A stretch of 64,000 nucleotides of DNA from a virus, in the IMG/VR virus record IMGVR_UViG_3300045988_164457, positions 1 through 64,000 of that record, one strand, 5' to 3'. The notes beneath the pieces are model-generated. The model did not search any database. It saw only the letters and a list, made by a program, of their open reading frames with translations, and had not been told where the DNA came from. A program made the translations under genes and the position numbers. Shown one piece after another: positions 1 to 64,000 of this stretch. Numbering within the stretch: position 1 is the stretch's first letter; the number at the start of each line of letters is the position of its first letter.

Positions 1-230
1 GAGAGTAATCTACGGTAAGAAGCTATAGGGTCGCTACCTATAGTTCAGCCTTATCGTCTTGGTGGCTGAATATTGAAGAAGATAATGGAGGTACGGCGAA
101 GGTCGTATTGCAGGCATAATTGTGGGAATTGTTTTTCTTACTGAAAACAAATAAAAATATCCCGTTCTGTGTTGGTGTACAAAACGAGATATATGATAAA
201 TGCTTGAGATAATCACGAATAAACAATACT
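1..230. other. Unassigned non-coding, hairpin-rich sequence at the window edge (possible structured RNA or the tail of an element cut by the window)
   Basis: Only short overlapping minus-strand ORFs (34-226) without RBS. Local stems: CTATAGG 23-29 / CCTATAG 37-43 and CAGCC 46-50 / GGCTG 64-68. Confidence 0.2.
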
Positions 231-245
231 GAAAGGATAGTTATA

Positions 246-395
246 ATGCTTGAAGTTTTACAATATATTTTTAGTAGTTTTTGGATATGGTTGGGTTTTA
301 CGATAATTATATCTGTAATTATGTATGCATTAAAAAACCTTGTTCTTGCAGCTTTAACTATTATTTGTGGAATACGGAAAAATAGAGCAAATTAA
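246..395 (+). CDS. Small hydrophobic membrane peptide (49 aa), below the ORF-track cutoff
   Basis: ATG at 246 preceded by GAAAGGA at 8 nt. Translation is MLEVLQYIFSSFWIWLGFTIIISVIMYALKNLVLAALTIICGIRKNRAN. The stop overlaps the stop of the convergent 392-1243 gene. Confidence 0.35.
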   Translation: MLEVLQYIFSSFWIWLGFTIIISVIMYALKNLVLAALTIICGIRKNRAN

Positions 396-1243
396 TGGTC
401 CATATTTATATCCTTGCAACAAGTGTTATAAAAAGAAATACCAAATGTGGTTAATCCTAACACTTTATTTTCGTAAATTGCTGATTGATTTACTGTATCT
501 GTAATCAGCTTTGCTATTTCCTTATTACAGAATTCAACGACTTTAGGATTTTTATCAATATTATCATAAAGAGATTCGTCAAATAGTTGATTATCCATTT
601 TAAAAAGCAATCCTAATCTAATTAAATTGTCTAATGATACTGAAATAGTATGAACATCATACAAATCATAATCTGTAAGATAAACATTGCTATGGAGAAC
701 TAAGTCATTGGATTTATTAACTATACTAAACTCTTTTATAGGCAGGGAAAATTGGTGTTCGCTAAAACTTTTAAAAATAATTGCATCAATTGGATCCATT
801 TGTCGAATTATATCGACATGTGCTGGATGTGCCTGTGCTGAAGTCTTAGCATAAACAGATTTTGCTAAAAGATTAGCATACATATCTCTTAATACTTCAT
901 TGTCTATTGATACTGATATAGCCTGAAGTGCAGGGACAAATACATAATTCGGCGGTGTTACTATTTCTTCATCAGGTATTTTCTCTAATTTTTTTTCTAA
1001 TAATTTGGCTGTTTCTTTTACAGAATGCTCTTTGTTTAATATCCAAATATCAATCGGTGAACATATCGCATTAATTAATCTGCCAATTCTTGATATTCCC
1101 TTGACAGGTTCGGCAAGTGCTTTACCCATTTCTTGAGCGGCTGGTTTAACCGCATCGCTATAAACGTCTTTGACTATTCCGTCATTATTAGTCACGTTGT
1201 TTAAAAGATTTTTTCCTGCATTAATTAAATTATTTGTTTCCAT
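392..1243 (-). CDS. Abi-alpha / DUF4393-like abortive-infection family protein
   Basis: 283 aa. The central block ...PPNYVFVPALQAISVSIDNEVLRDMYANLLAKSVYAKTSAQAHPAHVDIIRQMDPIDAIIFKSF matches the pattern I associate with PF14337 (Abi_alpha). GGA-rich RBS upstream of the ATG. Confidence 0.55.
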   Translation of the reverse strand: METNNLINAGKNLLNNVTNNDGIVKDVYSDAVKPAAQEMGKALAEPVKGISRIGRLINAICSPIDIWILNKEHSVKETAKLLEKKLEKIPDEEIVTPPNYVFVPALQAISVSIDNEVLRDMYANLLAKSVYAKTSAQAHPAHVDIIRQMDPIDAIIFKSFSEHQFSLPIKEFSIVNKSNDLVLHSNVYLTDYDLYDVHTISVSLDNLIRLGLLFKMDNQLFDESLYDNIDKNPKVVEFCNKEIAKLITDTVNQSAIYENKVLGLTTFGISFYNTCCKDINMDH

Positions 1244-1540
1244 ATATTATTCATCCTTTCTGTTATTGTAAAATTGTATTTTATCCATCTTTAGAATAAT
1301 TCAAATACTATGCTTGGTTTGTATGTAATATCTTAAGATATCTATAGCATATCACTTTTGCATAATATTTACAATAGTTTTTTGCAATTAAAGGCTATAG
1401 AAAAAACTGCAGATAATTTGTTAAAATATTACAAAATAATAGATATTTCCATATTGGTTTTCCAACTTAATGTGGATGCCATAATCTTGTATTACAAATG
1501 TAAATTGATTAAATGAATATAAACGAAAGGAAGTGACAGA

Positions 1541-2569
1541 GTGGCAAGAACAACAGTATATAACCACATAACAACTGAGGAAAAGATAGCAGAAATCAAT
1601 GAAAATAATACTTGGCTTATGAATGAATTTCTGGAGTATCTTGCCTCTGTTGACCGTTCTCCTAAAACGCTTAATGCCTATAGGAATGATTTACATATAT
1701 TCTTTGTGTGGAATATTGATTTTAACAATAATAAAAATTTTATAAAATTAACTAAGCGTGAAATAGCAAAATTTCAGAATTATGCTATAAATGAATGGCA
1801 TTGGAGTCCTAAAAGAGTTCGCCGTGTAAAGTCTGCTTTGAGTTCAATGAGTAATTTTATAGAAAATATTCTTGATGATGAAGATGAATATAAAGATTTT
1901 AGGTCTATTATTAAGAAAATTGAATCCCCTGCAAATGAAGCCGTGAGAGAAAAGACTGTTCTTTCAGATGAACAAGTTGAACTTTTGCTTAATACTCTTG
2001 TAGAACGTAAAGAATATGAAAAGGCTTGTGCAATAGCTATTTGTGCATATTCTGGAATGAGAAAAGCCGAGCTTCTTCAGATGCGAATGGAATATTTTGA
2101 TGAAAGTCATCTTGAATTTGGCTGTCTTTATAAAACTGATAAGATAAGAGCTAAGGGCAGAGGTCAGTTAGGCAAGCAGATTAACAAATACATAATGAAA
2201 AAGGTTGATAAATATATCGACCTTTGGAGAACTGAACGAGAAAGATTAGGCATTGAATCAGAATGGGTATTTGTTAAGAAATGCAAAGATGGCTGTGTTA
2301 AGCGTGAAAGTGTTGATAATTGGACTGATGAATTTTCTGAAATTGTTGGAGAAGATTTTTATTTTCACTCTTTGAGACATTATGTATGTTCTAATTTGTC
2401 GGCAAATAACCTCCCTGCTGAAGTAATTCGTGAATTTTTTCAGTGGGAGTCGGTCGAAATGATTAAAATATACAACGATAACTCGGCTGTTGATGATTTC
2501 GATAAATATTTTTCTGTAGATGGTGTAAACAAACAGGAAAATAGCAAGGGATTTTCTGATATAAAATAA
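1541..2569 (+). CDS. Tyrosine recombinase, XerC/XerD-like (SAM-like N domain plus catalytic domain)
   Basis: GTG start after AAGGAAG. N-terminal LNAYRNDLHIFFVW core-binding type motif. C-terminal YSGMRKAEL ... HSLRHYV ... IKIYN (R..HxxR..Y catalytic pattern). Confidence 0.8.
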   Translation: MARTTVYNHITTEEKIAEINENNTWLMNEFLEYLASVDRSPKTLNAYRNDLHIFFVWNIDFNNNKNFIKLTKREIAKFQNYAINEWHWSPKRVRRVKSALSSMSNFIENILDDEDEYKDFRSIIKKIESPANEAVREKTVLSDEQVELLLNTLVERKEYEKACAIAICAYSGMRKAELLQMRMEYFDESHLEFGCLYKTDKIRAKGRGQLGKQINKYIMKKVDKYIDLWRTERERLGIESEWVFVKKCKDGCVKRESVDNWTDEFSEIVGEDFYFHSLRHYVCSNLSANNLPAEVIREFFQWESVEMIKIYNDNSAVDDFDKYFSVDGVNKQENSKGFSDIK

Positions 2570-2627
2570 CATCGTCTCACAGCAGACACCTTAAAAGACA
2601 TAGTGGTTTACCCACATTATACAAAAC

Positions 2628-2662
2628 AAAGCACCATTCATCACAAAATGGTGCTTTTTTTA
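2628..2662 (+). terminator. Rho-independent terminator after the recombinase
   Basis: AAAGCACCATT / AATGGTGCTTT stem followed by a T7 run. Confidence 0.7.
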
Positions 2663-2825
2663 TGCCTTGATTTACCGTGTTAGGTGATAAAGGTATCCAA
2701 TGATACAAAGACTTACAGAGTTGCAAACTGTAAGACGAAGCAATGATAGGCTCTTCTCCCCTGTCATTGCTTTTCTTTGTGTTTAAATAAAAATTTAGGA
2801 GAAGATGTAGAATGGAGAAGAAATA

Positions 2826-4136
2826 ATGGGCAGAAAGAAAACACATGAAGAGTTTTTACAAGAAGTAAATAAAATAAATCCCCATATTGAAATATCGGGA
2901 TTGTATGTTAATGTTGAAAGTAAAATAAATTGTAAATGTAAAGTATGTGATTACGAATGGACTACTACAGCAAAAAATTTATTAAAGCCGAAGAAATGTC
3001 TATACTGTTTACAGAAGGATAAAGTTTTTGAATATCCTGATATTTCACATAAAGAATTTTGTAATATAATAACCAATAATTATCCTACATTATCTATTAC
3101 TGGAGCGTATACAAAATGTATGCAAACAATATCTTGTACTTGTAAAGAATGTGGACATCACTCAAGAATTAGGATACAAATGCTATTAGAATGTACTTAT
3201 AAGTGTCCTATTTGTAATAATGGTAAAGAAAATATTAAATATGGGATAAATGATATAAAAACAGCAAACCCAGTATTATATGAATGTTTAAAAGATAAGT
3301 CGGATAATAATAAATATACTATCAATAGCAGAGCAAAGACGGATTTTATATGCCCTTGTTGTCATCAAGTAATTAAAAATAAAACTATTACTATTGTAAA
3401 TAAGCGTGGTCTTAAATGTAAATGTCAAGATGGAAATAGTCTTGGAGAAAAATATTTTTATCAAGTTATGAAATCTTTAGATGAGAATATTGAAACCGAG
3501 AAATACTTAAATGAGAATTATTCTTTTAGATATGATTTTTATGGTAGTATTAACGGTGTTACTTGGATATGTGAGATTCAAGGTAAACAACACAATGAAA
3601 AATCATTTGAAACTTGCGGTGGTAGAACACTTGAAGAAGAAATACAAAATGATAAACTGAAAAAAGAATATGCTTTATCGCAAGGAGTTGACTATTACAT
3701 ACAAATTGATTCAAAAGAAAGTGGTTTTAATCAATTAAAAGACGCGATTATAAATAGCGACCTATCTAATTTATACTCATTTGAGAATGTAGACTGGGTA
3801 GAGTGTTATAGAAAATCTCTTATATCAGATGTGATTAAAATTACAGAACTTTGGAATCAAGGATATAAAATAATGGAAATTTGTAATATTACAGGATTCA
3901 ATAAAGGCACAGTTAGAAGACATTTAACAAAAGCAAATGAAATTGGATTATGTAACTATGACCATACTGCAAGTAATCACATTAAGGTACTATGCGTAGA
4001 TACCAATGAAGTATTTGACTGTTTGAGAGATGCAGAAAATAAATATAATATTAAACGTGGTTATTTGTCTGCTTATTTAAAGGGTAGAACAACTTTGCCA
4101 GTAGCTAATATGAATTGGGAATATATTGAAAATTAA
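2826..4136 (+). CDS. Free-standing homing-endonuclease-like protein (repeated zinc ribbons, PD-(D/E)xK/Vsr-like core, C-terminal HTH/NUMOD-like modules)
   Basis: 436 aa. Several CxxC...CxxC pairs (CKCKVCDYEW..CLYC, CTCKECGHH..CPIC, CPCCHQ). RYDFYGS..WICEIQGKQH nuclease-like block. C-terminal VLCVDTNEVFDCLRDAENKYNIKRGYLSAYLKGR resembles endonuclease DNA-binding modules. Confidence 0.45.
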   Translation: MGRKKTHEEFLQEVNKINPHIEISGLYVNVESKINCKCKVCDYEWTTTAKNLLKPKKCLYCLQKDKVFEYPDISHKEFCNIITNNYPTLSITGAYTKCMQTISCTCKECGHHSRIRIQMLLECTYKCPICNNGKENIKYGINDIKTANPVLYECLKDKSDNNKYTINSRAKTDFICPCCHQVIKNKTITIVNKRGLKCKCQDGNSLGEKYFYQVMKSLDENIETEKYLNENYSFRYDFYGSINGVTWICEIQGKQHNEKSFETCGGRTLEEEIQNDKLKKEYALSQGVDYYIQIDSKESGFNQLKDAIINSDLSNLYSFENVDWVECYRKSLISDVIKITELWNQGYKIMEICNITGFNKGTVRRHLTKANEIGLCNYDHTASNHIKVLCVDTNEVFDCLRDAENKYNIKRGYLSAYLKGRTTLPVANMNWEYIEN

Positions 4137-4148
4137 GGAGGTGGTTTA

Positions 4149-5234
4149 ATGCCACAAAAGAAACGGGCGAAACCACCTGTTGGAAAAAAGATTTGTGTAG
4201 AATGTGGAAAAGAAAAATCATTATCTTGCTTTTACACTACTACAAATCCAATGGTGTCCAATGATGGACGTACTGTAAACATTTGTAAAACTTGCGTAAA
4301 GAATGGTTCATATAATCCTGATGGGTCATTAAATATTGAATTATTTAAGCAAAAGTTAATGTTAATGGATAAACCTTATGTTCCCATAGCATTAGAGTCT
4401 GCAATAAAAGAAGTTAATCATTCTATTGAATTGGGTAAGGGAAGAACAGACGTAATAGGCTGTTACTTTAAGAATGTATCAACTTTACCTCAGTATTCTA
4501 AACTTTCTTTTTTAGAATCGTTAAATCTTGAAAAACAAGGGAAAGATATTAAAGACGCTGTTACAACAACAGAAAAAAAAGGTAGAACAAGCAATGAAGT
4601 ATATGTAAGACAAATTGACGATTTTGTTGTTACTGACGAAATGCTTGACCTTTTTGGAGAGGGTTATACAAAAGCTGAATATAGGTTAATGACTAAAAAA
4701 TTTGAGAAGTTGAAGCAGACGTATGTTATTCAGACAAATCTTCATGAAGAAGCACTGGCTACTTATGTAAGATTCAAAGTTAAAGAAGAACAAGCTACTG
4801 CACAAGGAGATGTAGGAGGCGCAGAGAAGTGGAACAGAGCTGCACAGGAAGCAGCAGATAAAGCAAAGTTATCTCCTAAACAATTAACAAAAAGTGATTT
4901 ACAAGGTGGTTTAAATAGCTTTTCTGAATTGCTTATGGCTGTTGAACAAGCTGTTGATGTCATTCCTATTCTGCCATCTTTTAAATTCAGACCAAACGAT
5001 GCAATAGACTTTAATATCTGGTGTATGATAAATTATCTTCGTGACCTTGAGGGCAAACCATTATGCGAATACGAAGATGTTTATAAATTTTATGATGAAC
5101 GTAAAAAAGCATATGTTGAACAGTATGGCGATCCTTATGGAATATTTACAAATGATACTACTGAGGATAATCGTGAAGCAATTAAGAGATTTATAAAATT
5201 GCCAAAGGATTATGGTGATGACGATGATGAGTAA
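4149..5234 (+). CDS. Putative terminase small subunit / DNA-recognition protein (N-terminal zinc ribbon)
   Basis: Sits immediately upstream of, and overlaps, the large terminase. Basic N-terminus with CVECG...CKTC. Strong RBS AAGGAGGTGG. Assignment is by position only. Confidence 0.4.
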   Translation: MPQKKRAKPPVGKKICVECGKEKSLSCFYTTTNPMVSNDGRTVNICKTCVKNGSYNPDGSLNIELFKQKLMLMDKPYVPIALESAIKEVNHSIELGKGRTDVIGCYFKNVSTLPQYSKLSFLESLNLEKQGKDIKDAVTTTEKKGRTSNEVYVRQIDDFVVTDEMLDLFGEGYTKAEYRLMTKKFEKLKQTYVIQTNLHEEALATYVRFKVKEEQATAQGDVGGAEKWNRAAQEAADKAKLSPKQLTKSDLQGGLNSFSELLMAVEQAVDVIPILPSFKFRPNDAIDFNIWCMINYLRDLEGKPLCEYEDVYKFYDERKKAYVEQYGDPYGIFTNDTTEDNREAIKRFIKLPKDYGDDDDE

Positions 5235-6906
5235 GTGTAAAAATGATATTGATAATGTTCCTAAACTCAATGTTTCACCTATTGAGAAAAATCTTGATAA
5301 ATGGATAGAGTTTTCAAGTTGGATGATTTGGTATCCAGATTTATTTTTAGATTTGTTACGCCCTAAAGAGGGCGGTATTACATTGCACCCAGATCAAAGA
5401 ATATTTCTAAGATGTGCTACAAGATTTTTTTCTATTTACGGTTGTTTTCCTCGTGGCTGGGGCAAGACATGGGACGAGGTGGCTTCTTTATTTATAATTG
5501 CAATTAGATACCCCAATATTGAATTGTCATTAACGGCACAGACAAAAGATAACGCTGCTGAATTGTTAAAAGACAAATCTCAAGAACTGCTCCGACAATA
5601 CCCCTTGCTTAATAATGAAATTTCAGGAAAAGTAAAATTTCAAAAGGGAGATGCAGAAATAAATTTTAAAAATGGTGCTAAAATTGATGTTCTTGCAAAT
5701 TCACAAAATAGCAAAGGTCAAAGAAGAAAACGTATTAATATAGAAGAATCGGCATTATTAAATGCAGAATTGTTTGACGATGCTTTAAAACCTATTGTTG
5801 AGGTATCACGATATACTTGTGGCAAATTAGCATTAATAAACCCAGAAGAACTTAATCAGCAAATTCATTATTTTACTACCCCTGGATGGAGAGGTTCTGA
5901 TGAATATAATAGAAATATTCAGATGATAAGAAACATGATAAATCTTAATGGAGAAATGGTTTTAGGTGCTGATTGGCGTTTAGGTAGTTGGTATGGAAGA
6001 GGTTCTTCAAAAAGTCAAATACTTGAAAAGAAGAAAACTATGTCGCCTACTGCGTTTGCTCAGAACTATGGTGGAAAATGGACTGGTAGTAGTGATAGTG
6101 CTTTAATTAACGTAAATAGATTTTTAAACTCCAGAGTTCTTACGAAAGCCGAATTGAAAACATCTAATTTTTCTGATGAATATTACATAGGTGTCGATGT
6201 TGCCCGTTCTCAAAATTCAAATAACAATCAATCGTCTGTTTGTGTAGGAAAAGTTATTCGAGATGCTGATACAAACAAAATATTATCGGTTGATATAGTT
6301 AATGTTATGAATGTATCTAACACTATTAATTTTACAGGACAGGCAATTATCATAAAAAAACTGAAAGAGGCTTATAATGCAAGAGCTGTTGTTGTCGATG
6401 GTAATGGACTTGGTGCAGGTTTAGTTGATGAAATGTTAAAAACAAATATAGACCCAAACACACAGAAAAAATACCCTTGTTGGGACACTATAAATACTGA
6501 TAATAAACCTGAAACTAATAATGCTGAAAAATGCGTTTATGATTTAAAAGCACAATCAGCGCAGACTCGTATTATAACAAATTTTATAGATATGATTGAT
6601 GCAGGTAAGATACGATTACTTGAAAAGAGAAATATTACTTCTAACTATGATAACCTTGAAAGTGATGTATTTCCGTTTGTTCAAACGGACTTACTTTTTG
6701 AAGAAGTCAATAATCTAAAAATTAAATATTTACCAAGCGGAGCATTAACGGTTGAAAAAGTTGTAAATAAATTAAACAAAGACCGATATTCGGCACTTGT
6801 CTATCTATTATGGTTTATTATGGAGTTTTATAATAAACCAAAAGAAAAAAGTAATCTTGCGCTCAACATATCTTCCCTCTCACGCCGACCAACCATAGCC
6901 CACTGA
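5212..6906 (+). CDS. terL: Terminase large subunit
   Basis: 564 aa. Walker-A-like FPRGWGKTWDE, Walker-B-like RINIEES, and a C-terminal nuclease-type acidic motif region (GVDVAR..., VVVDGNGLG). Confidence 0.85.
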   Translation: MVMTMMSKCKNDIDNVPKLNVSPIEKNLDKWIEFSSWMIWYPDLFLDLLRPKEGGITLHPDQRIFLRCATRFFSIYGCFPRGWGKTWDEVASLFIIAIRYPNIELSLTAQTKDNAAELLKDKSQELLRQYPLLNNEISGKVKFQKGDAEINFKNGAKIDVLANSQNSKGQRRKRINIEESALLNAELFDDALKPIVEVSRYTCGKLALINPEELNQQIHYFTTPGWRGSDEYNRNIQMIRNMINLNGEMVLGADWRLGSWYGRGSSKSQILEKKKTMSPTAFAQNYGGKWTGSSDSALINVNRFLNSRVLTKAELKTSNFSDEYYIGVDVARSQNSNNNQSSVCVGKVIRDADTNKILSVDIVNVMNVSNTINFTGQAIIIKKLKEAYNARAVVVDGNGLGAGLVDEMLKTNIDPNTQKKYPCWDTINTDNKPETNNAEKCVYDLKAQSAQTRIITNFIDMIDAGKIRLLEKRNITSNYDNLESDVFPFVQTDLLFEEVNNLKIKYLPSGALTVEKVVNKLNKDRYSALVYLLWFIMEFYNKPKEKSNLALNISSLSRRPTIAH

Positions 6907-6912
6907 CAGGAG

Positions 6913-8475
6913 GTGATAACAATAGCAAAACAAACAGAAAACACAAATTTAGCCCCCACTCCCCTCTCCGACACCACATCTATCACGACAGCAAAAGAGA
7001 ATATAGAGAATTTTTTCACAGGTAAAACCAAGACTTTTGATTATGCTGAATTTGCAAGGGTTGTAAAGAGTGAACTTAAATTCAATAATGCTTTCACAGA
7101 ACATACTTGCATGGGGTTTTCTAAAAAAGAAATTATTGAAATGGCTCAAAACCCTGAAAGATATGGAAAACGTATTTTAAAACTCAGTGATTATATGTAT
7201 CGCAAGTCGGGATATTACAAACGTCTTATTGACTATTTTGCTAATCAGGCGGTTTTAAGATATACAGTTGATACCAAGCTTTACACGGACAAGTTCTCTG
7301 TCAAGAATAAGACCACTCTAAAAAATAATTACGTCAAATTCCTTGCTTTTGTAGATAAACTTAATCTCTCAAACGAGATACATAATATCACAAAAGCAAT
7401 GTTTAAAAACGATGTGGTTTATGCTTATGTAGATACAAATGGTATGAATAATACATACTACTATCTTGACCCTATGATATGTGGAATATCTTCACTTGTT
7501 GATGGCAATGTATATGGTTTTTACATTCAGAAAAACAAGATAAGTAAGTCTAAGTTTATCACACTTCCTCCTGCTTTACAGGAATTACTTGATAAAAGTA
7601 ATCCTCCTGATGGTAGGGTTATTGTACCCTATGAAAATTCATTATGCTTGAAATATAATAATGATTTTGTAACTCCTTATCCCCCATTTCTTATGATGAT
7701 AACTGATATTATGCTTATAGATGAATATAAGGATTTAACAAAAGCACAGAGTATAAACGATGCTTATAAACTTCTTACGATGAAGATACCAACTAAAGAC
7801 GGAGAGATTACGCTTGATGATGGACTTATTACGACTTTTACATCTGTTGTATTAGATACTGTTCAAAATAGTATAGGTGTTATCACAACTCCGTTTGATA
7901 CTTCGACTGAGGAATTTTCATCGAGCAATGCAGATGACAGAGATACCGTATCTGATGCTATTTCTTGGGCGTTCAAGAATGTTGGTGTATCGGAAGCATT
8001 AATGAGTGGAGCTTCGTCTGGTTCTGAATTAAAGTATTCTATTATCAATGATAGTGGTGATATATTCAGGATTTACCGTATGATTGAAAACTGGGTAATG
8101 CTACAGGCTAACCTACACAAATTCGTATATAACGATTATAGATTTGTTTATAAGATAATTGACATTACTATTTTCAATCAGCAAGATATAGCTAATAAGG
8201 AATTGTCGCTTGCACAGAATGGTATTCCTAATAAAACAAGACTTTGTGCTGTAAACGATATCTCCCCCGTTGAAATGCTTGGTAATAGTCTTATTGAAAA
8301 CGAGTTGTTTGCTGATACATTTAGTAACTGGTCTGTGCTTCAGACGAGTTACACGCAAAGCAGTGGTTCTTCTGATAAAGGTGGAAGACCTAAGATGGAC
8401 GAAACTGATCTGAGTAAAAGCGGTGAGGTTACGGCAAATAATGATACCAACGATAAGGCTAATAGAGACTTTTGA
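6913..8475 (+). CDS. Portal protein (by position and size)
   Basis: 520 aa directly after terL. GTG start after AGGAGGTG. Acidic/Ser-rich C-terminal tail. Confidence 0.65.
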   Translation: MITIAKQTENTNLAPTPLSDTTSITTAKENIENFFTGKTKTFDYAEFARVVKSELKFNNAFTEHTCMGFSKKEIIEMAQNPERYGKRILKLSDYMYRKSGYYKRLIDYFANQAVLRYTVDTKLYTDKFSVKNKTTLKNNYVKFLAFVDKLNLSNEIHNITKAMFKNDVVYAYVDTNGMNNTYYYLDPMICGISSLVDGNVYGFYIQKNKISKSKFITLPPALQELLDKSNPPDGRVIVPYENSLCLKYNNDFVTPYPPFLMMITDIMLIDEYKDLTKAQSINDAYKLLTMKIPTKDGEITLDDGLITTFTSVVLDTVQNSIGVITTPFDTSTEEFSSSNADDRDTVSDAISWAFKNVGVSEALMSGASSGSELKYSIINDSGDIFRIYRMIENWVMLQANLHKFVYNDYRFVYKIIDITIFNQQDIANKELSLAQNGIPNKTRLCAVNDISPVEMLGNSLIENELFADTFSNWSVLQTSYTQSSGSSDKGGRPKMDETDLSKSGEVTANNDTNDKANRDF

Positions 8476-8487
8476 GGTGGTGACGAT

Positions 8488-8676
8488 ATGAATATTGTTT
8501 GTATACTTGATAAAGGCAAAGCTGATATATTGAAGTCGAAAGGTTTTGATTATCAGATTGCGATAATTGATAACAAAACAGTATATAAGTTTGTAAATAC
8601 TCCTGAATTAGAATGTTACTTGAACAGTAATTTTTCTAATCAGGAGTATTTTAATGTACCTTATATGAATTTTTAA
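8488..8676 (+). CDS. Small hypothetical head-module protein
   Basis: 62 aa ORF with RBS GAGGTGGTG, tightly packed between the portal and scaffold genes. Confidence 0.4.
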   Translation: MNIVCILDKGKADILKSKGFDYQIAIIDNKTVYKFVNTPELECYLNSNFSNQEYFNVPYMNF

Positions 8677-8695
8677 AGAAAGGCGGTGAAATTGA

Positions 8696-10111
8696 TTGGA
8701 AAACAAAGTTATGAGATTTTCTACCGATATTAGATTATCGCCTTCTACTAATATTTGTAATGATGAGATAGCATTAGTTGATATTCTTTTATGTTATCAC
8801 GGAGAAAATCGTAACGGGTCACGAATGAGCAAAGAAACGATGAATAAGGCTATACCTACTTTATATGGTATTCCTATTATCGGAGAATATATTTATCTTG
8901 ATGACGGTTCACAGGATTTTGGCTCTCACGGTGGCAAAATCACAATTTCAGACAAGGGTATAAAATTTGAATCCACCACTATTCCATATGGTTTTGTTAC
9001 TAAGGAAGCAGTTGATAATGCTGAATGGGTAACTGTTACTGAAAAAGATGGGCATACTCAGCACGAATATCTTTCATTAAAAGGCTGTGCTGTATGGTAT
9101 AAGCGTATGCCAGAAGTATCTTCTATTCTTGAAAAGAATTATGGTCAAAGTATGGAAATCAAAATAAATGATTACTCATATAACGACAACGGAATTATGG
9201 ATATAACTGATTTTACGTTTACGGGGGCGTGTATTCTTGGCTCTAATCCAAATGGTAAAGAAGTAGAACCCTGTTACGAAAGTGCTTGTATTGGCAGACA
9301 TTATGAACTTGATGCTATTAAAAATGATATTAAGGAAATGATGAACGCTTACAATAAATTTCAAATTAAAAAGAAGGAGGAAAATTCAATGGATTTTTCT
9401 AAGGTTACTGAAGCACTTGCACAGTACACTTTCAAAAATGTTGATGATACAGATATTGCTAAGTATGCACTTCTGACTGTTGGCGAAACATCTGTTGGTG
9501 TTCTCGACAGAGAAGATTATTGTACATATTCTATTGATTGCACAGAGGCAGATGGTGCTATTGTGTTTGATATGGATAGCAAGACAAAGTGTGCTATGGG
9601 TGTTAAGGATTATGTTGAGGGTGAGTCTTTTGATCTTGCAGGTGAAATTAAATCTGTAAAGGAAGCAACAAAGACAACTTATGAGGCTGAACTTTCTAAG
9701 TCTTATGCAACAGAGTATAATGCAAAGATTGATGAAATTACACAGGCTTATGCTGACCTCAAGGCTAATTTTGATACTATGTCTGCTGAACTTGAAAAGT
9801 ATAAGAAGGCTGATACTGACCGTAAGACAGCAGAACACAAGGCAGAGATTGATTCTCTTATTGAAACTTATGCTAAGAAGATTGGCAGACTTCCTAAGTT
9901 CCTTTGTTATCGTGCAAAGCTGGATTATTCAAAGGAAACTGCCGATGTTGAGAGAGAGCTTACTGTAATGGCTGGTGAAGCTATGATGGACAAGGGTACT
10001 GCAAACTTTAGCTACTCCCCTGTTGTTACTCCTGTTGGAAAGGTATCTGCTGAAAAGTATGCTGGTTCTGACAGATACGGAAATCTTCTTGATAAGTATA
10101 TGAACGACTAA
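8696..10111 (+). CDS. Scaffolding protein, possibly fused to a prohead-protease-like N domain
   Basis: 471 aa. The C-terminal half is a charged coiled coil (EAELSKSYATEYNAKIDEITQAYADLKANFDTMSAELEKYKKADTDRKTAEHKAEIDSL). Lies between portal and capsid. Confidence 0.45.
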   Translation: MENKVMRFSTDIRLSPSTNICNDEIALVDILLCYHGENRNGSRMSKETMNKAIPTLYGIPIIGEYIYLDDGSQDFGSHGGKITISDKGIKFESTTIPYGFVTKEAVDNAEWVTVTEKDGHTQHEYLSLKGCAVWYKRMPEVSSILEKNYGQSMEIKINDYSYNDNGIMDITDFTFTGACILGSNPNGKEVEPCYESACIGRHYELDAIKNDIKEMMNAYNKFQIKKKEENSMDFSKVTEALAQYTFKNVDDTDIAKYALLTVGETSVGVLDREDYCTYSIDCTEADGAIVFDMDSKTKCAMGVKDYVEGESFDLAGEIKSVKEATKTTYEAELSKSYATEYNAKIDEITQAYADLKANFDTMSAELEKYKKADTDRKTAEHKAEIDSLIETYAKKIGRLPKFLCYRAKLDYSKETADVERELTVMAGEAMMDKGTANFSYSPVVTPVGKVSAEKYAGSDRYGNLLDKYMND

Positions 10112-10132
10112 TTAGAAAGGAAATGATTAATT

Positions 10133-10684
10133 ATGGCTAAATATGGCGTAGTTGAAACAACTAAGATCACTGAGCCTTGTTTTGATTTCAAGGCAACTAC
10201 TGATATTGAAAATGGCTCTATTGTAAAGAAGGGCGACCTTGTAACAGGCGAAACACATATTTATACAGCCGGTGTACCTGCTGTAACAGATGAGGTTTAT
10301 CTTGTAGCTAACCCTGCTTGGAGTTATGATGATTGCTCTGTTATCAATCAGAACGAAGATGAATACATCAATGCAAAGGGTGTTCCTTTTAGGGGTTACG
10401 CTATGAAGAAGGACAACAAGTTTGCTGTTCTTGATTATTCTATTTCTGTTGATGTAGGTTCTACACTGGCTGTTGGCGACTATATCGGTGCTGATGGCAC
10501 AACCAATAAGCTTAAAGACCTTGGTACGTCTGAACCTACAATGAAGTCTCTTGGTTTTGTTGGTATTGTAAGAGAAATTAAGGAATATGGTTTTGCTTAT
10601 TGCACAGGCACAGCTGGTAATGTTGGTGCTACTGGCAAGAAGGTTGTAATTGAAGTTCTCAAGAACGCAACCGTTGAAGCATAA
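10133..10684 (+). CDS. Head accessory/decoration-like protein (hypothetical)
   Basis: 183 aa with a strong RBS, high-expression codon style, immediately upstream of the capsid gene. Confidence 0.3.
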   Translation: MAKYGVVETTKITEPCFDFKATTDIENGSIVKKGDLVTGETHIYTAGVPAVTDEVYLVANPAWSYDDCSVINQNEDEYINAKGVPFRGYAMKKDNKFAVLDYSISVDVGSTLAVGDYIGADGTTNKLKDLGTSEPTMKSLGFVGIVREIKEYGFAYCTGTAGNVGATGKKVVIEVLKNATVEA

Positions 10685-10704
10685 TCAGAAAGGAGATAAT
10701 AATT

Positions 10705-11724
10705 ATGGATAACAAACTTCAGACAATTTGCAACCTTATGAACGATGCTTGTTCTAATAGAGTTGCTGTATTTTCTAATGCTGATGCTGCCAAGTATGCT
10801 GATGAAGCAGTAAGAACCGCTTTCTTTGAAATTCTCGGTGAGGACAAGCTCACTTGGAGAGGTTGGAGAAACCACAAGAACGAAATTTTCACAATCATTG
10901 AAGATGTTCTTAACACTAATCTTCCTCTCGCTTGGGAAAATTCTACATTCTACACTCAGTTTGTAGAGACTAAGAACGCTGCTCTCGGCGATAAGAACTC
11001 TTTTATTGTAGAGGACAACTCTGTTCTTGTAGCTGCTTCTTTTGCAGGCAATCACTGGGACACTGACCGCCAGAAGCTTATGGGAAGAAAGGCTTTCTCT
11101 CTTGCTACTGAATGGATTTTTATCCGTGTATATGATGATTTTGAGAGATTCCTCAAGGGTATCATTACACTTCCTGAACTCGTAGCTAAGATGCAGAAGG
11201 CTATGCAGAATGAGATTGATAGTAGAATTTACTCTGCTTTCAATGGTGCTGGCACATATCTTCCTGCTTCTTTCCAGAAGACAGGTTCTTATACAAAGGC
11301 TCAGATGTCTGACCTTATTCAGAGAGTACAGGTTGCTACTCAGAAGAATGTAGTTCTTGCCGGTACAAAGACAGCTCTTGCAAATATTGTTTCAGGTGTT
11401 GATGCCAACTGGGTATCTGAAAGACAGAAGGAGGAACTTGCTACAACAGGTTCACTTGTTCAGCTTACAGGTCTTGGTGTTATGGCTGTTGAGATTCCTC
11501 AGACTTTTGTAAGAGGTACATACGATTTCAAGGTTGAGAACAACAAGATTTTTGTTCTTCCTGATAACGAGAAGTTCATTAAGGTATTCTACGAGGGTGA
11601 TACTCGTGCAAGAGAGCTTAATGAGCAGGATACTCACGACCAGACTATTGATACACAGGTACAGACCAAACTTGGTGTAGGTTGTGTATTCTCTAATGTA
11701 TTTGGTACATACACAATTTCCTAA
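10705..11724 (+). CDS. Major capsid protein (by position, size and codon bias)
   Basis: 339 aa with RBS AAAGGAGA. GC-richer, biased codons like the major tail gene. Followed by a hairpin terminator. Confidence 0.6.
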   Translation: MDNKLQTICNLMNDACSNRVAVFSNADAAKYADEAVRTAFFEILGEDKLTWRGWRNHKNEIFTIIEDVLNTNLPLAWENSTFYTQFVETKNAALGDKNSFIVEDNSVLVAASFAGNHWDTDRQKLMGRKAFSLATEWIFIRVYDDFERFLKGIITLPELVAKMQKAMQNEIDSRIYSAFNGAGTYLPASFQKTGSYTKAQMSDLIQRVQVATQKNVVLAGTKTALANIVSGVDANWVSERQKEELATTGSLVQLTGLGVMAVEIPQTFVRGTYDFKVENNKIFVLPDNEKFIKVFYEGDTRARELNEQDTHDQTIDTQVQTKLGVGCVFSNVFGTYTIS

Positions 11725-11745
11725 TTGATTTAGGATAAATATAAG

Positions 11746-11790
11746 TGAGGCAGATGGGTTTATCCTGTCTGCCTTGCTAATTTATTTTGA
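11746..11790 (+). terminator. Hairpin terminator after the capsid gene
   Basis: AGGCAGA 11748-54 / TCTGCCT 11768-74, then T-rich TTTATTTT. Confidence 0.45.
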
Positions 11791-11809
11791 AAGGTGATAA
11801 ATAGCTAAT

Positions 11810-12535
11810 ATGAATTTTGAAAAGATGTCTCTTGATGAACTTAAAAATATTGCAAAGGAAAAGGGCATTGTTGTTGGAAACATAGGTAAGGATAAGCTTA
11901 TCTCAAAACTTAAATCTGCTGAAGCAACAACAAGTGTGCTTGCAGAAGATGACGATTTAGTAGCAGATGTAGAAGTTGAAACAAATGAACCTGTAAAAGT
12001 AAAGTCACAGGACACTCTTTCTTCTATCATTGATGCTATTGATGAGGAAACAGACGAAGGTACTTATGAGAGAACAGCAGAGGAACTCCCCTCTGATACA
12101 GTAATTCGTGTACGTTCAATTACATATGGTACACTTATTTATAATTCTTCTATTAACAACGCTTCGTTTATCTGGAATGAGATTGGTGCGGTAAATGATA
12201 TGACTATCGGCGAGATTACAGCTATGAACAATTCTCATCCTGATTTTCTTCACAAGCCTTATGTAATTCTCCTTGATGAAAGAGCTATCAGACAGTTTAG
12301 GCTTTCATCTGTATATGAGAATGTAGCTAAGATTAGCAATCTTAAAACACTCTTTAACTCTGATATTTACACCATTGAAAAGACCATAGATGAAGCACTT
12401 ATGGTTAATATGCGTGATATGCTTATTTCTAAGATAACCACTATGTATAAGAATGGTTCTCTTAAAGACATAAATATTATCAGGCTTCTTGAACAGAAAC
12501 TCCAGTACGATATTCTTACGATAGACAAGAATTAA
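11810..12535 (+). CDS. Hypothetical structural protein with an N-terminal Rho-N/SAP-like motif
   Basis: 241 aa. N-terminus MSLDELKNIAKEKGIVVGNIGKDKLISKLK is a typical Rho_N/SAP helix-hairpin. Confidence 0.4.
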   Translation: MNFEKMSLDELKNIAKEKGIVVGNIGKDKLISKLKSAEATTSVLAEDDDLVADVEVETNEPVKVKSQDTLSSIIDAIDEETDEGTYERTAEELPSDTVIRVRSITYGTLIYNSSINNASFIWNEIGAVNDMTIGEITAMNNSHPDFLHKPYVILLDERAIRQFRLSSVYENVAKISNLKTLFNSDIYTIEKTIDEALMVNMRDMLISKITTMYKNGSLKDINIIRLLEQKLQYDILTIDKN

Positions 12536-12549
12536 TGAGGTGAGACGCT

Positions 12550-13104
12550 ATGGCTACACGATATAAAGAGTTATATAATTCTGTCTATTCCAAAATAAAA
12601 GATTATGATTTTATCAATATGACTGAGGAAGATGCTGACGATATTTTACACGATTATATTCGTCCTGCCATAGTTTCATTTGAATGTTGTAAGCAAGATT
12701 TATCTGATAGAAATGAAGAAAATTCTGAATTTAATATAGATTTAACTGATGTAAATTTTGAAATTCTGTCAAATTTTATCGTTATAAAATATCTTGAAGC
12801 AACGTATATAAACACACCTATGGCACTCAAAGCATATCTGAGTACAAGTGATTTTCACAAGTATGACAACAAAGACGTTCTTGGTAAGGTAGTTGAAGTT
12901 AGGGATAAATATTATGATGATAATAAACAGTTAATGATAAATTATTCTCTGCGTGGCGAGTCCGAATTTTCAAAACTTTACAAAGAAAAAGGTTCTTATA
13001 ATGTAAATAAGAAACAAAAGAATAATTCTGACTGTGTTTGCACTACGTTTATACCGTCTCATTGTGATTATCATTGTGCTGATTGTGGGGTGCGTAGAGG
13101 TTGA
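12550..13104 (+). CDS. Hypothetical head-tail connector region protein
   Basis: 184 aa ORF with RBS GAGGTGAG. Position only. Confidence 0.3.
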   Translation: MATRYKELYNSVYSKIKDYDFINMTEEDADDILHDYIRPAIVSFECCKQDLSDRNEENSEFNIDLTDVNFEILSNFIVIKYLEATYINTPMALKAYLSTSDFHKYDNKDVLGKVVEVRDKYYDDNKQLMINYSLRGESEFSKLYKEKGSYNVNKKQKNNSDCVCTTFIPSHCDYHCADCGVRRG

Positions 13105-14093
13105 GTTATGCGCATATGCAATCAAGAATGAAACTTGATGGTAGTTCAATACGTCAGTCAAAAATAAACAATGCCAAAAGGCTAATGGAAAACCAACTTG
13201 AAACTGACCCGTCTTATAACGAATATTTTGTTGTTTGGGAATATGGCGTTGATATTGATAATTTTGTTGAGCAACCGATAAAACTTTATAATCGAAAGTA
13301 TTCGTCTGCGAATGGATATACTGTTCAATTTGAAACACTTATTGATAGAACCATACCTATTGGGACAGTCTTATATGATACTGATGAACAAATCTATTAT
13401 CTTTGTACTGAGTCTTTTAATAAAGATAAAATTTTAAATAACGGTAAACTTACTCGTTGTAATAACTTTTTGAAATGGCAAGATGACAGTGGAAAAGTAT
13501 TTGAATACCCCGTATTTGATATCAACAGCACACAGTATAATTCTGGTGTACAAAGCGATAAGGTTATGACTTTGGGTAGTACACAGCATATGCTTACTAT
13601 TGTCGCCGATGAAAATACCATTGCTTTAGAACACGACAAACGGTTCTTTAGTGACAGAAATACTAAATTGCCCACAGTATTCAAACTTACTCAGAATGAT
13701 ACTACAGCGTTAAATTACGATAGGGGGTTGCTACATCTCACTATTACAGAAGACGAATATAACCCAGATACAGATTCAATCGAAAATTGGCTTTGTGATT
13801 ATATCAAACCTAAAATAAATCAACCTATTAAAATTACATATGCTGGCGATCCAATAATTCGAGTTGGCGGTTCTGCTAAAACATTTACGGCTAATACTAC
13901 TGAAACTGTCACTTGGGAACTTATAACTGTAGCTGAACAAAATAAATATATCACAATGACGGTAACTGATAATAAATGTAAAATTAAATGTTCTAATAAC
14001 GAGTTGCTTATAGGTTCAAGTATTAAGTTAAAGTGTACTGATACCAGTGGCAATATTGGTGAGTTGCTTATTGATATAGTGGGAGGTGTGTAA
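13101..14093 (+). CDS. Hypothetical connector/neck region protein
   Basis: 330 aa ORF overlapping the previous stop (translational coupling). Position only. Confidence 0.3.
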   Translation: MSYAHMQSRMKLDGSSIRQSKINNAKRLMENQLETDPSYNEYFVVWEYGVDIDNFVEQPIKLYNRKYSSANGYTVQFETLIDRTIPIGTVLYDTDEQIYYLCTESFNKDKILNNGKLTRCNNFLKWQDDSGKVFEYPVFDINSTQYNSGVQSDKVMTLGSTQHMLTIVADENTIALEHDKRFFSDRNTKLPTVFKLTQNDTTALNYDRGLLHLTITEDEYNPDTDSIENWLCDYIKPKINQPIKITYAGDPIIRVGGSAKTFTANTTETVTWELITVAEQNKYITMTVTDNKCKIKCSNNELLIGSSIKLKCTDTSGNIGELLIDIVGGV

Positions 14094-14095
14094 CA

Positions 14096-14584
14096 TTGGC
14101 AAATTCAGATTGCCTAAGACGTTGGAAAAATCGTATCCTCTCAGAACTTCAAAATGATGAATACTTTCTTGATGTTCTTGGTACTACCGAGGAGGAACAA
14201 GAAGATTTAGTCTATCATAGGCTGTTCCCCCATTATTACATACCTGATACTATTGATAAAGTTACTACATATGTTTGTGTTGAAATAGATATTCGTACCC
14301 ATACTTGGAGTAAGCTTTATTCTTACCCTACTATTACATTTACAATTCTTGCTCATCAAAATGATATGCAGTTAAATATAGCAGGAGTATCGGCTACCAG
14401 AATAGATTATCTTGCAGAATTACTTGATATTAAATATAACAATGCGAGAGGATTTGGACTTGGTAGATTAGAATTGGAAAGTAGTATAGCTGGAAATTTG
14501 AATACTAAATATCGTTATCGTCAATTAGTATTCAAGGGTAAAGATATGAACGATAATTTGTGTGAAGAACAAGATGATGGATAA
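14096..14584 (+). CDS. Hypothetical connector region protein
   Basis: 162 aa ORF with RBS GGGAGGTG upstream. Confidence 0.3.
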   Translation: MANSDCLRRWKNRILSELQNDEYFLDVLGTTEEEQEDLVYHRLFPHYYIPDTIDKVTTYVCVEIDIRTHTWSKLYSYPTITFTILAHQNDMQLNIAGVSATRIDYLAELLDIKYNNARGFGLGRLELESSIAGNLNTKYRYRQLVFKGKDMNDNLCEEQDDG

Positions 14585-15299
14585 TAATGATTTATTAAAA
14601 ATATATCGGGGTGGAGATTATTCTGTTACTGATTATATAAAAATAAGACAGCCTACTATTGGACAAATTGCAGATTATGGTGAAAAAGAATATTTTTCAA
14701 TGATATCGTCTTTCATTATGACTCCATTTGATGTAATAGCCCAACTTGATAAAATCGGCATTGATTTTACCACAATTACAAGCTATCAATTATTTTGTCT
14801 TACTGTAAATGGTCTTAATAAAGAGTCAACGAGTATTCTTTTTGGTGATGTTGATTTTTCCAAGTATAAAGTATCGGAAGATAACGGAAACATTGTTTTA
14901 AAATATGAAAATTCAATAATAAGTGAGCCTGTTTATAATCTTTTATCTAATCGAATTAGAAAAATGCACAATTTAGCTGACCCTAAATATCAAAGAGTAG
15001 GTAATGAACTAACCAAACAAAAAATGATTGAGTATGCTTATGATGATTTAAGGGCAGCTTCAAGAAAGAAATACAAATCTCAGTTATTGAGTTTGGTCTC
15101 TTCTTTGGTAAATCACCCTGATTTTAAGTATGGTTATTCTGAAATTTGGAATATGCCTATATTCGCTTTTTACGATAGTATTAAGCGAATAAATGTAATT
15201 GAAAATACAAGAAACTTGTATCAAGGCATCTATGCCGGAACTGTTGATGCAAGTAAAATAAATAAAAAAGAATTTGACTGGATGCGAAATCTAAGTTAA
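14562..15299 (+). CDS. Hypothetical protein (start uncertain, ATG 14574/14577 possible)
   Basis: 245 aa ORF overlapping the previous gene end. Confidence 0.3.
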   Translation: MKNKMMDNNDLLKIYRGGDYSVTDYIKIRQPTIGQIADYGEKEYFSMISSFIMTPFDVIAQLDKIGIDFTTITSYQLFCLTVNGLNKESTSILFGDVDFSKYKVSEDNGNIVLKYENSIISEPVYNLLSNRIRKMHNLADPKYQRVGNELTKQKMIEYAYDDLRAASRKKYKSQLLSLVSSLVNHPDFKYGYSEIWNMPIFAFYDSIKRINVIENTRNLYQGIYAGTVDASKINKKEFDWMRNLS

Positions 15300-15343
15300 A
15301 TTCTTTTTTTATATATTTTTAAAATTTGAAAGGAGCAAATAAA

Positions 15344-16174
15344 ATGGCTTTTGATGTTAATAACTTTGTCATTGATGAATGTAAGCGTGTTATAGGTAGA
15401 AATGCTTCTACAGGTGAGCTTTATTGGCTCGTATCTCAGATTGAAGACCCTTCTCTTCAGTGTGATTCTGAGGAAGTTGTCAAGAATGATGCAAAGGGTT
15501 CTCCTATTGCAAAGTGGTCTCAGGGTAAGACTGCTACCTTCTCTGCATCTAACTCTCTGATGGATTTCAACCTCATGTCTTATCAGTTTAATGGCGAGGG
15601 TAAGACTGTTGCATCTTCTGATAATGCGATCAATGTACCTGCTATTGAGGAAAAGAAGCTGGGCGCAAGTGACCTCACAACCTATGTATGTAAGTATAAT
15701 GTTGTAAATAGTGGTACTTCTTCTACTCCTGTTTATAAGATTACTGTTTGTACTCTTACCAGAGATGGAGCTGTTAAGAAGTCCTTTAAGCAGGGTCAGG
15801 CTGTAAGTGAGGGTGTATTTACATATACTTCTGCTTCCAAGACAATTACTTTCAAGGAAGGTGATCTTGCAGAGGGAGATAAGCTTTATGTTCAGTACGA
15901 ATATTCTTCTGAAAATGCAATCGCCGTTTATAACTCTGCTGATAAGTTCTCTTCTGCGCAGGAGATGCTTATTGAAGTAGTTGGTCACGATATTTGTGAT
16001 GTTTCTACCGCTTATGCTGGTTATGTGGTATTCCCCAATGCTACACTTTCTGCATCTACCACTGTTTCCTTTGGTAGAGAAGACAGTTTCCCCTTTGAGT
16101 TCTCCGCTTCTCAGGATTATTGTTCTGACAAGAAGGAGCTGTTCAGAATTATTGTTCCCCAGCCTGCAACCTAA
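15344..16174 (+). CDS. Major tail (tube) protein candidate
   Basis: ATG 15344 after AAAGGAG. About 276 aa with capsid-like codon bias. Last highly expressed gene before the chaperone/TMP region. Confidence 0.5.
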   Translation: MAFDVNNFVIDECKRVIGRNASTGELYWLVSQIEDPSLQCDSEEVVKNDAKGSPIAKWSQGKTATFSASNSLMDFNLMSYQFNGEGKTVASSDNAINVPAIEEKKLGASDLTTYVCKYNVVNSGTSSTPVYKITVCTLTRDGAVKKSFKQGQAVSEGVFTYTSASKTITFKEGDLAEGDKLYVQYEYSSENAIAVYNSADKFSSAQEMLIEVVGHDICDVSTAYAGYVVFPNATLSASTTVSFGREDSFPFEFSASQDYCSDKKELFRIIVPQPAT

Positions 16175-16190
16175 TTTGAGGTGATTTATA

Positions 16191-16505
16191 ATGCTACAGA
16201 ATTGTCAGATTTGTGGCAATGAATATAATTATTGCTTCAAGTGTAAGAAGTTAGACAGTTGGAGAGCTGTTGCTGACGTTCCTGATTGTTATAGTATTTA
16301 TGTTATACTTCGTGATTACAGAGAGGGCATTTTGACTATAAAAGAAGCTATTGATAAGTTTGCTAAAGTAGGTATTACTATCAATAGTGATTTTAGTAAG
16401 TTTCTCCCTGCAATTACAAGAGATATCAAAACAATTATATCTGAGGGAACAGTTATATCAACAGAGCATAATGATAAACCTAAGTTTGACAAGAAAAACA
16501 AGTAA
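16191..16505 (+). CDS. Small Cys-containing hypothetical protein
   Basis: 104 aa. N-terminal CQICGNEYNYCFKC zinc-ribbon-like motif. RBS GAGGTGA. Confidence 0.35.
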   Translation: MLQNCQICGNEYNYCFKCKKLDSWRAVADVPDCYSIYVILRDYREGILTIKEAIDKFAKVGITINSDFSKFLPAITRDIKTIISEGTVISTEHNDKPKFDKKNK

Positions 16506-16511
16506 ATAATT

Positions 16512-16570
16512 ATAGGGAGGATAACCATTTATCGACAACCGTTGAACGTGGTTGTCCTCCCTATTTTTTA
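16512..16570 (+). terminator. Strong rho-independent terminator
   Basis: TAGGGAGGATAACCA / TGGTTGTCCTCCCCTA stem followed by TTTTTT. Confidence 0.75.
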
Positions 16571-16593
16571 CGTTATATAGGAAGTGAACAGTA

Positions 16594-17067
16594 ATAAAGT
16601 TTATAGCAATAGACCAAGCAAGTGCCGTTAGTGGATTTGCTATTTTTGAGGATAATAAGCTTGTACAATATAACATTATAGAATTAAAGAAAATTAAAGA
16701 TACAAATGAAAGAATACACGAAATGATAAAACAGTTACATAATCAAATCGTTGAAAACAATATAGATTATGTTGTTTTTGAAGATGTAAGTCTCCAAACA
16801 AACGTATCTACTTTAATACTATTGGCTCAGATACAGGGTGCTATTATAAACACTTGTGTAATGAATAATATTTGTTATAGTGTGTACAAGCCTACATTTT
16901 GGAGAAGCAAGCTTTCTTTTAAGCAGTCCCGAAATGTGAAACGTGCTGAATTGAAACAGCAGGCAAAAGATTATGTTTTGAACAAGTATAATCTCAAACT
17001 TAAAGAAGATATTTGCGATGCTATTTGTATTGGCGAAGCTTTTATTAAAGAAAATTCAAATAGGTAA
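16594..17067 (+). CDS. RuvC-like Holliday junction resolvase (apparent ATA start)
   Basis: The frame is open from 16588. Translation (M)KFIAIDQASAVSGFAIFEDNK...VVFEDVSLQ...ICDAICIGEAF carries the RuvC-fold acidic motifs (IAIDQ, FEDV, DA.CI). The first in-frame ATG (16723) would delete the catalytic N-terminus. AGGAAG lies 9 nt before ATA 16594. Confidence 0.6.
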   Translation: MKFIAIDQASAVSGFAIFEDNKLVQYNIIELKKIKDTNERIHEMIKQLHNQIVENNIDYVVFEDVSLQTNVSTLILLAQIQGAIINTCVMNNICYSVYKPTFWRSKLSFKQSRNVKRAELKQQAKDYVLNKYNLKLKEDICDAICIGEAFIKENSNR

Positions 17068-17080
17068 TAAGGAGAAAATT

Positions 17081-17677
17081 ATGGCAGAAATGGTTACACT
17101 TACATTTGCAGAAATGCAGTCTTTTATCAATTATGTGGTTGATAATACTCTTATTTATGGTATGGGATACAAGCGTATATTTATTGATTATAGTGTAGCA
17201 AAGTTGTATGGTAAGGTAGATTTTGAATCAGATGATATTGCAGAGATTTATGATAATGAATATGAAAAGCTTTATAATGATTATGCTATAAATAAGGGTC
17301 AGTTTGTAATGATTGAAAATGCAATCAATGAGGAACTTGATCGCAGAATTAAGTTTCTTTCAGCAAGTATGATTATGTCAGATGCTAATGATGCTATCGC
17401 AAGTCTTGCTACAAAACTCTCTAACTTTGTAGATGCCCTTGGTAATGCTAATAAAAATATAAATATAGATTCTGACAAGGTAAATGCAATGGTTGATACT
17501 ATGGGTAAGATTAAGGATAATGTAACAGCTGATAATCTTATTAAGGCTATGGTGGATAATGGTGTTATTAAGGGTAAGGACAAGAAAAAGTCTACAAGAA
17601 AGCCTAAGACAGTCACAGAGGTAGCCGAGAAAGAAGCAACAGCAAAGAACATTACTGTAAGCAAGGGTGGTAAGTAA
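17081..17677 (+). CDS. Tail assembly chaperone-like protein (position only)
   Basis: ATG 17081 after AAGGAGA. 198 aa, acidic with a basic tail, upstream of the TMP. Confidence 0.35.
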   Translation: MAEMVTLTFAEMQSFINYVVDNTLIYGMGYKRIFIDYSVAKLYGKVDFESDDIAEIYDNEYEKLYNDYAINKGQFVMIENAINEELDRRIKFLSASMIMSDANDAIASLATKLSNFVDALGNANKNINIDSDKVNAMVDTMGKIKDNVTADNLIKAMVDNGVIKGKDKKKSTRKPKTVTEVAEKEATAKNITVSKGGK

Positions 17678-17678
17678 T

Positions 17679-17993
17679 ATGGAAATAAGAGAAAATACTG
17701 GTCTTGTAGAAAAGACTTTTACAGCAACTACTTATTTCTCAACCAGACATATTAAGAACTTTGTGGCGATGACCGCACACTTTAAATCAAATCCGTATTT
17801 TGTTGTGAATTTCAATGGTTCTGAAAGAGTAGTAAATGCTAAATCTATACTTGGACTTCTTAGTGTACAGATATATGAAGGCGATGTAGTTAAGGCCGTT
17901 GTTTATGTAGAAAATAAAGAAGATGAAATCATCGCTAATAAGGAAATGAACGAGATACTGGATTTCGTATCGGTGATGTCTAATGAATCTTAA
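17679..17993 (+). CDS. HPr-like (PTS phosphocarrier fold) protein
   Basis: EKTFTATTYFSTRHIKNFVAMTAHFKSNPYFVVNFNGSERVVNAKSILGLLSVQIYEGDVVKAVV aligns by eye with B. subtilis HPr [63 protein letters not shown]. His15 and Ser46 equivalents are present. Confidence 0.6.
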   Translation: MEIRENTGLVEKTFTATTYFSTRHIKNFVAMTAHFKSNPYFVVNFNGSERVVNAKSILGLLSVQIYEGDVVKAVVYVENKEDEIIANKEMNEILDFVSVMSNES

Positions 17994-18504
17994 AAATCAA
18001 TTAAAAGGTATTGACGTGACAAAGCTGAAATTTAAAAATGGTAAGACCTATGGTCAGGTTATGGTTGAAGAAACCAATCGGCTGAGAGACTGTATTCAAG
18101 CAAGGCTTGATGATTATTTAAGAGCATACCCATATAGGTATAGCAATACAAATCCAACATACAAACGTACAGGGGCATTACAGAACTCATTAAAAGTCGA
18201 TGACATTTTAAAACTTAAAGTAACCGGTAAAACCATAAGTCTTGATATTTATTTCGATGACAGTGGATATCATCAGTCTGGTGATGGTATCCAAGGTTGG
18301 GACGGCAATGGTGAAACCGTAAACACAGCTTATCTGCTTAACTATGGTTATGAGGTAAAAGAGGACGTATGGTTTAAAGATATCCCCTATTTTGGCTATC
18401 GTCCAGCTGGGCATTTTATAGAAGATGGTATAGCAGATTTTGAAGCAAGTAATCCTTATGGGATAAAAATAAAAGTACACAAGCCTAATGGATATAAAAT
18501 ATAA
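17983..18504 (+). CDS. Hypothetical tail/neck protein (HK97 gp10-like?)
   Basis: 173 aa. The ...YKRTGALQNSLKV motif is reminiscent of the gp10-family TG.L..S. Weak. Confidence 0.3.
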   Translation: MNLKNQLKGIDVTKLKFKNGKTYGQVMVEETNRLRDCIQARLDDYLRAYPYRYSNTNPTYKRTGALQNSLKVDDILKLKVTGKTISLDIYFDDSGYHQSGDGIQGWDGNGETVNTAYLLNYGYEVKEDVWFKDIPYFGYRPAGHFIEDGIADFEASNPYGIKIKVHKPNGYKI

Positions 18505-18535
18505 AACAAAAATATAGTATAAAGGATGTGATTTA

Positions 18536-20665
18536 ATGGCTAAAGATACAGACGGTCTGCTTTTAACGGCGAGTTTGGATATTGAAGGAACTTATGAAAA
18601 GATAAAGAAAGAAGATATCACAAAACTCAATGCCAAATTAGCCAATGATAATTCTGCAAGAGTGAAGATTGTCGGTGGACTTGACTTAAATAAAACACAG
18701 TCCCTTATACAATCTCAGATAGCTACTATTAGTAAGAATTTAAAACTGAATATTGGTCAGATTGATACAAGTAGTTTAAATACAGCACTTTCTAATGTTC
18801 AGAATAAAGTTATTGGTACTAATAATGGATTAACTATTAAGCCTACAGTTGATGGCAAAATTATTGAGGACACTGATGCTCTTATCAAAGCGGTTGTTGG
18901 GAAATTACAGCAGTTAAATAACATTGACCTTAATGGATTTAAGAATAATCTTAAAAATCTTGGATTTTCAGGAAAAGATGTTACAAGTGCTGCGGATGAA
19001 TTAGTTCAAGCTTTAAAGCTTACACCTGAAAATAAAAGTGTTATTATAGATAGCTATCAGAAACTTATGGATAGTATTAGAAATACTATTAAGAGTGATA
19101 GTATGGTGGCTGATAAAAACTTTGATAACAGACTTATAATGTCTATTTATCAGGCTATTAGTGAATATAAAAATCTTGGACAGACTGCTACACAGTCGGC
19201 TAAAGAAACACAAACTGTTACTAAAGCTACCACAGAAATAATTGATAAGGAAACACGGGCTGTAAAAATCCAAACAGATGCCTATGAAGACCTTGCATTA
19301 GCAAAAAAGTCAGTTATAACTGATGCTTCTGACAATCAACTTGCAAAGACTGAAACTTATTCTGATAGAGCAACTGGGAGAAGCAAAACTATAGTTTATG
19401 ATTCAGAAGATAATGAACAGGTCATTCGTTATTCTGAAAATATTAATAAAGTAGTTATAGCACAAGAAAGAGCTAACGCATCAGCAATTAAACTTGAATC
19501 TACTTATGCTAAAATAAAAAGTCGTATAGAGGATTTAAATGCTTCGAAACCTATAAAAGACGAAAGTAATAAGGAAAAATTAGCAGAGCAATATATTAAA
19601 GTAGAACAAGCTATTGATGCAGTTAAAAATGCTGATAGTACAACTTTGGTTGTAATGAAAGCAAATGCTGAAAAGGAAATCTCTACTTTGCAGGATTTGG
19701 AGCGTGCTTTCAGAAATGCTGAAAATGCGGCAGAAGAATTGAGAACTCGTGATGTCTCGACTATTAAAACTGAAAATATTCAAAAACTTGCTCAATTTGG
19801 AGCTAAAATTCAAGGCAGTAAAGTTCCTATATCAGAAATGAAAGCTGATCTTGATGAGTTAAATGCAGCAATTCAAAATATTGGAACTAATGATACCGAA
19901 GGTCTCACCAAATTTCTTAATCAATTTGACATTGCAAGAGCTAAATTTTCTGCATTAAATCAACAAATGATAACTGATAATTCAATGCAGAGACAAGCAC
20001 AACAGGCAGAACTGCTTACGCAACGTATAAAGAAACTTACTGCTGAAATCAATACATATAAAGACTCCAATTCAAAAGCAATACAAAGCAATCAGCTTAC
20101 ATCAAATGGAAAAACTTTTTCTCAAGAGATTGAGAATATGCTTTTACAGCTTTCACATTGTGCTAATAATGATGATTTCCAAAAAATTGCCGCAAATTTT
20201 AGAAACATTAAAGCAGAAGCTAAATCTTTAGGTCTTGAAGGTGGAACTATTTTTGATAAGCTTTGGGCTAACTTAAAGAAATTTTCATCTTGGATGAGTT
20301 TAACTTCCTTAGTATCTACTTTCGTAATGGATATAAGAAATGCCATTACAGAACTAAAAGAAATAGATACTATTTTAACTGAGATTTCTAAGACTTCTGA
20401 TTTAACAACTGAGGCTCTCGCTAAACTTGGCAAAACATCATTTGAATCAGCAAGCAAGTATGGCAAAAAAGCAAGTGACTATTTAACTGGTGTGCAGGAA
20501 ATGTATAGAGCTGGTTTCCAAAATGCTCCTGAAATGTCTGAACTTTCTATACTTGCACAAGCAGCTGGTGATTTAACTTCTGATGCTGCTAATGACTATC
20601 TTATAGCGACCGATGCCGCCTATGATCTGGGTGGCAGTATTGAGAAATTAAATGCAGTTTTGGAT
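18536..20665 (+). CDS. Tail tape-measure protein, exon 1
   Basis: Coiled-coil-rich 710 aa ending in the conserved TMP core (LGKTSFESASKYGKKASDYLTGVQEMYRAGF...ANDYLIATDAAYDLGGSIEKLNAVLD). The frame stops at a TAA that I place at the intron start. Confidence 0.8.
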
Positions 20666-22125
20666 TAACATAAAAGTCCTCATATATAGAAATATATATG
20701 GTTGAAGTCTGCTTTTATCGGAAAAAACGTAGAGATACATAATTCCGAGGATAAGACTATATAAAATAAGGTGGAAAGGAATACAGTGACTCAAAAATGT
20801 ATTTGTTGCCACAAAGAAAAGGATATTAAATTATTTAAAGAAAAATGCAAAACTTGTAAATTATGTAAATGGTTTAAAAAGCATCAATTAAATATTCCTG
20901 ATGACTGGAATAAAGACGATGTAAAGTATGTAATTGAACAAATACACGATTCTCATACAAGTTACTTAAATGATATAGCCAAAGATTTAGATAGACCTTT
21001 AAATGACATAATAATTTTATTAAAAGATAAATTAGAATTACATAACATAAGAAATCAAAAAGTTAGAATAAAAGTTATATGCGATAATTGTGGTAAAGAG
21101 TTTGAAATTAGTCCATATAAATTAAAAATAAACAATTTTAACTTTTGCACACACGAATGTTATAGTAAATATAGAAGTAAATATTATGTTGGAGAAAAGG
21201 CATCTGTCTATACTAAAACAAAATGTGAATGTGATAATTGTCACAAGGAAATTTTAATTCCTAAAAACAAATTAAAAGCTGTTAATGCTGAAGGAATCAG
21301 TCATAATTTTTGTAATCATAAATGTTATAGTGAATTTAGAAGTAAATATTACGTTGGGAATAAATTATATAATACAGGAATACATTTTTCAGATGAACAA
21401 CGTGAGCAATGCAGAATTAATACTGCCAAATGTTATGCCGATGGAAAAATCAAACGTAATACTAAACCTCAAATTATTATTAACTCATTGTTAAATGATA
21501 TGGATATTAAATATCAAAATGAAAAAATATACAAATACTATTCGGTAGATAATTATTTAATTGATTCTAATTTAATTATAGAAGTAATGGGAGATTATTT
21601 TCATGCCAATCCTTCAAAATACAATAATTATAACCAGTTGAATAAAATGCAACAAAAAGATGTTATTCGAGATAAGAGAAAACACACATATATAAAAAAA
21701 TATTATAATATAGAAATTTTATATTTGTGGGAATCCGATATATTGAATAATTTAAGTTTATGTAAAGCACTGATTGCTGAATATATTTCTAATAATGGGG
21801 TTTTAAAGGATTATAATTCCTTCAATTATCAATTAGACACATTGACAAATAAATTAGTAAAAAATAAAAATATAAATCCTTATTTTATATAGAATCCGTA
21901 ACGAGTAAGTTGTTATACGGTGACGTATAGCACACGCAGACCACAAATATGTATAGCATATTTCTACATTAATTGTAGCCTAACGTTAAAACGAGGGTGA
22001 TGATATACTCTGCTCTCACGCAATAATCTAACAATGAAACGTGAGAATTAAGAAGAAATTCTTAATCGCCATATAGATAATATGGTCAGTAATTTATAAT
22101 TATTATAAATGAAAGTAACAGCAGG
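20666..22125 (+). mobile_element. Group-I-like intron 1 in the TMP gene (boundaries inferred)
   Basis: The TMP core motif resumes in frame at ~22126 (SQNYITNNAAVSMQDMADATSEAA...). Exon end GGAT (20662-65) can pair with GTCC 20676-79, giving a U.G at the splice site. The intron ends in G (22125). It contains an endonuclease ORF and a 233-nt structured 3' part. Confidence 0.6.
20771..21892 (+). CDS. Intron-encoded homing endonuclease, Vsr/EDxHD-like PD-(D/E)xK with zinc-ribbon repeats
   Basis: 373 aa. Duplicated C..CGKEF....C...CYSKYRSKYYVG modules. C-terminal NLIIEVMGDYFHANP...DKRKHTYIKK..NIEILYLWE resembles Vsr-type nucleases. Confidence 0.6.
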   Translation: MERNTVTQKCICCHKEKDIKLFKEKCKTCKLCKWFKKHQLNIPDDWNKDDVKYVIEQIHDSHTSYLNDIAKDLDRPLNDIIILLKDKLELHNIRNQKVRIKVICDNCGKEFEISPYKLKINNFNFCTHECYSKYRSKYYVGEKASVYTKTKCECDNCHKEILIPKNKLKAVNAEGISHNFCNHKCYSEFRSKYYVGNKLYNTGIHFSDEQREQCRINTAKCYADGKIKRNTKPQIIINSLLNDMDIKYQNEKIYKYYSVDNYLIDSNLIIEVMGDYFHANPSKYNNYNQLNKMQQKDVIRDKRKHTYIKKYYNIEILYLWESDILNNLSLCKALIAEYISNNGVLKDYNSFNYQLDTLTNKLVKNKNINPYFI

Positions 22126-22509
22126 AGTCAAAACTACATTACAAATAATGCAGCTGTAAGTATGCAGGATATGGCTGATGCTACATCTGAAGCTGCTTCT
22201 GTTGCTGCTCAGTATGGAGTTAATATTGATGAACTGTCATCTCTTATAGCGGTAGTTGTTTCTAAAACAAGAGAGTCTGGTTCTGAAGTTGGTAATGCGT
22301 TGAAAGCCCTCTTCATCAACTTACAGGATACTACGTCTAAGCCTATTCAAGAGGCATTTGATTCTGTAAATATTTCAATGACTGAAATGGTAAATGGTTC
22401 TGAAAAACTCAAAACACCTATTGAGTTAATTAAAGAATTATCGGCTGCATTTACAAGTCTTGATGAGGGTGATACTCGAAGAGCTAATATTTTAAGTGAT
22501 ATTGGTGGT
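22126..22509 (+). CDS. Tail tape-measure protein, exon 2
   Basis: ...TNNAAVSMQDMADATSEAASVAAQYGVNIDELSSLIAVVVSKTRESGSEVGNALKALFINLQD...RRANILSDIGG is the classic TMP domain continuation. The frame is open from 22093. Confidence 0.65.
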
Positions 22510-22972
22510 AGATTTTACCACAATGTACAGAAATGTGCATAAAGAACAAATTTAAATGCAGGTAATGAGTAAGAGCCTTACACCACAATAGCGGAGAAAT
22601 CACGCTATGACGGTACGAAAGTAGAAAAAACGTAAGGATTGTATATGGTCAAAAGCCTAAGTACAGTAACAATCTCTGTTCTTGCAACGAAGTACCCTAA
22701 CGTTATACTCTGACCAAGAGTTAGTTAAGCCGAGGGTAAGCGCTCAACGACCATTCCCCGATGAGGGGTTATGACAATAAAATAAAGGTGGAAATCCCGA
22801 ATAGTCATAACATTAGAAGTACGGCTTAATCGCAAATGAAGTGAGTGAAAAACTCTTAAACGGAAAAGGTTTGACTGCTGTTGCATAAGCAACGTGGTTA
22901 AGAAATGGTCTGAACTCTTATCGAAAGATAAGGAACATGATTAGATTTTGCGAATCTAATTTAACATAATTG
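22510..22972 (+). ncRNA. ORF-less group-I-like intron 2 in the TMP gene (boundaries inferred)
   Basis: 463 nt, GC-richer and hairpin-dense, with no ORF. The exon frame runs into a stop after 10 junk codons. An in-frame TAA at 22967-69 forces the 3' splice site to 22970 or later, and the only G there is 22972. The join gives DIGG|KYHANTLAAIL, a typical TMP sequence. Confidence 0.55.
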
Positions 22973-23344
22973 AAATATCACGCTAACACATTAGCAGCGA
23001 TACTTTCTGACTTAGATAGTTATTACAAAATGCTCGATTACTATTCTAAGGGTCAAGGGTCGGCTACAGAGGAAGCACAAAAGACTGCTGAATCTTGGGA
23101 AGGTATGTGGAACAAGATGGAGAACAAATGGACGGAGTTTGTAAATGAATTTGCTAATTCCGACTTGTTTAAGTCTTTAATTGAAAGTGCAACTATATTT
23201 ATTGATACTCTTTCAGATGCTTCATCTCCACTCAATTTTATACTAACCCAAATAGCTAACATAATTGAATTGACATCAAAATTAACTGACAAAATAGGTT
23301 TAATTCCTACTATACTTGGTGGATTAACCCTTAAAAACGTAGGT
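22973..23344 (+). CDS. Tail tape-measure protein, exon 3 (3' boundary 23340-23344 uncertain)
   Basis: KYHANTLAAILSDLDSYYKMLDYYSKGQGSATEEAQKTAESWEGMWNKMENKWTEFVNEF...IPTILGGLTLKNVG. The ORF then reads 24 junk-like codons into structured RNA before its stop at 23416. Confidence 0.6.
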
Positions 23345-23760
23345 GAACTAAGTCTTAAATACGCCCGTTCTTATGCTACCACAGACATAAAGCATAGGGA
23401 ATGTAACACGTTTTAAAATAAGGTTGTCAAACTGCTGGAAAATGCTAAAGCTGTGTGACTACTCATAACAAGGCATTATGAGAGTGAGGAAACTCGGAAA
23501 CAACAACACAGATAGACTATGCTGAAACAAAAGCTTGATTTTATAATAGAATCAAGTGCTACGGTCTGCATACTATATAATAGTATAACAATGTATAATC
23601 AGCAACCAAGCCCTGTCGTGAGACACGGAAGGCTCAACGAGTAGATGACAACTGCCTTGTGGTAAGGTAAAGGTGTACTCTAACCTATGGATAACTCCCA
23701 TAGTAGTTCCAAAGCAGATTATCCCTGCTTAGTTTTGACACTATGATAGATAGTGTAGGG
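23345..23760 (+). ncRNA. Structured RNA, 5' domain of the third TMP intervening sequence (intron-core-like)
   Basis: GC-richer with many short hairpins: CTCATAA/TTATGAG, CTTGATT/AATCAAG, CTATGG/CCATAG, AAGCAG/CTGCTT, CACTAT/ATAGTG. Shares GCTCAACGA (23632-40) ... ATGACAA with intron 2 (22742-50). ACGTTTT 23408-14 is complementary to exon end AAAACGT 23334-40. Confidence 0.4.
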
Positions 23761-23888
23761 ATAAATCTATCAAAAATTACATATTTGTAAATATATCAAA
23801 AGATTTGTTAAAGTTTACTTTTTATTTACAATTTGTGCAAATTTACACATAACTTATAACTTTACGCTTTTGCTATGTCATTTTCAAC

Positions 23889-23926
23889 AATTCAACAGAC
23901 TTTCAACGTTGAAAGATTGTTGAATT
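23889..23926. promoter_or_regulatory. 38-bp imperfect palindrome (candidate operator)
   Basis: AATTCAACAGACTTTCAAC|GTTGAAAGATTGTTGAATT. The central 16 bp CTTTCAACGTTGAAAG are perfect. There are 2 mismatches in the outer arms. TTCAAC occurs 4 times locally. Confidence 0.5.
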
Positions 23927-23997
23927 ATCTTATTGACAAATACAAAAGTTCGTCAAAATGTTAAAATATTAAACGTTTACCTTTAGATGTTTTGTAT

Positions 23998-24026
23998 TTG
24001 ACACATATTTTAAATTTAATTATAAT
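23998..24026 (+). promoter_or_regulatory. Consensus sigma-A promoter (TTGACA-17-TATAAT)
   Basis: TTGACA 23998-24003, 17-nt spacer, TATAAT 24021-26. Confidence 0.6.
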
Positions 24027-24032
24027 ATATAT

Positions 24033-24180
24033 AGAGAGTATAACAATTTAGCTCTCGTCTCAATTTCATTTAGAAAGGAGAAATATTAATTATGAGGATT
24101 GATAGAATAAAAGAAATAGATAGATAAGCGAATATTGATTCTTATTGCCACTTTCTATTTTAGAATGTGGCAATTTTTAT
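24033..24180 (+). ncRNA. Short transcript (~150 nt) carrying an 11-codon ORF (24092-24127, MRIDRIKEIDR) and its own terminator
   Basis: Predicted from the promoter at 23998-24026, RBS GAAAGGAG plus ATG 24092, and terminator ATTGCCAC/GTGGCAAT plus T5 at 24144-24180. Confidence 0.35.
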
Positions 24181-24185
24181 AAAAT

Positions 24186-24216
24186 AAACCACTTATGTTA
24201 TGCAAATAAGTGGTTT
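24186..24216 (-). terminator. Terminator of the leftward membrane-protein gene
   Basis: AAACCACTTAT / ATAAGTGGTTT stem. T-rich on the minus strand after the stem. Confidence 0.5.
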
Positions 24217-24226
24217 AATCATTATA

Positions 24227-25047
24227 TTATAAAATTTCTTTCATTTTGATGTTTGTTTGTTGCTTATTATTTCTTAATTCCAAACAAAATTCTTCAATGG
24301 TAGGATATGACTTGCCTTTTCCTGCTGCATTTCTAAAGGACTGTAGAGCGTCTTTCCCAGAGTCAGGATCGTAAAGGAAATAAAATTGCTCTTCAATAAT
24401 ATCTCTATCTACTATTCCCTGCTTCCACGAAATTAAAAGAGCTTCTAAGAAATTTAAATATTGTATTATATACCATCTTATTTCGTTGCATTGTACAACA
24501 TCAATAGTATACATACGTGAACTGCTATCATTAAAATTTTTATCATAAACATGGCAGTCATGTGCCATATTTTCAGGTTTAATAGTGGTTTCAAAACATT
24601 TTTTACACGAAGATTTTTATAGCTTGAACAAATGGGGCATAATTCTTTTTTAGTTTCAAAATTAACTTCAAATGGCTGTTTATTATATAGGTTTGCACAC
24701 TGTTCGTGATTAAAACCTTCAACTATACGAACCGCATATGTAGTCTCCCATCGTAAAGATTCAGACCATTTAATCATGTAATCAACTGTCTTTTCTCTAC
24801 GCTTTTCATCGTGTCTTGCTCTTGAGTCGTTTTTAGCAACTACAAGTTGTATTACCAGTAAAACTAATGACAGAGAACCGTAAGCAGAAATCATTAAAGA
24901 GATTATCTCATAATCTCTCATATAGGTTTCTGGTATTTTAATACACAATAACACACATACAACAATAACTGCAACAGTAAGAATACCCAATGTTACTGCT
25001 ATGGCGGTATTCCAATTAAATTCTCGTTTGTTATTTTCTGTTTTCAT
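24227..25047 (-). CDS. Two-TM membrane protein with a DUF4760-like C domain, split over two frames at an A6 run (frameshift, pseudogene or -1 recoding)
   Basis: ORF 24478-25047 (N-terminal TM helices, ...CPICSSYKNLRVK) and ORF 24227-24568 (...CFETTIKPENMAHDCHVYD...YLNFLEALLISWKQGIVDRDIIEEQF) overlap. Frame B is open from 24616. Slippery A_AAA_AAT lies at 24604-24598. Confidence 0.5.
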
Positions 25048-25213
25048 AATAATCCTCCTTATTCAGTCATAGTGTATTGTTATACTATAATTATACAATC
25101 AGTCTCTAACAAAATCTATACGCTTAATTTCTAAATTTTATATTGTATTATTGTATATATTAACACAAAGAGACATTATATGCCACCGTAAAGTTTGTAT
25201 TTTTCCTATACTC

Positions 25214-25242
25214 TTGACATTTTGCTCTGAATATGTTAATAT
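25214..25242 (+). promoter_or_regulatory. Sigma-A-type promoter for the 25267 gene
   Basis: TTGACA 25214-19, 17-nt spacer, TAATAT 25237-42 preceded by TGT. Confidence 0.5.
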
Positions 25243-25266
25243 TATCTCAAATAACTACATTTTGAG

Positions 25267-26037
25267 GTGGACTATATGAAAAGACAGATTGTTTCGTTTA
25301 TGATGGCAATTTCTTTAATTGTGACATCAACATCTCCTGTTATAGCTCACAGTGGTAGAACCGATAGCAATGGTGGGCACAGAGATAATAAGAACAAGAG
25401 CGGGCTTGGATATTATCATTATCATTGTGGAGGACATCCTGCTCATCTACACGAAAATGGTGTTTGTCCGTATAAAAGCGGTTCAAGTTCTAACAATTCA
25501 AATTCAAGTAAATCAAACACATCATACAAGAATGAGAATATATCGTCATCCAAATCTAAGGCTGAGTGGATCGGAGACAAATATTGGACTGGCGATAGCT
25601 TTGCAAGAGGCTGGCAGAAAATAGACGGTTACACTTATTACTTTGATGATTACGGCGATAAAATGATAGGTTGGGCAAATGACGAAGAAGATAATACCTA
25701 TTATTTTGATGTTAAAGGCAGAATGAGTGTCGGTTGGAAAGAAATAGGTAATCATACATATTTCTTTAGTACAAATGGCTATATGCGTACAGGTTTACGT
25801 AAAACAGAAGGTAAAACATACTATTTTAACAAAGATGGTGTGATGGTTACTGGAAAAGTTAGATTTGGAGATAATATTCGCTATTTTGGTTCAGATGGGG
25901 CTATGAAAAAGGGCTGGGGCAAGATTGGCAATGATACATATTACTTCAAAAACAAAGACGGATATATGGCTACTGGAAAACTTAAAATTGATGATAAGGT
26001 TTATGAATTTGGAGATGATGGTAAGCTTATAATGTAG
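25267..26037 (+). CDS. Secreted YHYH-domain protein with clostridial-type cell-wall-binding (CW_binding_1-like) repeats
   Basis: Signal peptide MKRQIVSFMMAISLIVTSTSPVIA. HSGRTDSNGGHRDNKNKSGLGYYHYHCGGHPAHLH motif. At least 6 repeats of the GW.KI.G.TYYF...G.M.TG type. Confidence 0.7.
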   Translation: MDYMKRQIVSFMMAISLIVTSTSPVIAHSGRTDSNGGHRDNKNKSGLGYYHYHCGGHPAHLHENGVCPYKSGSSSNNSNSSKSNTSYKNENISSSKSKAEWIGDKYWTGDSFARGWQKIDGYTYYFDDYGDKMIGWANDEEDNTYYFDVKGRMSVGWKEIGNHTYFFSTNGYMRTGLRKTEGKTYYFNKDGVMVTGKVRFGDNIRYFGSDGAMKKGWGKIGNDTYYFKNKDGYMATGKLKIDDKVYEFGDDGKLIM

Positions 26038-26066
26038 TTAATTATAAAAAGCCTCTTTACTTTAGG

Positions 26067-26104
26067 AAGTCACCCATCTGAACAAGGTGGGTGACTTTGT
26101 TTAT
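26067..26104 (+). terminator. Terminator after the CWB-repeat gene
   Basis: AAGTCACCC / GGGTGACTT stem plus a T-rich tail. Confidence 0.6.
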
Positions 26105-26124
26105 GTTATCAATATAAAAAAGCC

Positions 26125-26160
26125 AAAGACCTACTCTTAAATTAGAGCAGGTCTTTCTTT
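26125..26160. terminator. Bidirectional hairpin terminator (serves the leftward BRO gene)
   Basis: AAAGACCTACTCT / AGAGCAGGTCTTT with A-run upstream and T-run downstream. Confidence 0.55.
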
Positions 26161-26273
26161 ATATCCTTTACAACTTAGTATCTTATACCATATTCACCGT
26201 TATGTATTTGAGTAAGTATTGGCACTGTCACAGGCTGAATACCAAGTTTAACAAGCGACACATCGGATTTCCA

Positions 26274-27083
26274 CTAATTTATAGCTGAAAGCTTCTGCAC
26301 AAGTATCTTACGGTAATTTTCAAGATTACGTGGAGAGTCATTGCTTTCAATAAGGTATGTAAGTGCTTCAATGCCTTTGATTTCACGGCGTACATATTCC
26401 ATTACGGAACGTACTCCTGCCTGAACAACATATCCCCTTTTCTCTATCATAAAGCTTGGGGTCTTACTGTTGTCAAGTTCATAATATGAAACAATGTGTG
26501 ATAAACCCATATTATAGATTACAAACAAAGATTTCTTGCATTTGAATAACTGAGGATTTTCTTTGTTGTATTCTTTGAGTTCATCACCAGTCAGTAAAGA
26601 ATAATCTCTATCTGGCATTAAGGCTGATTTGATATGATTGTATAGAGTAACTGAATTTATACCATAAATATTTGAGATATCGGAAGCAGTGAGAACAGGT
26701 CTGCCGTGAAATGTTTTCTCTATGTAGGCGTATGGAAGTGAGGGTGCTTTGGGTACAGTATAATTACCTGTCTTTCTGATTGATGGCAAGACTTCGTTAG
26801 TAACCCATTTGCGGAATATTCTGCACTTGTCTGTCCGAGCTTCAAGCATAAAATCATAGAGCTGAGACTCTGTTAAATACTGTTTCACACCGTGTGAAAC
26901 CAACGTAATTTCGGCATTTTCAGCAGTTTTAAGTATTCTTTCTTTGTAGGGATAAACATTTCCTTTAGCTTTGGCTACATATCCTAAAGCCTTACCAGTT
27001 GAGTAAATCTCGAATAAGGGTTCGCCATTTTCATTTTGAATGACCTCTACATCATTGCCTTCAAAATTCATAATCTCTTGCAT
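26274..27083 (-). CDS. BRO-N family antirepressor-like protein
   Basis: N-terminus FEGNDVEVIQNENGEPLFEIYSTGKALGY...LTESQLYDFMLEARTDKCRIFRKWVTNEVLPSIRKTGNY fits the Bro-N pattern. RBS AAGGAG. Confidence 0.75.
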   Translation of the reverse strand: MQEIMNFEGNDVEVIQNENGEPLFEIYSTGKALGYVAKAKGNVYPYKERILKTAENAEITLVSHGVKQYLTESQLYDFMLEARTDKCRIFRKWVTNEVLPSIRKTGNYTVPKAPSLPYAYIEKTFHGRPVLTASDISNIYGINSVTLYNHIKSALMPDRDYSLLTGDELKEYNKENPQLFKCKKSLFVIYNMGLSHIVSYYELDNSKTPSFMIEKRGYVVQAGVRSVMEYVRREIKGIEALTYLIESNDSPRNLENYRKILVQKLSAIN

Positions 27084-27108
27084 AAATAAAACTCCTTATC
27101 AATTTGAC

Positions 27109-27138
27109 TTGACAAGAACTCTCTATCTATGGTACAAT
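27109..27138 (+). promoter_or_regulatory. Antisense sigma-A promoter in the RHH-BRO intercistronic region (extended -10)
   Basis: TTGACA 27109-14, 18-nt spacer, TGgTACAAT ending at 27138. Confidence 0.55.
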
Positions 27139-27144
27139 GTATTT

Positions 27145-27217
27145 GATAGAAAAATCTGTCAGATATGTAACGGTAATGTATTACTTTCCACGGTGCAACA
27201 TTGCCGTTATTTATTTT
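27145..27217 (+). ncRNA. Predicted ~70-nt antisense RNA (sar-like)
   Basis: Starts about 7 nt after the -10. Ends at hairpin AACGGTAATG 27169-78 / CATTGCCGTT 27199-208 plus ATTTATTTT. Antisense to the RHH 3' end and the RHH-BRO spacer. Confidence 0.4.
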
Positions 27218-27380
27218 CTCGGAGAACAAGTTGTATACCTTTTCTCACAACATCTGTACGTGTAACATTGTTGTCTTTGCAATATTTGATTAATTTATCA
27301 TTTGTGTCTTTATCAATTCTTGCTTTGATCTCAATGATTAAAGGCTTTTCAACTTGTGGTCTACCTATTTTGGGTGACAT
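27207..27380 (-). CDS. Ribbon-helix-helix (Arc/CopG-like) regulator, 57 aa
   Basis: ATG 27380 after AGGTGA. MSPKIGRPQVEKPLIIEIKARIDKDTNDKLIKYCKDNNVTRTDVVRKGIQLVL shows the beta-strand plus two-helix RHH pattern. Confidence 0.6.
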   Translation of the reverse strand: MSPKIGRPQVEKPLIIEIKARIDKDTNDKLIKYCKDNNVTRTDVVRKGIQLVLRENK

Positions 27381-27396
27381 TTTTTCACCTACTTTC

Positions 27397-27439
27397 TGTG
27401 CCACAATTATATTATAGTTTATGTGCCACAAAAAGTCAA
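27397..27439 (-). promoter_or_regulatory. Leftward promoter of the RHH-BRO operon with two 10-bp direct-repeat operators
   Basis: On the minus strand: TTGACT (27439-34), 17-nt spacer, TATAAT (27416-11). TTGTGGCACA occurs twice (plus-strand 27422-31 inside the spacer and 27397-406 over the predicted start site). Confidence 0.55.
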
Positions 27440-27508
27440 TAGTCACTTTTATTTTTGGTAAAATGCACAAAAGAATAACGTTTATTTATGATAAATTAAA
27501 ATTACCCC

Positions 27509-27536
27509 TTGACAAAAAAAAATAAAGTGGTATAAT
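27509..27536 (+). promoter_or_regulatory. Rightward consensus promoter (TTGACA-16-TGgTATAAT), divergent from the RHH promoter
   Basis: TTGACA 27509-14, TATAAT 27531-36 with TG at -15/-14. Confidence 0.6.
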
Positions 27537-27542
27537 AATAAT

Positions 27543-27655
27543 TGAAAAATATCATATTACATCCTTATGTTGAATTTGATTAAGGCTTCCTAATTCTATT
27601 TAATCAAGTACAACAGGAAGCACCCACAGGTACTGGCATATCTGTGGGTGCTTTT
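27543..27655 (+). ncRNA. Predicted ~110-nt non-coding RNA
   Basis: No RBS-preceded ORF. Internal hairpin GCTTCCT/AGGAAGC (~27586-27620). Terminator AAGCACCCACAG 27618-29 / CTGTGGGTGCTT 27642-53 plus TTTT. Confidence 0.4.
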
Positions 27656-27714
27656 GCGTACTATAACGGTTTCCTTTTTTCTGCTCGTACATACTGATAT
27701 TATAGCAAGGAAAA

Positions 27715-27936
27715 TTACAACTGAGACTGAGTTATTGGTATCGGTATATTTTGCTGAATAGCTTCAGTCTTAATTGTAGGTAAAACAATGTTTGTGAGCA
27801 TTGTTAATGTGATTGTCAAAAGCTGTAATATCCTTTTGAGTTTTGGGCGTTTAATCCCATATAATCCCCAAATGTAGATTACAGTGCATATAAGTAACGA
27901 TATAAAGTTTAAAATTAACGTCCAGAAAAATACCAT
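27715..27936 (-). CDS. Small two-TM membrane protein (73 aa)
   Basis: MVFFWTLILNFISLLICTVIYIWGLYGIKRPKLKRILQLLTITLTMLTNIVLPTI... RBS AAAGGA at 8 nt. Convergent with the 27543-27655 RNA. Confidence 0.45.
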   Translation of the reverse strand: MVFFWTLILNFISLLICTVIYIWGLYGIKRPKLKRILQLLTITLTMLTNIVLPTIKTEAIQQNIPIPITQSQL

Positions 27937-28125
27937 AGACTCATCCTTTCGATTTTGAGCGGTGCAGAAAAGAAAGCCTATATCAGCAATTAAATTATAC
28001 TATATTTTCTTCCAAAATAACTACCTGCAAATTTAACAAATTATTTTCAATCATTTATGCACATTTACCACTTAAATTATAGTTTTATCAACGTTGCTAT
28101 ATTGTAGATTTAACAATACAAATTC

Positions 28126-28154
28126 TTGACAATTTTAAATGTATAAGGTATAAT
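28126..28154 (+). promoter_or_regulatory. Perfect consensus sigma-A promoter
   Basis: TTGACA 28126-31, 17-nt spacer, TATAAT 28149-54. Confidence 0.65.
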
Positions 28155-28185
28155 TATGTTATTAATTATATAGGAGATGTTGATA

Positions 28186-28395
28186 ATGGAATTTAACAAA
28201 AATAAAACTTATAACGGCAACGGCATAAATGCAGATGATGTATATGATTATGTGACAGAAGGTGTAGGAAATATTCAACATAATAGAGAAAATTTTGCAT
28301 ATGTTTCTAATAATGTAGAAGAAAGACCAACCCCCAAAACACCCATAAATAACAATAGCAACAACAATAACAACAATAATAATAGTAATGAATAG
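28186..28395 (+). CDS. Small protein with a poly-Asn tail
   Basis: ATG 28186, 9 nt after AGGAG. Ends ...PINNNSNNNNNNNNSNE. Confidence 0.4.
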   Translation: MEFNKNKTYNGNGINADDVYDYVTEGVGNIQHNRENFAYVSNNVEERPTPKTPINNNSNNNNNNNNSNE

Positions 28396-28410
28396 AAGGA
28401 GGAATAATTA

Positions 28411-29007
28411 TTGTCAGACATTTTTAATATTTTACCCGATATTGTAATTTATATTGTATTAGGTTATATCTGTCTCCATATGTATAGAATTACACGAATT
28501 GTTAAGAAATCAGATGATTTTGAACATATTCTGACAGAATCAATAGTTGTAGGCTTTATTATAAAAAATGTCATATCTCTAATACCTTTTACGTTTGGAG
28601 AATACATTGATACCATCGGAATGATAATATCAAGCGCTGCAATAGGTTTTGGGGTAGCCAAAATTCTTGAAACCCCTATAGCAGATAAAGTTATTAATAT
28701 TCTAAAAATCAAGCATACAAAGTTTAAGTATATGTGGCAAAACATTGATGATCCTAATTATGCCATATTTATTGATGCAACTAACCCCGAAACTCACATT
28801 AGATATTTTGGGCAGGTTGTGATGTATGAAGAATTTGAACGATTTCCAATAATTCAAATTTGCAAATATATGGCTTGGAAAGATAATGACTTATTATTTA
28901 ACTATTCAGATGACCCAACTCAAACAGTATTAATAGATACGTCCAAATACACAGAGATAGATATCATTTATCAAAAGGATAGTAGGGTAATCAAGCGCTG
29001 GAAATAA
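28411..29007 (+). CDS. Membrane protein (3 TM N-terminal domain plus soluble C domain), Abi/exclusion-like architecture
   Basis: TTG start after AAGGAGGA. 198 aa. TM helices in residues ~8-95, then a beta-rich C domain (AIFIDATNPETHIRYFGQVVMYEEFERFPIIQI...). Confidence 0.45.
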   Translation: MSDIFNILPDIVIYIVLGYICLHMYRITRIVKKSDDFEHILTESIVVGFIIKNVISLIPFTFGEYIDTIGMIISSAAIGFGVAKILETPIADKVINILKIKHTKFKYMWQNIDDPNYAIFIDATNPETHIRYFGQVVMYEEFERFPIIQICKYMAWKDNDLLFNYSDDPTQTVLIDTSKYTEIDIIYQKDSRVIKRWK

Positions 29008-29010
29008 TAT

Positions 29011-29044
29011 AAAAGAACCTTTGAATTTCTTCAAAGGTTCTTTT
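29011..29044 (+). terminator. Terminator
   Basis: AAAAGAACCTTTGAA / TTCAAAGGTTCTTTT perfect 15-bp stem. Confidence 0.7.
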
Positions 29045-29161
29045 ATATTTATAATTATTAAAACTTGCTACCGCAATTATTACACTACGTCAATACCATA
29101 TTACACATTTCGCTATAGCATACAAAACATTTAATAAACACTAATACAATACAAAATATTC

Positions 29162-29190
29162 TTGACAAATATTGCTATTAGTGGTATTAT
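29162..29190 (+). promoter_or_regulatory. Sigma-A promoter (TTGACA-17-TGgTATTAT)
   Basis: TTGACA 29162-67, TATTAT 29185-90 with upstream TG. Confidence 0.55.
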
Positions 29191-29263
29191 ATAGATAAGT
29201 AGATATTAGATACTTAATATGGTGCAAAAGTAAAAACGTAAATGATTATGTAAGGAGTATATT

Positions 29264-29695
29264 ATGTCTTTTTATAAGTATTGCCCTAAATGTGGAGATA
29301 TAACTTGTGTCCAAGAAGTGGAAAATTGCAATTTTTGTAACGAAGCGTACATAGTAACTGACTATGAATATAGTTTAAATGACCTTTTTGGCGACATAAA
29401 TAAACCAAAAGAAATCTTTGAGAAATATGTAAAGCCCAATCCACTATTCGATGAAGAACTCTACAACAAAAGGATGGGAGTAGAAAAAGCTCTGCAAGAG
29501 GCTACATCAAACCGACTGCGTATGGAAAAACAACAAGCTCAAAGAGCTAATGTCCCTAAATGTCCAACCTGTGGTTCAACAAATGTAGAAAAAATATCTA
29601 CAACTCAGAAAGCTTTTGGTTTTGCTTTGGTTGGAGTGTTTAGTAGTAATCTCGGTAAAACTATGCACTGCAAGAATTGCGGATATAAGTGGTAA
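29264..29695 (+). CDS. Double zinc-ribbon protein with a C-terminal hydrophobic segment
   Basis: CPKCG...CNFC at the N-terminus. CPTCGS...CKNCGYKW at the C-terminus flanking FGFALVGVFSS. RBS AAGGAG. Confidence 0.5.
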   Translation: MSFYKYCPKCGDITCVQEVENCNFCNEAYIVTDYEYSLNDLFGDINKPKEIFEKYVKPNPLFDEELYNKRMGVEKALQEATSNRLRMEKQQAQRANVPKCPTCGSTNVEKISTTQKAFGFALVGVFSSNLGKTMHCKNCGYKW

Positions 29696-29703
29696 TTATG
29701 GCA

Positions 29704-29740
29704 AAAGACCTGTTCTTAATTAACAGGTCTTTATTTGTGT
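29704..29740 (+). terminator. Terminator at the right end of the island
   Basis: AAAGACCTGTT / AACAGGTCTTT plus a T-rich tail. Confidence 0.65.
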
Positions 29741-29834
29741 TTAAATCTTTTTAATAGTATATTGATTTTGCTAAATTATATCGTAGCATGTTTGAAAGTC
29801 AACATTTTCATAATAATTCAAAACGTTAATATGG

Positions 29835-32800
29835 AAATATGGTATTTAAGACTGTTGACGGACACATAACTAATATATTTAATAAGGTCGATAAACTTAA
29901 TACGGGATTTGAACTTACAAATGATGAAATACAAAAAATTGTTAATCGATTTAATGACTTTAATTCTAAACAATCCTTTGGTCAGGAATATACAGATTTC
30001 ATTGCCGAAATGACCAATAGAAACTTTAATGTTTCCCAGATGTTCTCTGATCTTGCAAAACAAGGCGCTTCTGCAAGGGCAAGCATTGAGGGTTTCTATG
30101 CTGCAATTCTTGATGGTAATACTAAAGGTTTTGCCAATGTAAAATCAACTATAGCGTTGTTCAATCAGGCACAACAGTCTGGAGCAGATAACGCAAAGGC
30201 ATTTGCAAAAGCAGTTGGTCAGAGTAATACTCAGCTCGGTAATTATTTGGGCGGTCTTAACGGAGCTAAGGCATCTCTTGTTGGTTATGGTACGCAATTA
30301 GCGATTACAACAGCAAAAACTATAGGTCTTCGAGCTGTCACTATGGCTCTTAATGCTGCTTTGTCTTTTGGTGTTTTAACTGTTGTTAGTTTATTTGTTA
30401 GTAAGCTTGATGAATGGATTGTAACTCAAAAAGAGCTTACAGAACAAACAAAAGAATCTGCCGACAAGGCAAAAGAACAAGCGGCTGCGTTTTCTGATTT
30501 AAAAACTCAGTATCTGGCAATTATTGATAGTGCCGATGATGAGGCTACAAAAACAGAAAAACTTAATGAGTGGAAAAACACACTTATTGAAACATATGGC
30601 TTTGAAAAGAAAGCTCTTGAAAGTCTTAATACTGAACGTGAAAAAGGTATTGAATTGCTTGAACAAGAGTCTAAAGCTGGTATAAAATCAACTTATCAAA
30701 ATTATCTTGTTGAAAATAAAAATGAAATAGAAAAAGCCAAGAAAAAATTAGGACAGCTTGGTGAATTTAATATTTTTACAGGCTCACAGATTGATGTTGA
30801 TGAAAATGCCGATTTTGGCGTCGCCAAAAACCTTCAAAAGTATTTTGATGTAAAATCAGGGGATTATTTTGGTGAGTTAAATTATAAATTAAGTATCAAT
30901 TTTGACGATGCGGTTGATGAACTTGATCAATTAACCAAAATTCAAGATGAAATAAATAATATTGAATCGGAAAGAAAAGTAATTGGCAAGGGTTTAACAG
31001 AAGATGAAAAGTTAATTCGTCAATATGTTGAGAGTGAAATAAGTAGAATTGAAAAATTAAATGATAAATATTTATCTACCTATCAATCATCCGCTGAAGC
31101 TGGTGCTTGGGTAAAATTTAATACCGATGCCAATCAAAAAGCCTTAGAAGCCGCAGGAAAGGATGGCTATTCAAGTTGGAGGAATGCTTTTTTAAAGCAA
31201 GCTGAATCCCCTGCCGAACAGCGAGAAATGGAAAAAATTCTTGCTGAGAATGTTCCTGACTTAGAAACTGCTTATAAAACTCTTGAAACTCGAAGAAATA
31301 ATCTTGAACTTGCTAAATCAAAATTCGGCATAAGTGATTTGCTTAATTCAGAAAGTGCGAGAATGAAGGCTGTTTTCGTAAACTCTCTTGATGATACAGA
31401 CCTCGATATTCTTGTAAACAAAAGCGAAGACCCATTTAAAAATGGTATCGAAGGTGCTAAAAAGGCTATTGAAGATTTTAAGGCTGACCCTAAAAACCAA
31501 ATCAATGTTGAAACTGACACTTCTTCGCTTGAAGAAGCAACTAAAAAACTTGAAGATTATTCTAAGTCTATAAGTGATTACACAAAAGCTCAAAAAACTA
31601 TTACAGACGCATATAATGAACAGACTAAATATGGACAACTCGCAGCAGACACAATTCAATCTTTGATTGATGCTGGATACGCTGAAGCTCTTGTTGTAAA
31701 TGATGAAACTGGTGCTGTAACATTAAATACATCTGCTGTAGAAATGTTAAATAATCAAAAGAAAGTATCTCTTTTACTTGATGCTCAAAAGCAAAAATCC
31801 GAATTGACAAAACAGCTTGATGATGAAAAATCGAAAATTGATTCACTCACAAGCAGTCTTATGACTAATAATGAAGAAAAGAAGAAGTCATATGTTGCGG
31901 ATTTGCTTGCTGCTCAAGCGAATAAAGAACAGATTGAATCACAGATTGCAATGTATGATGCTTTAATGTCTTCTTTAGATGCTCCTGACTTTGGAACTGA
32001 AAATAAGGAAGACCCTGCTACTGTAAAACAATTCAAGAAAGATAATAAAGAAAAGAAACATCTTCTTGAAATGGAACAGATTACAGAGCAAGAGTATTAT
32101 GATTGGCTTGACAGTAAAAGCCATCGTGTTTATGGTAATCTTGCTGATTATCAAGATGAGCTTTGGAAGCACGAAGAAGAGGTTTATAACTGGAGACAGG
32201 AACAAGAACAAAAGCTCTTCGACAAGAAAATTGACAACCTTGAAAAGCTGGCTGACAAGGCACTTGATAATTACAAGGACGGAGACGGTAACGAGCTTAC
32301 AGTTACAGCAAGTTTTGATTATGCACGTGAACAGATAAACAAGGCTATTACCGAAACTCAGGCAAGAATTGACGGTATCAGAAACGGTACTATAAGTGGT
32401 GACACTGACGATATAGAGGCACTTATAGATGACCTTGACAGTCTTTATGACAAGTTTATTGATATCAATAAGAAGGAAATCGAATCAGAAAAGGATTATA
32501 TCAGTGAACTCAAAGACGATTATTCTGATATGATGGATGAGCGTATTGATAAGGTTGATGAGCTTTCTGATAAGATTGAAAAGAGCTATGACAAGCAAAT
32601 AGATGCTATTGACAAACAAATAGATGCTCTTGAAAAAGTCAAGGACACTGAGGATAGAATCAAGAAAATCAAGGACGCTCAACTTGCTGTTAAGGAAAAG
32701 GAGCAAGCTCTTGACGAAGCTAAACGTGAAGATGCTAAGAACAATTACGTTTACTTTGACGGAACTGGAATGTCTGTACAGACTTCTGATGAAAATCAGA

Positions 32801-33804
32801 AAAAGGCACAGGAGGAGCTTGATGAAAGTAAGAAAGACCTTGAAGAAGCTTATCGTGATGAACAAATCAGTGTACTTAAAGACCAAAAGGATATCCTTGA
32901 GGAACAGAAAGACACTGCTAAAGATTATTACGATAACGTAAAGGACAATCTTGAAAAACAGAAAACACAGGGTGAAAAGACCTATGAAGCTGTTGAGAAG
33001 ATTTATGAGCAGCTTGGCGGTGACAAGAAACAGACTTCTTCCAACGCCGAACTTGTTAAAAAGCTTTCTAAGTCAGGTGATATATCTAAGGCAATGTCTG
33101 AATTGTCTGATACTGAACGTCAGAAAGCTATTGATACAGGCGTTGTCAAGATACAGCCTAACGGTGATTATACTTTTGATTATTCTGCCTTTGAAAAGTA
33201 TTCAAGTACGGTAGATGACAATACACTTGCTACACAGGATTTAACTTCTATTCTTAAAGACATAGTTACTCAGACTAATACTGATAATAAGGATAAGACT
33301 GATAATTCTATGGTTGCAGGTGGCTTTAATCTTGTTGCTGACCCTAAGACAGGCAAACTTACTAAGAAACAAGTTATGGTCAATGGTGAAGTTGTTGAGG
33401 GATTAGGTCACAAGGTCTATGCTACTTCTAAGGAAGAGTGGCAAGGACATAATAACAGTGAAAGGACAAGCAAGGGAAGCTTTGCTGGTTATGATACGTT
33501 TATTGACTTTATGAGGGCTGTTAGTGCTGGAAAGGTGGATATTAGTCCTCTTACTAATGCGTTCAATAGTGACTATAATCCTATTGTTGACAGAATGAAT
33601 AAGTCTGTGAGTGATACCATTAACAATGTTTCTAACAGCAATGTTAATAATAACATCAATAACAAACCTGTTGTAAATCTTACTGTAAATGTTGAAGGCA
33701 GTGCTGATAAAAAGACTGTCGAAGCATTTAGGAATGTGGTCACTAAAGAAATTGGCACTGCTTTTGATGAATTTGGAAAAGCAGTACGTAATGCTAAAGT
33801 TTAA
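29835..33804 (+). CDS. Tail tape-measure protein, exon 4 / C-terminal part (5' boundary 29835-29842 uncertain)
   Basis: The frame is open only from 29830 (TAA at 27-29). There is no convincing RBS before ATG 29839. About 1320 aa with a hydrophobic TMP-type segment (LAITTAKTIGLRAVTMALNAALSFGVLTVVSLFV) and long coiled coils. Confidence 0.65.
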
Positions 33805-33843
33805 ACACTTTTGATGTTTGACTTTTGTATAAAAATATAGTAA

Positions 33844-33886
33844 AATAGAGCGTGAACCTTATCTTCACGCTCTATTGTTTATTTTT
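33844..33886. terminator. Bidirectional terminator between the TMP and the leftward TIR gene
   Basis: AATAGAGCGTGAA / TTCACGCTCTATT. T-run downstream and A-run upstream. Confidence 0.7.
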
Positions 33887-33890
33887 ATGC

Positions 33891-34319
33891 TTAAAGTGAA
33901 TAAGTTCTTATTGCAGAAACAATACTATCCGTGTACCAATTTACAGTTGTAGTTGCAACGGAGCTAACTTCTGTTGGCATATTTACATTTCCACGAGGTT
34001 TGATTGCAATGATAGGTTTTCCCATTGCTACTGCGCAATCTAATTCATACTGCATCCATTCACGATTATTATAGTACATTCCCGATATAACTAAAACACA
34101 ATTTACAGGTCTGATTTTTCTTAAAATAGCATCTTTAATTTGTGTTTTATTGGTAACGGAAGTACCATCTAAATTTATAAGAGGATTGTCTTTTGGAGCT
34201 GAATAATTATAATACTTAAAATTAGGAGCTTCTTCCAATAAATCATTTAAGTGAATGTAATCATCGCCGTATTTCCAAGCATGACTAATAAATAAATGGT
34301 ATGGCTTTAACTCTGGCAT
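33891..34319 (-). CDS. TIR-like domain protein (DUF1863 / ThsB-like)
   Basis: ATG 34319 (GAAAGG upstream). MPELKPYHLFISHAWKYGDDY...QIKDAILRKIRPVNCVLVISGMYYNNREWMQYELDCAVAMGKPIIAIKP matches the TIR-like pattern (FISH..., S.W...E). The longer track ORF to 34457 is an artefactual extension. Confidence 0.65.
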   Translation of the reverse strand: MPELKPYHLFISHAWKYGDDYIHLNDLLEEAPNFKYYNYSAPKDNPLINLDGTSVTNKTQIKDAILRKIRPVNCVLVISGMYYNNREWMQYELDCAVAMGKPIIAIKPRGNVNMPTEVSSVATTTVNWYTDSIVSAIRTYSL

Positions 34320-34376
34320 ATAAATTACAACCTTTCTAAAATAAAAATTTAAACAATTCCATAAGGAGGAATTATT

Positions 34377-34577
34377 TTGAATACTAATGTAAAAAAATAT
34401 CGTAAGAAGCCTGTTGTAATTGAGGCATATCAAACTGACAAGGAAATTGTTATTCACACATTAGAGGGCGATATGATAGCATCTGTTGGGGATTATATTA
34501 TCACGGGTGTGAATGGAGAACAATACCCTTGCAAACCTGATATCTTTGAAAAGACTTACGAATCTGTAGAAGATTGA
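34377..34577 (+). CDS. PGDYG-like small phage protein (opposite strand, between the SLATT and TIR genes)
   Basis: TTG start 8 nt after [21 protein letters not shown]...[27 protein letters not shown] resembles the PGDYG family motif. Confidence 0.5.
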
Positions 34578-35053
34578 CTTACTTTGCTTTGCCATGTTGA
34601 AAATTCTTTAGTAAAATACTGCTCACAATTACTAACTAAGGTATCAAATGCCACGTCTGGGTTGTTAGAATTGTAGGGCGGTATTTTATTTATAAATTTT
34701 GAAGCTTCACTTTTCAGCATCTCGCAATTCATGCGATATTGAACCCATAAGTCTTTAAAGGTGTTTATATTTATTATGTAGGTGATTACCGAGACGGCTG
34801 AACCAGCAATGGCAATTAATATATTAACTAATGGTTTTTCTTCAAAAAGTGTTAATATTGGAATTGAAGAAGATATTATAACAGATATGACAGATAAAAC
34901 TTTGTAGTATTTTTGATTATGTTTTGCTTTTTTATCATACCATTGTATTTGGTCAAGCAATCTGTTCTTTAAATATCTTTGTTGTTTTTCAGTGTATTCA
35001 CTGTAATCTATCGGAAGGTCTATTATGTAGTTTTCATTTGATTTTTTACACAT
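34556..35053 (-). CDS. SLATT / DUF4231-like two-TM effector protein
   Basis: [40 protein letters not shown]...[44 protein letters not shown]...PPY shows W..k...y, then 2 TM helices, then W..YR..cE.L..E..., the signature I recall for this family. ATG 35053 has GGAG at 7 nt (35065 is also possible). Confidence 0.55.
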
Positions 35054-35252
35054 TTTATGCTCCATTTTTCACTGTAACGAGTTGTATTGTATAAGTATAT
35101 TGTATGCTATATTAAGAATAATTTCAAGTGAAATTTTGTATATTATGGCAAATTCCATAATATTAACAAGTTTTAACAAAATATATTGTTGATAAGCGAC
35201 AAAAGCATATAGTTGAAATATAGACTATTAAGAATATAAGGAAAGGATTGTT

Positions 35253-35726
35253 ATGGATTACAAAAGACAAATTTTAAATTGTGCCAACGAACTTATACAT
35301 AAAAACAATTCACAAATCAATAAATCTAATTTTGATAAAACCTATATTGGTAAAGTAATAGGTTCAATAAAAGATGATAATGAAAAAGTAGTACGTTGGC
35401 AGATATTCGCAAATGCTTCTACTTTTAATGTGCTTGCTGAAAATTGTAATGTTATTGCAGTAGGTCAGCGTGTGAGAATGTTTATACCCAGTAATCAGAG
35501 AGATATGGTTTATGCAGAGGTTATAACCGACTATGAGTTTAACCACCCATCGAAAGCGGTATATGATGCCGAAAAATGCACTGTAACGGAGACTTGGCTG
35601 CTTTCCGACAAGACGGAAGAGACAAGGGTATTTACTCTGACTGTCAAGGACAAGGGCGGTTCATCGGAAGAAGTCACAGCGATCACTTTCCCCGATGGCA
35701 GTGTTATGAGTTTGGAGGGATTTTGA
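35253..35726 (+). CDS. Hypothetical distal-tail region protein
   Basis: 157 aa with RBS AAGGAAAGGA. First rightward gene after the island. Confidence 0.3.
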   Translation: MDYKRQILNCANELIHKNNSQINKSNFDKTYIGKVIGSIKDDNEKVVRWQIFANASTFNVLAENCNVIAVGQRVRMFIPSNQRDMVYAEVITDYEFNHPSKAVYDAEKCTVTETWLLSDKTEETRVFTLTVKDKGGSSEEVTAITFPDGSVMSLEGF

Positions 35727-37609
35727 TGGACGTTAAAGAGACTTTGACAAGATGGGCAAGAGCTTACATGGAGCCGAGTTTGTTTTATGTGCCTGCGAAG
35801 AAGAATGACGAATATTACACAGTAACAATAATTCCCCGCTTCAATTATTTTGATGTTTACGAAGAAAAGATTAAAAAACGAGCAACTTTCCTCGAAGTGT
35901 ATAAAGAAACTACCACCAAGAATTTACAGCAATATTATGGTGGTATAGGATATGGTTTAAACGAAAGCGACTATTATATAGCTTTTGATGAAAACGGAAA
36001 CATAGCAGATAGCACTGCTTGGAAAGATTATTTTTCAGCAGCAAAATTGTCATACAAAGAAGAAAAAGATTTTTATACCATTGAAACATATAATATTGAT
36101 GATTCGTTGAAAATGTTAAACTCCCCAGCTCAAAACATGCGAGTTATAAAGAATATATCCAGTTTAAAAGAAGCTGAAGATATTTTTAATGCTGGAGATA
36201 CAGGCTATGGTACCAATGATTACGGAACGCATTTTGGTAAAAACTATAATTATTATTCGCAGACTATTTTATTTATTTTATCTTCAGGTGAAATATATGC
36301 GTGGATAGATACTTTACCAGCAACAGCGGTAGATACTTCACGAACATATGAAAGAAAAGAAGTTGGAAAATATAATTACGACACTAACAAATACATTTTT
36401 AACGATAAAGATTTTTATCAAAAATATATCATGGTAGGATTTAAATATTCTTTAGCTGATTATCAAAAATATTCTTCTGGTATAGTTAATAATTATACAA
36501 AATATCCTGGAAACTGCGAATATCATTCATTTTTACGTCTAAAAAAGGGTAAATACAAAATTTTGCAAGCCCTTTCATGTAGAGGTTGCCCTGTTATTCG
36601 ATCGCAAGAAATTACAGTAGATAAAAATATGATTCTATACTGTGATGTGGTTTTAGATGGAGTAATTTTGAGGACAAATGTAAAATATTCATCTATACCA
36701 TATCATTTACTATATAATCATCCAGACAGTAGCTGGAGAGATAAATGGGAAATTAGCTATGGCACATATGGCTCATTCGTAACTGAAACTAATACTTATA
36801 GACTATCTGATTATAAGCATTTAATTAAACAAACACTTGCTGAATGGAGTGGAGACGGTAGCAATATTCCAGCAACAGACTGTGAATATACCAATTACTA
36901 CACTGGAAACTCAATCATGTTTACATATAAAAGTCCAACTTGGAAACCAACTGAAATTACGTCTGTCATGACTGATAATATTGCATATAAACGATTTTTA
37001 ACTAATGAGGAATTATCTAAATTAACAAATTATACGTCTCATGGCGTACAAATGAGCAGTAGCTTAAAAGGTGTGTCTTTTCAAGATACCGCTATAGTAC
37101 CCACTTTTTACTTAAATGCTTCTCAAAATGAAGATTATACATATACGCCTCCTACATGGGAAGAAATTGAAGGAGCAATCGAAAGTTTGAGTATTGTCGA
37201 ATGGTTTACACCGATAGAAATAGACAGCGATGGTAGGAAAATTTATCCAAAGAAAGAAATAAAAAAAGGACAGAGTATTTGGAGTATTGAACCCGCTCAA
37301 TTAAGAGAGCTATCTGGGTATAATATGGAGATTGGAGATTTTCTTTCAGATAAAGTATATGCTTTTACCGATTCAATCGCAAATAGAGTAATCGAATACC
37401 AAAAATCAGACGACGCAGACATTGATAAAATTCGTGCTTATGGGAATCGTCAAATATGTTATTTTAACACAGCCAAAGAAAGCTTTTATAAAAATTATCT
37501 TACAATAGTATCTGCTGAAATAAACGTATTGGATAGTTGGACTGAAGAAAAACATGAAGAAGCGTTTGACTTCGTAGCGCAGAAACTATATGAAGAACAA
37601 CTTAAATAA
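35726..37609 (+). CDS. Hypothetical tail/baseplate protein
   Basis: ATG 35726 overlaps the previous stop (ATGA) after GGAGGG. 627 aa. Position only. Confidence 0.35.
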   Translation: MDVKETLTRWARAYMEPSLFYVPAKKNDEYYTVTIIPRFNYFDVYEEKIKKRATFLEVYKETTTKNLQQYYGGIGYGLNESDYYIAFDENGNIADSTAWKDYFSAAKLSYKEEKDFYTIETYNIDDSLKMLNSPAQNMRVIKNISSLKEAEDIFNAGDTGYGTNDYGTHFGKNYNYYSQTILFILSSGEIYAWIDTLPATAVDTSRTYERKEVGKYNYDTNKYIFNDKDFYQKYIMVGFKYSLADYQKYSSGIVNNYTKYPGNCEYHSFLRLKKGKYKILQALSCRGCPVIRSQEITVDKNMILYCDVVLDGVILRTNVKYSSIPYHLLYNHPDSSWRDKWEISYGTYGSFVTETNTYRLSDYKHLIKQTLAEWSGDGSNIPATDCEYTNYYTGNSIMFTYKSPTWKPTEITSVMTDNIAYKRFLTNEELSKLTNYTSHGVQMSSSLKGVSFQDTAIVPTFYLNASQNEDYTYTPPTWEEIEGAIESLSIVEWFTPIEIDSDGRKIYPKKEIKKGQSIWSIEPAQLRELSGYNMEIGDFLSDKVYAFTDSIANRVIEYQKSDDADIDKIRAYGNRQICYFNTAKESFYKNYLTIVSAEINVLDSWTEEKHEEAFDFVAQKLYEEQLK

Positions 37610-37626
37610 AGGACGGTGAATAAAAA

Positions 37627-38157
37627 ATGAAATTTAATGGGATTGAAATTTGGGACGATACTGGTCTCTGCTTTTACACAGATGTTGAAATCAGTGAAGA
37701 TAATACTCATAACAGGGCAGCTGATGTTAAAGTCTCAAAGAATAACAAATTTCCTTATGTTATCCGAGATGGCGAAGCATCTTACTGGACTGGTACAATA
37801 AACGGATTATGGCTTGATAATTCAGAGGGAGCTTGTAAAGAAGATTTTAATCTTGATACATCTACAGCTTGGATAGTTGCTCTTGCAGAATGGTTACATA
37901 ATGGGAAGCCTAAGAAGTTAAAACTTTCTGAGGATTGGATAATGACTGTTGAAATCCAGTCTGAAGTACAATTAAATTGTGAAACCTCGGTAGATGTGGC
38001 TTATAATAACAAATTGTCTTGTAGTTGGGTTCAGACAGAAGAGCGTTATACATCAGATAATATAAAACCTTTACACTGTCCTAAATGCAATACTACTGTT
38101 GTACCCACTGCGGTATATTGTCAGAAATGTGGCACAAAGTTGGTGAATAGTGTATGA
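37627..38157 (+). CDS. Hypothetical tail protein with a C-terminal zinc ribbon
   Basis: 176 aa, ends CPKCNTTVVPTAVYCQKCGTKL. Confidence 0.3.
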   Translation: MKFNGIEIWDDTGLCFYTDVEISEDNTHNRAADVKVSKNNKFPYVIRDGEASYWTGTINGLWLDNSEGACKEDFNLDTSTAWIVALAEWLHNGKPKKLKLSEDWIMTVEIQSEVQLNCETSVDVAYNNKLSCSWVQTEERYTSDNIKPLHCPKCNTTVVPTAVYCQKCGTKLVNSV

Positions 38158-39902
38158 GTGTTGTAGAAAATTTTAATTTACACTATGATATTGCCCAACC
38201 AGTCAAAGAAAACTATTTCAATCCCAAAGAATATAATTCCAATGTGATAACCCACATTATATTTAGGGCGTATCAATATAGTTCTGATATTGTAAATAGT
38301 GCAAAATATGAGGACTTCTCCCCTAACGTTGTGGATTGGTCTTATTCTGCAAGTGTAGATAATGAATCACGTCAAAGTGCAAATGTGACACTTCATGTTC
38401 CCAAAGACAGTAAAATGTGGTTCATGCGAAGAGAGCATTTACAATATGCAGGTTATGATGATGAGTTAGGTTATTTTATCAACGTAGGTTGGAATCCTGT
38501 AATGTACCGCTTGATGTGTGATTTTGAATTACCTGACGGCACTAAGAACAGGGTAGATTTTGGTTTCTTTATTCCTACAGATGATAAATATGACTATGAT
38601 GCAACTACAAGTACATTTACAATGTCTTTAATTGGCTGTTCTGGAAGCTTTAAGTCCGAATATGGTGGCAGTCTTGTTACTTCGAGAATAGGATATCTTG
38701 AAACAGATAAAGAGGGAAATCAAAGAGAAGTAGGATTCCCTTTAGGTATTCACATTGCAAATGATACACCTATTACATCTGATTTTATACGTCAGTTTGT
38801 TGAAAAGAATAATACGTTTTTTAGACAGAACAATTCGGAAGTTCCCGTTAAAAACATTTACATAGATGGCTTAGATTTTTACGATACGGTAAAGTATTAT
38901 GAATTTGAAGAGGGCAGTTCTGTCAGTGACATTTTAAATAGTATTCTTGAAGATAGTATGCAGAATTACACATACTGGATAGACGAAAAGGATAATCTAA
39001 GAATACAAAAGAAGTCTCCCCTGCTATATGGGGATTTGCTTATGCACTACAGGGATTATAGCAGATTGGTTATTAGTGAGGGGGCAAGCTATACTGATAG
39101 TGACACTATAAGCTATGCAGAAGTCTATGGTAAAGGCGGTAATTATTATGGATATTGTGATTGGGCTATGTATAACTTTGATGTTATCAGAAGCAAAGTA
39201 TTTAATTGTTCTGAGCTTGACACTGATGAAAAATGCAGAAATAGAGCAAGGTGGGAATGTTACAAAGGTCTATACGGACATGAGACCTTTGACATAACTC
39301 TCGTGGGTATTTACATTGCTCAGTTTCAATATCCCTCTATGGTTGTTGGCAGAAGCATTGAGTACACGACTATGAATGGTGATACCAATGTTTATACTAT
39401 TAAAAGCATAGGTTATTCAAATCACGAATGGACTTTGGGATTATCTATTTATAGACCTTATTATACTGATGAAAAGACGGATTTATCCTCTGAGACAAGA
39501 AACAAGTATATGCTTGAAAAACCAGTTATATTCAAACATGAAATTGACGGTAATAAAATTAAGTTATATGTAAAATCCAAGGATATAGGAATATCTCTTG
39601 TAAAGTTATATATGAGAGCTAATTTTATTGGAGAAAGCGTTGATACCGATGGAACAGCTAATCTTGAGTGGCTTGATGAAGATGCTTACAAAGTTATAAC
39701 TTATACTATTCCAGAAGATAATCAGACTTATTTATTTAGTGTACAACTATACAATCCTCAATATGAAATGTCTTTATTGAGCAACACTTATGTTGTAGAT
39801 GTTGGAACAGTTGATGATAAATATTATAAGACTAATGATGGTAAGTATATTGAAGTTATTAAAAATCACAAGACCGAATTGTTAGAAAGGGCGGTGGAAT
39901 AA
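38154..39902 (+). CDS. Hypothetical baseplate / tail-associated protein
   Basis: 582 aa, coupled to neighbours by overlapping stop/start codons. Confidence 0.35.
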   Translation: MSVVENFNLHYDIAQPVKENYFNPKEYNSNVITHIIFRAYQYSSDIVNSAKYEDFSPNVVDWSYSASVDNESRQSANVTLHVPKDSKMWFMRREHLQYAGYDDELGYFINVGWNPVMYRLMCDFELPDGTKNRVDFGFFIPTDDKYDYDATTSTFTMSLIGCSGSFKSEYGGSLVTSRIGYLETDKEGNQREVGFPLGIHIANDTPITSDFIRQFVEKNNTFFRQNNSEVPVKNIYIDGLDFYDTVKYYEFEEGSSVSDILNSILEDSMQNYTYWIDEKDNLRIQKKSPLLYGDLLMHYRDYSRLVISEGASYTDSDTISYAEVYGKGGNYYGYCDWAMYNFDVIRSKVFNCSELDTDEKCRNRARWECYKGLYGHETFDITLVGIYIAQFQYPSMVVGRSIEYTTMNGDTNVYTIKSIGYSNHEWTLGLSIYRPYYTDEKTDLSSETRNKYMLEKPVIFKHEIDGNKIKLYVKSKDIGISLVKLYMRANFIGESVDTDGTANLEWLDEDAYKVITYTIPEDNQTYLFSVQLYNPQYEMSLLSNTYVVDVGTVDDKYYKTNDGKYIEVIKNHKTELLERAVE

Positions 39903-41191
39903 TGGCATATATTTACGATTTAGACCCTATTACAAGTTTAAATGATGCAGATGTGTTTATTCTGAATACATCTAATCACGTTGATAAAAAAATCAGTTGG
40001 CAAGTGCTGTCTAACCAAATGTTGGACAAGGTACATACCCACACAAATATGCAAATTCTTGATAAATTCGGTACGAATAGCGAAGGAAAATTAACATGGG
40101 AAGACACGGTAGTGGGCAGCGATTATACCCTCCCGGCAGCGACTACTTCCGCTCTGGGTGGCGTTAAGCCCGATGGTAATACAATAACCATCGATGAAGA
40201 TGGTACTATCCACGGAGCAACAACTTACACACTTCCAACAGCAAGCACCATAGTTCTGGGTGGTGTTAAAGTCGATGGTACAACTATTACTATTGACAGC
40301 AACGGCGTTATAAAGGGCAGTGAAGCGCAGCCTTATACTCTGCCCATAGCTACCACTACGATTTTGGGCGGTGTCAAGCCAGACGGTGAGACTATTAAGG
40401 TCAGCCCCGAGGGAGTAATTACCTGTATTAACGATAGTGCTATCCCAAGCTGGGTTACAAATACAGCATATATTGTTGATAATTTGGTTGTTTATGGTAC
40501 AACCATTTATCAATGTACTGAGGCTCACACATCAGGGACTGAGTTTAACACGACTTATTGGACTGCTTTGACAGGACAGCAGGGCGAAAAGGGTGACAAG
40601 GGTGCTGATGGTGTCTCCCCTACTGCAAAAGTCACACAGACTGAGCTTGGAGCAACAATATCTGTTACAGACAGTTCGGGTACTACAACGGCGAATATAT
40701 CTAATGGTACATCGGCTATGCTGTCGGTATCACAGACTGAAACAGGTTGTACGGTAACTGCGACTGATAGCTCGGGAACAACTACTGCTACTGTCTCTAA
40801 CGGTACAAATGGTACTAATGGAGATGATGGAAAGTCGGCGTATGCTATAGCAGTCGAAGAAGGTTTTAGCGGTGATGAGGCTGCATGGCTCAGGAGCCTG
40901 AAAGGTATAACAACCGTAACGTCAAGCGCTGTAAATTTGACAGGAACGTTAACAGCTGATGGCTGGTCTGACACTGCTCCTTATATTCAGACTGTCGCCG
41001 TAACCGGTTTAGCCGAGGACGGATATCCTATTCTGGATTTAATTACATCAGCAGATACTACAACTGGAATTAACGAAAATAAGCAGTGGGCGTACATCAC
41101 AAAGGCGACAACTGCCGAAAATACACTGACAGTAAAATGCTATGAGAAAAAGCCTACTATTGCTTTGAATTTCGTCATAAAGGTGGTGTAA
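39902..41191 (+). CDS. Tail fibre protein with three ~33-aa tandem repeats and a short collagen-like stretch
   Basis: Repeats YTLP.A.T..LGGVK.DG.TI.ID..G.I at nt 40124-40426. GEKGDKGADGVSPTAKVTQTELGATISVTDSSG segment. Confidence 0.55.
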   Translation: MAYIYDLDPITSLNDADVFILNTSNHVDKKISWQVLSNQMLDKVHTHTNMQILDKFGTNSEGKLTWEDTVVGSDYTLPAATTSALGGVKPDGNTITIDEDGTIHGATTYTLPTASTIVLGGVKVDGTTITIDSNGVIKGSEAQPYTLPIATTTILGGVKPDGETIKVSPEGVITCINDSAIPSWVTNTAYIVDNLVVYGTTIYQCTEAHTSGTEFNTTYWTALTGQQGEKGDKGADGVSPTAKVTQTELGATISVTDSSGTTTANISNGTSAMLSVSQTETGCTVTATDSSGTTTATVSNGTNGTNGDDGKSAYAIAVEEGFSGDEAAWLRSLKGITTVTSSAVNLTGTLTADGWSDTAPYIQTVAVTGLAEDGYPILDLITSADTTTGINENKQWAYITKATTAENTLTVKCYEKKPTIALNFVIKVV

Positions 41192-41193
41192 AT

Positions 41194-42735
41194 ATGGCTG
41201 ATTGTTTTATTACACGAAGAGGATATGGGAGTAGCGGGGAAGGTTCAAGCAAAGTTACTCCTGAAAAACTGGGTTATGTATCGGGGGCAAATGCCTTTTT
41301 TGACGGCAGATGGAACACACCTTACGGACACGTTTCCGATGGTGCATCGTGGACTGATTTGGTGCATGAAAAGAGCGCCTATCGAGTTTCTATGGGAGAC
41401 ACTGACGCCAAGGACTACATTGATGCGGATTATTATATTAAACCAGCCGTAGCCAGTGGCGGTATTGTCTTGCCGATAGACATGTCAACTTACAGCAGTT
41501 TTACCGTAGAAGCTGTAGTAAAAATTGTCTCTTTGGATAATTACCAGAGTGATATAATCAATACTTATGCAAGTGATAATTACGGCGGTTTCGGTATTAC
41601 AGCAGAAACAGCTACAAAAATTACACTTCAGGCATATTCAGGCGGTTGGAAAAATATGTCTTCGACTTATACTAAAGGTGAAATTGTCTATGTGGCAATG
41701 ACATTTGATGGCAGCTCACTGAAGTCCTATATAAATGGAATTTATTTATCTGAAGCAAGCTGTACAAATAGAATAACGAATGCGTTATTTCCGTGTCTTG
41801 GCGTTAAAGCAGGAGGAAAGAATGAACACGCTGGTGGCAAGAGCTATTACTACAGGGCTGCTATTTATGATAAAGTGCTAACTGCTGATGAAATTACGCA
41901 GAACTATAACAGGGACGTATATAGGTATGTTAATGGCAATGCGGATGATATTGATGATAGTGACAGTGGGGATAAACCATCTGCTACAGTTGAAAAATCA
42001 ACTGTCTCTTTCACTGCAAATATAACTTCCACATCAAAATATACCGTAGAATATAAGACATTGTATGATACCGCTCCTGCCTTTGAATTATACATAAACG
42101 ATGAGTTAAAAGGTACTTATAGCGCTATAACTAACAATACCGTAGTCATAGATTTGGCAGACCTTGCTTTGTCTATTTCTAAAGCAAAAGTAGTTATCAA
42201 GTCAACATCTTACTACATCGGAATTTCACGGGTATATTTTCGTAGTTCTATAAATATGACAGCTGACACAATAACAACTGACGATGGCGATATAACAGCC
42301 TCAGCAGATAGTTATCGTTCAGGCTGCAATCCGTATTATGCTTTTGACGGCTCAACGGATACAAGTAGTTACTGGTTGGCAAACACTAAGACTACTCCCA
42401 CATGGCTACAGATACAATTTCCAACGGCAAAGGTACTGAAAAGTTTCGTTATGTATAAAGCTCATGCACAATATGACGATTGCGTAAAAGCCTTTACTCT
42501 GCAAGGGTCTAATGATGGTTCTTCTTATATTGATTTGGGCAGTTATGTTTTCTCTGAACAACTCATAACAGTATTCAGCAAGACATTTGAAGTCAACAAT
42601 AGCACTGCCTACACGACTTATAGATTCTATATCATGTCTGCAAATAACTATCCGATGATAAATGAAATATCAATGTTTTTTGATGAAGACATCAACATCA
42701 TCAACGAGTTGTCTATTGTTGATAGTTTGCGGTGA
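41194..42735 (+). CDS. Receptor-binding-type protein: LamG/concanavalin-like N domain plus F5/8 type C (discoidin)-like C domain
   Basis: ...GGFGITAETATKITLQAYSGGWKN...YVAMTFDGSSLKSYINGIY (LamG-like). C-terminal YYAFDGSTDTSSYWLANTKTTPTWLQIQFPTAKVLKSFVMY (discoidin-like). Confidence 0.5.
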   Translation: MADCFITRRGYGSSGEGSSKVTPEKLGYVSGANAFFDGRWNTPYGHVSDGASWTDLVHEKSAYRVSMGDTDAKDYIDADYYIKPAVASGGIVLPIDMSTYSSFTVEAVVKIVSLDNYQSDIINTYASDNYGGFGITAETATKITLQAYSGGWKNMSSTYTKGEIVYVAMTFDGSSLKSYINGIYLSEASCTNRITNALFPCLGVKAGGKNEHAGGKSYYYRAAIYDKVLTADEITQNYNRDVYRYVNGNADDIDDSDSGDKPSATVEKSTVSFTANITSTSKYTVEYKTLYDTAPAFELYINDELKGTYSAITNNTVVIDLADLALSISKAKVVIKSTSYYIGISRVYFRSSINMTADTITTDDGDITASADSYRSGCNPYYAFDGSTDTSSYWLANTKTTPTWLQIQFPTAKVLKSFVMYKAHAQYDDCVKAFTLQGSNDGSSYIDLGSYVFSEQLITVFSKTFEVNNSTAYTTYRFYIMSANNYPMINEISMFFDEDINIINELSIVDSLR

Positions 42736-42748
42736 AGGTGAGTATATA

Positions 42749-43099
42749 ATGAAAAAGCGTAAGATGGAATTTTCTAAGAAATGGCTTATAGGCTGTATTT
42801 GCGTTAGCCTATTCTTCACGTTGGCTTCATACGTTCTGGCGTGGTTCGACAAGAACGCCGTAGAAACACTTAGCATAACGATCATTGAGACACTGTGGGG
42901 AACTTCCGCAGTGTCCTTTGTATTTTATGCGGGGCTTAACGGCGTGAGAGCCTATACCGGCAGCAAGTGGGGTATTCCAACAGATGAGATGGACAAGGCA
43001 ATTACAGATGAAGAGCCGGAAGAGATAAACTATTCAAACCGATATGACACCGATGATATGTCGGTGGAAGATATTTTAGACGAATATGACAGGCGGTGA
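42749..43099 (+). CDS. Two/three-TM membrane protein preceding the endolysin (holin-like candidate)
   Basis: ATG 42749 after GGTGAAGGTGAG. MKKRKMEFSKKWLIGCICVSLFFTLASYVLAWF...WGTSAVSFVFYAGL, acidic tail. Confidence 0.35.
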   Translation: MKKRKMEFSKKWLIGCICVSLFFTLASYVLAWFDKNAVETLSITIIETLWGTSAVSFVFYAGLNGVRAYTGSKWGIPTDEMDKAITDEEPEEINYSNRYDTDDMSVEDILDEYDRR

Positions 43100-43103
43100 T
43101 TAC

Positions 43104-44321
43104 ATGGAATTGATTGCAAAAGGTGCAGATATCTCTAAACACAATGGAAACATTGACTGGAACAGAGTTAAGAAGACCGAGGTTAACTTTGTGATTATCA
43201 GAGCTGGATTTGGCTTTAACACGGTTGATCCGATGTTTAAGACCTACATTGAAAATGCTATAAAATGCGGACTTGATATCGGAATATACTGGTTTAGCTA
43301 TGCTGGAAGTGTGGCTGATGCGAAAAAGGAAGCAGAGTTCTGCCTCAAGACGATATCGCCCTACAGAAAGAGCATAAATTATCCTGTGTTTTTCGACTGG
43401 GAGAACGGCAGCTACAACTACGTAAAGCGAACATACGGTATAACGCCTACCAAAAAGCTTGTGTCTGATATGGCTGTAGAATTTATGGACACTATCGGAC
43501 AGGCTGGGTACAAGGTTGGCAACTACAACAGTGTAAGCTACCTGAATACATTTTTCGATGACAGAGTTAAAGAGAACTATGATACTTGGGTAGCTCACGT
43601 AAGAGACGCCAATGGAAATCCTCTGGAAAAGACAAGCTACAAAGGCAAGTATGTTATTCATCAGTATTCATGGGTCGGACGACCGAGTGGTTTCTCCTCT
43701 AAGACCGATATGGATTACTGTTATAAGGATTATACCGGTAAGGGTACAACTACAAAAACTGAGACGGTTAAATCGTCAAAGTATGTTGTTCCCGATAATA
43801 TCACATTTAAAGTACCAACATCTAAGAATGTGATTACGACCTATCCGTTGAAGACTTATGGCGAAACCAAGATTTCTGACCATTTCAAGGTCAAGGAGTT
43901 TACCAGTAAATTCGGCAATAAGGTCTATTCGGATAAAGTCAAGATACATAACAAACTGATTGAAATTCTGGAGGCTCTGTATGCCAAACTGGACTGCTCG
44001 ATGATTATAGTCAACAGTGGTTACAGGACTGCGGAGCACGACAAAGCGGTCGGTGGCAATGGGTCGGGATATCATGTTCTCGGAAGAGCGGCGGATATTA
44101 TCTGCTATGACAAAAACAAAAAGATAATCGACGCTAAGACCGTATGCGTAACGCTGGAAGAGATGGGTGGAATATACGGTATAGGGTATATCAACAACAG
44201 AGCTGTCCATGTGGATACGAGACCCAAGGCTTCTCAGTGGTATGGCGACGAAACCAAACGTGGAGCGCCCAGTATCACGAAGCTTGGATACAAGTCTTTC
44301 CGTGATTATTTCAAGATGTAA
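43104..44321 (+). CDS. Endolysin: GH25 muramidase plus peptidase M15-like zinc domain
   Basis: N-terminal GADISKHNGNIDWNRVKKTEVNFVIIRAGFG...GIYWFSYA (GH25). C-terminal SGYRTAEHDKAVGG...GYHVLGRAADI...AVHVD (H..D...H zinc peptidase pattern). Confidence 0.8.
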   Translation: MELIAKGADISKHNGNIDWNRVKKTEVNFVIIRAGFGFNTVDPMFKTYIENAIKCGLDIGIYWFSYAGSVADAKKEAEFCLKTISPYRKSINYPVFFDWENGSYNYVKRTYGITPTKKLVSDMAVEFMDTIGQAGYKVGNYNSVSYLNTFFDDRVKENYDTWVAHVRDANGNPLEKTSYKGKYVIHQYSWVGRPSGFSSKTDMDYCYKDYTGKGTTTKTETVKSSKYVVPDNITFKVPTSKNVITTYPLKTYGETKISDHFKVKEFTSKFGNKVYSDKVKIHNKLIEILEALYAKLDCSMIIVNSGYRTAEHDKAVGGNGSGYHVLGRAADIICYDKNKKIIDAKTVCVTLEEMGGIYGIGYINNRAVHVDTRPKASQWYGDETKRGAPSITKLGYKSFRDYFKM

Positions 44322-44339
44322 CAGAAAGGAAGTTTTATT

Positions 44340-44684
44340 ATGACAATCGACATTACAACTATCATTGAGCTGGTTATTGCCCTGCTCGGCACAATTATTA
44401 CCGTTATTGTAATACCTTGGATCAAGACTAAGTTGAACAATGAACAGTGGAACACTCTTAATGAGTATGCGATCGTATTTGTAAAGGCTGCAGAAATGCT
44501 CTTCAATGGAACAAATCTTGGCAAGGATAAGAAGAAGTGGGTAATTGAGAAGCTCACCGCAATCGCAGAGGAACATCATCTGAAGTTCTCGGCAGATGCA
44601 ATAGAGGCTGCTATTGAAAATGCGGTCAAGAACATGAACGACATACTGGAGATCACGGACTATAAGCCTGAAATCTCGGAATGA
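44340..44684 (+). CDS. Holin (LL-H-like: single N-terminal TM plus soluble domain)
   Basis: MTIDITTIIELVIALLGTIITVIVIPWIKTKL... followed by ...GKDKKKWVIEKL. Directly after the endolysin. Confidence 0.55.
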   Translation: MTIDITTIIELVIALLGTIITVIVIPWIKTKLNNEQWNTLNEYAIVFVKAAEMLFNGTNLGKDKKKWVIEKLTAIAEEHHLKFSADAIEAAIENAVKNMNDILEITDYKPEISE

Positions 44685-44692
44685 GGTGGGTT

Positions 44693-45061
44693 ATGTCTGT
44701 TGAATTTAATGAGAATTATCTCACAGCACTTACTCAGGTTGACGAGAGAAGCAAGAGCAACTCGCATCGTCTGGACGAAGCGGAGGCTGATATTAAAGCA
44801 ATTAAGGAAGAAAATCGTGCTATACACGATATTGCAACTTCTGTTAAACTTATTGCACAGGATATGACATATATTAAATCCGATATTGCTGCTGTAAAAG
44901 AAACACAAGCAGATTTGACAGAACAGGTTTCTAATTTAAAGGATGAACCTGCTAAAACTAAAGCAGCTTGGGTTGACAAAGTAATCGGAGCGGTGTGTGG
45001 TGCAGTCGGTATGGCTATTTTATCATATGTGTTGAGTAACTTAGCCAATATCTTTTCATAA
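44693..45061 (+). CDS. XhlA-like protein (coiled coil plus C-terminal TM)
   Basis: ATG 44693 after GAGGTGG. Coiled coil LDEAEADIKAIKEENRAIHD...AAVKETQADLTEQVSNLK, then VIGAVCGAVGMAILSYVLSNL. Confidence 0.5.
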   Translation: MSVEFNENYLTALTQVDERSKSNSHRLDEAEADIKAIKEENRAIHDIATSVKLIAQDMTYIKSDIAAVKETQADLTEQVSNLKDEPAKTKAAWVDKVIGAVCGAVGMAILSYVLSNLANIFS

Positions 45062-45077
45062 GAAAGGAATAAATACA

Positions 45078-45248
45078 ATGACAATTTTTATCTGCTATGA
45101 TACTAAGCAGAAGAAATATTTTGAACAAAACGGTTTTAAAGATGTAATTTCAGGACTACATAAGAAAACTTTAAAACCGTTTTGGGTATATGAGAGAAAT
45201 GAACAATTTGATAAGTGTTTTGAGGACTGGTTGAATCGAAAGAGTTGA
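45078..45248 (+). CDS. Small hypothetical protein (56 aa, below the track cutoff)
   Basis: RBS GAAAGGAA. MTIFICYDTKQKKYFEQNGFKDVISGLHKKTLKPFWVYERNEQFDKCFEDWLNRKS. The terminator hairpin overlaps the stop. Confidence 0.35.
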   Translation: MTIFICYDTKQKKYFEQNGFKDVISGLHKKTLKPFWVYERNEQFDKCFEDWLNRKS

Positions 45249-45262
45249 CCAGTCCTTTTTGT
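45223..45262 (+). terminator. Terminator after the lysis cassette
   Basis: GGACTGGT / GACCAGTCC stem plus TTTTTG. Confidence 0.6.
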
Positions 45263-45285
45263 TTATCTCGTAATGAAAGGAAGTA

Positions 45286-46599
45286 ATGTATATGGGACTT
45301 ATAAACCAAAAAATAGAAGTTGTGCTATCAGGGAAAAATATTCCATACTATGAAAATTTGGGTTATGAAATTCCGAGAGTATATAAAAAATATGGTTTAA
45401 GTACACCTCAAAGGACAAAAATAATTGTAGATGTTCTCGATTTATCTAAAGGGTCTGACGTAAAGGTTGATGTTCAATGTGATTGTTGTGGAGAAATACA
45501 TAAAGTTTCATATTATAATTATAATAAATATCGAAATGAGGATAAATATTATTGCAGAAAATGTAATAAATTAGGCGATAGAAATCCAAATTGGAATTAT
45601 AATAAAACAAATACTGAACGAATTTTACAAAGGAATTATGTTGATTATGATATATTTATTCATAAAGTTTTAGCCAGAGATAATTATACTTGTGTGATTA
45701 CTGGTAAAACAAACAAGGAAGCCAAGTTGGTGGTTCACCATCTTAATAGTTATGATTGGGATTTTGATGGTCGCATAGATGTTTGTAACGGGATTACTAT
45801 TACAGAAGAATTACACAAAGCATTTCATTCACAATATGGCTACGGACAAAACACTCGACAACAATTTGTTGAATTTACAGGTAAAGTTGATTTAATACTA
45901 AAAAACTATAATGGAGAAGTACCAACGGCAAGATGGGCGTATTGTATTACAGATAATGAAATAATTCAAAATGTAAAAAGGTATGCAGAAAAAAATCATA
46001 TAGCAGATACTGGTATTTATAATTGTTGTAATGGCAAGCTCTATACATATCATAATAAAATTTATATATGGTATGATAAATATTTATGTATGTCTAAAAA
46101 TGATTTAAATATTTATGTTGACATTTGTAAAAATTCACGTTCAAAAAAAGTGATTTGTACAACTACTAATAAAGTTTTTAATAGTGTAATTGAAGCAGCT
46201 GCTTTTTATAACATTCGTGAAAGTGGTATAAGTGCTTGTTGTAGGGGCGAATATAAACATAGCGGAAATTTATCAGATGATACTCCATTATGTTGGATGT
46301 ATTTATCTGACTATGTGAAAATACCCGAAAAAGGAATAAATTTGCAAACACAAGAAACATCTAAATTTTGCGGGAAAAGACAAGTAATGTGTATTACAAC
46401 CGGGAAATTGTTTAAATCTATAACAGAAGCAACAAATTATTATAAAATACCTGCAACTGGTGTAAGTTGTTGTTGTCGTGGTATTCAAAAGACCGCTGGA
46501 AAACTCCCCAACGGTAAACCTTTGAAATGGATATATTATAACGAATTTCTTAAACTTTCAAAGGAAGAACAAAATAAACTTTTAGCTAATATTTTATAG
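45286..46599 (+). CDS. Free-standing HNH homing endonuclease with repeated NUMOD/IENR-like DNA-binding modules
   Basis: VVHHLNSYDWDFDGRIDVCNGITITEELHKAFHSQYG (HNH). Three repeats of the V.C.TT.K.F.S..EA..YY.I...G.S.CCRG type. Confidence 0.7.
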   Translation: MYMGLINQKIEVVLSGKNIPYYENLGYEIPRVYKKYGLSTPQRTKIIVDVLDLSKGSDVKVDVQCDCCGEIHKVSYYNYNKYRNEDKYYCRKCNKLGDRNPNWNYNKTNTERILQRNYVDYDIFIHKVLARDNYTCVITGKTNKEAKLVVHHLNSYDWDFDGRIDVCNGITITEELHKAFHSQYGYGQNTRQQFVEFTGKVDLILKNYNGEVPTARWAYCITDNEIIQNVKRYAEKNHIADTGIYNCCNGKLYTYHNKIYIWYDKYLCMSKNDLNIYVDICKNSRSKKVICTTTNKVFNSVIEAAAFYNIRESGISACCRGEYKHSGNLSDDTPLCWMYLSDYVKIPEKGINLQTQETSKFCGKRQVMCITTGKLFKSITEATNYYKIPATGVSCCCRGIQKTAGKLPNGKPLKWIYYNEFLKLSKEEQNKLLANIL

Positions 46600-46613
46600 A
46601 AAGGATTGATAAT

Positions 46614-46850
46614 ATGGCTGGTATAAAAAGTAAATACGGCAATGATTATAATACCCCCATTAGCGAGTATGTCTTGACCGACAAAACCGAAATAGCCGAT
46701 CTCCCTACAACCACGTCTGACGCAAAGGGTAAGTTTGCTGACGATGTAAACTTTAAAAACCGCCCTGCAATCGGTTCAATAGCGCAGGTTATTGACAGTA
46801 ATTCGCTTACGGTCTATATGCTTTCAGACTCAGGTTGGGTAGAGATATGA
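46614..46850 (+). CDS. Small hypothetical protein heading the second fibre module
   Basis: 78 aa with RBS AAAGGA. Confidence 0.35.
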   Translation: MAGIKSKYGNDYNTPISEYVLTDKTEIADLPTTTSDAKGKFADDVNFKNRPAIGSIAQVIDSNSLTVYMLSDSGWVEI

Positions 46851-46880
46851 TAATCGATAACAAGAAAGGAAGGTGATACT

Positions 46881-48593
46881 ATGGATATGGTAACTTATGG
46901 CATACTCTCTAAGAGAATCAATGGCATTTTAAGCGGAGTTAAGTCCACTGAAATCCAAGGCACAAGTTTGATTTTCAACTTTACAGACGGAACTTCTCAG
47001 ACTATGACATTTCCAATTCCTGCGGACGGTAAAGATGGCGCAAATGGTATTTCTATTGTAGGATTAGAAATTACCCCAACTAATCATTTAATAGGTACTT
47101 TTTCTGATGGCTCTGTTGTCGATGCGGGTCTAATAACAACGATAAGAGGTGAACGTGGCTATACAGGCACCGCAGGTAAAGACGGCAAGGACGGTACTAA
47201 CGGTGCTGATGGTGTAGATGGCATCTCTCCTACTGTTACTATTACAGAAGCTACAGGCAGACACACTGTATCTATTACTGATAAAGACGGTGTAAAATCT
47301 TTTGTCGTCAAAGACGGCTCTGCTCTTGATGTAGATAATTACTATACTAAGGACGAAGTCATTACAGAACTTGCTACAAAAGCAAATATAACTGATATTC
47401 CTGTCGTACCCGTTAATGTATCAGAGTTTACCAATGACGCAGGATATATTAAGAATACTGTAGATAATCTTATTCATTATTATAATAAGGCTGACGTTTA
47501 TACTCAGACGGAAGTTAATATGCTGATTTCTAATATTAACAAACTTACATCTCAGATAGTTGACCAGCTTCCTACAGAAGATATTGATACAAGCGTTATT
47601 TATCTGATTAAGCAGGAAGATGTCAATGCTTATATGCAGTATATGTATATAAACAGCGCTTGGGCGGAGCTTGGCACTACTCAGGTCGATTTGTCAGATT
47701 ATTACAAGAAGTCTGAGGTTGATACCAAATTAGCTGAGAAAGCTGATAAGACAGAACTTCCTACGGTTCCAAGTGTAGTTTCTGCGTTTACTAATGATGC
47801 AGGCTATTTGACTGAGTACACTGAAACCGACCCTACAGTTCCTGCTTGGGCGAAAAGCCCTCAAAAGCCGCAGTACAGTTGCGAAGAAATTGGTGCGCTG
47901 CCTGAAGATACTGAAATCCCTATCTTCACAAACAAAGTCGTTCTTGATAAAATCAGCGAAGAAAAAGTTGAAAGTTGGGACGGAGCAGCAACTGCCGCAC
48001 ATACTCACGATAATAAAATTGTTCTTGATAAATTTACAGAATCCGATGAAGGTGAAGTCCTTTATAAAGGTAAACAAATAGCAAGCGGTAATCTCTGGAA
48101 TGGCACTAAGGAAGAGTTTGATACTATTAAGGATAAAGACCCAGATACTACTTATGTAATTACTGATGATAAAGATGATGAAGTGTCACTCAGCGACTTG
48201 GTTATTGATGATAGTTCTACTACATCTAAAAAAAAGTCTTGGTCTGTGAAGAAGATAAATGATACTGTTGTTTTGAAAAATACTGGAATATTATATAAAA
48301 ACGCTCCGACATCTTCAGGAATGACAACCTTTACATTAGATATATCCTCTTTAGGACTGACCCACAACATATATCATTTTAAATGTTATATAGTAGGTAA
48401 TGGCAATGTCGCTCATTGTGCTGAAGGCAGTATTGGACAATATGATGGTAGTTATTACATATCTATTGATTATAAATCATCTCACATTTCCAGCATCGTT
48501 ATAAACGGAACAACAATTACAGTCACAACTTCTGCAGCTCATTATAATCTTAGCTTTTCTATTCAATCAATATATGATTGGGCAGAATCATAA
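46881..48593 (+). CDS. Second tail-fibre-like protein with a collagen-like Gly-X-Y stretch
   Basis: GERGYTGTAGKDGKDGTNGADGVDG (nt ~47148-47222), then ISPTVTITEATGRHTVSITDKDG, paralogous to the segment in 39902-41191. Repeated ...FTNDAGY... motifs. Confidence 0.55.
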   Translation: MDMVTYGILSKRINGILSGVKSTEIQGTSLIFNFTDGTSQTMTFPIPADGKDGANGISIVGLEITPTNHLIGTFSDGSVVDAGLITTIRGERGYTGTAGKDGKDGTNGADGVDGISPTVTITEATGRHTVSITDKDGVKSFVVKDGSALDVDNYYTKDEVITELATKANITDIPVVPVNVSEFTNDAGYIKNTVDNLIHYYNKADVYTQTEVNMLISNINKLTSQIVDQLPTEDIDTSVIYLIKQEDVNAYMQYMYINSAWAELGTTQVDLSDYYKKSEVDTKLAEKADKTELPTVPSVVSAFTNDAGYLTEYTETDPTVPAWAKSPQKPQYSCEEIGALPEDTEIPIFTNKVVLDKISEEKVESWDGAATAAHTHDNKIVLDKFTESDEGEVLYKGKQIASGNLWNGTKEEFDTIKDKDPDTTYVITDDKDDEVSLSDLVIDDSSTTSKKKSWSVKKINDTVVLKNTGILYKNAPTSSGMTTFTLDISSLGLTHNIYHFKCYIVGNGNVAHCAEGSIGQYDGSYYISIDYKSSHISSIVINGTTITVTTSAAHYNLSFSIQSIYDWAES

Positions 48594-48612
48594 AAAAGGA
48601 GAGTGAAACAAT

Positions 48613-49332
48613 ATGTCAATATATCAAGGCGACCAGAAAGTCGCAAATAATATAACTATCGAAAACGCTTCATATTCTGTGCCTATTGGTACAATCATCA
48701 GCTATGCTTCCACTACTCTCCCTGTTGGATTTTTGCTTTGTGATGGCTCGGAGATATCAAAGACTGACTACGCTGATTTATATATTGTTATTGGCAACAA
48801 GTTCGGCACAGCTACAGATACTACGAAGTTTAAGCTCCCTGATTTGAGAGATAGATTTATTCAGGGTGCTAATGGTAATTTAGGTGCAAGTAAAGACGCT
48901 GGACTTCCGAACATTACTGGTAGTTTTACCTCTTATGACTATGTTTATGGTAATGCAAAAGATTCTTTTACAAGAGCTATATCTAATAAGAACAGTGGTT
49001 CAAATATTGTGAATCCGACTGATGCCCCGTATGTAATGTATAATTTTGATGCTTCAAAATCAAATTCAATCTACGGTAACTCAAATACAGTTCAACCGCC
49101 TTCTGTTTGTTTAACATTTATCATAAAAGCAGAGAAAATCAGCGACCAGTATGCGGCAGATATTGATAATCTTTTGGAAAGTAAGGTTGATCAAAATCAA
49201 GGTATTGAAAATCAGGGCAAGCTTTTGGGTACAGATTCTACGGGTAAAGTCATCACAGTTAATGCTCAGGGACTTAAATATAATGATAGCACTAAGATGA
49301 TTGAATACGGAGTCGTCTTAATACAACTTTGA
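48613..49332 (+). CDS. Phage tail-collar domain protein
   Basis: PIGTIISYASTTLPVGFLLCDGSEISKTDYADLYIVIGNKFG...FKLPDLRDRFIQGA is the tail collar (PF07484-type) signature. Confidence 0.65.
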   Translation: MSIYQGDQKVANNITIENASYSVPIGTIISYASTTLPVGFLLCDGSEISKTDYADLYIVIGNKFGTATDTTKFKLPDLRDRFIQGANGNLGASKDAGLPNITGSFTSYDYVYGNAKDSFTRAISNKNSGSNIVNPTDAPYVMYNFDASKSNSIYGNSNTVQPPSVCLTFIIKAEKISDQYAADIDNLLESKVDQNQGIENQGKLLGTDSTGKVITVNAQGLKYNDSTKMIEYGVVLIQL

Positions 49333-49501
49333 ATGAAGGTGTTAAACTTGATACGACTCTAACTAAAGCTGTATTGCTGCGATGACGGATATGATAGAAT
49401 TGGAGAATGTATTGTTGGCTCGATTATCGAACACTATGGTAATTAACTATTACGATATTTGATTAACGTACTTATTTTTATAGATAGAAAGGAGCTGGCT
49501 T

Positions 49502-50449
49502 ATGGAACAAGCCAAAGGTATAACCATAGGCAATGAGTCCTATGAAATGATTCCGCCTGCCCCAAGTGATGAGCGTGGTGGAATTACTAAAACTGAATAT
49601 GATAAATTCAATAGTTACGAAATTAGTCTTGCGGCGCTTACCTTAAACAAGGCAGACAAAACCGACATTTTATCGCAGACTATTGCAGAAAATCATAATA
49701 ATATCTTTCGTGGCGATGATTTATTTGCAAAGGGATATGATATCAATGACATCTGCGCTATGATTAGTGACGGAAGTTTTTCTGATATCTATATCGGTGA
49801 CTATTTCACGCTATCGGGAAGCATTGAAAATGTTCCCTGTTTCGTGGAACAGACCGGTGATGATGGTACAAAATCACTGGTGGAAAGCACCCAAACAGTG
49901 AATTATGACACCAAATTCCGTATTGCAGGACTGGATACATACTTGAATACAGGCGATACGGCGTTTATGCAGCATCACGCTGTGATTGTGCCTGATGGGG
50001 TTATCGGTAACAATCGAATGAACAGTACTAATACTACCAGTGACGGATATATTGGCAGTTTTATGTTTGCATCGGTATTACCTGTGTATAATACGCATTT
50101 TTCAGCGAAACTGAACAATCACCTGTTGTCACATCGTGAAATTCTGAGTAATGGCGTGATTGGGAATCAGGCAAATAGTTGGGCGTGGGCTGATGTAAAA
50201 ATCAATCTGATGTCTGAACCAGAGGTGTATGGCAGTAATCTGTGGGGAAACAAATATGATGTAGGTGTAAATTATAGGCAATTTCCGTTGTTTAGAATCG
50301 CATCAAAATATATTTGTAACCGCAACTGGTGCTGGCTAAACGCAGTCGCTGGGGGAAACGATTTTGTGGCTATGACAAGCAATGGTAATGCAACTCGCAA
50401 TGGGGCTGGGGTTGCACTTGCTGTGTACCCCTGTTTCTGTATTGGTTAA
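49502..50449 (+). CDS. Hypothetical fibre-associated protein
   Basis: 315 aa with RBS AAAGGAG. Confidence 0.3.
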   Translation: MEQAKGITIGNESYEMIPPAPSDERGGITKTEYDKFNSYEISLAALTLNKADKTDILSQTIAENHNNIFRGDDLFAKGYDINDICAMISDGSFSDIYIGDYFTLSGSIENVPCFVEQTGDDGTKSLVESTQTVNYDTKFRIAGLDTYLNTGDTAFMQHHAVIVPDGVIGNNRMNSTNTTSDGYIGSFMFASVLPVYNTHFSAKLNNHLLSHREILSNGVIGNQANSWAWADVKINLMSEPEVYGSNLWGNKYDVGVNYRQFPLFRIASKYICNRNWCWLNAVAGGNDFVAMTSNGNATRNGAGVALAVYPCFCIG

Positions 50450-50475
50450 AGAAATTTAGAGAAAGGAGACTGCAA

Positions 50476-51039
50476 ATGGTAGTATATAAAAACAAATGGT
50501 TTATTATCAATATGGAACACCCAGATACAGACTGGCTCGGAGATGCCGATTGGGTTGTTCCAGATGATTCAGAACTTGGTAAGAAAATAGTATCCTATGC
50601 TCCTAATTTTGATCTTATAGTCAAGAACGGCAAGCTTATTGATGTTAAAAAGGGTAAGATTACTAAAGAAGAGCTTGATGGTATCAAGGAAGATAAAATT
50701 GCACAGTCTAAAAAAATGTTATCTGAATGGCTTGCAAGTCATCCGTATCTGTACAGTGACGGCAAGTATTACAGCTGCACCGAGGAAAAGCAGTCACTCC
50801 TGAATGGAAATTTAGCATCTTACGAAAGAGCCAAAGCAATAGGTGTTGAGTATCCTCTGAAGTGGAACGCAACTACAGCAGAATGTACGGATTTCAGTTA
50901 TAACGACTTACTTGCTTTGAGTCTGAGCATTGCAGCTTATGTTGCGCCCAAAGTAAGCAAACAGCAGTCAATAGAAGTTCAGATAAGAAATTGTGAAACT
51001 GTTGAAACTGTAGATGCGATAGAGATCAGCTATGATTAA
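50476..51039 (+). CDS. Hypothetical (fibre assembly/chaperone-like, DUF4376-like?)
   Basis: 187 aa with RBS AAAGGAGA. C-terminal ...NDLLALSLSIAAYVAPKVSKQQSIEVQI pattern. Weak. Confidence 0.3.
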   Translation: MVVYKNKWFIINMEHPDTDWLGDADWVVPDDSELGKKIVSYAPNFDLIVKNGKLIDVKKGKITKEELDGIKEDKIAQSKKMLSEWLASHPYLYSDGKYYSCTEEKQSLLNGNLASYERAKAIGVEYPLKWNATTAECTDFSYNDLLALSLSIAAYVAPKVSKQQSIEVQIRNCETVETVDAIEISYD

Positions 51040-51493
51040 ACAAATAATCAAAAATAGTACGATTTTTGTTGCCTGTGGAATTGTTTATATTATAATCGAG
51101 CTATTATACCGTGGCTACACATCACTCAGTATGTTTTTTTGTGCTGGTGCTATTGGACTTTTAGCTTCGCTTGTAAATAATCTTTTTTCATTTGAGATAT
51201 TACTTCAATGGCAGTTGGCTATAGGAACTGGCATAGCTACGTTTTGTGAAGGTATCACTGGACTTATGCTTGTGATGATATACGGATATAACCCTGTATG
51301 GGATTATAGTAGATTGCCATTTACATTCTTTTGGGGACAGTGTAATTTTTACTTCTGTCTTATCTGGACGATGTTATGTTTTGTAGCTATACTGATTGGA
51401 GACAGCATTGAATATTATTTATTCGATGGCAAGAGAGCTTATTATAAGGTAACTAAAAATAAAATATGGTTTTGGCTGCCTAAGAAAAGATAA
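51032..51493 (+). CDS. Four-TM membrane protein
   Basis: 153 aa with hydrophobic helices throughout. Overlaps the previous stop. Confidence 0.4.
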   Translation: MIKQIIKNSTIFVACGIVYIIIELLYRGYTSLSMFFCAGAIGLLASLVNNLFSFEILLQWQLAIGTGIATFCEGITGLMLVMIYGYNPVWDYSRLPFTFFWGQCNFYFCLIWTMLCFVAILIGDSIEYYLFDGKRAYYKVTKNKIWFWLPKKR

Positions 51494-51514
51494 TTCTATT
51501 TGAGATATAATTTT

Positions 51515-51551
51515 AGGGATAACGAAGTGAATTTCGTTATCCCTATTTTTT
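51515..51551 (+). terminator. Terminator ending the late operon
   Basis: AGGGATAACGAA / TTCGTTATCCCT plus T6. Confidence 0.75.
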
Positions 51552-51585
51552 ACGATTTTTAAAATTAATATGACAAAGCTACCCT

Positions 51586-52016
51586 TTCCCACATAATTAA
51601 GCAAATCATTGTGGGAAGATTTTTTAGTGGGAAATTAGTGGGAAATTGCACAATATTTTCATTGTTTCATTAGTCTTTTCCTTTATTTATGCATTTTTAA
51701 AAATGTGATATCATGTTGAGGCAAGACACGGCAAGGCATTCCAGGGTCTCCTCAACCGTTACTTCAAGTAAAATAAAATACAAATATATACAAATAGATA
51801 CGCCCATGTACAGGGCAATATGCACAGTTCTTTGCACTATAGTAATTATATGGTATGAGATGTATCAAAACATCTTATACCATATTTTTTTTGTTTTGTG
51901 GGAATATGGTGGGAATTTGATGTGTAGCAGTGATACTTTTTGTCTTTTCCCACAAACATCTTGCAAACAACGTATTTAAGCCGAAATATCTAATATTTAT
52001 AATAGATTGGTGGGAA
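51586..52016. promoter_or_regulatory. attP-like region: eight GTGGGAA arm-type repeats in two clusters around a ~250-bp core
   Basis: GTGGGAA at 51611, 51627, 51638, 51898, 51909 and 52010 (plus strand) and at 51586-92 and 51947-53 (inverted). Lies immediately upstream of the integrase. Confidence 0.55.
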
Positions 52017-52080
52017 ACTCAATTTTTTCGTATTGACATATATAAACAAGAATTGTATAATAGATATTGAGGTGATATAA

Positions 52081-53247
52081 ATGAAAGGTAGCGTAAGAAA
52101 AAAAGGAGCTACTTGGTCTTTCCGTCTTGATCTGGGCAAACAAGAGAATGGAAAACGTAAACAAATTGAACGTAGTGGTTTTGCTACTGAAAAAGAAGCT
52201 CAAGCTATGTTAGCCAAGTATATAGACGAGTATAATAACAATGGTGAGATTGTCGAGAACAAAAAGATAACTCTTAATGAGGTTTATCAGGAATTTATCG
52301 ATAATGAAGCTAATACCACCCGTAAGCATTCAACCGTTACAAGATATAATTCTTTATATAGAAATCATATATGTAACGAAATAGGTTACAACTATATTGG
52401 TAATTTTTCGGCACAAAAATTACAAGAATATATTAATAGTAAAAGAAGCGAAAATCTGAGTGACGAATACATTAGAAGTATTTACAATTTTTTACTTGTA
52501 TTATTTAGGTATGCTGTTAAAAGAAAGTACATCAGAACCAATCCTACTATCGGAGTTGTCCCACCAGCAAGTTATCGTGCATACGGTGAAATACAAACTT
52601 ACACTAAAAAAGAATTAGAGTTAATGGAACAAAGATGTGCTACAACAAATTTAACTCCAGCCTTTAAAATAGGAATTAACCTTGGTCTTAGAGTTAGTGA
52701 ATGTTTTGGATTAAGATTTTCTGATATTGATTGGAATAAAAAGACTATACGAATAAACAAGCAATTATATTTTCAAGATAAACAATGGTCTTTTATACCA
52801 CCCAAAACAGTAAGTAGTGTAAGAACTATAAAAATGGGTGATGAATTTACCAATTACCTCAAAGAGCTACAAGCACAGCATGAAAAAAATAAACAAGAAT
52901 ACGGCGATGGATATGCTATAAATTTTGTTACCGATAGAAGAAATGACAAAACGCAAAGAATTATCGTTGATGACTTTATAAATGTTAAGCCAAACGGAGA
53001 AATGCTTACTCCAAATAGCATTAAGTTTATGAGACGCATATTTAAAGACGACCTCAATATAGACTTCAAGTATCATAATCTTAGACACACTCATACCACT
53101 ATGTTGGCTGAATCGGGTGTAAATCCTAAGTACGTACAGAAGCGCTTAGGGCATAGTAAATTAGAAACCACTCTTAGATATTACACCCATATCACTGATA
53201 AAATGGATGAAGAAGTTGCAAATATTATGGATAATATTCTAAAATAA
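52081..53247 (+). CDS. int: Phage integrase (tyrosine recombinase)
   Basis: N-terminal MKGSVRKKGATWSFRLDLGKQENGKRKQIERSGFATEKEAQAMLAKY arm-binding type domain. C-terminal GLRVSECFGLRFSD...HNLRHTHTTML...LGHSKLETTLRYYTH. Confidence 0.85.
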   Translation: MKGSVRKKGATWSFRLDLGKQENGKRKQIERSGFATEKEAQAMLAKYIDEYNNNGEIVENKKITLNEVYQEFIDNEANTTRKHSTVTRYNSLYRNHICNEIGYNYIGNFSAQKLQEYINSKRSENLSDEYIRSIYNFLLVLFRYAVKRKYIRTNPTIGVVPPASYRAYGEIQTYTKKELELMEQRCATTNLTPAFKIGINLGLRVSECFGLRFSDIDWNKKTIRINKQLYFQDKQWSFIPPKTVSSVRTIKMGDEFTNYLKELQAQHEKNKQEYGDGYAINFVTDRRNDKTQRIIVDDFINVKPNGEMLTPNSIKFMRRIFKDDLNIDFKYHNLRHTHTTMLAESGVNPKYVQKRLGHSKLETTLRYYTHITDKMDEEVANIMDNILK

Positions 53248-53250
53248 CTA

Positions 53251-53305
53251 AAAATATCCCGCTCAAATAGTATGAAATAAATCATATTATTGAGCGGGAT
53301 ATTTT
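53251..53305. terminator. Bidirectional terminator between int and xis
   Basis: AAAATATCCCGCTCAA / TTGAGCGGGATATTTT 16-bp stem. Confidence 0.7.
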
Positions 53306-53547
53306 TAGTTATTTGCTATTTTATATTGATGAAGAAGCTTAATATCAGTTAAATCACTTAAATCATAACCGTCATAAGCCTCTAAAAAATCATTTAATGA
53401 TTTAGCTGTTATTTTACAGCTACCTAATTTAATACTTTTGAGAATGCCATTGTTGATTAAATCATATACTGCATTTTTATTTATTTTTAATATTGAAGCC
53501 ACTTCAGCAACGGTAAAAACAAGATTTGGAAGAATTGTATTGTTCAT
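53305..53547 (-). CDS. xis: Excisionase-family HTH DNA-binding protein
   Basis: FTVAEVASILKINKNAVYDLINNGILKSIKLGSCKITAKSLNDFL is an HTH_17/excisionase-type motif. ATG 53547 is just after the dut stop. Confidence 0.6.
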   Translation of the reverse strand: MNNTILPNLVFTVAEVASILKINKNAVYDLINNGILKSIKLGSCKITAKSLNDFLEAYDGYDLSDLTDIKLLHQYKIANN

Positions 53548-53548
53548 A

Positions 53549-54052
53549 TTACTTACCACTACTTCCTAATGCACCCATTCCCCTATCAGATGCTATTTCT
53601 TTAAGTTCATTATATGTAAGTTCTTCAACCTTAACCTTTGGAACAGGAATTATGAGCGCCTGTGCTATTGCCTTTTCGTAAGGATAAATAGTATATCCAG
53701 ATGTGTTTTTCATAAATATATAATCGGTATCTTTTTTAACAATAGTTATCTTTTTATTTGTTGTATTGGTAATGGGAACAAACCACTCGTTACGGTAGCC
53801 ACTGTCGATTACACCACACCTCTGAGCAATACCCTTACTACCTGTTGACCCTCTCTCTTTGAGAATAAAACAATAATCTGCATCGCACGCAGAAGCAATA
53901 CCTGTAGGTATCAATGTAGTTGTATGTGGGTCAATAATAATAAAATCATCTTCAAAGTCAGCATAAATATCAAATCCTGCGTCCTCATCTCTCTTTGTGG
54001 GTATAACTGCTGTGGGTCTTACTCTTGCAAATTTAACTGTTGTGTTCATCAT
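53549..54052 (-). CDS. dut: dUTP diphosphatase (trimeric dUTPase)
   Basis: PTKRDEDAGFDIYA, GVIDSGYRNEW, and C-terminal RGMGALGSSGK motifs. Confidence 0.85.
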   Translation of the reverse strand: MMNTTVKFARVRPTAVIPTKRDEDAGFDIYADFEDDFIIIDPHTTTLIPTGIASACDADYCFILKERGSTGSKGIAQRCGVIDSGYRNEWFVPITNTTNKKITIVKKDTDYIFMKNTSGYTIYPYEKAIAQALIIPVPKVKVEELTYNELKEIASDRGMGALGSSGK

Positions 54053-54091
54053 ATATGCTCCTTTATTTTAATTTTTCTTTTAAAAATAAGC

Positions 54092-54190
54092 TCATATTCC
54101 AGCTTTGATATATGTCCTATTTTTTATAAATTTATTACACATCCAGATGAGAATACCAATTATACCAGTTATGATATAATAAATCATCAT
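54092..54190 (-). CDS. 32-aa hydrophobic peptide, translationally coupled to the desulfurase stop (ATGA overlap)
   Basis: MMIYYIITGIIGILIWMCNKFIKNRTYIKAGI. Below the track cutoff. Weak. Confidence 0.25.
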   Translation of the reverse strand: MMIYYIITGIIGILIWMCNKFIKNRTYIKAGI

Positions 54191-55263
54191 ATATAGCCTC
54201 TTACTTTCTTTATATTTTTCTTAATACTTTCAACAACGTAGTCAACTTCATCATCTGTAAGTGTATCGTCCCAAGATAATCTAATACTATTGTATATGTA
54301 ATCTTCAGGTGTGCCTATAGCTTTTAAAACGTGTGACGGTTCTAAGCTTGCTGAGTTACAAGCTGAACCTGCCGATACATAAATACCGTCCATATCAAGG
54401 AGGAGCATCAGTGATTCAGATTCTACGCCCTTAAAAGCTACATTAAGCGTTGACGATATGCTTACAGGTATAGCGGTGTTGAAATGGGTATCTTTAAAAG
54501 TGATAAAAGTATCAGCAAACTTCTGTTGTATCTCTCTACAACGTTTATCTATTTTGGAAGAAAAATTATAGAGTTCAGCAGCTTTACCTATTCCTACAAT
54601 AGATGCAACATTTTCTGTGCCTGCTCTGATGTTGACTTCCTGTTGACCGCCATAAAGAAGTGGTTTAAACTTGTCGGGTTCTTTTATATAAAGGATTCCT
54701 GTGCCTTTTGCAGCGTGAAATTTATGACCACTAAGACTTAGAAAATCACAATCAAGTTCTTTAACATCTATTGAAACGTGGGAGTATGCTTGAGTTCCGT
54801 CCGAGTGAAATAGCACACCCATATCGTGACATATCTTAATCTTAGTCTTTATATTGTATATTTCTCCGATTTCGTTATTGACAAACATCCAGCTTACAAG
54901 TTCAGGTGAATACTTATAAATGTCATTTGCGAGAGGAGATAAAGTTGCTGTCATTACATTGGGACATTTGAGTATTGAATGATGCTCATATGGTGAACAA
55001 AGTACACTCTTAAAGTTTGAACACACCCAATTATTACTCTCTGTGGCTCCTGATGTAAAAAATATCTGATTAGGTTCTGCATTAATAGCCTTTGCAATTT
55101 GATTTCTTGCTGTTTCTACAGCTTTATGAGCTGTTCTACCGAGAGAGTATAATGATGATGGATTACCGTATTGCTCTGTAAGATACGGCATCATAGCATC
55201 AAGAACTGGTTTTGTTATTGGGGTAGTAGCAGCGTTATCAAGATAAATTGGTTTGTTAATAAT
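54187..55263 (-). CDS. nifS: Cysteine desulfurase (NifS/IscS class V aminotransferase); probable ATT (or GTG 55269) start
   Basis: (M)INKPIYLDNAATTPI..., SGHKFHAAKGTGILY (PLP lysine), SAGSACNS (active-site Cys). GAAGGAG lies 5-8 nt before ATT 55263/55260. The track ATG 55380 lies inside the upstream gene. Confidence 0.8.
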   Translation of the reverse strand: MINKPIYLDNAATTPITKPVLDAMMPYLTEQYGNPSSLYSLGRTAHKAVETARNQIAKAINAEPNQIFFTSGATESNNWVCSNFKSVLCSPYEHHSILKCPNVMTATLSPLANDIYKYSPELVSWMFVNNEIGEIYNIKTKIKICHDMGVLFHSDGTQAYSHVSIDVKELDCDFLSLSGHKFHAAKGTGILYIKEPDKFKPLLYGGQQEVNIRAGTENVASIVGIGKAAELYNFSSKIDKRCREIQQKFADTFITFKDTHFNTAIPVSISSTLNVAFKGVESESLMLLLDMDGIYVSAGSACNSASLEPSHVLKAIGTPEDYIYNSIRLSWDDTLTDDEVDYVVESIKKNIKKVRGYI

Positions 55264-55273
55264 TATCACTCCT

Positions 55274-55528
55274 TCATACCTTCGTAAATTTATACAAATC
55301 AACTGGATTGTCCGCTTTATATTTTGTTTTAATAATTTTAATTGTATCAGCAGGTACACTCTCATACAAATAATACACATCTCTGAGCGCAGTAGATGTT
55401 ATGTAGTATTTTGGCTTACCATCAATTTTATAAGTAAGACAAACAGTTTCACCTTTGCTAAATGGTGATTTACTTAATTGTGATTTAGTATTTTCTGTCT
55501 CGTTGTCTATTTTCTTAGATCTTGGCAT
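55274..55528 (-). CDS. Hypothetical protein
   Basis: 84 aa, tightly coupled between the FTR-like and desulfurase genes. Confidence 0.35.
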   Translation of the reverse strand: MPRSKKIDNETENTKSQLSKSPFSKGETVCLTYKIDGKPKYYITSTALRDVYYLYESVPADTIKIIKTKYKADNPVDLYKFTKV

Positions 55529-55725
55529 TATTCACTCACCTTCAGAAATCTGCCACAATGACATTCGCCATCTGTATTTTGTTCTCTGAAAATTTTACAC
55601 GGGCACTTTGTATCGTCATTCTTTATGAGTTCACAGGGGCAATACCCATTATTATCTTTTACAGCTTTTGTTACTTCTTCATAAATAGCAACATCTGGGT
55701 TTTTGATTATTTTCAAACCGTTCAT
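55528..55725 (-). CDS. Ferredoxin:thioredoxin-reductase catalytic-subunit-like protein (65 aa)
   Basis: GYCPCELIKNDDTKCPCKIFREQNTDGECHCGRF carries the CPC...CPC...CHC triad diagnostic of FTR catalytic (FeThRed_B) domains. Confidence 0.65.
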   Translation of the reverse strand: MNGLKIIKNPDVAIYEEVTKAVKDNNGYCPCELIKNDDTKCPCKIFREQNTDGECHCGRFLKVSE

Positions 55726-56207
55726 CAGCTAATCACCTCACCATATTGATTATCACTTACAAGATTTACTCCTAATACATCATCAAAATGTTTTTCTTGA
55801 TTTGGTACATATCGTCCGAATTTACAAATGATATTTTTAAATGTTTTTAGCTTTTCAATTTTATCTTGAATTTCATTTGGATAATAGCCCGTATAAATCA
55901 CAAAAGTATCATTTACACCTTTGCTACGGAAATACTTAATTAAATTATAAACATCTTCAAATTGCATCATTGGTTCAAGCCCACCAATAACAATAGCTTC
56001 TGAAATAGGATTTGAGATATACCTATTAAATATTTCATCAATAGGTGTATCAATGTCCTTTTGTTTTGCTAAGTCACTATTTTGGCAAACTGTAACTGGA
56101 ATATTTGCTTCAATACAGCACTTCCAGTTACAAGTGCCAATAGAGATGAACATACAGGGCAACTTGAAGTTTACGAAATCTTCATCGACTAAGCCCTTAA
56201 TTTTCAT
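55725..56207 (-). CDS. nrdG: Anaerobic RNR activating protein-like radical-SAM enzyme (non-canonical Cys spacing)
   Basis: Abuts the nrdD stop. ...FISIGTCNWKCCIEANIPVTVCQN... and IVIGGLEPMMQ (GGEP-type). Size 160 aa, typical of NrdG. Confidence 0.55.
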   Translation of the reverse strand: MKIKGLVDEDFVNFKLPCMFISIGTCNWKCCIEANIPVTVCQNSDLAKQKDIDTPIDEIFNRYISNPISEAIVIGGLEPMMQFEDVYNLIKYFRSKGVNDTFVIYTGYYPNEIQDKIEKLKTFKNIICKFGRYVPNQEKHFDDVLGVNLVSDNQYGEVIS

Positions 56208-57470
56208 TTATTCTCCCATACCGCTGCTGGTATTTTCCCATTTACGCATACAATACTCTTTCTTACGAGCATTCGTCCATGTGTTAATGGGCGTATAAAA
56301 ACCAACTACTCTCGTATATTCTGTTGCAATAGGCTTACCACAAACAGGGCAAGTTGTTCCATAAAAAGCGTGATTATCTTCGCAGGCTTGAATTTTAGTA
56401 TTAAATGCAAAATAGGTAACACCTGCATCAGCTATGTAACAAGTCATTTTATAAGCTTTATCAAAGCTATCAAAAGGACTGTCTATATTTGCGTGAAGAA
56501 TTGAACCACCATTACAGAACCTATCAAACATTGCCTGAATACGAATACGTTCTTTCAATGTAGTTTTAATTCCCAGAGGAATAAACTGATTACCATAAAG
56601 AGGAAGGTTGTAAATATTTGCTTCGGGGTAGAAAAATTTATCCTTATTCATAAGTTTCGATGCTGCACTTTCACCCGGTATCTGTTCAGTATTTATCATA
56701 TAATCACAATGATTGTCAGCGATGAATTTATCAGCAACTTCTCTCATTGTATCGAATATCTGTTTGCCAAAAGTTGAAGCCTTATCAGTATAATATACAT
56801 TTCCAAACTCATCTGTGGTAGTACAGCCAAACTTTTTCATTGTTTCATATATACCAATAAATCCAATCGTATTGTACAAGTGTTCAAAATCAACAAGCTG
56901 GTAAGAGAAATTCGGAAGCAGACCTTTTTCAACATCTCTTCTGATGATATTTCTAACAATATCCAATGCTCGAATATTTGATAATGTTCTAACTTTGAGT
57001 TCTTCAAGATATTCTTCCTTGGTGTTTGTATCAAGTGCCAGACGAGCAAGATTAATTGTTGATACCTTAACAGAACCAACCTTTAAAGCTGTACCACCCA
57101 CTGAATTAAAATAGCCAAGGTCACGAATATCAGATTTAAGTCTACAGCAATTAGAAAGACTTGAAACATTATCGTCAATAAAGAGGTTGCTATCTGACCA
57201 TTTCATATTGTGCTTAATTGCCCACTTGGCAAAATTCTCATCTTCAAATTGACCATTCTTACGAAGAAGTGAGATTGTGCTTACCGGAAATGTAAACATA
57301 TTTTCAGAACGTATGTCAGACATAACTTCCATATAAAGTTTTTGAAAATCAATAATTTCATCTTCAAAATCAATCATATATGTACCATCCGGGAAAGTGC
57401 TTCCTCCAAAAAGTGCTTCAAAATACGGTCTATCAAATACGGAGGTATTGGTAAATGCGGATTGCTGACC
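56208..57470 (-). CDS. nrdD: Anaerobic ribonucleoside-triphosphate reductase, exon 2
   Basis: The frame is open upstream of ATG 57377 to 57476. GQQSAFTNTSVFDRPYFEAL...; C-terminal CEDNH...CPVCGK zinc site and glycyl-radical motif TRVVGFYTP. Confidence 0.8.
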   Translation of the reverse strand, partial: GQQSAFTNTSVFDRPYFEALFGGSTFPDGTYMIDFEDEIIDFQKLYMEVMSDIRSENMFTFPVSTISLLRKNGQFEDENFAKWAIKHNMKWSDSNLFIDDNVSSLSNCCRLKSDIRDLGYFNSVGGTALKVGSVKVSTINLARLALDTNTKEEYLEELKVRTLSNIRALDIVRNIIRRDVEKGLLPNFSYQLVDFEHLYNTIGFIGIYETMKKFGCTTTDEFGNVYYTDKASTFGKQIFDTMREVADKFIADNHCDYMINTEQIPGESAASKLMNKDKFFYPEANIYNLPLYGNQFIPLGIKTTLKERIRIQAMFDRFCNGGSILHANIDSPFDSFDKAYKMTCYIADAGVTYFAFNTKIQACEDNHAFYGTTCPVCGKPIATEYTRVVGFYTPINTWTNARKKEYCMRKWENTSSGMGE

Positions 57471-58655
57471 CGTTTACCCTCATATTTCTATGAGAACTGA
57501 CTATTTTTTACTACCTTTTAATAGGGTAGCACTTCTCTTTCAAGCAACGTACCAATAGTTGCTTTACTCTCCTTCACGGAGATAGTCGATACAGGCTTCA
57601 AATTGTTAATTTAGTTATTAAAACGTAATGGATATTCTAAGTTTCTACGTCTATACATTTTGGTATTACCACTTTTTATTCCTATTATTATATTACTTTC
57701 TACCTTATATTTTTTTGCTATTTGTCTAATAGAAATATTAGTGTTTATCAATAAATCAATGATTTGAGTTACATCTTCATAGGATAATTTAGGCTTGCTA
57801 TTTGTATTTGCAAAATCCCTAATTGGATATATTTCATCTAACATTTTATGATACATACCTTTATTAATTCTTGATATTGCTCGTGCCTCAACATTATATT
57901 TTTGAGCTATTTCTTCATATGAAAGATATGTGAATTTTAAAATATCAATAATTTCTAATGCTTGATTTTTAGATATTTTACCACGATCATTCGGATTTTT
58001 TCTTATAGGATAAATAATATTATCTTGTTTATAAGAACGTCCAGCATTAATATCATTTATTGTTGAAGGATTAGAATTATATTTTTGAGCTAACTGTCTA
58101 TAACTCAAATCAGAATATTCTAAATCATATATAAGACCTTGTAAATCATATTCCGTAAACTTGGATTCAGGGTGTTTAATTCCAGCCAGTACAGGAGGTT
58201 CCTCCCCACCACTTAAAATATTATATCCATTAGGACGAATACTATCATACTTATCAATCCAATATTGTTCACGTTCGTTATAATTATCAATATCTGATTC
58301 GAGGATTTCAATCCAAAAATGAGATTTACCATATTTCTGAATTGCTTTTGCCACCAAATCATTTTCTATTAAAGCCGAACTTGGCTTACAATGTGCTTGA
58401 AAGCGTTTGTGAACGTTTTTGGCTTGACCTATGTAGACTTTATTGTTAAGATCATTTTTTATTATATAAATACTTTTTGTCATTTTGTCACCTCCTCATC
58501 TGTATCTGTAAATAAATTAACTGAATTAACAAATTTGATTCCCACGAGATTACCTTGCACTATCCGCAAAAGTGTTTAGGTTTCCTCGTTAGCCATACAT
58601 TTATTTGTATAACCCCATTGGTTAATGGAAAAGAAGTGAATGGACAATCTTACTT
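57471..58655 (-). mobile_element. Group-I-like intron in nrdD (boundaries inferred)
   Basis: Exon 1 ends ...AGGGAT; the intron starts AAGTAAGATT then GTCC (58645-42), which pairs with GGAT giving a U.G. The intron ends ...GGGTAAACG. The join gives NQPCVRD|GQQSAFTN. Carries a GIY-YIG ORF. Confidence 0.65.
57611..58483 (-). CDS. GIY-YIG homing endonuclease (I-TevI-like) with three HTH/NUMOD-like repeats
   Basis: SIYIIKNDLNNKVYIGQAKNVHKRFQAH...YWIDKY...GYNILSGG. Repeats LSYRQLAQKYNSNPSTINDINAG / LSYEEIAQKYNVEARAISRINKG / ISIRQIAKKYKVESNIIIGIKSG. Confidence 0.8.
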   Translation of the reverse strand: MTKSIYIIKNDLNNKVYIGQAKNVHKRFQAHCKPSSALIENDLVAKAIQKYGKSHFWIEILESDIDNYNEREQYWIDKYDSIRPNGYNILSGGEEPPVLAGIKHPESKFTEYDLQGLIYDLEYSDLSYRQLAQKYNSNPSTINDINAGRSYKQDNIIYPIRKNPNDRGKISKNQALEIIDILKFTYLSYEEIAQKYNVEARAISRINKGMYHKMLDEIYPIRDFANTNSKPKLSYEDVTQIIDLLINTNISIRQIAKKYKVESNIIIGIKSGNTKMYRRRNLEYPLRFNN

Positions 58656-59342
58656 ATCCCTTACGCAAGGTTGATTCACGGCGTAAATAAATCTCTGAAA
58701 TGCCTGTTCAGCATATTTCTTTTCAGAATGAGATGTCCTTACTCCCATATAGTCATTTTCAATATCTTTATGCCAAAAATAAAACATATAAGGAATAAGA
58801 TTAGGAAGTCCACAAGCACCAGAACTTCTATTGCTTGCAAAGTTTATGTATTCTTTGACAAAATCAACAAATGTTACAAGATGTTTGGGTGGCTTTGGAT
58901 TAAAATTATCACTTAGAAAAAACAAACCCTTTTCAGCAACATCTTTGAGGTCGTACGCAAAACAATAATGTTTAAATGTACTGGTATCTCCATCGTGCAT
59001 ATAAAGTTGACCTATCCATTCACGCCATAACCAGTCATTTGCTGCCTTGAATCCATATTTCTTCTGATATTCATAATGTATTTTATTATAAGCAAGAAGC
59101 TTTCTATGAGGCTTAGGCATCTCGGTAAGGAGCGTTACTATATCCTTTCTCCTTACATTGCTATTTCCATCAATACTTGAATCTGCAACCGTAGTTTCAT
59201 CAATAAAATTATCAATAAAATCGGTATATGAGAGCTGTGCATCATCAAAGCCATTTAACCTTGCAATATATGTACCATATTCACCTTGAAGTTTATTATA
59301 TTGTGTTGTAAAATTTTTATCTAATCTAATGCTTATTTCCAT
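58656..59342 (-). CDS. nrdD: Anaerobic ribonucleoside-triphosphate reductase, exon 1
   Basis: 229 codons ending ...FIYAVNQPCVRD, then a stop two codons into the intron. Continuity with exon 2 restores a ~650-aa NrdD. Confidence 0.8.
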
Positions 59343-59346
59343 TTTA

Positions 59347-59547
59347 TCACTCCATGCTATTTATCCAATTATTAGCTTCCTTAAATTTCATTCTTACATC
59401 ATCAACTTCAAGAATAGGAACGTTTGTTATTCCCATTTTAATCATCTTATCAACATCATTAAATACCGAATATTCGATATTTTTAGCATTAAGTTTATTG
59501 ATAAGTACCTTGCATTTAGGACAACCTGTAGAATATATAACTATCAT
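59347..59547 (-). CDS. nrdH: NrdH/glutaredoxin-like small redoxin
   Basis: 66 aa. MIVIYSTGCPKCKVL... (CxxC at the N-terminus of helix 1) and ...VPILEV... thioredoxin-fold pattern. Directly upstream of nrdD. Confidence 0.6.
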   Translation of the reverse strand: MIVIYSTGCPKCKVLINKLNAKNIEYSVFNDVDKMIKMGITNVPILEVDDVRMKFKEANNWINSME

Positions 59548-59551
59548 TTAA

Positions 59552-60121
59552 TCACCCTTTCAATTTAAATCTTAATTCAAATATCCACTCTAAGTAATCA
59601 TCAATCTCAGACCAATCTTTGCACCTGCGTACAAAATGTTTATCATCGTCATAATTTCTATTCCAAGGATAGTCAAGTACAATCTTGCTGTATTTACCAC
59701 CTATGAGGTTATCATAACAATCATCAATAAGAACATCTATTTCACTGAGCAACTGTTTCTTTTGAATACAGATAAGTCTCTTACGAATATTCAGAAATGG
59801 AAGTGTTCTCTGTAACCAATTAGCCTTTTTAAGTATATTCGCAGGTTCGGTAGATGTTACAATATAAATAGTATGACTTAAATCGTTCCACTTTTTAAGA
59901 ACATCTGCACAACCGTCAATTACAGAAATGCCTTTCCATACTCTCTTATCAGTGAACAGCTTATAGAAATTATCTTTATACTCAGACTTAACAAAGTTCT
60001 CGATGTAGTAATCGGTGATATTATCTGGTGTGAGATTATCGTTATAGTCTTCATTATAGACTTTAAGAACGCTCTCAGTAAGATTGTTTAAGACATTATC
60101 ACAGTCAACACCAATAATCAC
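59552..60121 (-). CDS. 5'(3')-deoxyribonucleotidase (HAD/NT5C family)
   Basis: MIIGVDCDNVLNNL (DxDxV motif), ...IYIVTS..., ...VLIDD. Confidence 0.6.
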   Translation of the reverse strand: MIIGVDCDNVLNNLTESVLKVYNEDYNDNLTPDNITDYYIENFVKSEYKDNFYKLFTDKRVWKGISVIDGCADVLKKWNDLSHTIYIVTSTEPANILKKANWLQRTLPFLNIRKRLICIQKKQLLSEIDVLIDDCYDNLIGGKYSKIVLDYPWNRNYDDDKHFVRRCKDWSEIDDYLEWIFELRFKLKG

Positions 60122-60624
60122 TTTATCACGTCCTTTATAAAGTCTATTGTGTTGTTTCTAAGGTCATCAAGAGAACCGATGTTCTGAACAACATAATCGT
60201 ATTTATAATTCTCTGCTACTGCCTTGTCTGCCGAATTATCGGCTGTAATTGCCTTATTGGACTTAACAAATACTGTCTTTGCATTAAGTGCCTGTTTCAG
60301 ACGTTCAATCTTCTTAGGCTCTCTGCAATCAATAAATAACCAATCTCCTTCAAGCCAGTTTTGATGAAAGTTATCAGCAATATTAAGACAATCCTTAAAA
60401 GGAATATCGTCATATTCTTCAAGAGCGTTATTTACATCGCAAAGAAGTTTTCTAAGCTTATTAGACTTATCCTTAATGTTAATACCTTTACTTTCAAGCA
60501 TATCTCTTGTAAAATCTACATAAGAGTAATGAATTGCATCAATACCGTATTCATTTATGTATTTTATAAACGTATCTTTACCTGAAGCGTGTACTCCATT
60601 AAGAATAAATATTTTCTTAGTCAA
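60118..60624 (-). CDS. dNMP kinase-like P-loop protein (T4 gp1-like)
   Basis: KIFILNGVHASGKDTF resembles T4 gp1 FLSGVKRSGKDT. Confidence 0.45.
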   Translation of the reverse strand: MTKKIFILNGVHASGKDTFIKYINEYGIDAIHYSYVDFTRDMLESKGINIKDKSNKLRKLLCDVNNALEEYDDIPFKDCLNIADNFHQNWLEGDWLFIDCREPKKIERLKQALNAKTVFVKSNKAITADNSADKAVAENYKYDYVVQNIGSLDDLRNNTIDFIKDVIK

Positions 60625-61279
60625 TCTTTATCATCTCCTCTAATCTTTTATATTTACCGCAACTCTTATTTTCAGGGCAGAATGAAATCTTATTAGCTTC
60701 ACACTTGGGAACGCAATAAGGTGCAAGTTCAGGACAAGTATCAATTACACATTGTCTCATTTTCTGTGCAAGTTCTCTTATTTCCCACTGCGCACGAGTA
60801 CAAAGTCTTTCATTAAAGAAGTGCATTAAATTTCTAAAATCAAAAGAACAGTCAATAACTGTACAACAAGCGTTAGGAAGTATCATTCTTGCATCTTCAG
60901 CAGGAATACCCATTGAAATCAGATCGTTGTAAGATGTTTGAATACGTTCCATAATATTCTTATAAATTGTATCTGCCGATTGATTATTGGCAATAGTCTT
61001 AGGAATTACATATTCAAAACCGTCTTCTATACAATATCTCTGACTTCTTACTTCAAATTTACCTGTCCTGTGACGTGTTATCTGTGCAAGTAAAGCCCTT
61101 GAAACACCCTCGATGTGAAAATGAAACTGAGCAAATTCCATTACTGACAAATGCCCTGAATTATAGCACTGTCTCACAATCTTGCCAATAGATGAGGGCT
61201 TACTGTTATAGCAGTTGCTTGCAGCGGATTCCATTGCAAGAATAGGCTCATTTGTGTATCTTACAAGTTCTACTTTCAA
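60617..61279 (-). CDS. thyX: Flavin-dependent thymidylate synthase
   Basis: ThyX signature ITRHRTGKFEVRSQRY (RHR...SQRY). Confidence 0.85.
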   Translation of the reverse strand: MKVELVRYTNEPILAMESAASNCYNSKPSSIGKIVRQCYNSGHLSVMEFAQFHFHIEGVSRALLAQITRHRTGKFEVRSQRYCIEDGFEYVIPKTIANNQSADTIYKNIMERIQTSYNDLISMGIPAEDARMILPNACCTVIDCSFDFRNLMHFFNERLCTRAQWEIRELAQKMRQCVIDTCPELAPYCVPKCEANKISFCPENKSCGKYKRLEEMIKID

Positions 61280-61578
61280 TCCTCAACCCTCCACTTATCA
61301 AACTGACTAAGTATCTTACTCATTACTTCGCTACTCTTATCTGACTTGATTTCCACCTCTACAGGTTCGCTCAGATTAAGGGAAAGAATGCCCATAAGAG
61401 ACTTACCGTCCGTAATAAACTTGCCGTGCTGAACACTTATATCTGTACCTTTAGGACAGCTACTTGCTACTCTGACAAATTCTTCTACATCTTTAACAGT
61501 CACAAGATTTGCTGAAAAAACAGCCACGCTCATATTTATACTTTCAATTTTATCACCCATTTTATCACCTTCTTTCAA
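61276..61578 (-). CDS. Second HPr-like protein (no His15 equivalent)
   Basis: ...VTVKDVEEFVRVASSCPKGTDISVQHGKFITDGKSLMGILSLNLSEPVEVEIKSD... fits the HPr core (..GK..daKSlMgilsL....g..v.i). The start may be ATG 61560. Confidence 0.5.
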   Translation of the reverse strand: MKEGDKMGDKIESINMSVAVFSANLVTVKDVEEFVRVASSCPKGTDISVQHGKFITDGKSLMGILSLNLSEPVEVEIKSDKSSEVMSKILSQFDKWRVED

Positions 61579-61775
61579 TTTAATAGCGGATTAAAATATT
61601 TTGTCTTACGTTTATCAAGAATACTCATATAATATTCGGTTTCCTCATTAGTTGCTTTATGTACTTTAGTAGGTGCTTCTGAGTTAATTAGCTCATACTC
61701 CTTGGTCATCTTATTCATATAATGTCTAAAATGCTTTAAACACCTCGCATTTCTATCCCACTGTGTTTCGGTCAT
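61575..61775 (-). CDS. Hypothetical protein
   Basis: 66 aa, overlapping stops/starts with neighbours. Confidence 0.3.
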   Translation of the reverse strand: MTETQWDRNARCLKHFRHYMNKMTKEYELINSEAPTKVHKATNEETEYYMSILDKRKTKYFNPLLN

Positions 61776-62452
61776 TCTTCTGTTTCAATCCTTTCTATAG
61801 ATTTTATATTTCCCTTTAAATAATCAAAATAGCTTACTGTTCCTAATCTTCTCGGTACTTTAGGTAAAACGTCCGTGTCAACTATAAATTCAAGAACATT
61901 ACCACTAAAGAAGATACCGTTTTCATCATAAATAGGTGTATACTGATTAAAGTAATCTGTGTGTATATCCTGCTTAATATCCCCTATTATGACTGTTATC
62001 TCGTTATCTGTATCAAAAGTTATCTTAAATCTGTCCCCAACATTTTCAGCATAATATGTTCCCATTGCAACTATGTAATCATCACCTATTCTGCGAAAAC
62101 CGTCTTCATCAGTCCAAGCAAACTGTTGAAGTTCATACTGAGCAGAAGTTTTATCAGTAATACAACGATAATCCATATAAGTCTTAAACTCAGTATTGCA
62201 AGTTGGGATATCTAATGTTTCTATTGGTATTTCTATAGGGACTTCATAATATGTATTAGTAATGCTGCTTGATTTAGCAAGATTTTCAGCGGTGTATGTT
62301 ATACTTGAATTTTTGCTTTTCATATTATTATTTACTTCTATTTCGTTTAAAGCAGAAGTTAAAGAATAAAAACCGGTTGCCTGAACGATAATACTTAAAG
62401 TCATAAAACCTGTCAGGGTGGACGTACCCTTTGTTTTTCTCTCATTATACAT
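61772..62452 (-). CDS. Membrane-anchored hypothetical protein
   Basis: 226 aa. N-terminal TM helix LTGFMTLSIIVQATGFYSL. Confidence 0.3.
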   Translation of the reverse strand: MYNERKTKGTSTLTGFMTLSIIVQATGFYSLTSALNEIEVNNNMKSKNSSITYTAENLAKSSSITNTYYEVPIEIPIETLDIPTCNTEFKTYMDYRCITDKTSAQYELQQFAWTDEDGFRRIGDDYIVAMGTYYAENVGDRFKITFDTDNEITVIIGDIKQDIHTDYFNQYTPIYDENGIFFSGNVLEFIVDTDVLPKVPRRLGTVSYFDYLKGNIKSIERIETEE

Positions 62453-62467
62453 TATTCACGTTTCCTT

Positions 62468-62680
62468 TCAACAATCATTTTCTATGTAATCTTCTAATTT
62501 AATTTTAGGCACTGTTGAAATAAGACAATCTTGGCAAATTTGTTCTCCGTCATATTCAAACAGCTCTTCTACCTCATCTTCACACTCATCACAATAAAAG
62601 TGAGGAACATTTCTGTTTCTGCAAGTGCTTCCTCGGCAATGTAACGCACAATCGCAACAATCGTTTTCAAATTTTATCAT
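62468..62680 (-). CDS. Small Cys-rich (zinc-binding-like) protein
   Basis: 70 aa with CCDCALHC, C...C, and CDEC...CQDC. Confidence 0.35.
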   Translation of the reverse strand: MIKFENDCCDCALHCRGSTCRNRNVPHFYCDECEDEVEELFEYDGEQICQDCLISTVPKIKLEDYIENDC

Positions 62681-62812
62681 TCTATTTTATCACCTCCTTA
62701 ATTGTGATACTATTATTATACCACTTTAAGAAATTCTGTCAAGCGATTTTTAATGCACTTTTTATTATTTACTTATAATTTAATAAAAGTGGATTTTCAT
62801 TATATTGTATTA

Positions 62813-63058
62813 TTATGTAGGGTAATGTTTCACAACAAAATCTTCATAATCCGTAATAGCCGAATCCTTAAATTTTAACCTTGGCTCTATATACTCTACC
62901 ATCATCTTATCAAAGCAATCACAACACATATCTATGTCAATGTGACATTCATCATATTTACTACCATAGCCAACATTGTTATAATGTAAACCGAAGTGTT
63001 CTTGCTCATCAAAAACATTGAAATCCTTACCGCATAAGTCACATTTATGAATTTTCAT
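62813..63058 (-). CDS. Small Cys-rich protein
   Basis: 81 aa with CDLCG...CCDC. Confidence 0.35.
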   Translation of the reverse strand: MKIHKCDLCGKDFNVFDEQEHFGLHYNNVGYGSKYDECHIDIDMCCDCFDKMMVEYIEPRLKFKDSAITDYEDFVVKHYPT

Positions 63059-63495
63059 TTTATATCCTCCCTCTTTATTTCCTTGTAAAAATCATCTTCA
63101 ACATCATAATAATTTGGAGCTTCACAACAATTATACCAACAGAACTCTACAACCTTAACATTGTCCATATTTTCAAGAGTGAAGTCAGGGTTAAGACGTT
63201 GAAAAACGGGTAGGAAATTTTCTTTCTCGATGTTATATAAGTCTCTGACTTTACCGAAATCTCCACAGAAACTGTCCCATTCATACTCAAGAACAAAGTC
63301 AATAAACTCATCTTCTGCTGGTGATATTTGAAATTTACCAACCGTTGCATATTCAAATTCATTTGGGAACTTCTTTTCAAGCAACCAAGACATATCGTCT
63401 AAATCATCGCTGGTAAACCAATCTGAAATAGAACATATTTTAAACAGTTTTTCAAAAGGTATTCTTAACACCTTTTCTCTTACATATGTACTCAT
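63055..63495 (-). CDS. Hypothetical acidic protein
   Basis: 146 aa ORF coupled to the downstream gene. Confidence 0.3.
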   Translation of the reverse strand: MSTYVREKVLRIPFEKLFKICSISDWFTSDDLDDMSWLLEKKFPNEFEYATVGKFQISPAEDEFIDFVLEYEWDSFCGDFGKVRDLYNIEKENFLPVFQRLNPDFTLENMDNVKVVEFCWYNCCEAPNYYDVEDDFYKEIKREDIK

Positions 63496-63507
63496 TATAT
63501 TCTCCTT

Positions 63508-63870
63508 TCAATTATCACCTGTTATAGCGATTACTTTCTTCCAATAAGGTTCATACTTGCTGAGTTCTTTGATTAATAAGGTTTGAAATTCTTCATCAGA
63601 TAGATTTTCGTATTCTTCACATTCAGCTAAGTAATTTGATAGAGCATCTTTAAAATCATCTCGGTCGTTATATACATAATCATCGCTAAATGGCAATGTA
63701 CAATCAAGGATTTCATCAACACTAAAATGAATTTGAGTACAATATGTATATCCATAATCGTCCGAAGCTGCATACTGACCCACGAGAATCACAATGGGCA
63801 GGTCTGGGTTTTCTGCGATAAGTTGTTTTAGTTCATCCGAATTTTTTGATAAGTTAAGTGGGTGTATCAT
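63508..63870 (-). CDS. Hypothetical acidic protein
   Basis: 120 aa ORF with RBS AGGAGGA. Confidence 0.3.
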   Translation of the reverse strand: MIHPLNLSKNSDELKQLIAENPDLPIVILVGQYAASDDYGYTYCTQIHFSVDEILDCTLPFSDDYVYNDRDDFKDALSNYLAECEEYENLSDEEFQTLLIKELSKYEPYWKKVIAITGDN

Positions 63871-63882
63871 TTTATATCCTCC

Positions 63883-64000
63883 TTATGTATTCTCAATTCT
63901 CTTTTTAGCTATCTCAAAATATGTATCATCAAGTTCTATACCAATAAACTTACGATTAAGGTTCTTACAAGCCACACCTGTGCTACCACTACCCATACAA
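63883..64000 (-). CDS. DNA methyltransferase, C-terminal fragment (gene continues beyond the window)
   Basis: The reverse translation ends ...[36 protein letters not shown], the AdoMet-binding motif I region of N6/N4 MTases (DPF.GSG.T...R.fIGiE). Confidence 0.6.

What the first reader, a model, noticed from the sequence alone, without database searches (positions are those of the whole stretch)
54187..59547. Phage-encoded redoxin electron chain around a class III ribonucleotide reductase (NrdH-like, NrdD, NrdG-like, FTR-like CPC/CPC/CHC protein, NifS)
One leftward operon encodes, in order:
- a CxxC glutaredoxin/NrdH-like protein
- NrdD
- an NrdG-like activase
- a 65-aa protein with the CPC...CPC...CHC cysteine triad of ferredoxin:thioredoxin reductase catalytic subunits
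- a small unknown protein
- a cysteine desulfurase

It is established that most studied class III RNRs use formate, but some use thioredoxin/NrdH-type redoxins. In Methanosarcina the redoxin is reduced by an FTR-like ferredoxin:disulfide reductase. The gene set here suggests the phage brings a complete ferredoxin-to-FTR-like-to-NrdH-like-to-NrdD pathway, plus an Fe-S cluster supply. I have not seen that described for a phage.
Basis: partly seen in the sequence, partly recalled or inferred. Interest (0 to 1): 0.65.

Follow-up and report, generated by a model that had tools for sequence, protein, structure and literature searches.

The report
Phage anaerobic RNR with ferredoxin-linked redoxins

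Summary
Four corrections apply.

- **nrdD is split.** A 1185-nt group I intron (58655-57471) carrying a GIY-YIG homing endonuclease interrupts it. Splicing restores a 649-aa NrdD.
- **NrdD type.** It belongs to the Thermotoga/Neisseria-type subclass (NrdDh/NrdD2). It has Tyr-Cys, NCCR and a conserved Glu, and no Met of the formate type.
- **The redoxin.** It is a 66-aa CPKC thioredoxin-fold protein that fails the NrdH family model.
- **Accessory parts.** NifS is rare in related loci, and the window encodes no ferredoxin.

The 65-aa protein passes Pfam FeThRed_B. Its six Cys are invariant across the aligned homologues and the His is conserved in over 90%.

The order redoxin-NrdD-NrdG-miniFTR recurs in:
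- Clostridium phage c-st (annotated in the record, never interpreted);
- 33 of 59 bacterial genome loci, with eight more holding a divergent NrdD;
- 8 of 11 phage nrdD loci sampled independently of the FTR gene.

The electron chain is therefore well supported by comparative genomics but untested biochemically. It combines the thioredoxin-type reductase with the ferredoxin-dependent supply known from Methanosarcina, using a minimal FTR. I rate it a new variant of a known kind, of moderate interest.

The parts
59347..59547 (-). 66-aa thioredoxin-fold redoxin with a CPKC active site. It is 'NrdH-like' by position only.
   Evidence: Scores: Pfam Glutaredoxin 20.2 bits (gathering score 22.9) and Thioredoxin_3 18.4; TIGR00412 24 bits and NrdH TIGR02194 17.6 against a cut-off of 85.75; PHROG 22 'thioredoxin domain' E 1e-8. 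In 50 distinct homologues upstream of nrdD the motif is CPxC (CPKC 32, CPRC 10) and a conserved Pro lies before the third strand.
58656..59342 (-). nrdD exon 1 (229 codons, ending ...NQPCVRD).
   Evidence: Pfam NRDD, and alignment to T. maritima NrdD residues 3-220. It contains HYCFAY, equivalent to Tm Tyr124-Cys125.
57471..58655 (-). Group I intron (1185 nt), td-like core with P7.1/P7.2. The ORF is looped out of a 12-bp stem.
   Evidence: Boundaries: exon 1 ends in U, paired to G in P1 (GGAU/GUCC). A G ends the intron in all five orthologous copies. The closest uninterrupted NrdDs read ...RDG[SQI]QSAFTN, which fixes the junction. Structure: the R/S elements GACUA/UAGUC are present. P7.1, P7.2 and P8 show 4-6 canonical pair types per pair at 98-104 of 104 paired for P7.1 and P7.2; P8 is less well aligned (69-100 of 104). 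Relatives: a homologous intron plus HEG occurs in Enterococcus phage EF1. Rfam finds nothing.
57611..58483 (-). Intron-encoded GIY-YIG homing endonuclease (290 aa) with C-terminal HTH repeats.
   Evidence: Pfam GIY-YIG E 1.6e-10. TIGR01453 'group I intron endonuclease' 79 bits, above the cut-off of 56. Homologues sit inside nrdD of other phages.
56208..57470 (-). nrdD exon 2 (420 codons plus stop). It starts GGT CAG CAA TCC, which is GQQSAFTN.
   Evidence: In-frame conserved sequence runs 93 nt upstream of the first ATG, with no start codon. T. maritima NrdD matches at E 4e-87. Key motifs are NCCR (C337, C338), E491, G619 in RVVGF, and the Zn-site Cys.
55725..56207 (-). NrdG-like radical-SAM activase (160 aa) with a non-canonical Cys motif.
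   Evidence: Pfam Fer4_12 35 bits, above the gathering score of 22. TIGR02491 NrdG scores only 26.5 against a cut-off of 126. In 38 homologues C26-x3-C30-x(3-10)-C41-QN and GGLEP are conserved. It always lies directly after nrdD.
55528..55725 (-). 65-aa minimal FTR-catalytic-subunit-like protein. Predicted cluster ligands are C29, C41, C43 and C55. The predicted redox-active pair is C31-C57, with H56 between.
   Evidence: PF02943 27 bits, above the gathering score of 22; 29 of 37 family members hit it. The Cys residues are invariant. A profile hits PDB 7pwe (FTR subunit B) and 4tpu at E about 0.02, with all three Cys pairs aligned. The AF2 model has pLDDT 96. BFVD gives a match named 'Ferredoxin thioredoxin reductase' at TM 0.93, but Foldseek finds no PDB match. 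Residue roles are mapped from Synechocystis FTR from my own knowledge.
55274..55528 (-). 84-aa ORF of unknown function with one Cys; not a ferredoxin.
   Evidence: No Pfam, NCBIfam or PHROG hit. Homologues occur in only 5 related loci.
54187..55269 (-). NifS/IscS-type class-V cysteine desulfurase (about 360 aa).
   Evidence: Aminotran_5 E 1.5e-66. TIGR03402 NifS scores 353 bits, below the cut-off of 530. The SGHK PLP-lysine motif and the SAGSAC Cys loop are present in the translation. The start was inferred from AGGAG plus GTG/ATT.

Best explanation
This is the deoxynucleotide-supply module of a temperate phage of strictly anaerobic Firmicutes.

1. [quoted passage not shown]
2. NrdG-like installs the glycyl radical.
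3. Each turnover oxidises an active-site Cys pair: C127 with one of the C337/C338 pair.
4. The disulfide is re-reduced by the co-encoded 66-aa CPKC redoxin.
5. The redoxin is in turn reduced by the 65-aa FTR-like protein. That protein is predicted to use a [4Fe-4S] cluster (C29, C41, C43, C55) and a redox-active disulfide (C31-C57, H56), taking two electrons one at a time from host ferredoxin.
6. dNTP synthesis is thereby coupled to the host's low-potential ferredoxin pool instead of to formate or NADPH.
7. NifS is an optional helper that could supply sulfur for the clusters of NrdG and the FTR-like protein.

Shown here: gene content, family assignments, active-site signature, conserved synteny, and intron structure and boundaries. 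Inferred: every electron-transfer step, cluster binding and splicing activity.
For: NrdD type:
- The best solved relative is T. maritima NrdD (E 4e-87). That enzyme is inactive with formate and needs a protein factor.
- It belongs to the same subclass as N. bacilliformis NrdD, which uses thioredoxin.
- C127, C337, C338, R339 and E491 are invariant in 32 of 32 cassette NrdDs.
- The position two before the CC pair is Met (as in the formate-type MGCR) in only 1 of 32.

FTR-like protein:
- It passes the PF02943 gathering score.
- All six Cys are invariant and the His is above 90% conserved.
- The alignment to PDB FTR/FDR-type chains spans NPD...GY.CPC...CPC...CxC.

Synteny:
- The same order occurs in phage c-st and in metagenome loci L003-L010.
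- 33 of 59 genome loci show it, and 8 more carry a divergent NRDD.
- In loci chosen by the intron 15-mer rather than by the FTR gene, the redoxin precedes nrdD in 14 of 14.
- In the same loci the FTR-like gene follows in 8 of 11.

Other points:
- Where the FTR-like gene lacks nrdD, it sits by thiol peroxidases (GSHPx, AhpC/TSA). That fits a general disulfide-reductase chemistry.
- Precedent: FDR plus an NrdH-like protein drive M. barkeri NrdD (Wei 2015, cited; details from my own knowledge).
Against: - There is no biochemical evidence for any step.
- The protein is about half the length of characterised FTR catalytic subunits, with different Cys spacings (X9/X11 here against X16/X8, from my own knowledge). 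No variable-subunit or rubredoxin partner is present.
- Foldseek found no solved FTR resembling the confident model.
- PDB sequence hits are marginal (E about 0.02).
- Three of 11 independently sampled phage nrdD loci lack the FTR-like gene. crAss-like phages carry it with no nrdD beside it. The link is therefore frequent but not obligatory.
- The FTR-like gene is translationally coupled to nrdG, not to the redoxin gene.
- The redoxin fails the NrdH and Grx cut-offs.
- No ferredoxin gene is present.
Confidence: 0.55

Rival explanations
1. The FTR-like protein serves the activase, not the redoxin. As a small Fe-S protein it would deliver the electron that NrdG needs to cleave S-adenosylmethionine, the role flavodoxin plays in E. 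coli. The CPKC redoxin would then be recycled by host thioredoxin reductase.
For: Its start codon overlaps the nrdG stop (ATGA), and it follows nrdG directly in nearly all cassettes. NrdG-like has an unusual cluster motif, CX3CX(3-10)C, and might need a dedicated partner. Three of 11 phage cassettes work without the FTR-like gene but keep the redoxin.
Against: The second Cys of each pair and the His, which are the disulfide-chemistry residues of FTR, are conserved as strictly as the presumed cluster ligands. The family also occurs without nrdG, next to thiol peroxidases and alone in crAss phages. The FTR cluster is not a simple one-electron carrier (my own knowledge).
Confidence: 0.15
2. The FTR-like protein is a general thiol/disulfide or redox-signalling accessory gene. 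It would keep host or phage thioredoxin-type proteins reduced during infection, and its place beside nrdDG would reflect shared regulation in a nucleotide-metabolism module rather than a dedicated chain.
For: crAss001 and relatives carry it among tRNA genes with no nrdD beside it. About 18 of 59 genome loci show no NrdD nearby; their neighbours include GSHPx, AhpC/TSA, MarR and dUTPase. The family is large and diverse, with 1391 clusters.
Against: Colinear linkage to redoxin-NrdD-NrdG occurs in roughly 70% of loci and across NrdD sequences only 25-50% identical. The gene order and spacing are fixed.
Confidence: 0.15
3. The FTR-like protein reduces the NrdD disulfide directly, or the redoxin is reduced only by host systems. 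Either way one of the two small proteins is not part of a linear chain.
For: For T. maritima NrdD the SCCR loop is exposed and disordered, so a small protein could reach it. No interaction data exist.
Against: The redoxin is the most constant partner of nrdD, 14 of 14 in the unbiased sample. Known FTR/FDR enzymes act on thioredoxin-fold substrates (my own knowledge).
Confidence: 0.1

Closest known systems
Methanosarcina barkeri class III RNR system (NrdD3 with NrdH-like thioredoxin and ferredoxin:disulfide reductase; Wei et al. 2015, Biochemistry 54:7019)
   Same: A class III RNR is supplied by a small thioredoxin-fold protein encoded with the RNR and by an FTR-family [4Fe-4S] disulfide reductase fed by ferredoxin. 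Both use PF02943-type Cys pairs.
   Different: Here NrdD is of the NrdDh/NrdD2 subclass (xCCR, Tyr-Cys, Glu), not NrdD3. The reductase is only 65 aa with no extra domain, and it keeps CHC where the solved methanogen-type chains show CYC. The carrier is a bacteriophage of Firmicutes. Nothing has been tested biochemically. I could not read the paper, so the details are from memory.
Neisseria bacilliformis / Thermotoga maritima NrdD (NrdD2, NrdDh; PDB 4U3E, 4COI)
   Same: The subclass and active-site signature are the same: SCCR/NCCR, Tyr-Cys and Glu. T. maritima NrdD matches at E 4e-87. There is no ATP-cone. The reductant is a protein rather than formate.
   Different: N. bacilliformis uses thioredoxin, thioredoxin reductase and NADPH. 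The phage brings its own redoxin and a ferredoxin-type reductase. The phage gene carries a group I intron.
Clostridium botulinum phage c-st genes CST074-CST077
   Same: The genes are the same: glutaredoxin-like, activase-like, NrdD and the 63-aa FTR-like protein (52% identical), followed by dUTPase. The record's annotation notes the FTR similarity.
   Different: c-st NrdD carries an intein at the CC motif instead of an intron. Its small RNR-related ORF, CST075, precedes nrdD; I did not characterise it. c-st has no NifS. The genes were never interpreted as an electron chain.
Ferredoxin:thioredoxin reductase catalytic subunit of cyanobacteria and chloroplasts (PF02943)
   Same: It has the CPC...CPC...CHC motif with His, and the Pfam model is passed.
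   Different: The known subunit is about 115 aa and works as a heterodimer with a variable subunit (my own knowledge). Here the protein is 65 aa with shorter inter-Cys loops, no variable subunit is encoded, and there is no Foldseek match to solved FTR.
Phage T4 td / nrdD (sunY) group I introns with homing endonucleases
   Same: It is a self-splicing-type intron in a phage nucleotide-metabolism gene, with a GIY-YIG-family ORF looped out of the core. The core has P7.1/P7.2 and the sequence CGACUAUC..GGAGAGUA, resembling td (the td sequence is from memory). Split phage nrdD genes are common.
   Different: The insertion site and host clade are different. The P3 5' strand lies directly after P1, with two hairpins before P4. 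The Rfam group I model does not detect it.

Membership tests
FTR catalytic subunit family (Pfam PF02943 FeThRed_B) | Score above the curated Pfam gathering threshold | tested here: met
   27.0 bits against 22. 29 of 37 homologues hit at E <= 0.01.
FTR catalytic subunit family (Pfam PF02943 FeThRed_B) | Three Cys pairs CPC / CPC / CHC with the catalytic His | tested here: met
   C29, P30, C31, C41, C43, C55 and C57 are invariant, and H56 is above 90%. The spacing is X9/X11 rather than X16/X8 (the latter from my own knowledge).
FTR catalytic subunit family (Pfam PF02943 FeThRed_B) | Fold like solved FTR/FDR structures | tested here: inconclusive
   The AF2 model has pLDDT 96. Foldseek against the PDB gives no hit with E < 1. 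A sequence profile hits 7pwe and 4tpu only at E about 0.02. Small loop-rich metal-site folds are hard for Foldseek.
FTR catalytic subunit family (Pfam PF02943 FeThRed_B) | Partner variable subunit (classical FTR) or extra rubredoxin domain (4tpu-type FDR) | tested here: not met
   The protein is a single 65-aa domain. The neighbouring 84-aa ORF has no family hit.
FTR catalytic subunit family (Pfam PF02943 FeThRed_B) | Binds a [4Fe-4S] cluster and reduces a thioredoxin-fold disulfide with ferredoxin | not testable with these tools
   This needs protein chemistry.
Thioredoxin-type class III RNR (Wei NrdD2 / RNRdb NrdDh) | xCCR motif on the finger-loop region, which is unique to NrdDh | tested here: met
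   NCCR aligns to Tm S328-C329-C330-R331. CC-R is invariant in 32 of 32 cassette NrdDs. Its uniqueness to NrdDh is stated in PMC4493059.
Thioredoxin-type class III RNR (Wei NrdD2 / RNRdb NrdDh) | Conserved Tyr-Cys (Tm Y124-C125) and Glu (Tm E495 / Nb E438) | tested here: met
   HYCFAY and NTEQ are present. Y is found in 31 of 32, C in 32 of 32 and E in 32 of 32. The Glu role is described.
Thioredoxin-type class III RNR (Wei NrdD2 / RNRdb NrdDh) | Absence of the formate-type Met (MGCR in T4) | tested here: met
   Asn occupies that position; across the 32 sequences it is N or S in 31. Phe occupies the Tm Met356 position.
Thioredoxin-type class III RNR (Wei NrdD2 / RNRdb NrdDh) | Glycyl-radical motif and C-terminal Zn site | tested here: met
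   RVVGF with G619, and CEDNH...CPVC aligned to Tm.
Thioredoxin-type class III RNR (Wei NrdD2 / RNRdb NrdDh) | Turnover with a redoxin and not with formate | not testable with these tools
   This needs an enzyme assay.
NrdH-redoxin (TIGR02194) | Score above the curated model cut-off | tested here: not met
   17.6 bits against 85.75. The best family is TIGR00412 (MTH895-type) at 24 bits against 62. It works like an NrdH but is not a family member.
NrdH-redoxin (TIGR02194) | CxxC on a thioredoxin fold, encoded beside an RNR | tested here: met
   CPxC is found in 47 of 50 homologues. The gene precedes nrdD in 14 of 14 independently sampled loci.
NrdG activase (radical SAM) | Curated NrdG model and canonical CX3CX2C | tested here: not met
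   TIGR02491 scores 26.5 against 126. The motif is C-x3-C-x(3-10)-C-Q-N.
NrdG activase (radical SAM) | Fer4_12 domain, GGxEP-type motif and position directly after nrdD | tested here: met
   Fer4_12 scores 35 bits, above 22. GGLEP is conserved. Synteny is shown.
Group I intron | U.G pair at the 5' splice site in P1, terminal G, and exons that join in frame to the uninterrupted protein sequence | tested here: met
   P1 is GGAU/GUCC. A G ends the intron in 5 of 5 orthologues. The junction RD|GQQSAFTN matches intron-less homologues, which read RDG[SQI]QSAFTN.
Group I intron | Conserved core helices supported by covariation | tested here: met
   In 104 distinct 3' cores, P7.1 and P7.2 are 98-104 of 104 paired with 4-6 pair types per pair. 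P8 also covaries. P7 (GACUA/UAGUC) is invariant. P3, P2-like, P4/P5 and P9 show compensatory changes among the window, EF1, L099, L119 and L086.
Group I intron | Match to Rfam RF00028 | tested here: not met
   No hit even at E <= 10 on 1.3 kb.
Group I intron | Self-splicing with guanosine | not testable with these tools
   This needs in vitro transcription and splicing, or RT-PCR.
NifS/IscS cysteine desulfurase | Class-V aminotransferase fold with PLP-Lys and catalytic Cys loop | tested here: met
   Aminotran_5 E 1.5e-66. SGHK and SAGSAC are present in the translation. No equivalog cut-off is reached; NifS scores 353 against 530.

The most novel reading that the evidence does not exclude
A free-standing 60-70-residue protein is the smallest functional ferredoxin:disulfide reductase. 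Together with a 66-residue CPxC redoxin it would form a portable, NADPH- and formate-independent electron supply. Phages of anaerobes would use it to wire NrdDh-type class III ribonucleotide reductase directly to the host ferredoxin pool. The same pair could be the missing physiological reductant type for the T. maritima-like NrdD subclass.
Probability: 0.45. Interest if true: 0.65.

Novelty: new variant of a known kind. Interest (0 to 1): 0.5.

Why it matters
- **An open question for this RNR subclass.** The physiological reductant is known for only one NrdDh enzyme, N. bacilliformis with heterologous thioredoxin. T. maritima NrdD needs an unidentified protein factor. A conserved cassette with a dedicated redoxin and an FTR-like reductase names concrete candidates that can be expressed and tested.
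- **FTR chemistry.** If the 65-aa protein is active, it sets a new minimum size for FTR-type chemistry. It would also give a function to PHROG 38239, a family of about 1400 sequence clusters now labelled 'unknown'.
- **Phage biology.** It would show that temperate phages of gut Clostridia import the electron supply for dNTP synthesis as well as the reductase, tying replication to the host's fermentative redox state.
- **Annotation.** The widespread intron family that Rfam misses causes split nrdD calls in viral metagenomes.

Tried and rejected
- **Rfam scans** of 52-62 kb and of the 1.3-kb insert found no intron. The intron was established by homologue comparison instead.
- **First 3' splice-site guess.** I first placed it after GGGTCAG, at 57465. 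This was rejected for two reasons. Two orthologues lack a G there. The closest intron-less NrdDs also have two more residues.
- **Separate translation of the C-terminal piece** from ATG 57377 was rejected. 93 nt of conserved in-frame coding sequence lie upstream of it, with no start codon or RBS.
- **Megablast of the operon against phage genomes** gave no match.
- **PDB sequence search with NrdG-like** gave only spurious pentatricopeptide hits.
- **Foldseek of the mini-FTR model against the PDB** gave no meaningful hit.
- **Wei et al. 2014 and 2015** could not be read; neither is held. The NrdD2/NrdD3 criteria therefore rest on secondary papers and on memory.
- **A ferredoxin-motif scan** of all six frames of the window found none.
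- **The promoter/terminator scan** was not above shuffled expectation.
- **orf84** was considered as a ferredoxin or an FTR variable subunit. It has one Cys and no family hit.

Full report
**What is there**

The window is a temperate tailed phage. It has a large terminase (5212-6906), a portal (6913-8475) and a tape measure (18536-20668) by PHROGs. It also has an integrase (52081-53247) and a small HTH protein.

The finding lies in a leftward block of nucleotide-metabolism genes, running from high to low coordinates:
- ThyX, 60617-61279.
- A kinase-like ORF, 60118-60624; I ran no family search on it.
- NT5C deoxynucleotidase, 59552-60121.
- dUTPase, 53549-54052.

Junctions are 0-5 nt or overlapping, and no terminator-like site interrupts the row.

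**First correction: nrdD is interrupted**

The ORF list shows two NRDD pieces, of 230 aa and 389 aa, separated by a 290-aa GIY-YIG ORF. The endonuclease passes the NCBIfam model 'group I intron endonuclease' at 79 bits against a cut-off of 56.

Conserved NrdD sequence (GQQSAFTNTSVFDRPYFEALFGGSTFPDGTY) continues in frame for 93 nt upstream of the first ATG of the second piece. That stretch has no start codon. The two pieces must therefore be joined at the RNA level.

Splice sites:
- The closest uninterrupted homologues read NQPY[VT]RDG[SQI]QSAFTN.
- This puts the 5' splice site after ...AGG GAU (window 58656).
- It puts the 3' splice site before GGU CAG (57470).
- The intron is 58655-57471 (1185 nt), and the spliced NrdD is 649 aa.

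Structural features:
- The last exon base is a U, paired with G in a P1 helix (GGAU/GUCC).
- A G ends the intron in all five orthologous copies.
- The ORF is looped out of a 12-bp stem.
- The 3' core carries the classical R/S elements (GACUA/UAGUC).

Support from related sequences:
- The 15-mer CCTGTATCGACTATC occurs in at least 119 IMG/VR contigs.
- In 104 distinct 3' cores, the P7.1 and P7.2 pairs are 98-104 of 104 canonical with 4-6 pair types each. P8 covaries as well.
- A homologous intron plus HEG in Enterococcus phage EF1 sits in a different gene. Compared with the window it shows compensatory changes in the P2-like hairpins, P4/P5, P7.1, P7.2, P8 and P9.
- Orthologous introns at the same nrdD site occur in L099, L119, L086 and L096. 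They add covariation in the long-range P3 pairing: CACUUC/GAAGUG, UAUCUC/GAGAUA and UAUUAC/GUAAUA.

The Rfam group I model does not see any of this. From memory, the core resembles the T4 td intron (subgroup IA2, with P7.1/P7.2).

Split phage nrdD genes are a known phenomenon. In this clade they are extreme. One contig has four HEG insertions in a single nrdD, and phage c-st has an intein exactly at the catalytic CC motif.

**Which kind of NrdD**

The best solved relative is T. maritima NrdD, at E 4e-87 for exon 2 and 2e-62 for the N-terminal part. Prevotella copri NrdD (PDB 8p23) is far behind at 4e-6, and T4 NrdD is not hit at all.

Diagnostic residues in the window protein:
- HYCFAY, equivalent to Tm Tyr124-Cys125.
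- S-N-C-C-R-L, equivalent to Tm S328-C329-C330-R331.
- N-T-E-Q, equivalent to Tm Glu495.
- Asn where T4 has the Met of MGCR.
- Phe at the position of Tm Met356.

In 32 uninterrupted NrdDs from related cassettes, C127, C337, C338, R339 and E491 are invariant.

What the literature says about this subclass:
- The xCCR motif is unique to RNRdb subclass NrdDh. That subclass contains T. maritima, N. bacilliformis, two Clostridium phages and 'unclassified phage sequences'.
- N. bacilliformis NrdD uses thioredoxin.
- T. maritima NrdD was inactive with formate and needed a protein factor above 10 kDa.
- C329A and C330A mutations of the T. maritima enzyme were reported under the heading that mutating the SCCR cysteines gives inactive enzymes.

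The enzyme is the NrdD2/NrdDh type, though, not the methanogen NrdD3 type of the cited precedent.

**The 65-aa protein**

Family assignment:
- It passes Pfam FeThRed_B at 27 bits against a gathering score of 22.
- 29 of 37 homologues do the same at E <= 0.01.
- Across 37-39 homologues, C29, P30, C31, C41, C43, C55 and C57 are invariant and H56 is above 90%.
- An exhaustive profile search finds 1391 clusters at 50% identity, mostly 60-90 aa.
- PHROGs holds the family as phrog_38239, 'unknown function'.

Structural evidence:
- A profile of the family hits two PDB chains at E about 0.02. One is 7pwe, 'Ferredoxin-thioredoxin reductase subunit B'. The other is 4tpu, which I believe is the M. acetivorans FDR.
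- Both hits align all three Cys pairs. The 4tpu alignment also spans NPD...GY.
- AlphaFold gives a confident model, pLDDT 96.
- That model matches a viral protein already named 'Ferredoxin thioredoxin reductase' at TM 0.93.
- It matches no solved structure, so the fold test is inconclusive.

Mapping onto Synechocystis FTR from my own knowledge predicts C29, C41, C43 and C55 as cluster ligands. It predicts C31-C57 as the redox-active disulfide, with H56 as the catalytic His. The protein is about half the size of a classical catalytic subunit. Neither a variable subunit nor a rubredoxin domain is present.

**The other parts**

The redoxin:
- It is a thioredoxin-fold CPKC protein. In 50 homologues the motif is CPKC in 32 and CPRC in 10.
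- It scores below the Glutaredoxin, Thioredoxin_3, MTH895 and NrdH cut-offs.
- It is NrdH-like in role and position, not in family.

NrdG-like:
- It passes Fer4_12 but not the NrdG equivalogs.
- It has C-x3-C-x(3-10)-C-Q-N instead of CX3CX2C, plus a conserved GGLEP.

NifS:
- It is an intact class-V cysteine desulfurase, with the SGHK and SAGSAC motifs.
- Its real start is probably near 55269.

orf84 has no detectable family. No ferredoxin-motif ORF exists anywhere in the window.

**Is the association real**

- In Clostridium phage c-st, a glutaredoxin-like gene, a small RNR-related ORF, NrdD and the FTR-like gene sit side by side and are followed by dUTPase. The record's annotation notes weak similarity to the M. 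mazei FTR catalytic chain.
- Metagenome contigs carrying close homologues show Thioredoxin_3, NRDD, Fer4_12 and FeThRed_B in a row. They often also carry dUTPase, integrase, holin or ThyX.
- Of 59 loci in GTDB genomes, mostly Clostridia MAGs, 33 have the colinear four genes by tblastn. Eight more have a divergent NRDD by Pfam.
- An independent sample came from loci found through the intron 15-mer rather than through the FTR gene. There the redoxin precedes nrdD in 14 of 14, and the FTR-like gene follows in 8 of 11 with visible downstream DNA.
- NifS is present in only 4 of 68 loci.
- Where the FTR-like gene lacks nrdD, its neighbours include glutathione peroxidase, AhpC/TSA, MarR and flavodoxin. 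In crAss001 it lies among tRNA genes and was called an auxiliary metabolic gene.

**Mechanism**

I propose the following chain, with about 0.55 confidence:

1. Host ferredoxin reduces the mini-FTR, which uses a [4Fe-4S] cluster and the C31-C57 disulfide.
2. The mini-FTR reduces the CPKC redoxin.
3. The redoxin reduces the NrdD active-site disulfide, formed by C127 with one of the C337/C338 pair.

NrdG-like generates the glycyl radical. NifS, in this phage, optionally helps cluster assembly.

Shown here: gene identities, the signature residues, the synteny and the intron. Inferred: all redox steps.

Rivals:
- The FTR-like protein serves NrdG, since their genes are translationally coupled.
- It is a general thiol-redox accessory.
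- One of the two small proteins is bypassed.

**Comparison with what is known, and novelty**

The logic matches the M. barkeri NrdD3/NrdH/FDR system and the N. bacilliformis thioredoxin-dependent NrdD2. This case combines the NrdD2/NrdDh reductase with an FDR-type, ferredoxin-dependent supply. It uses a minimal single-domain FTR and is carried on a phage.

The genes themselves are already in databases. Examples are the c-st record, the crAss001 gp5 annotation and a UniProt viral entry. Full-text searches found no paper connecting an FTR-like protein with a phage or NrdDh class III RNR.

I file it as a new variant of a known kind, of moderate interest. It gives concrete, testable candidates for the reductant of the NrdDh subclass and a function for a large family labelled 'unknown'. 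It is not a new principle.

Noticed in passing
window 57471-58655 (-); loci L070, L072-L190: The intron belongs to a large family of phage group I introns that share the exact 15-mer CCTGTATCGACTATC. Rfam RF00028 does not detect the family, even in permissive mode.
   Followed up: yes
L096 (4 HEG insertions), L086, L116, L126, L040, L023, L034, L038; L001 (c-st): NrdDh-type phage nrdD genes are hot spots for mobile insertions at many different sites. One gene holds up to four HEG-carrying insertions. c-st has an intein inserted exactly between the two Cys of the catalytic SCCR motif.
   Followed up: partly
L096, exon 2 start (GGT TAG CAG): One orthologous intron copy is followed by an in-frame TAG two codons after the inferred 3' splice site. 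This could be a pseudogene, an assembly error or an alternative splice site.
   Followed up: no
L016-L018, L033, L043, L053-L064 and other genome loci: In roughly 18 of 59 bacterial loci the mini-FTR has no NrdD nearby. It lies instead next to glutathione peroxidase, AhpC/TSA/Redoxin, MarR-type regulators, flavodoxin_5, dUTPase or ThyX. This hints at a wider role as a reductant for thiol peroxidases.
   Followed up: partly
window 55725-56207 (-): The NrdG-like activase lacks the canonical radical-SAM CX3CX2C motif. In 38 homologues the conserved pattern is C-x3-C-x(3-10)-C-Q-N, with a variable loop before the third Cys, plus GGLEP.
   Followed up: partly
L006 4709-6007, L009 4574-6001, L010 2287-3621: In several relatives the gene call for NrdG is 430-475 aa. 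An HNH-type endonuclease-like N-terminal part is fused in frame, or read through, to the 160-aa activase. This is another mobile-element footprint in the cassette.
   Followed up: no
window 53243-53313: A nearly perfect inverted repeat of about 25 bp lies between the convergent integrase and the small HTH (excisionase-like) gene. It is probably a bidirectional terminator. It surfaced only as a chance miRNA-model hit.
   Followed up: no
window 62471-62686 (-) and 62715-62742 (-): A 72-aa ORF with 10 Cys (CCDC, CxxxxC, CDEC, CQDC) begins the leftward block. A perfect sigma-70 consensus (TTGACA, 16 nt, TG, TATAAT) sits just upstream of it.
   Followed up: no
window 54187-55380 (-): The mechanical 397-aa NifS ORF has a 37-residue N-terminal extension that overlaps orf84. 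The real start is probably GTG 55269 or an ATT a few bases downstream, after AGGAG. Phage-borne NifS genes are rare in the phage collection and occur mostly in unannotated faecal contigs.
   Followed up: partly
window 40001-44000: GC content rises to 0.40-0.43, against about 0.33 elsewhere, over the 39.9-42.7 kb ORFs in the structural region.
   Followed up: no
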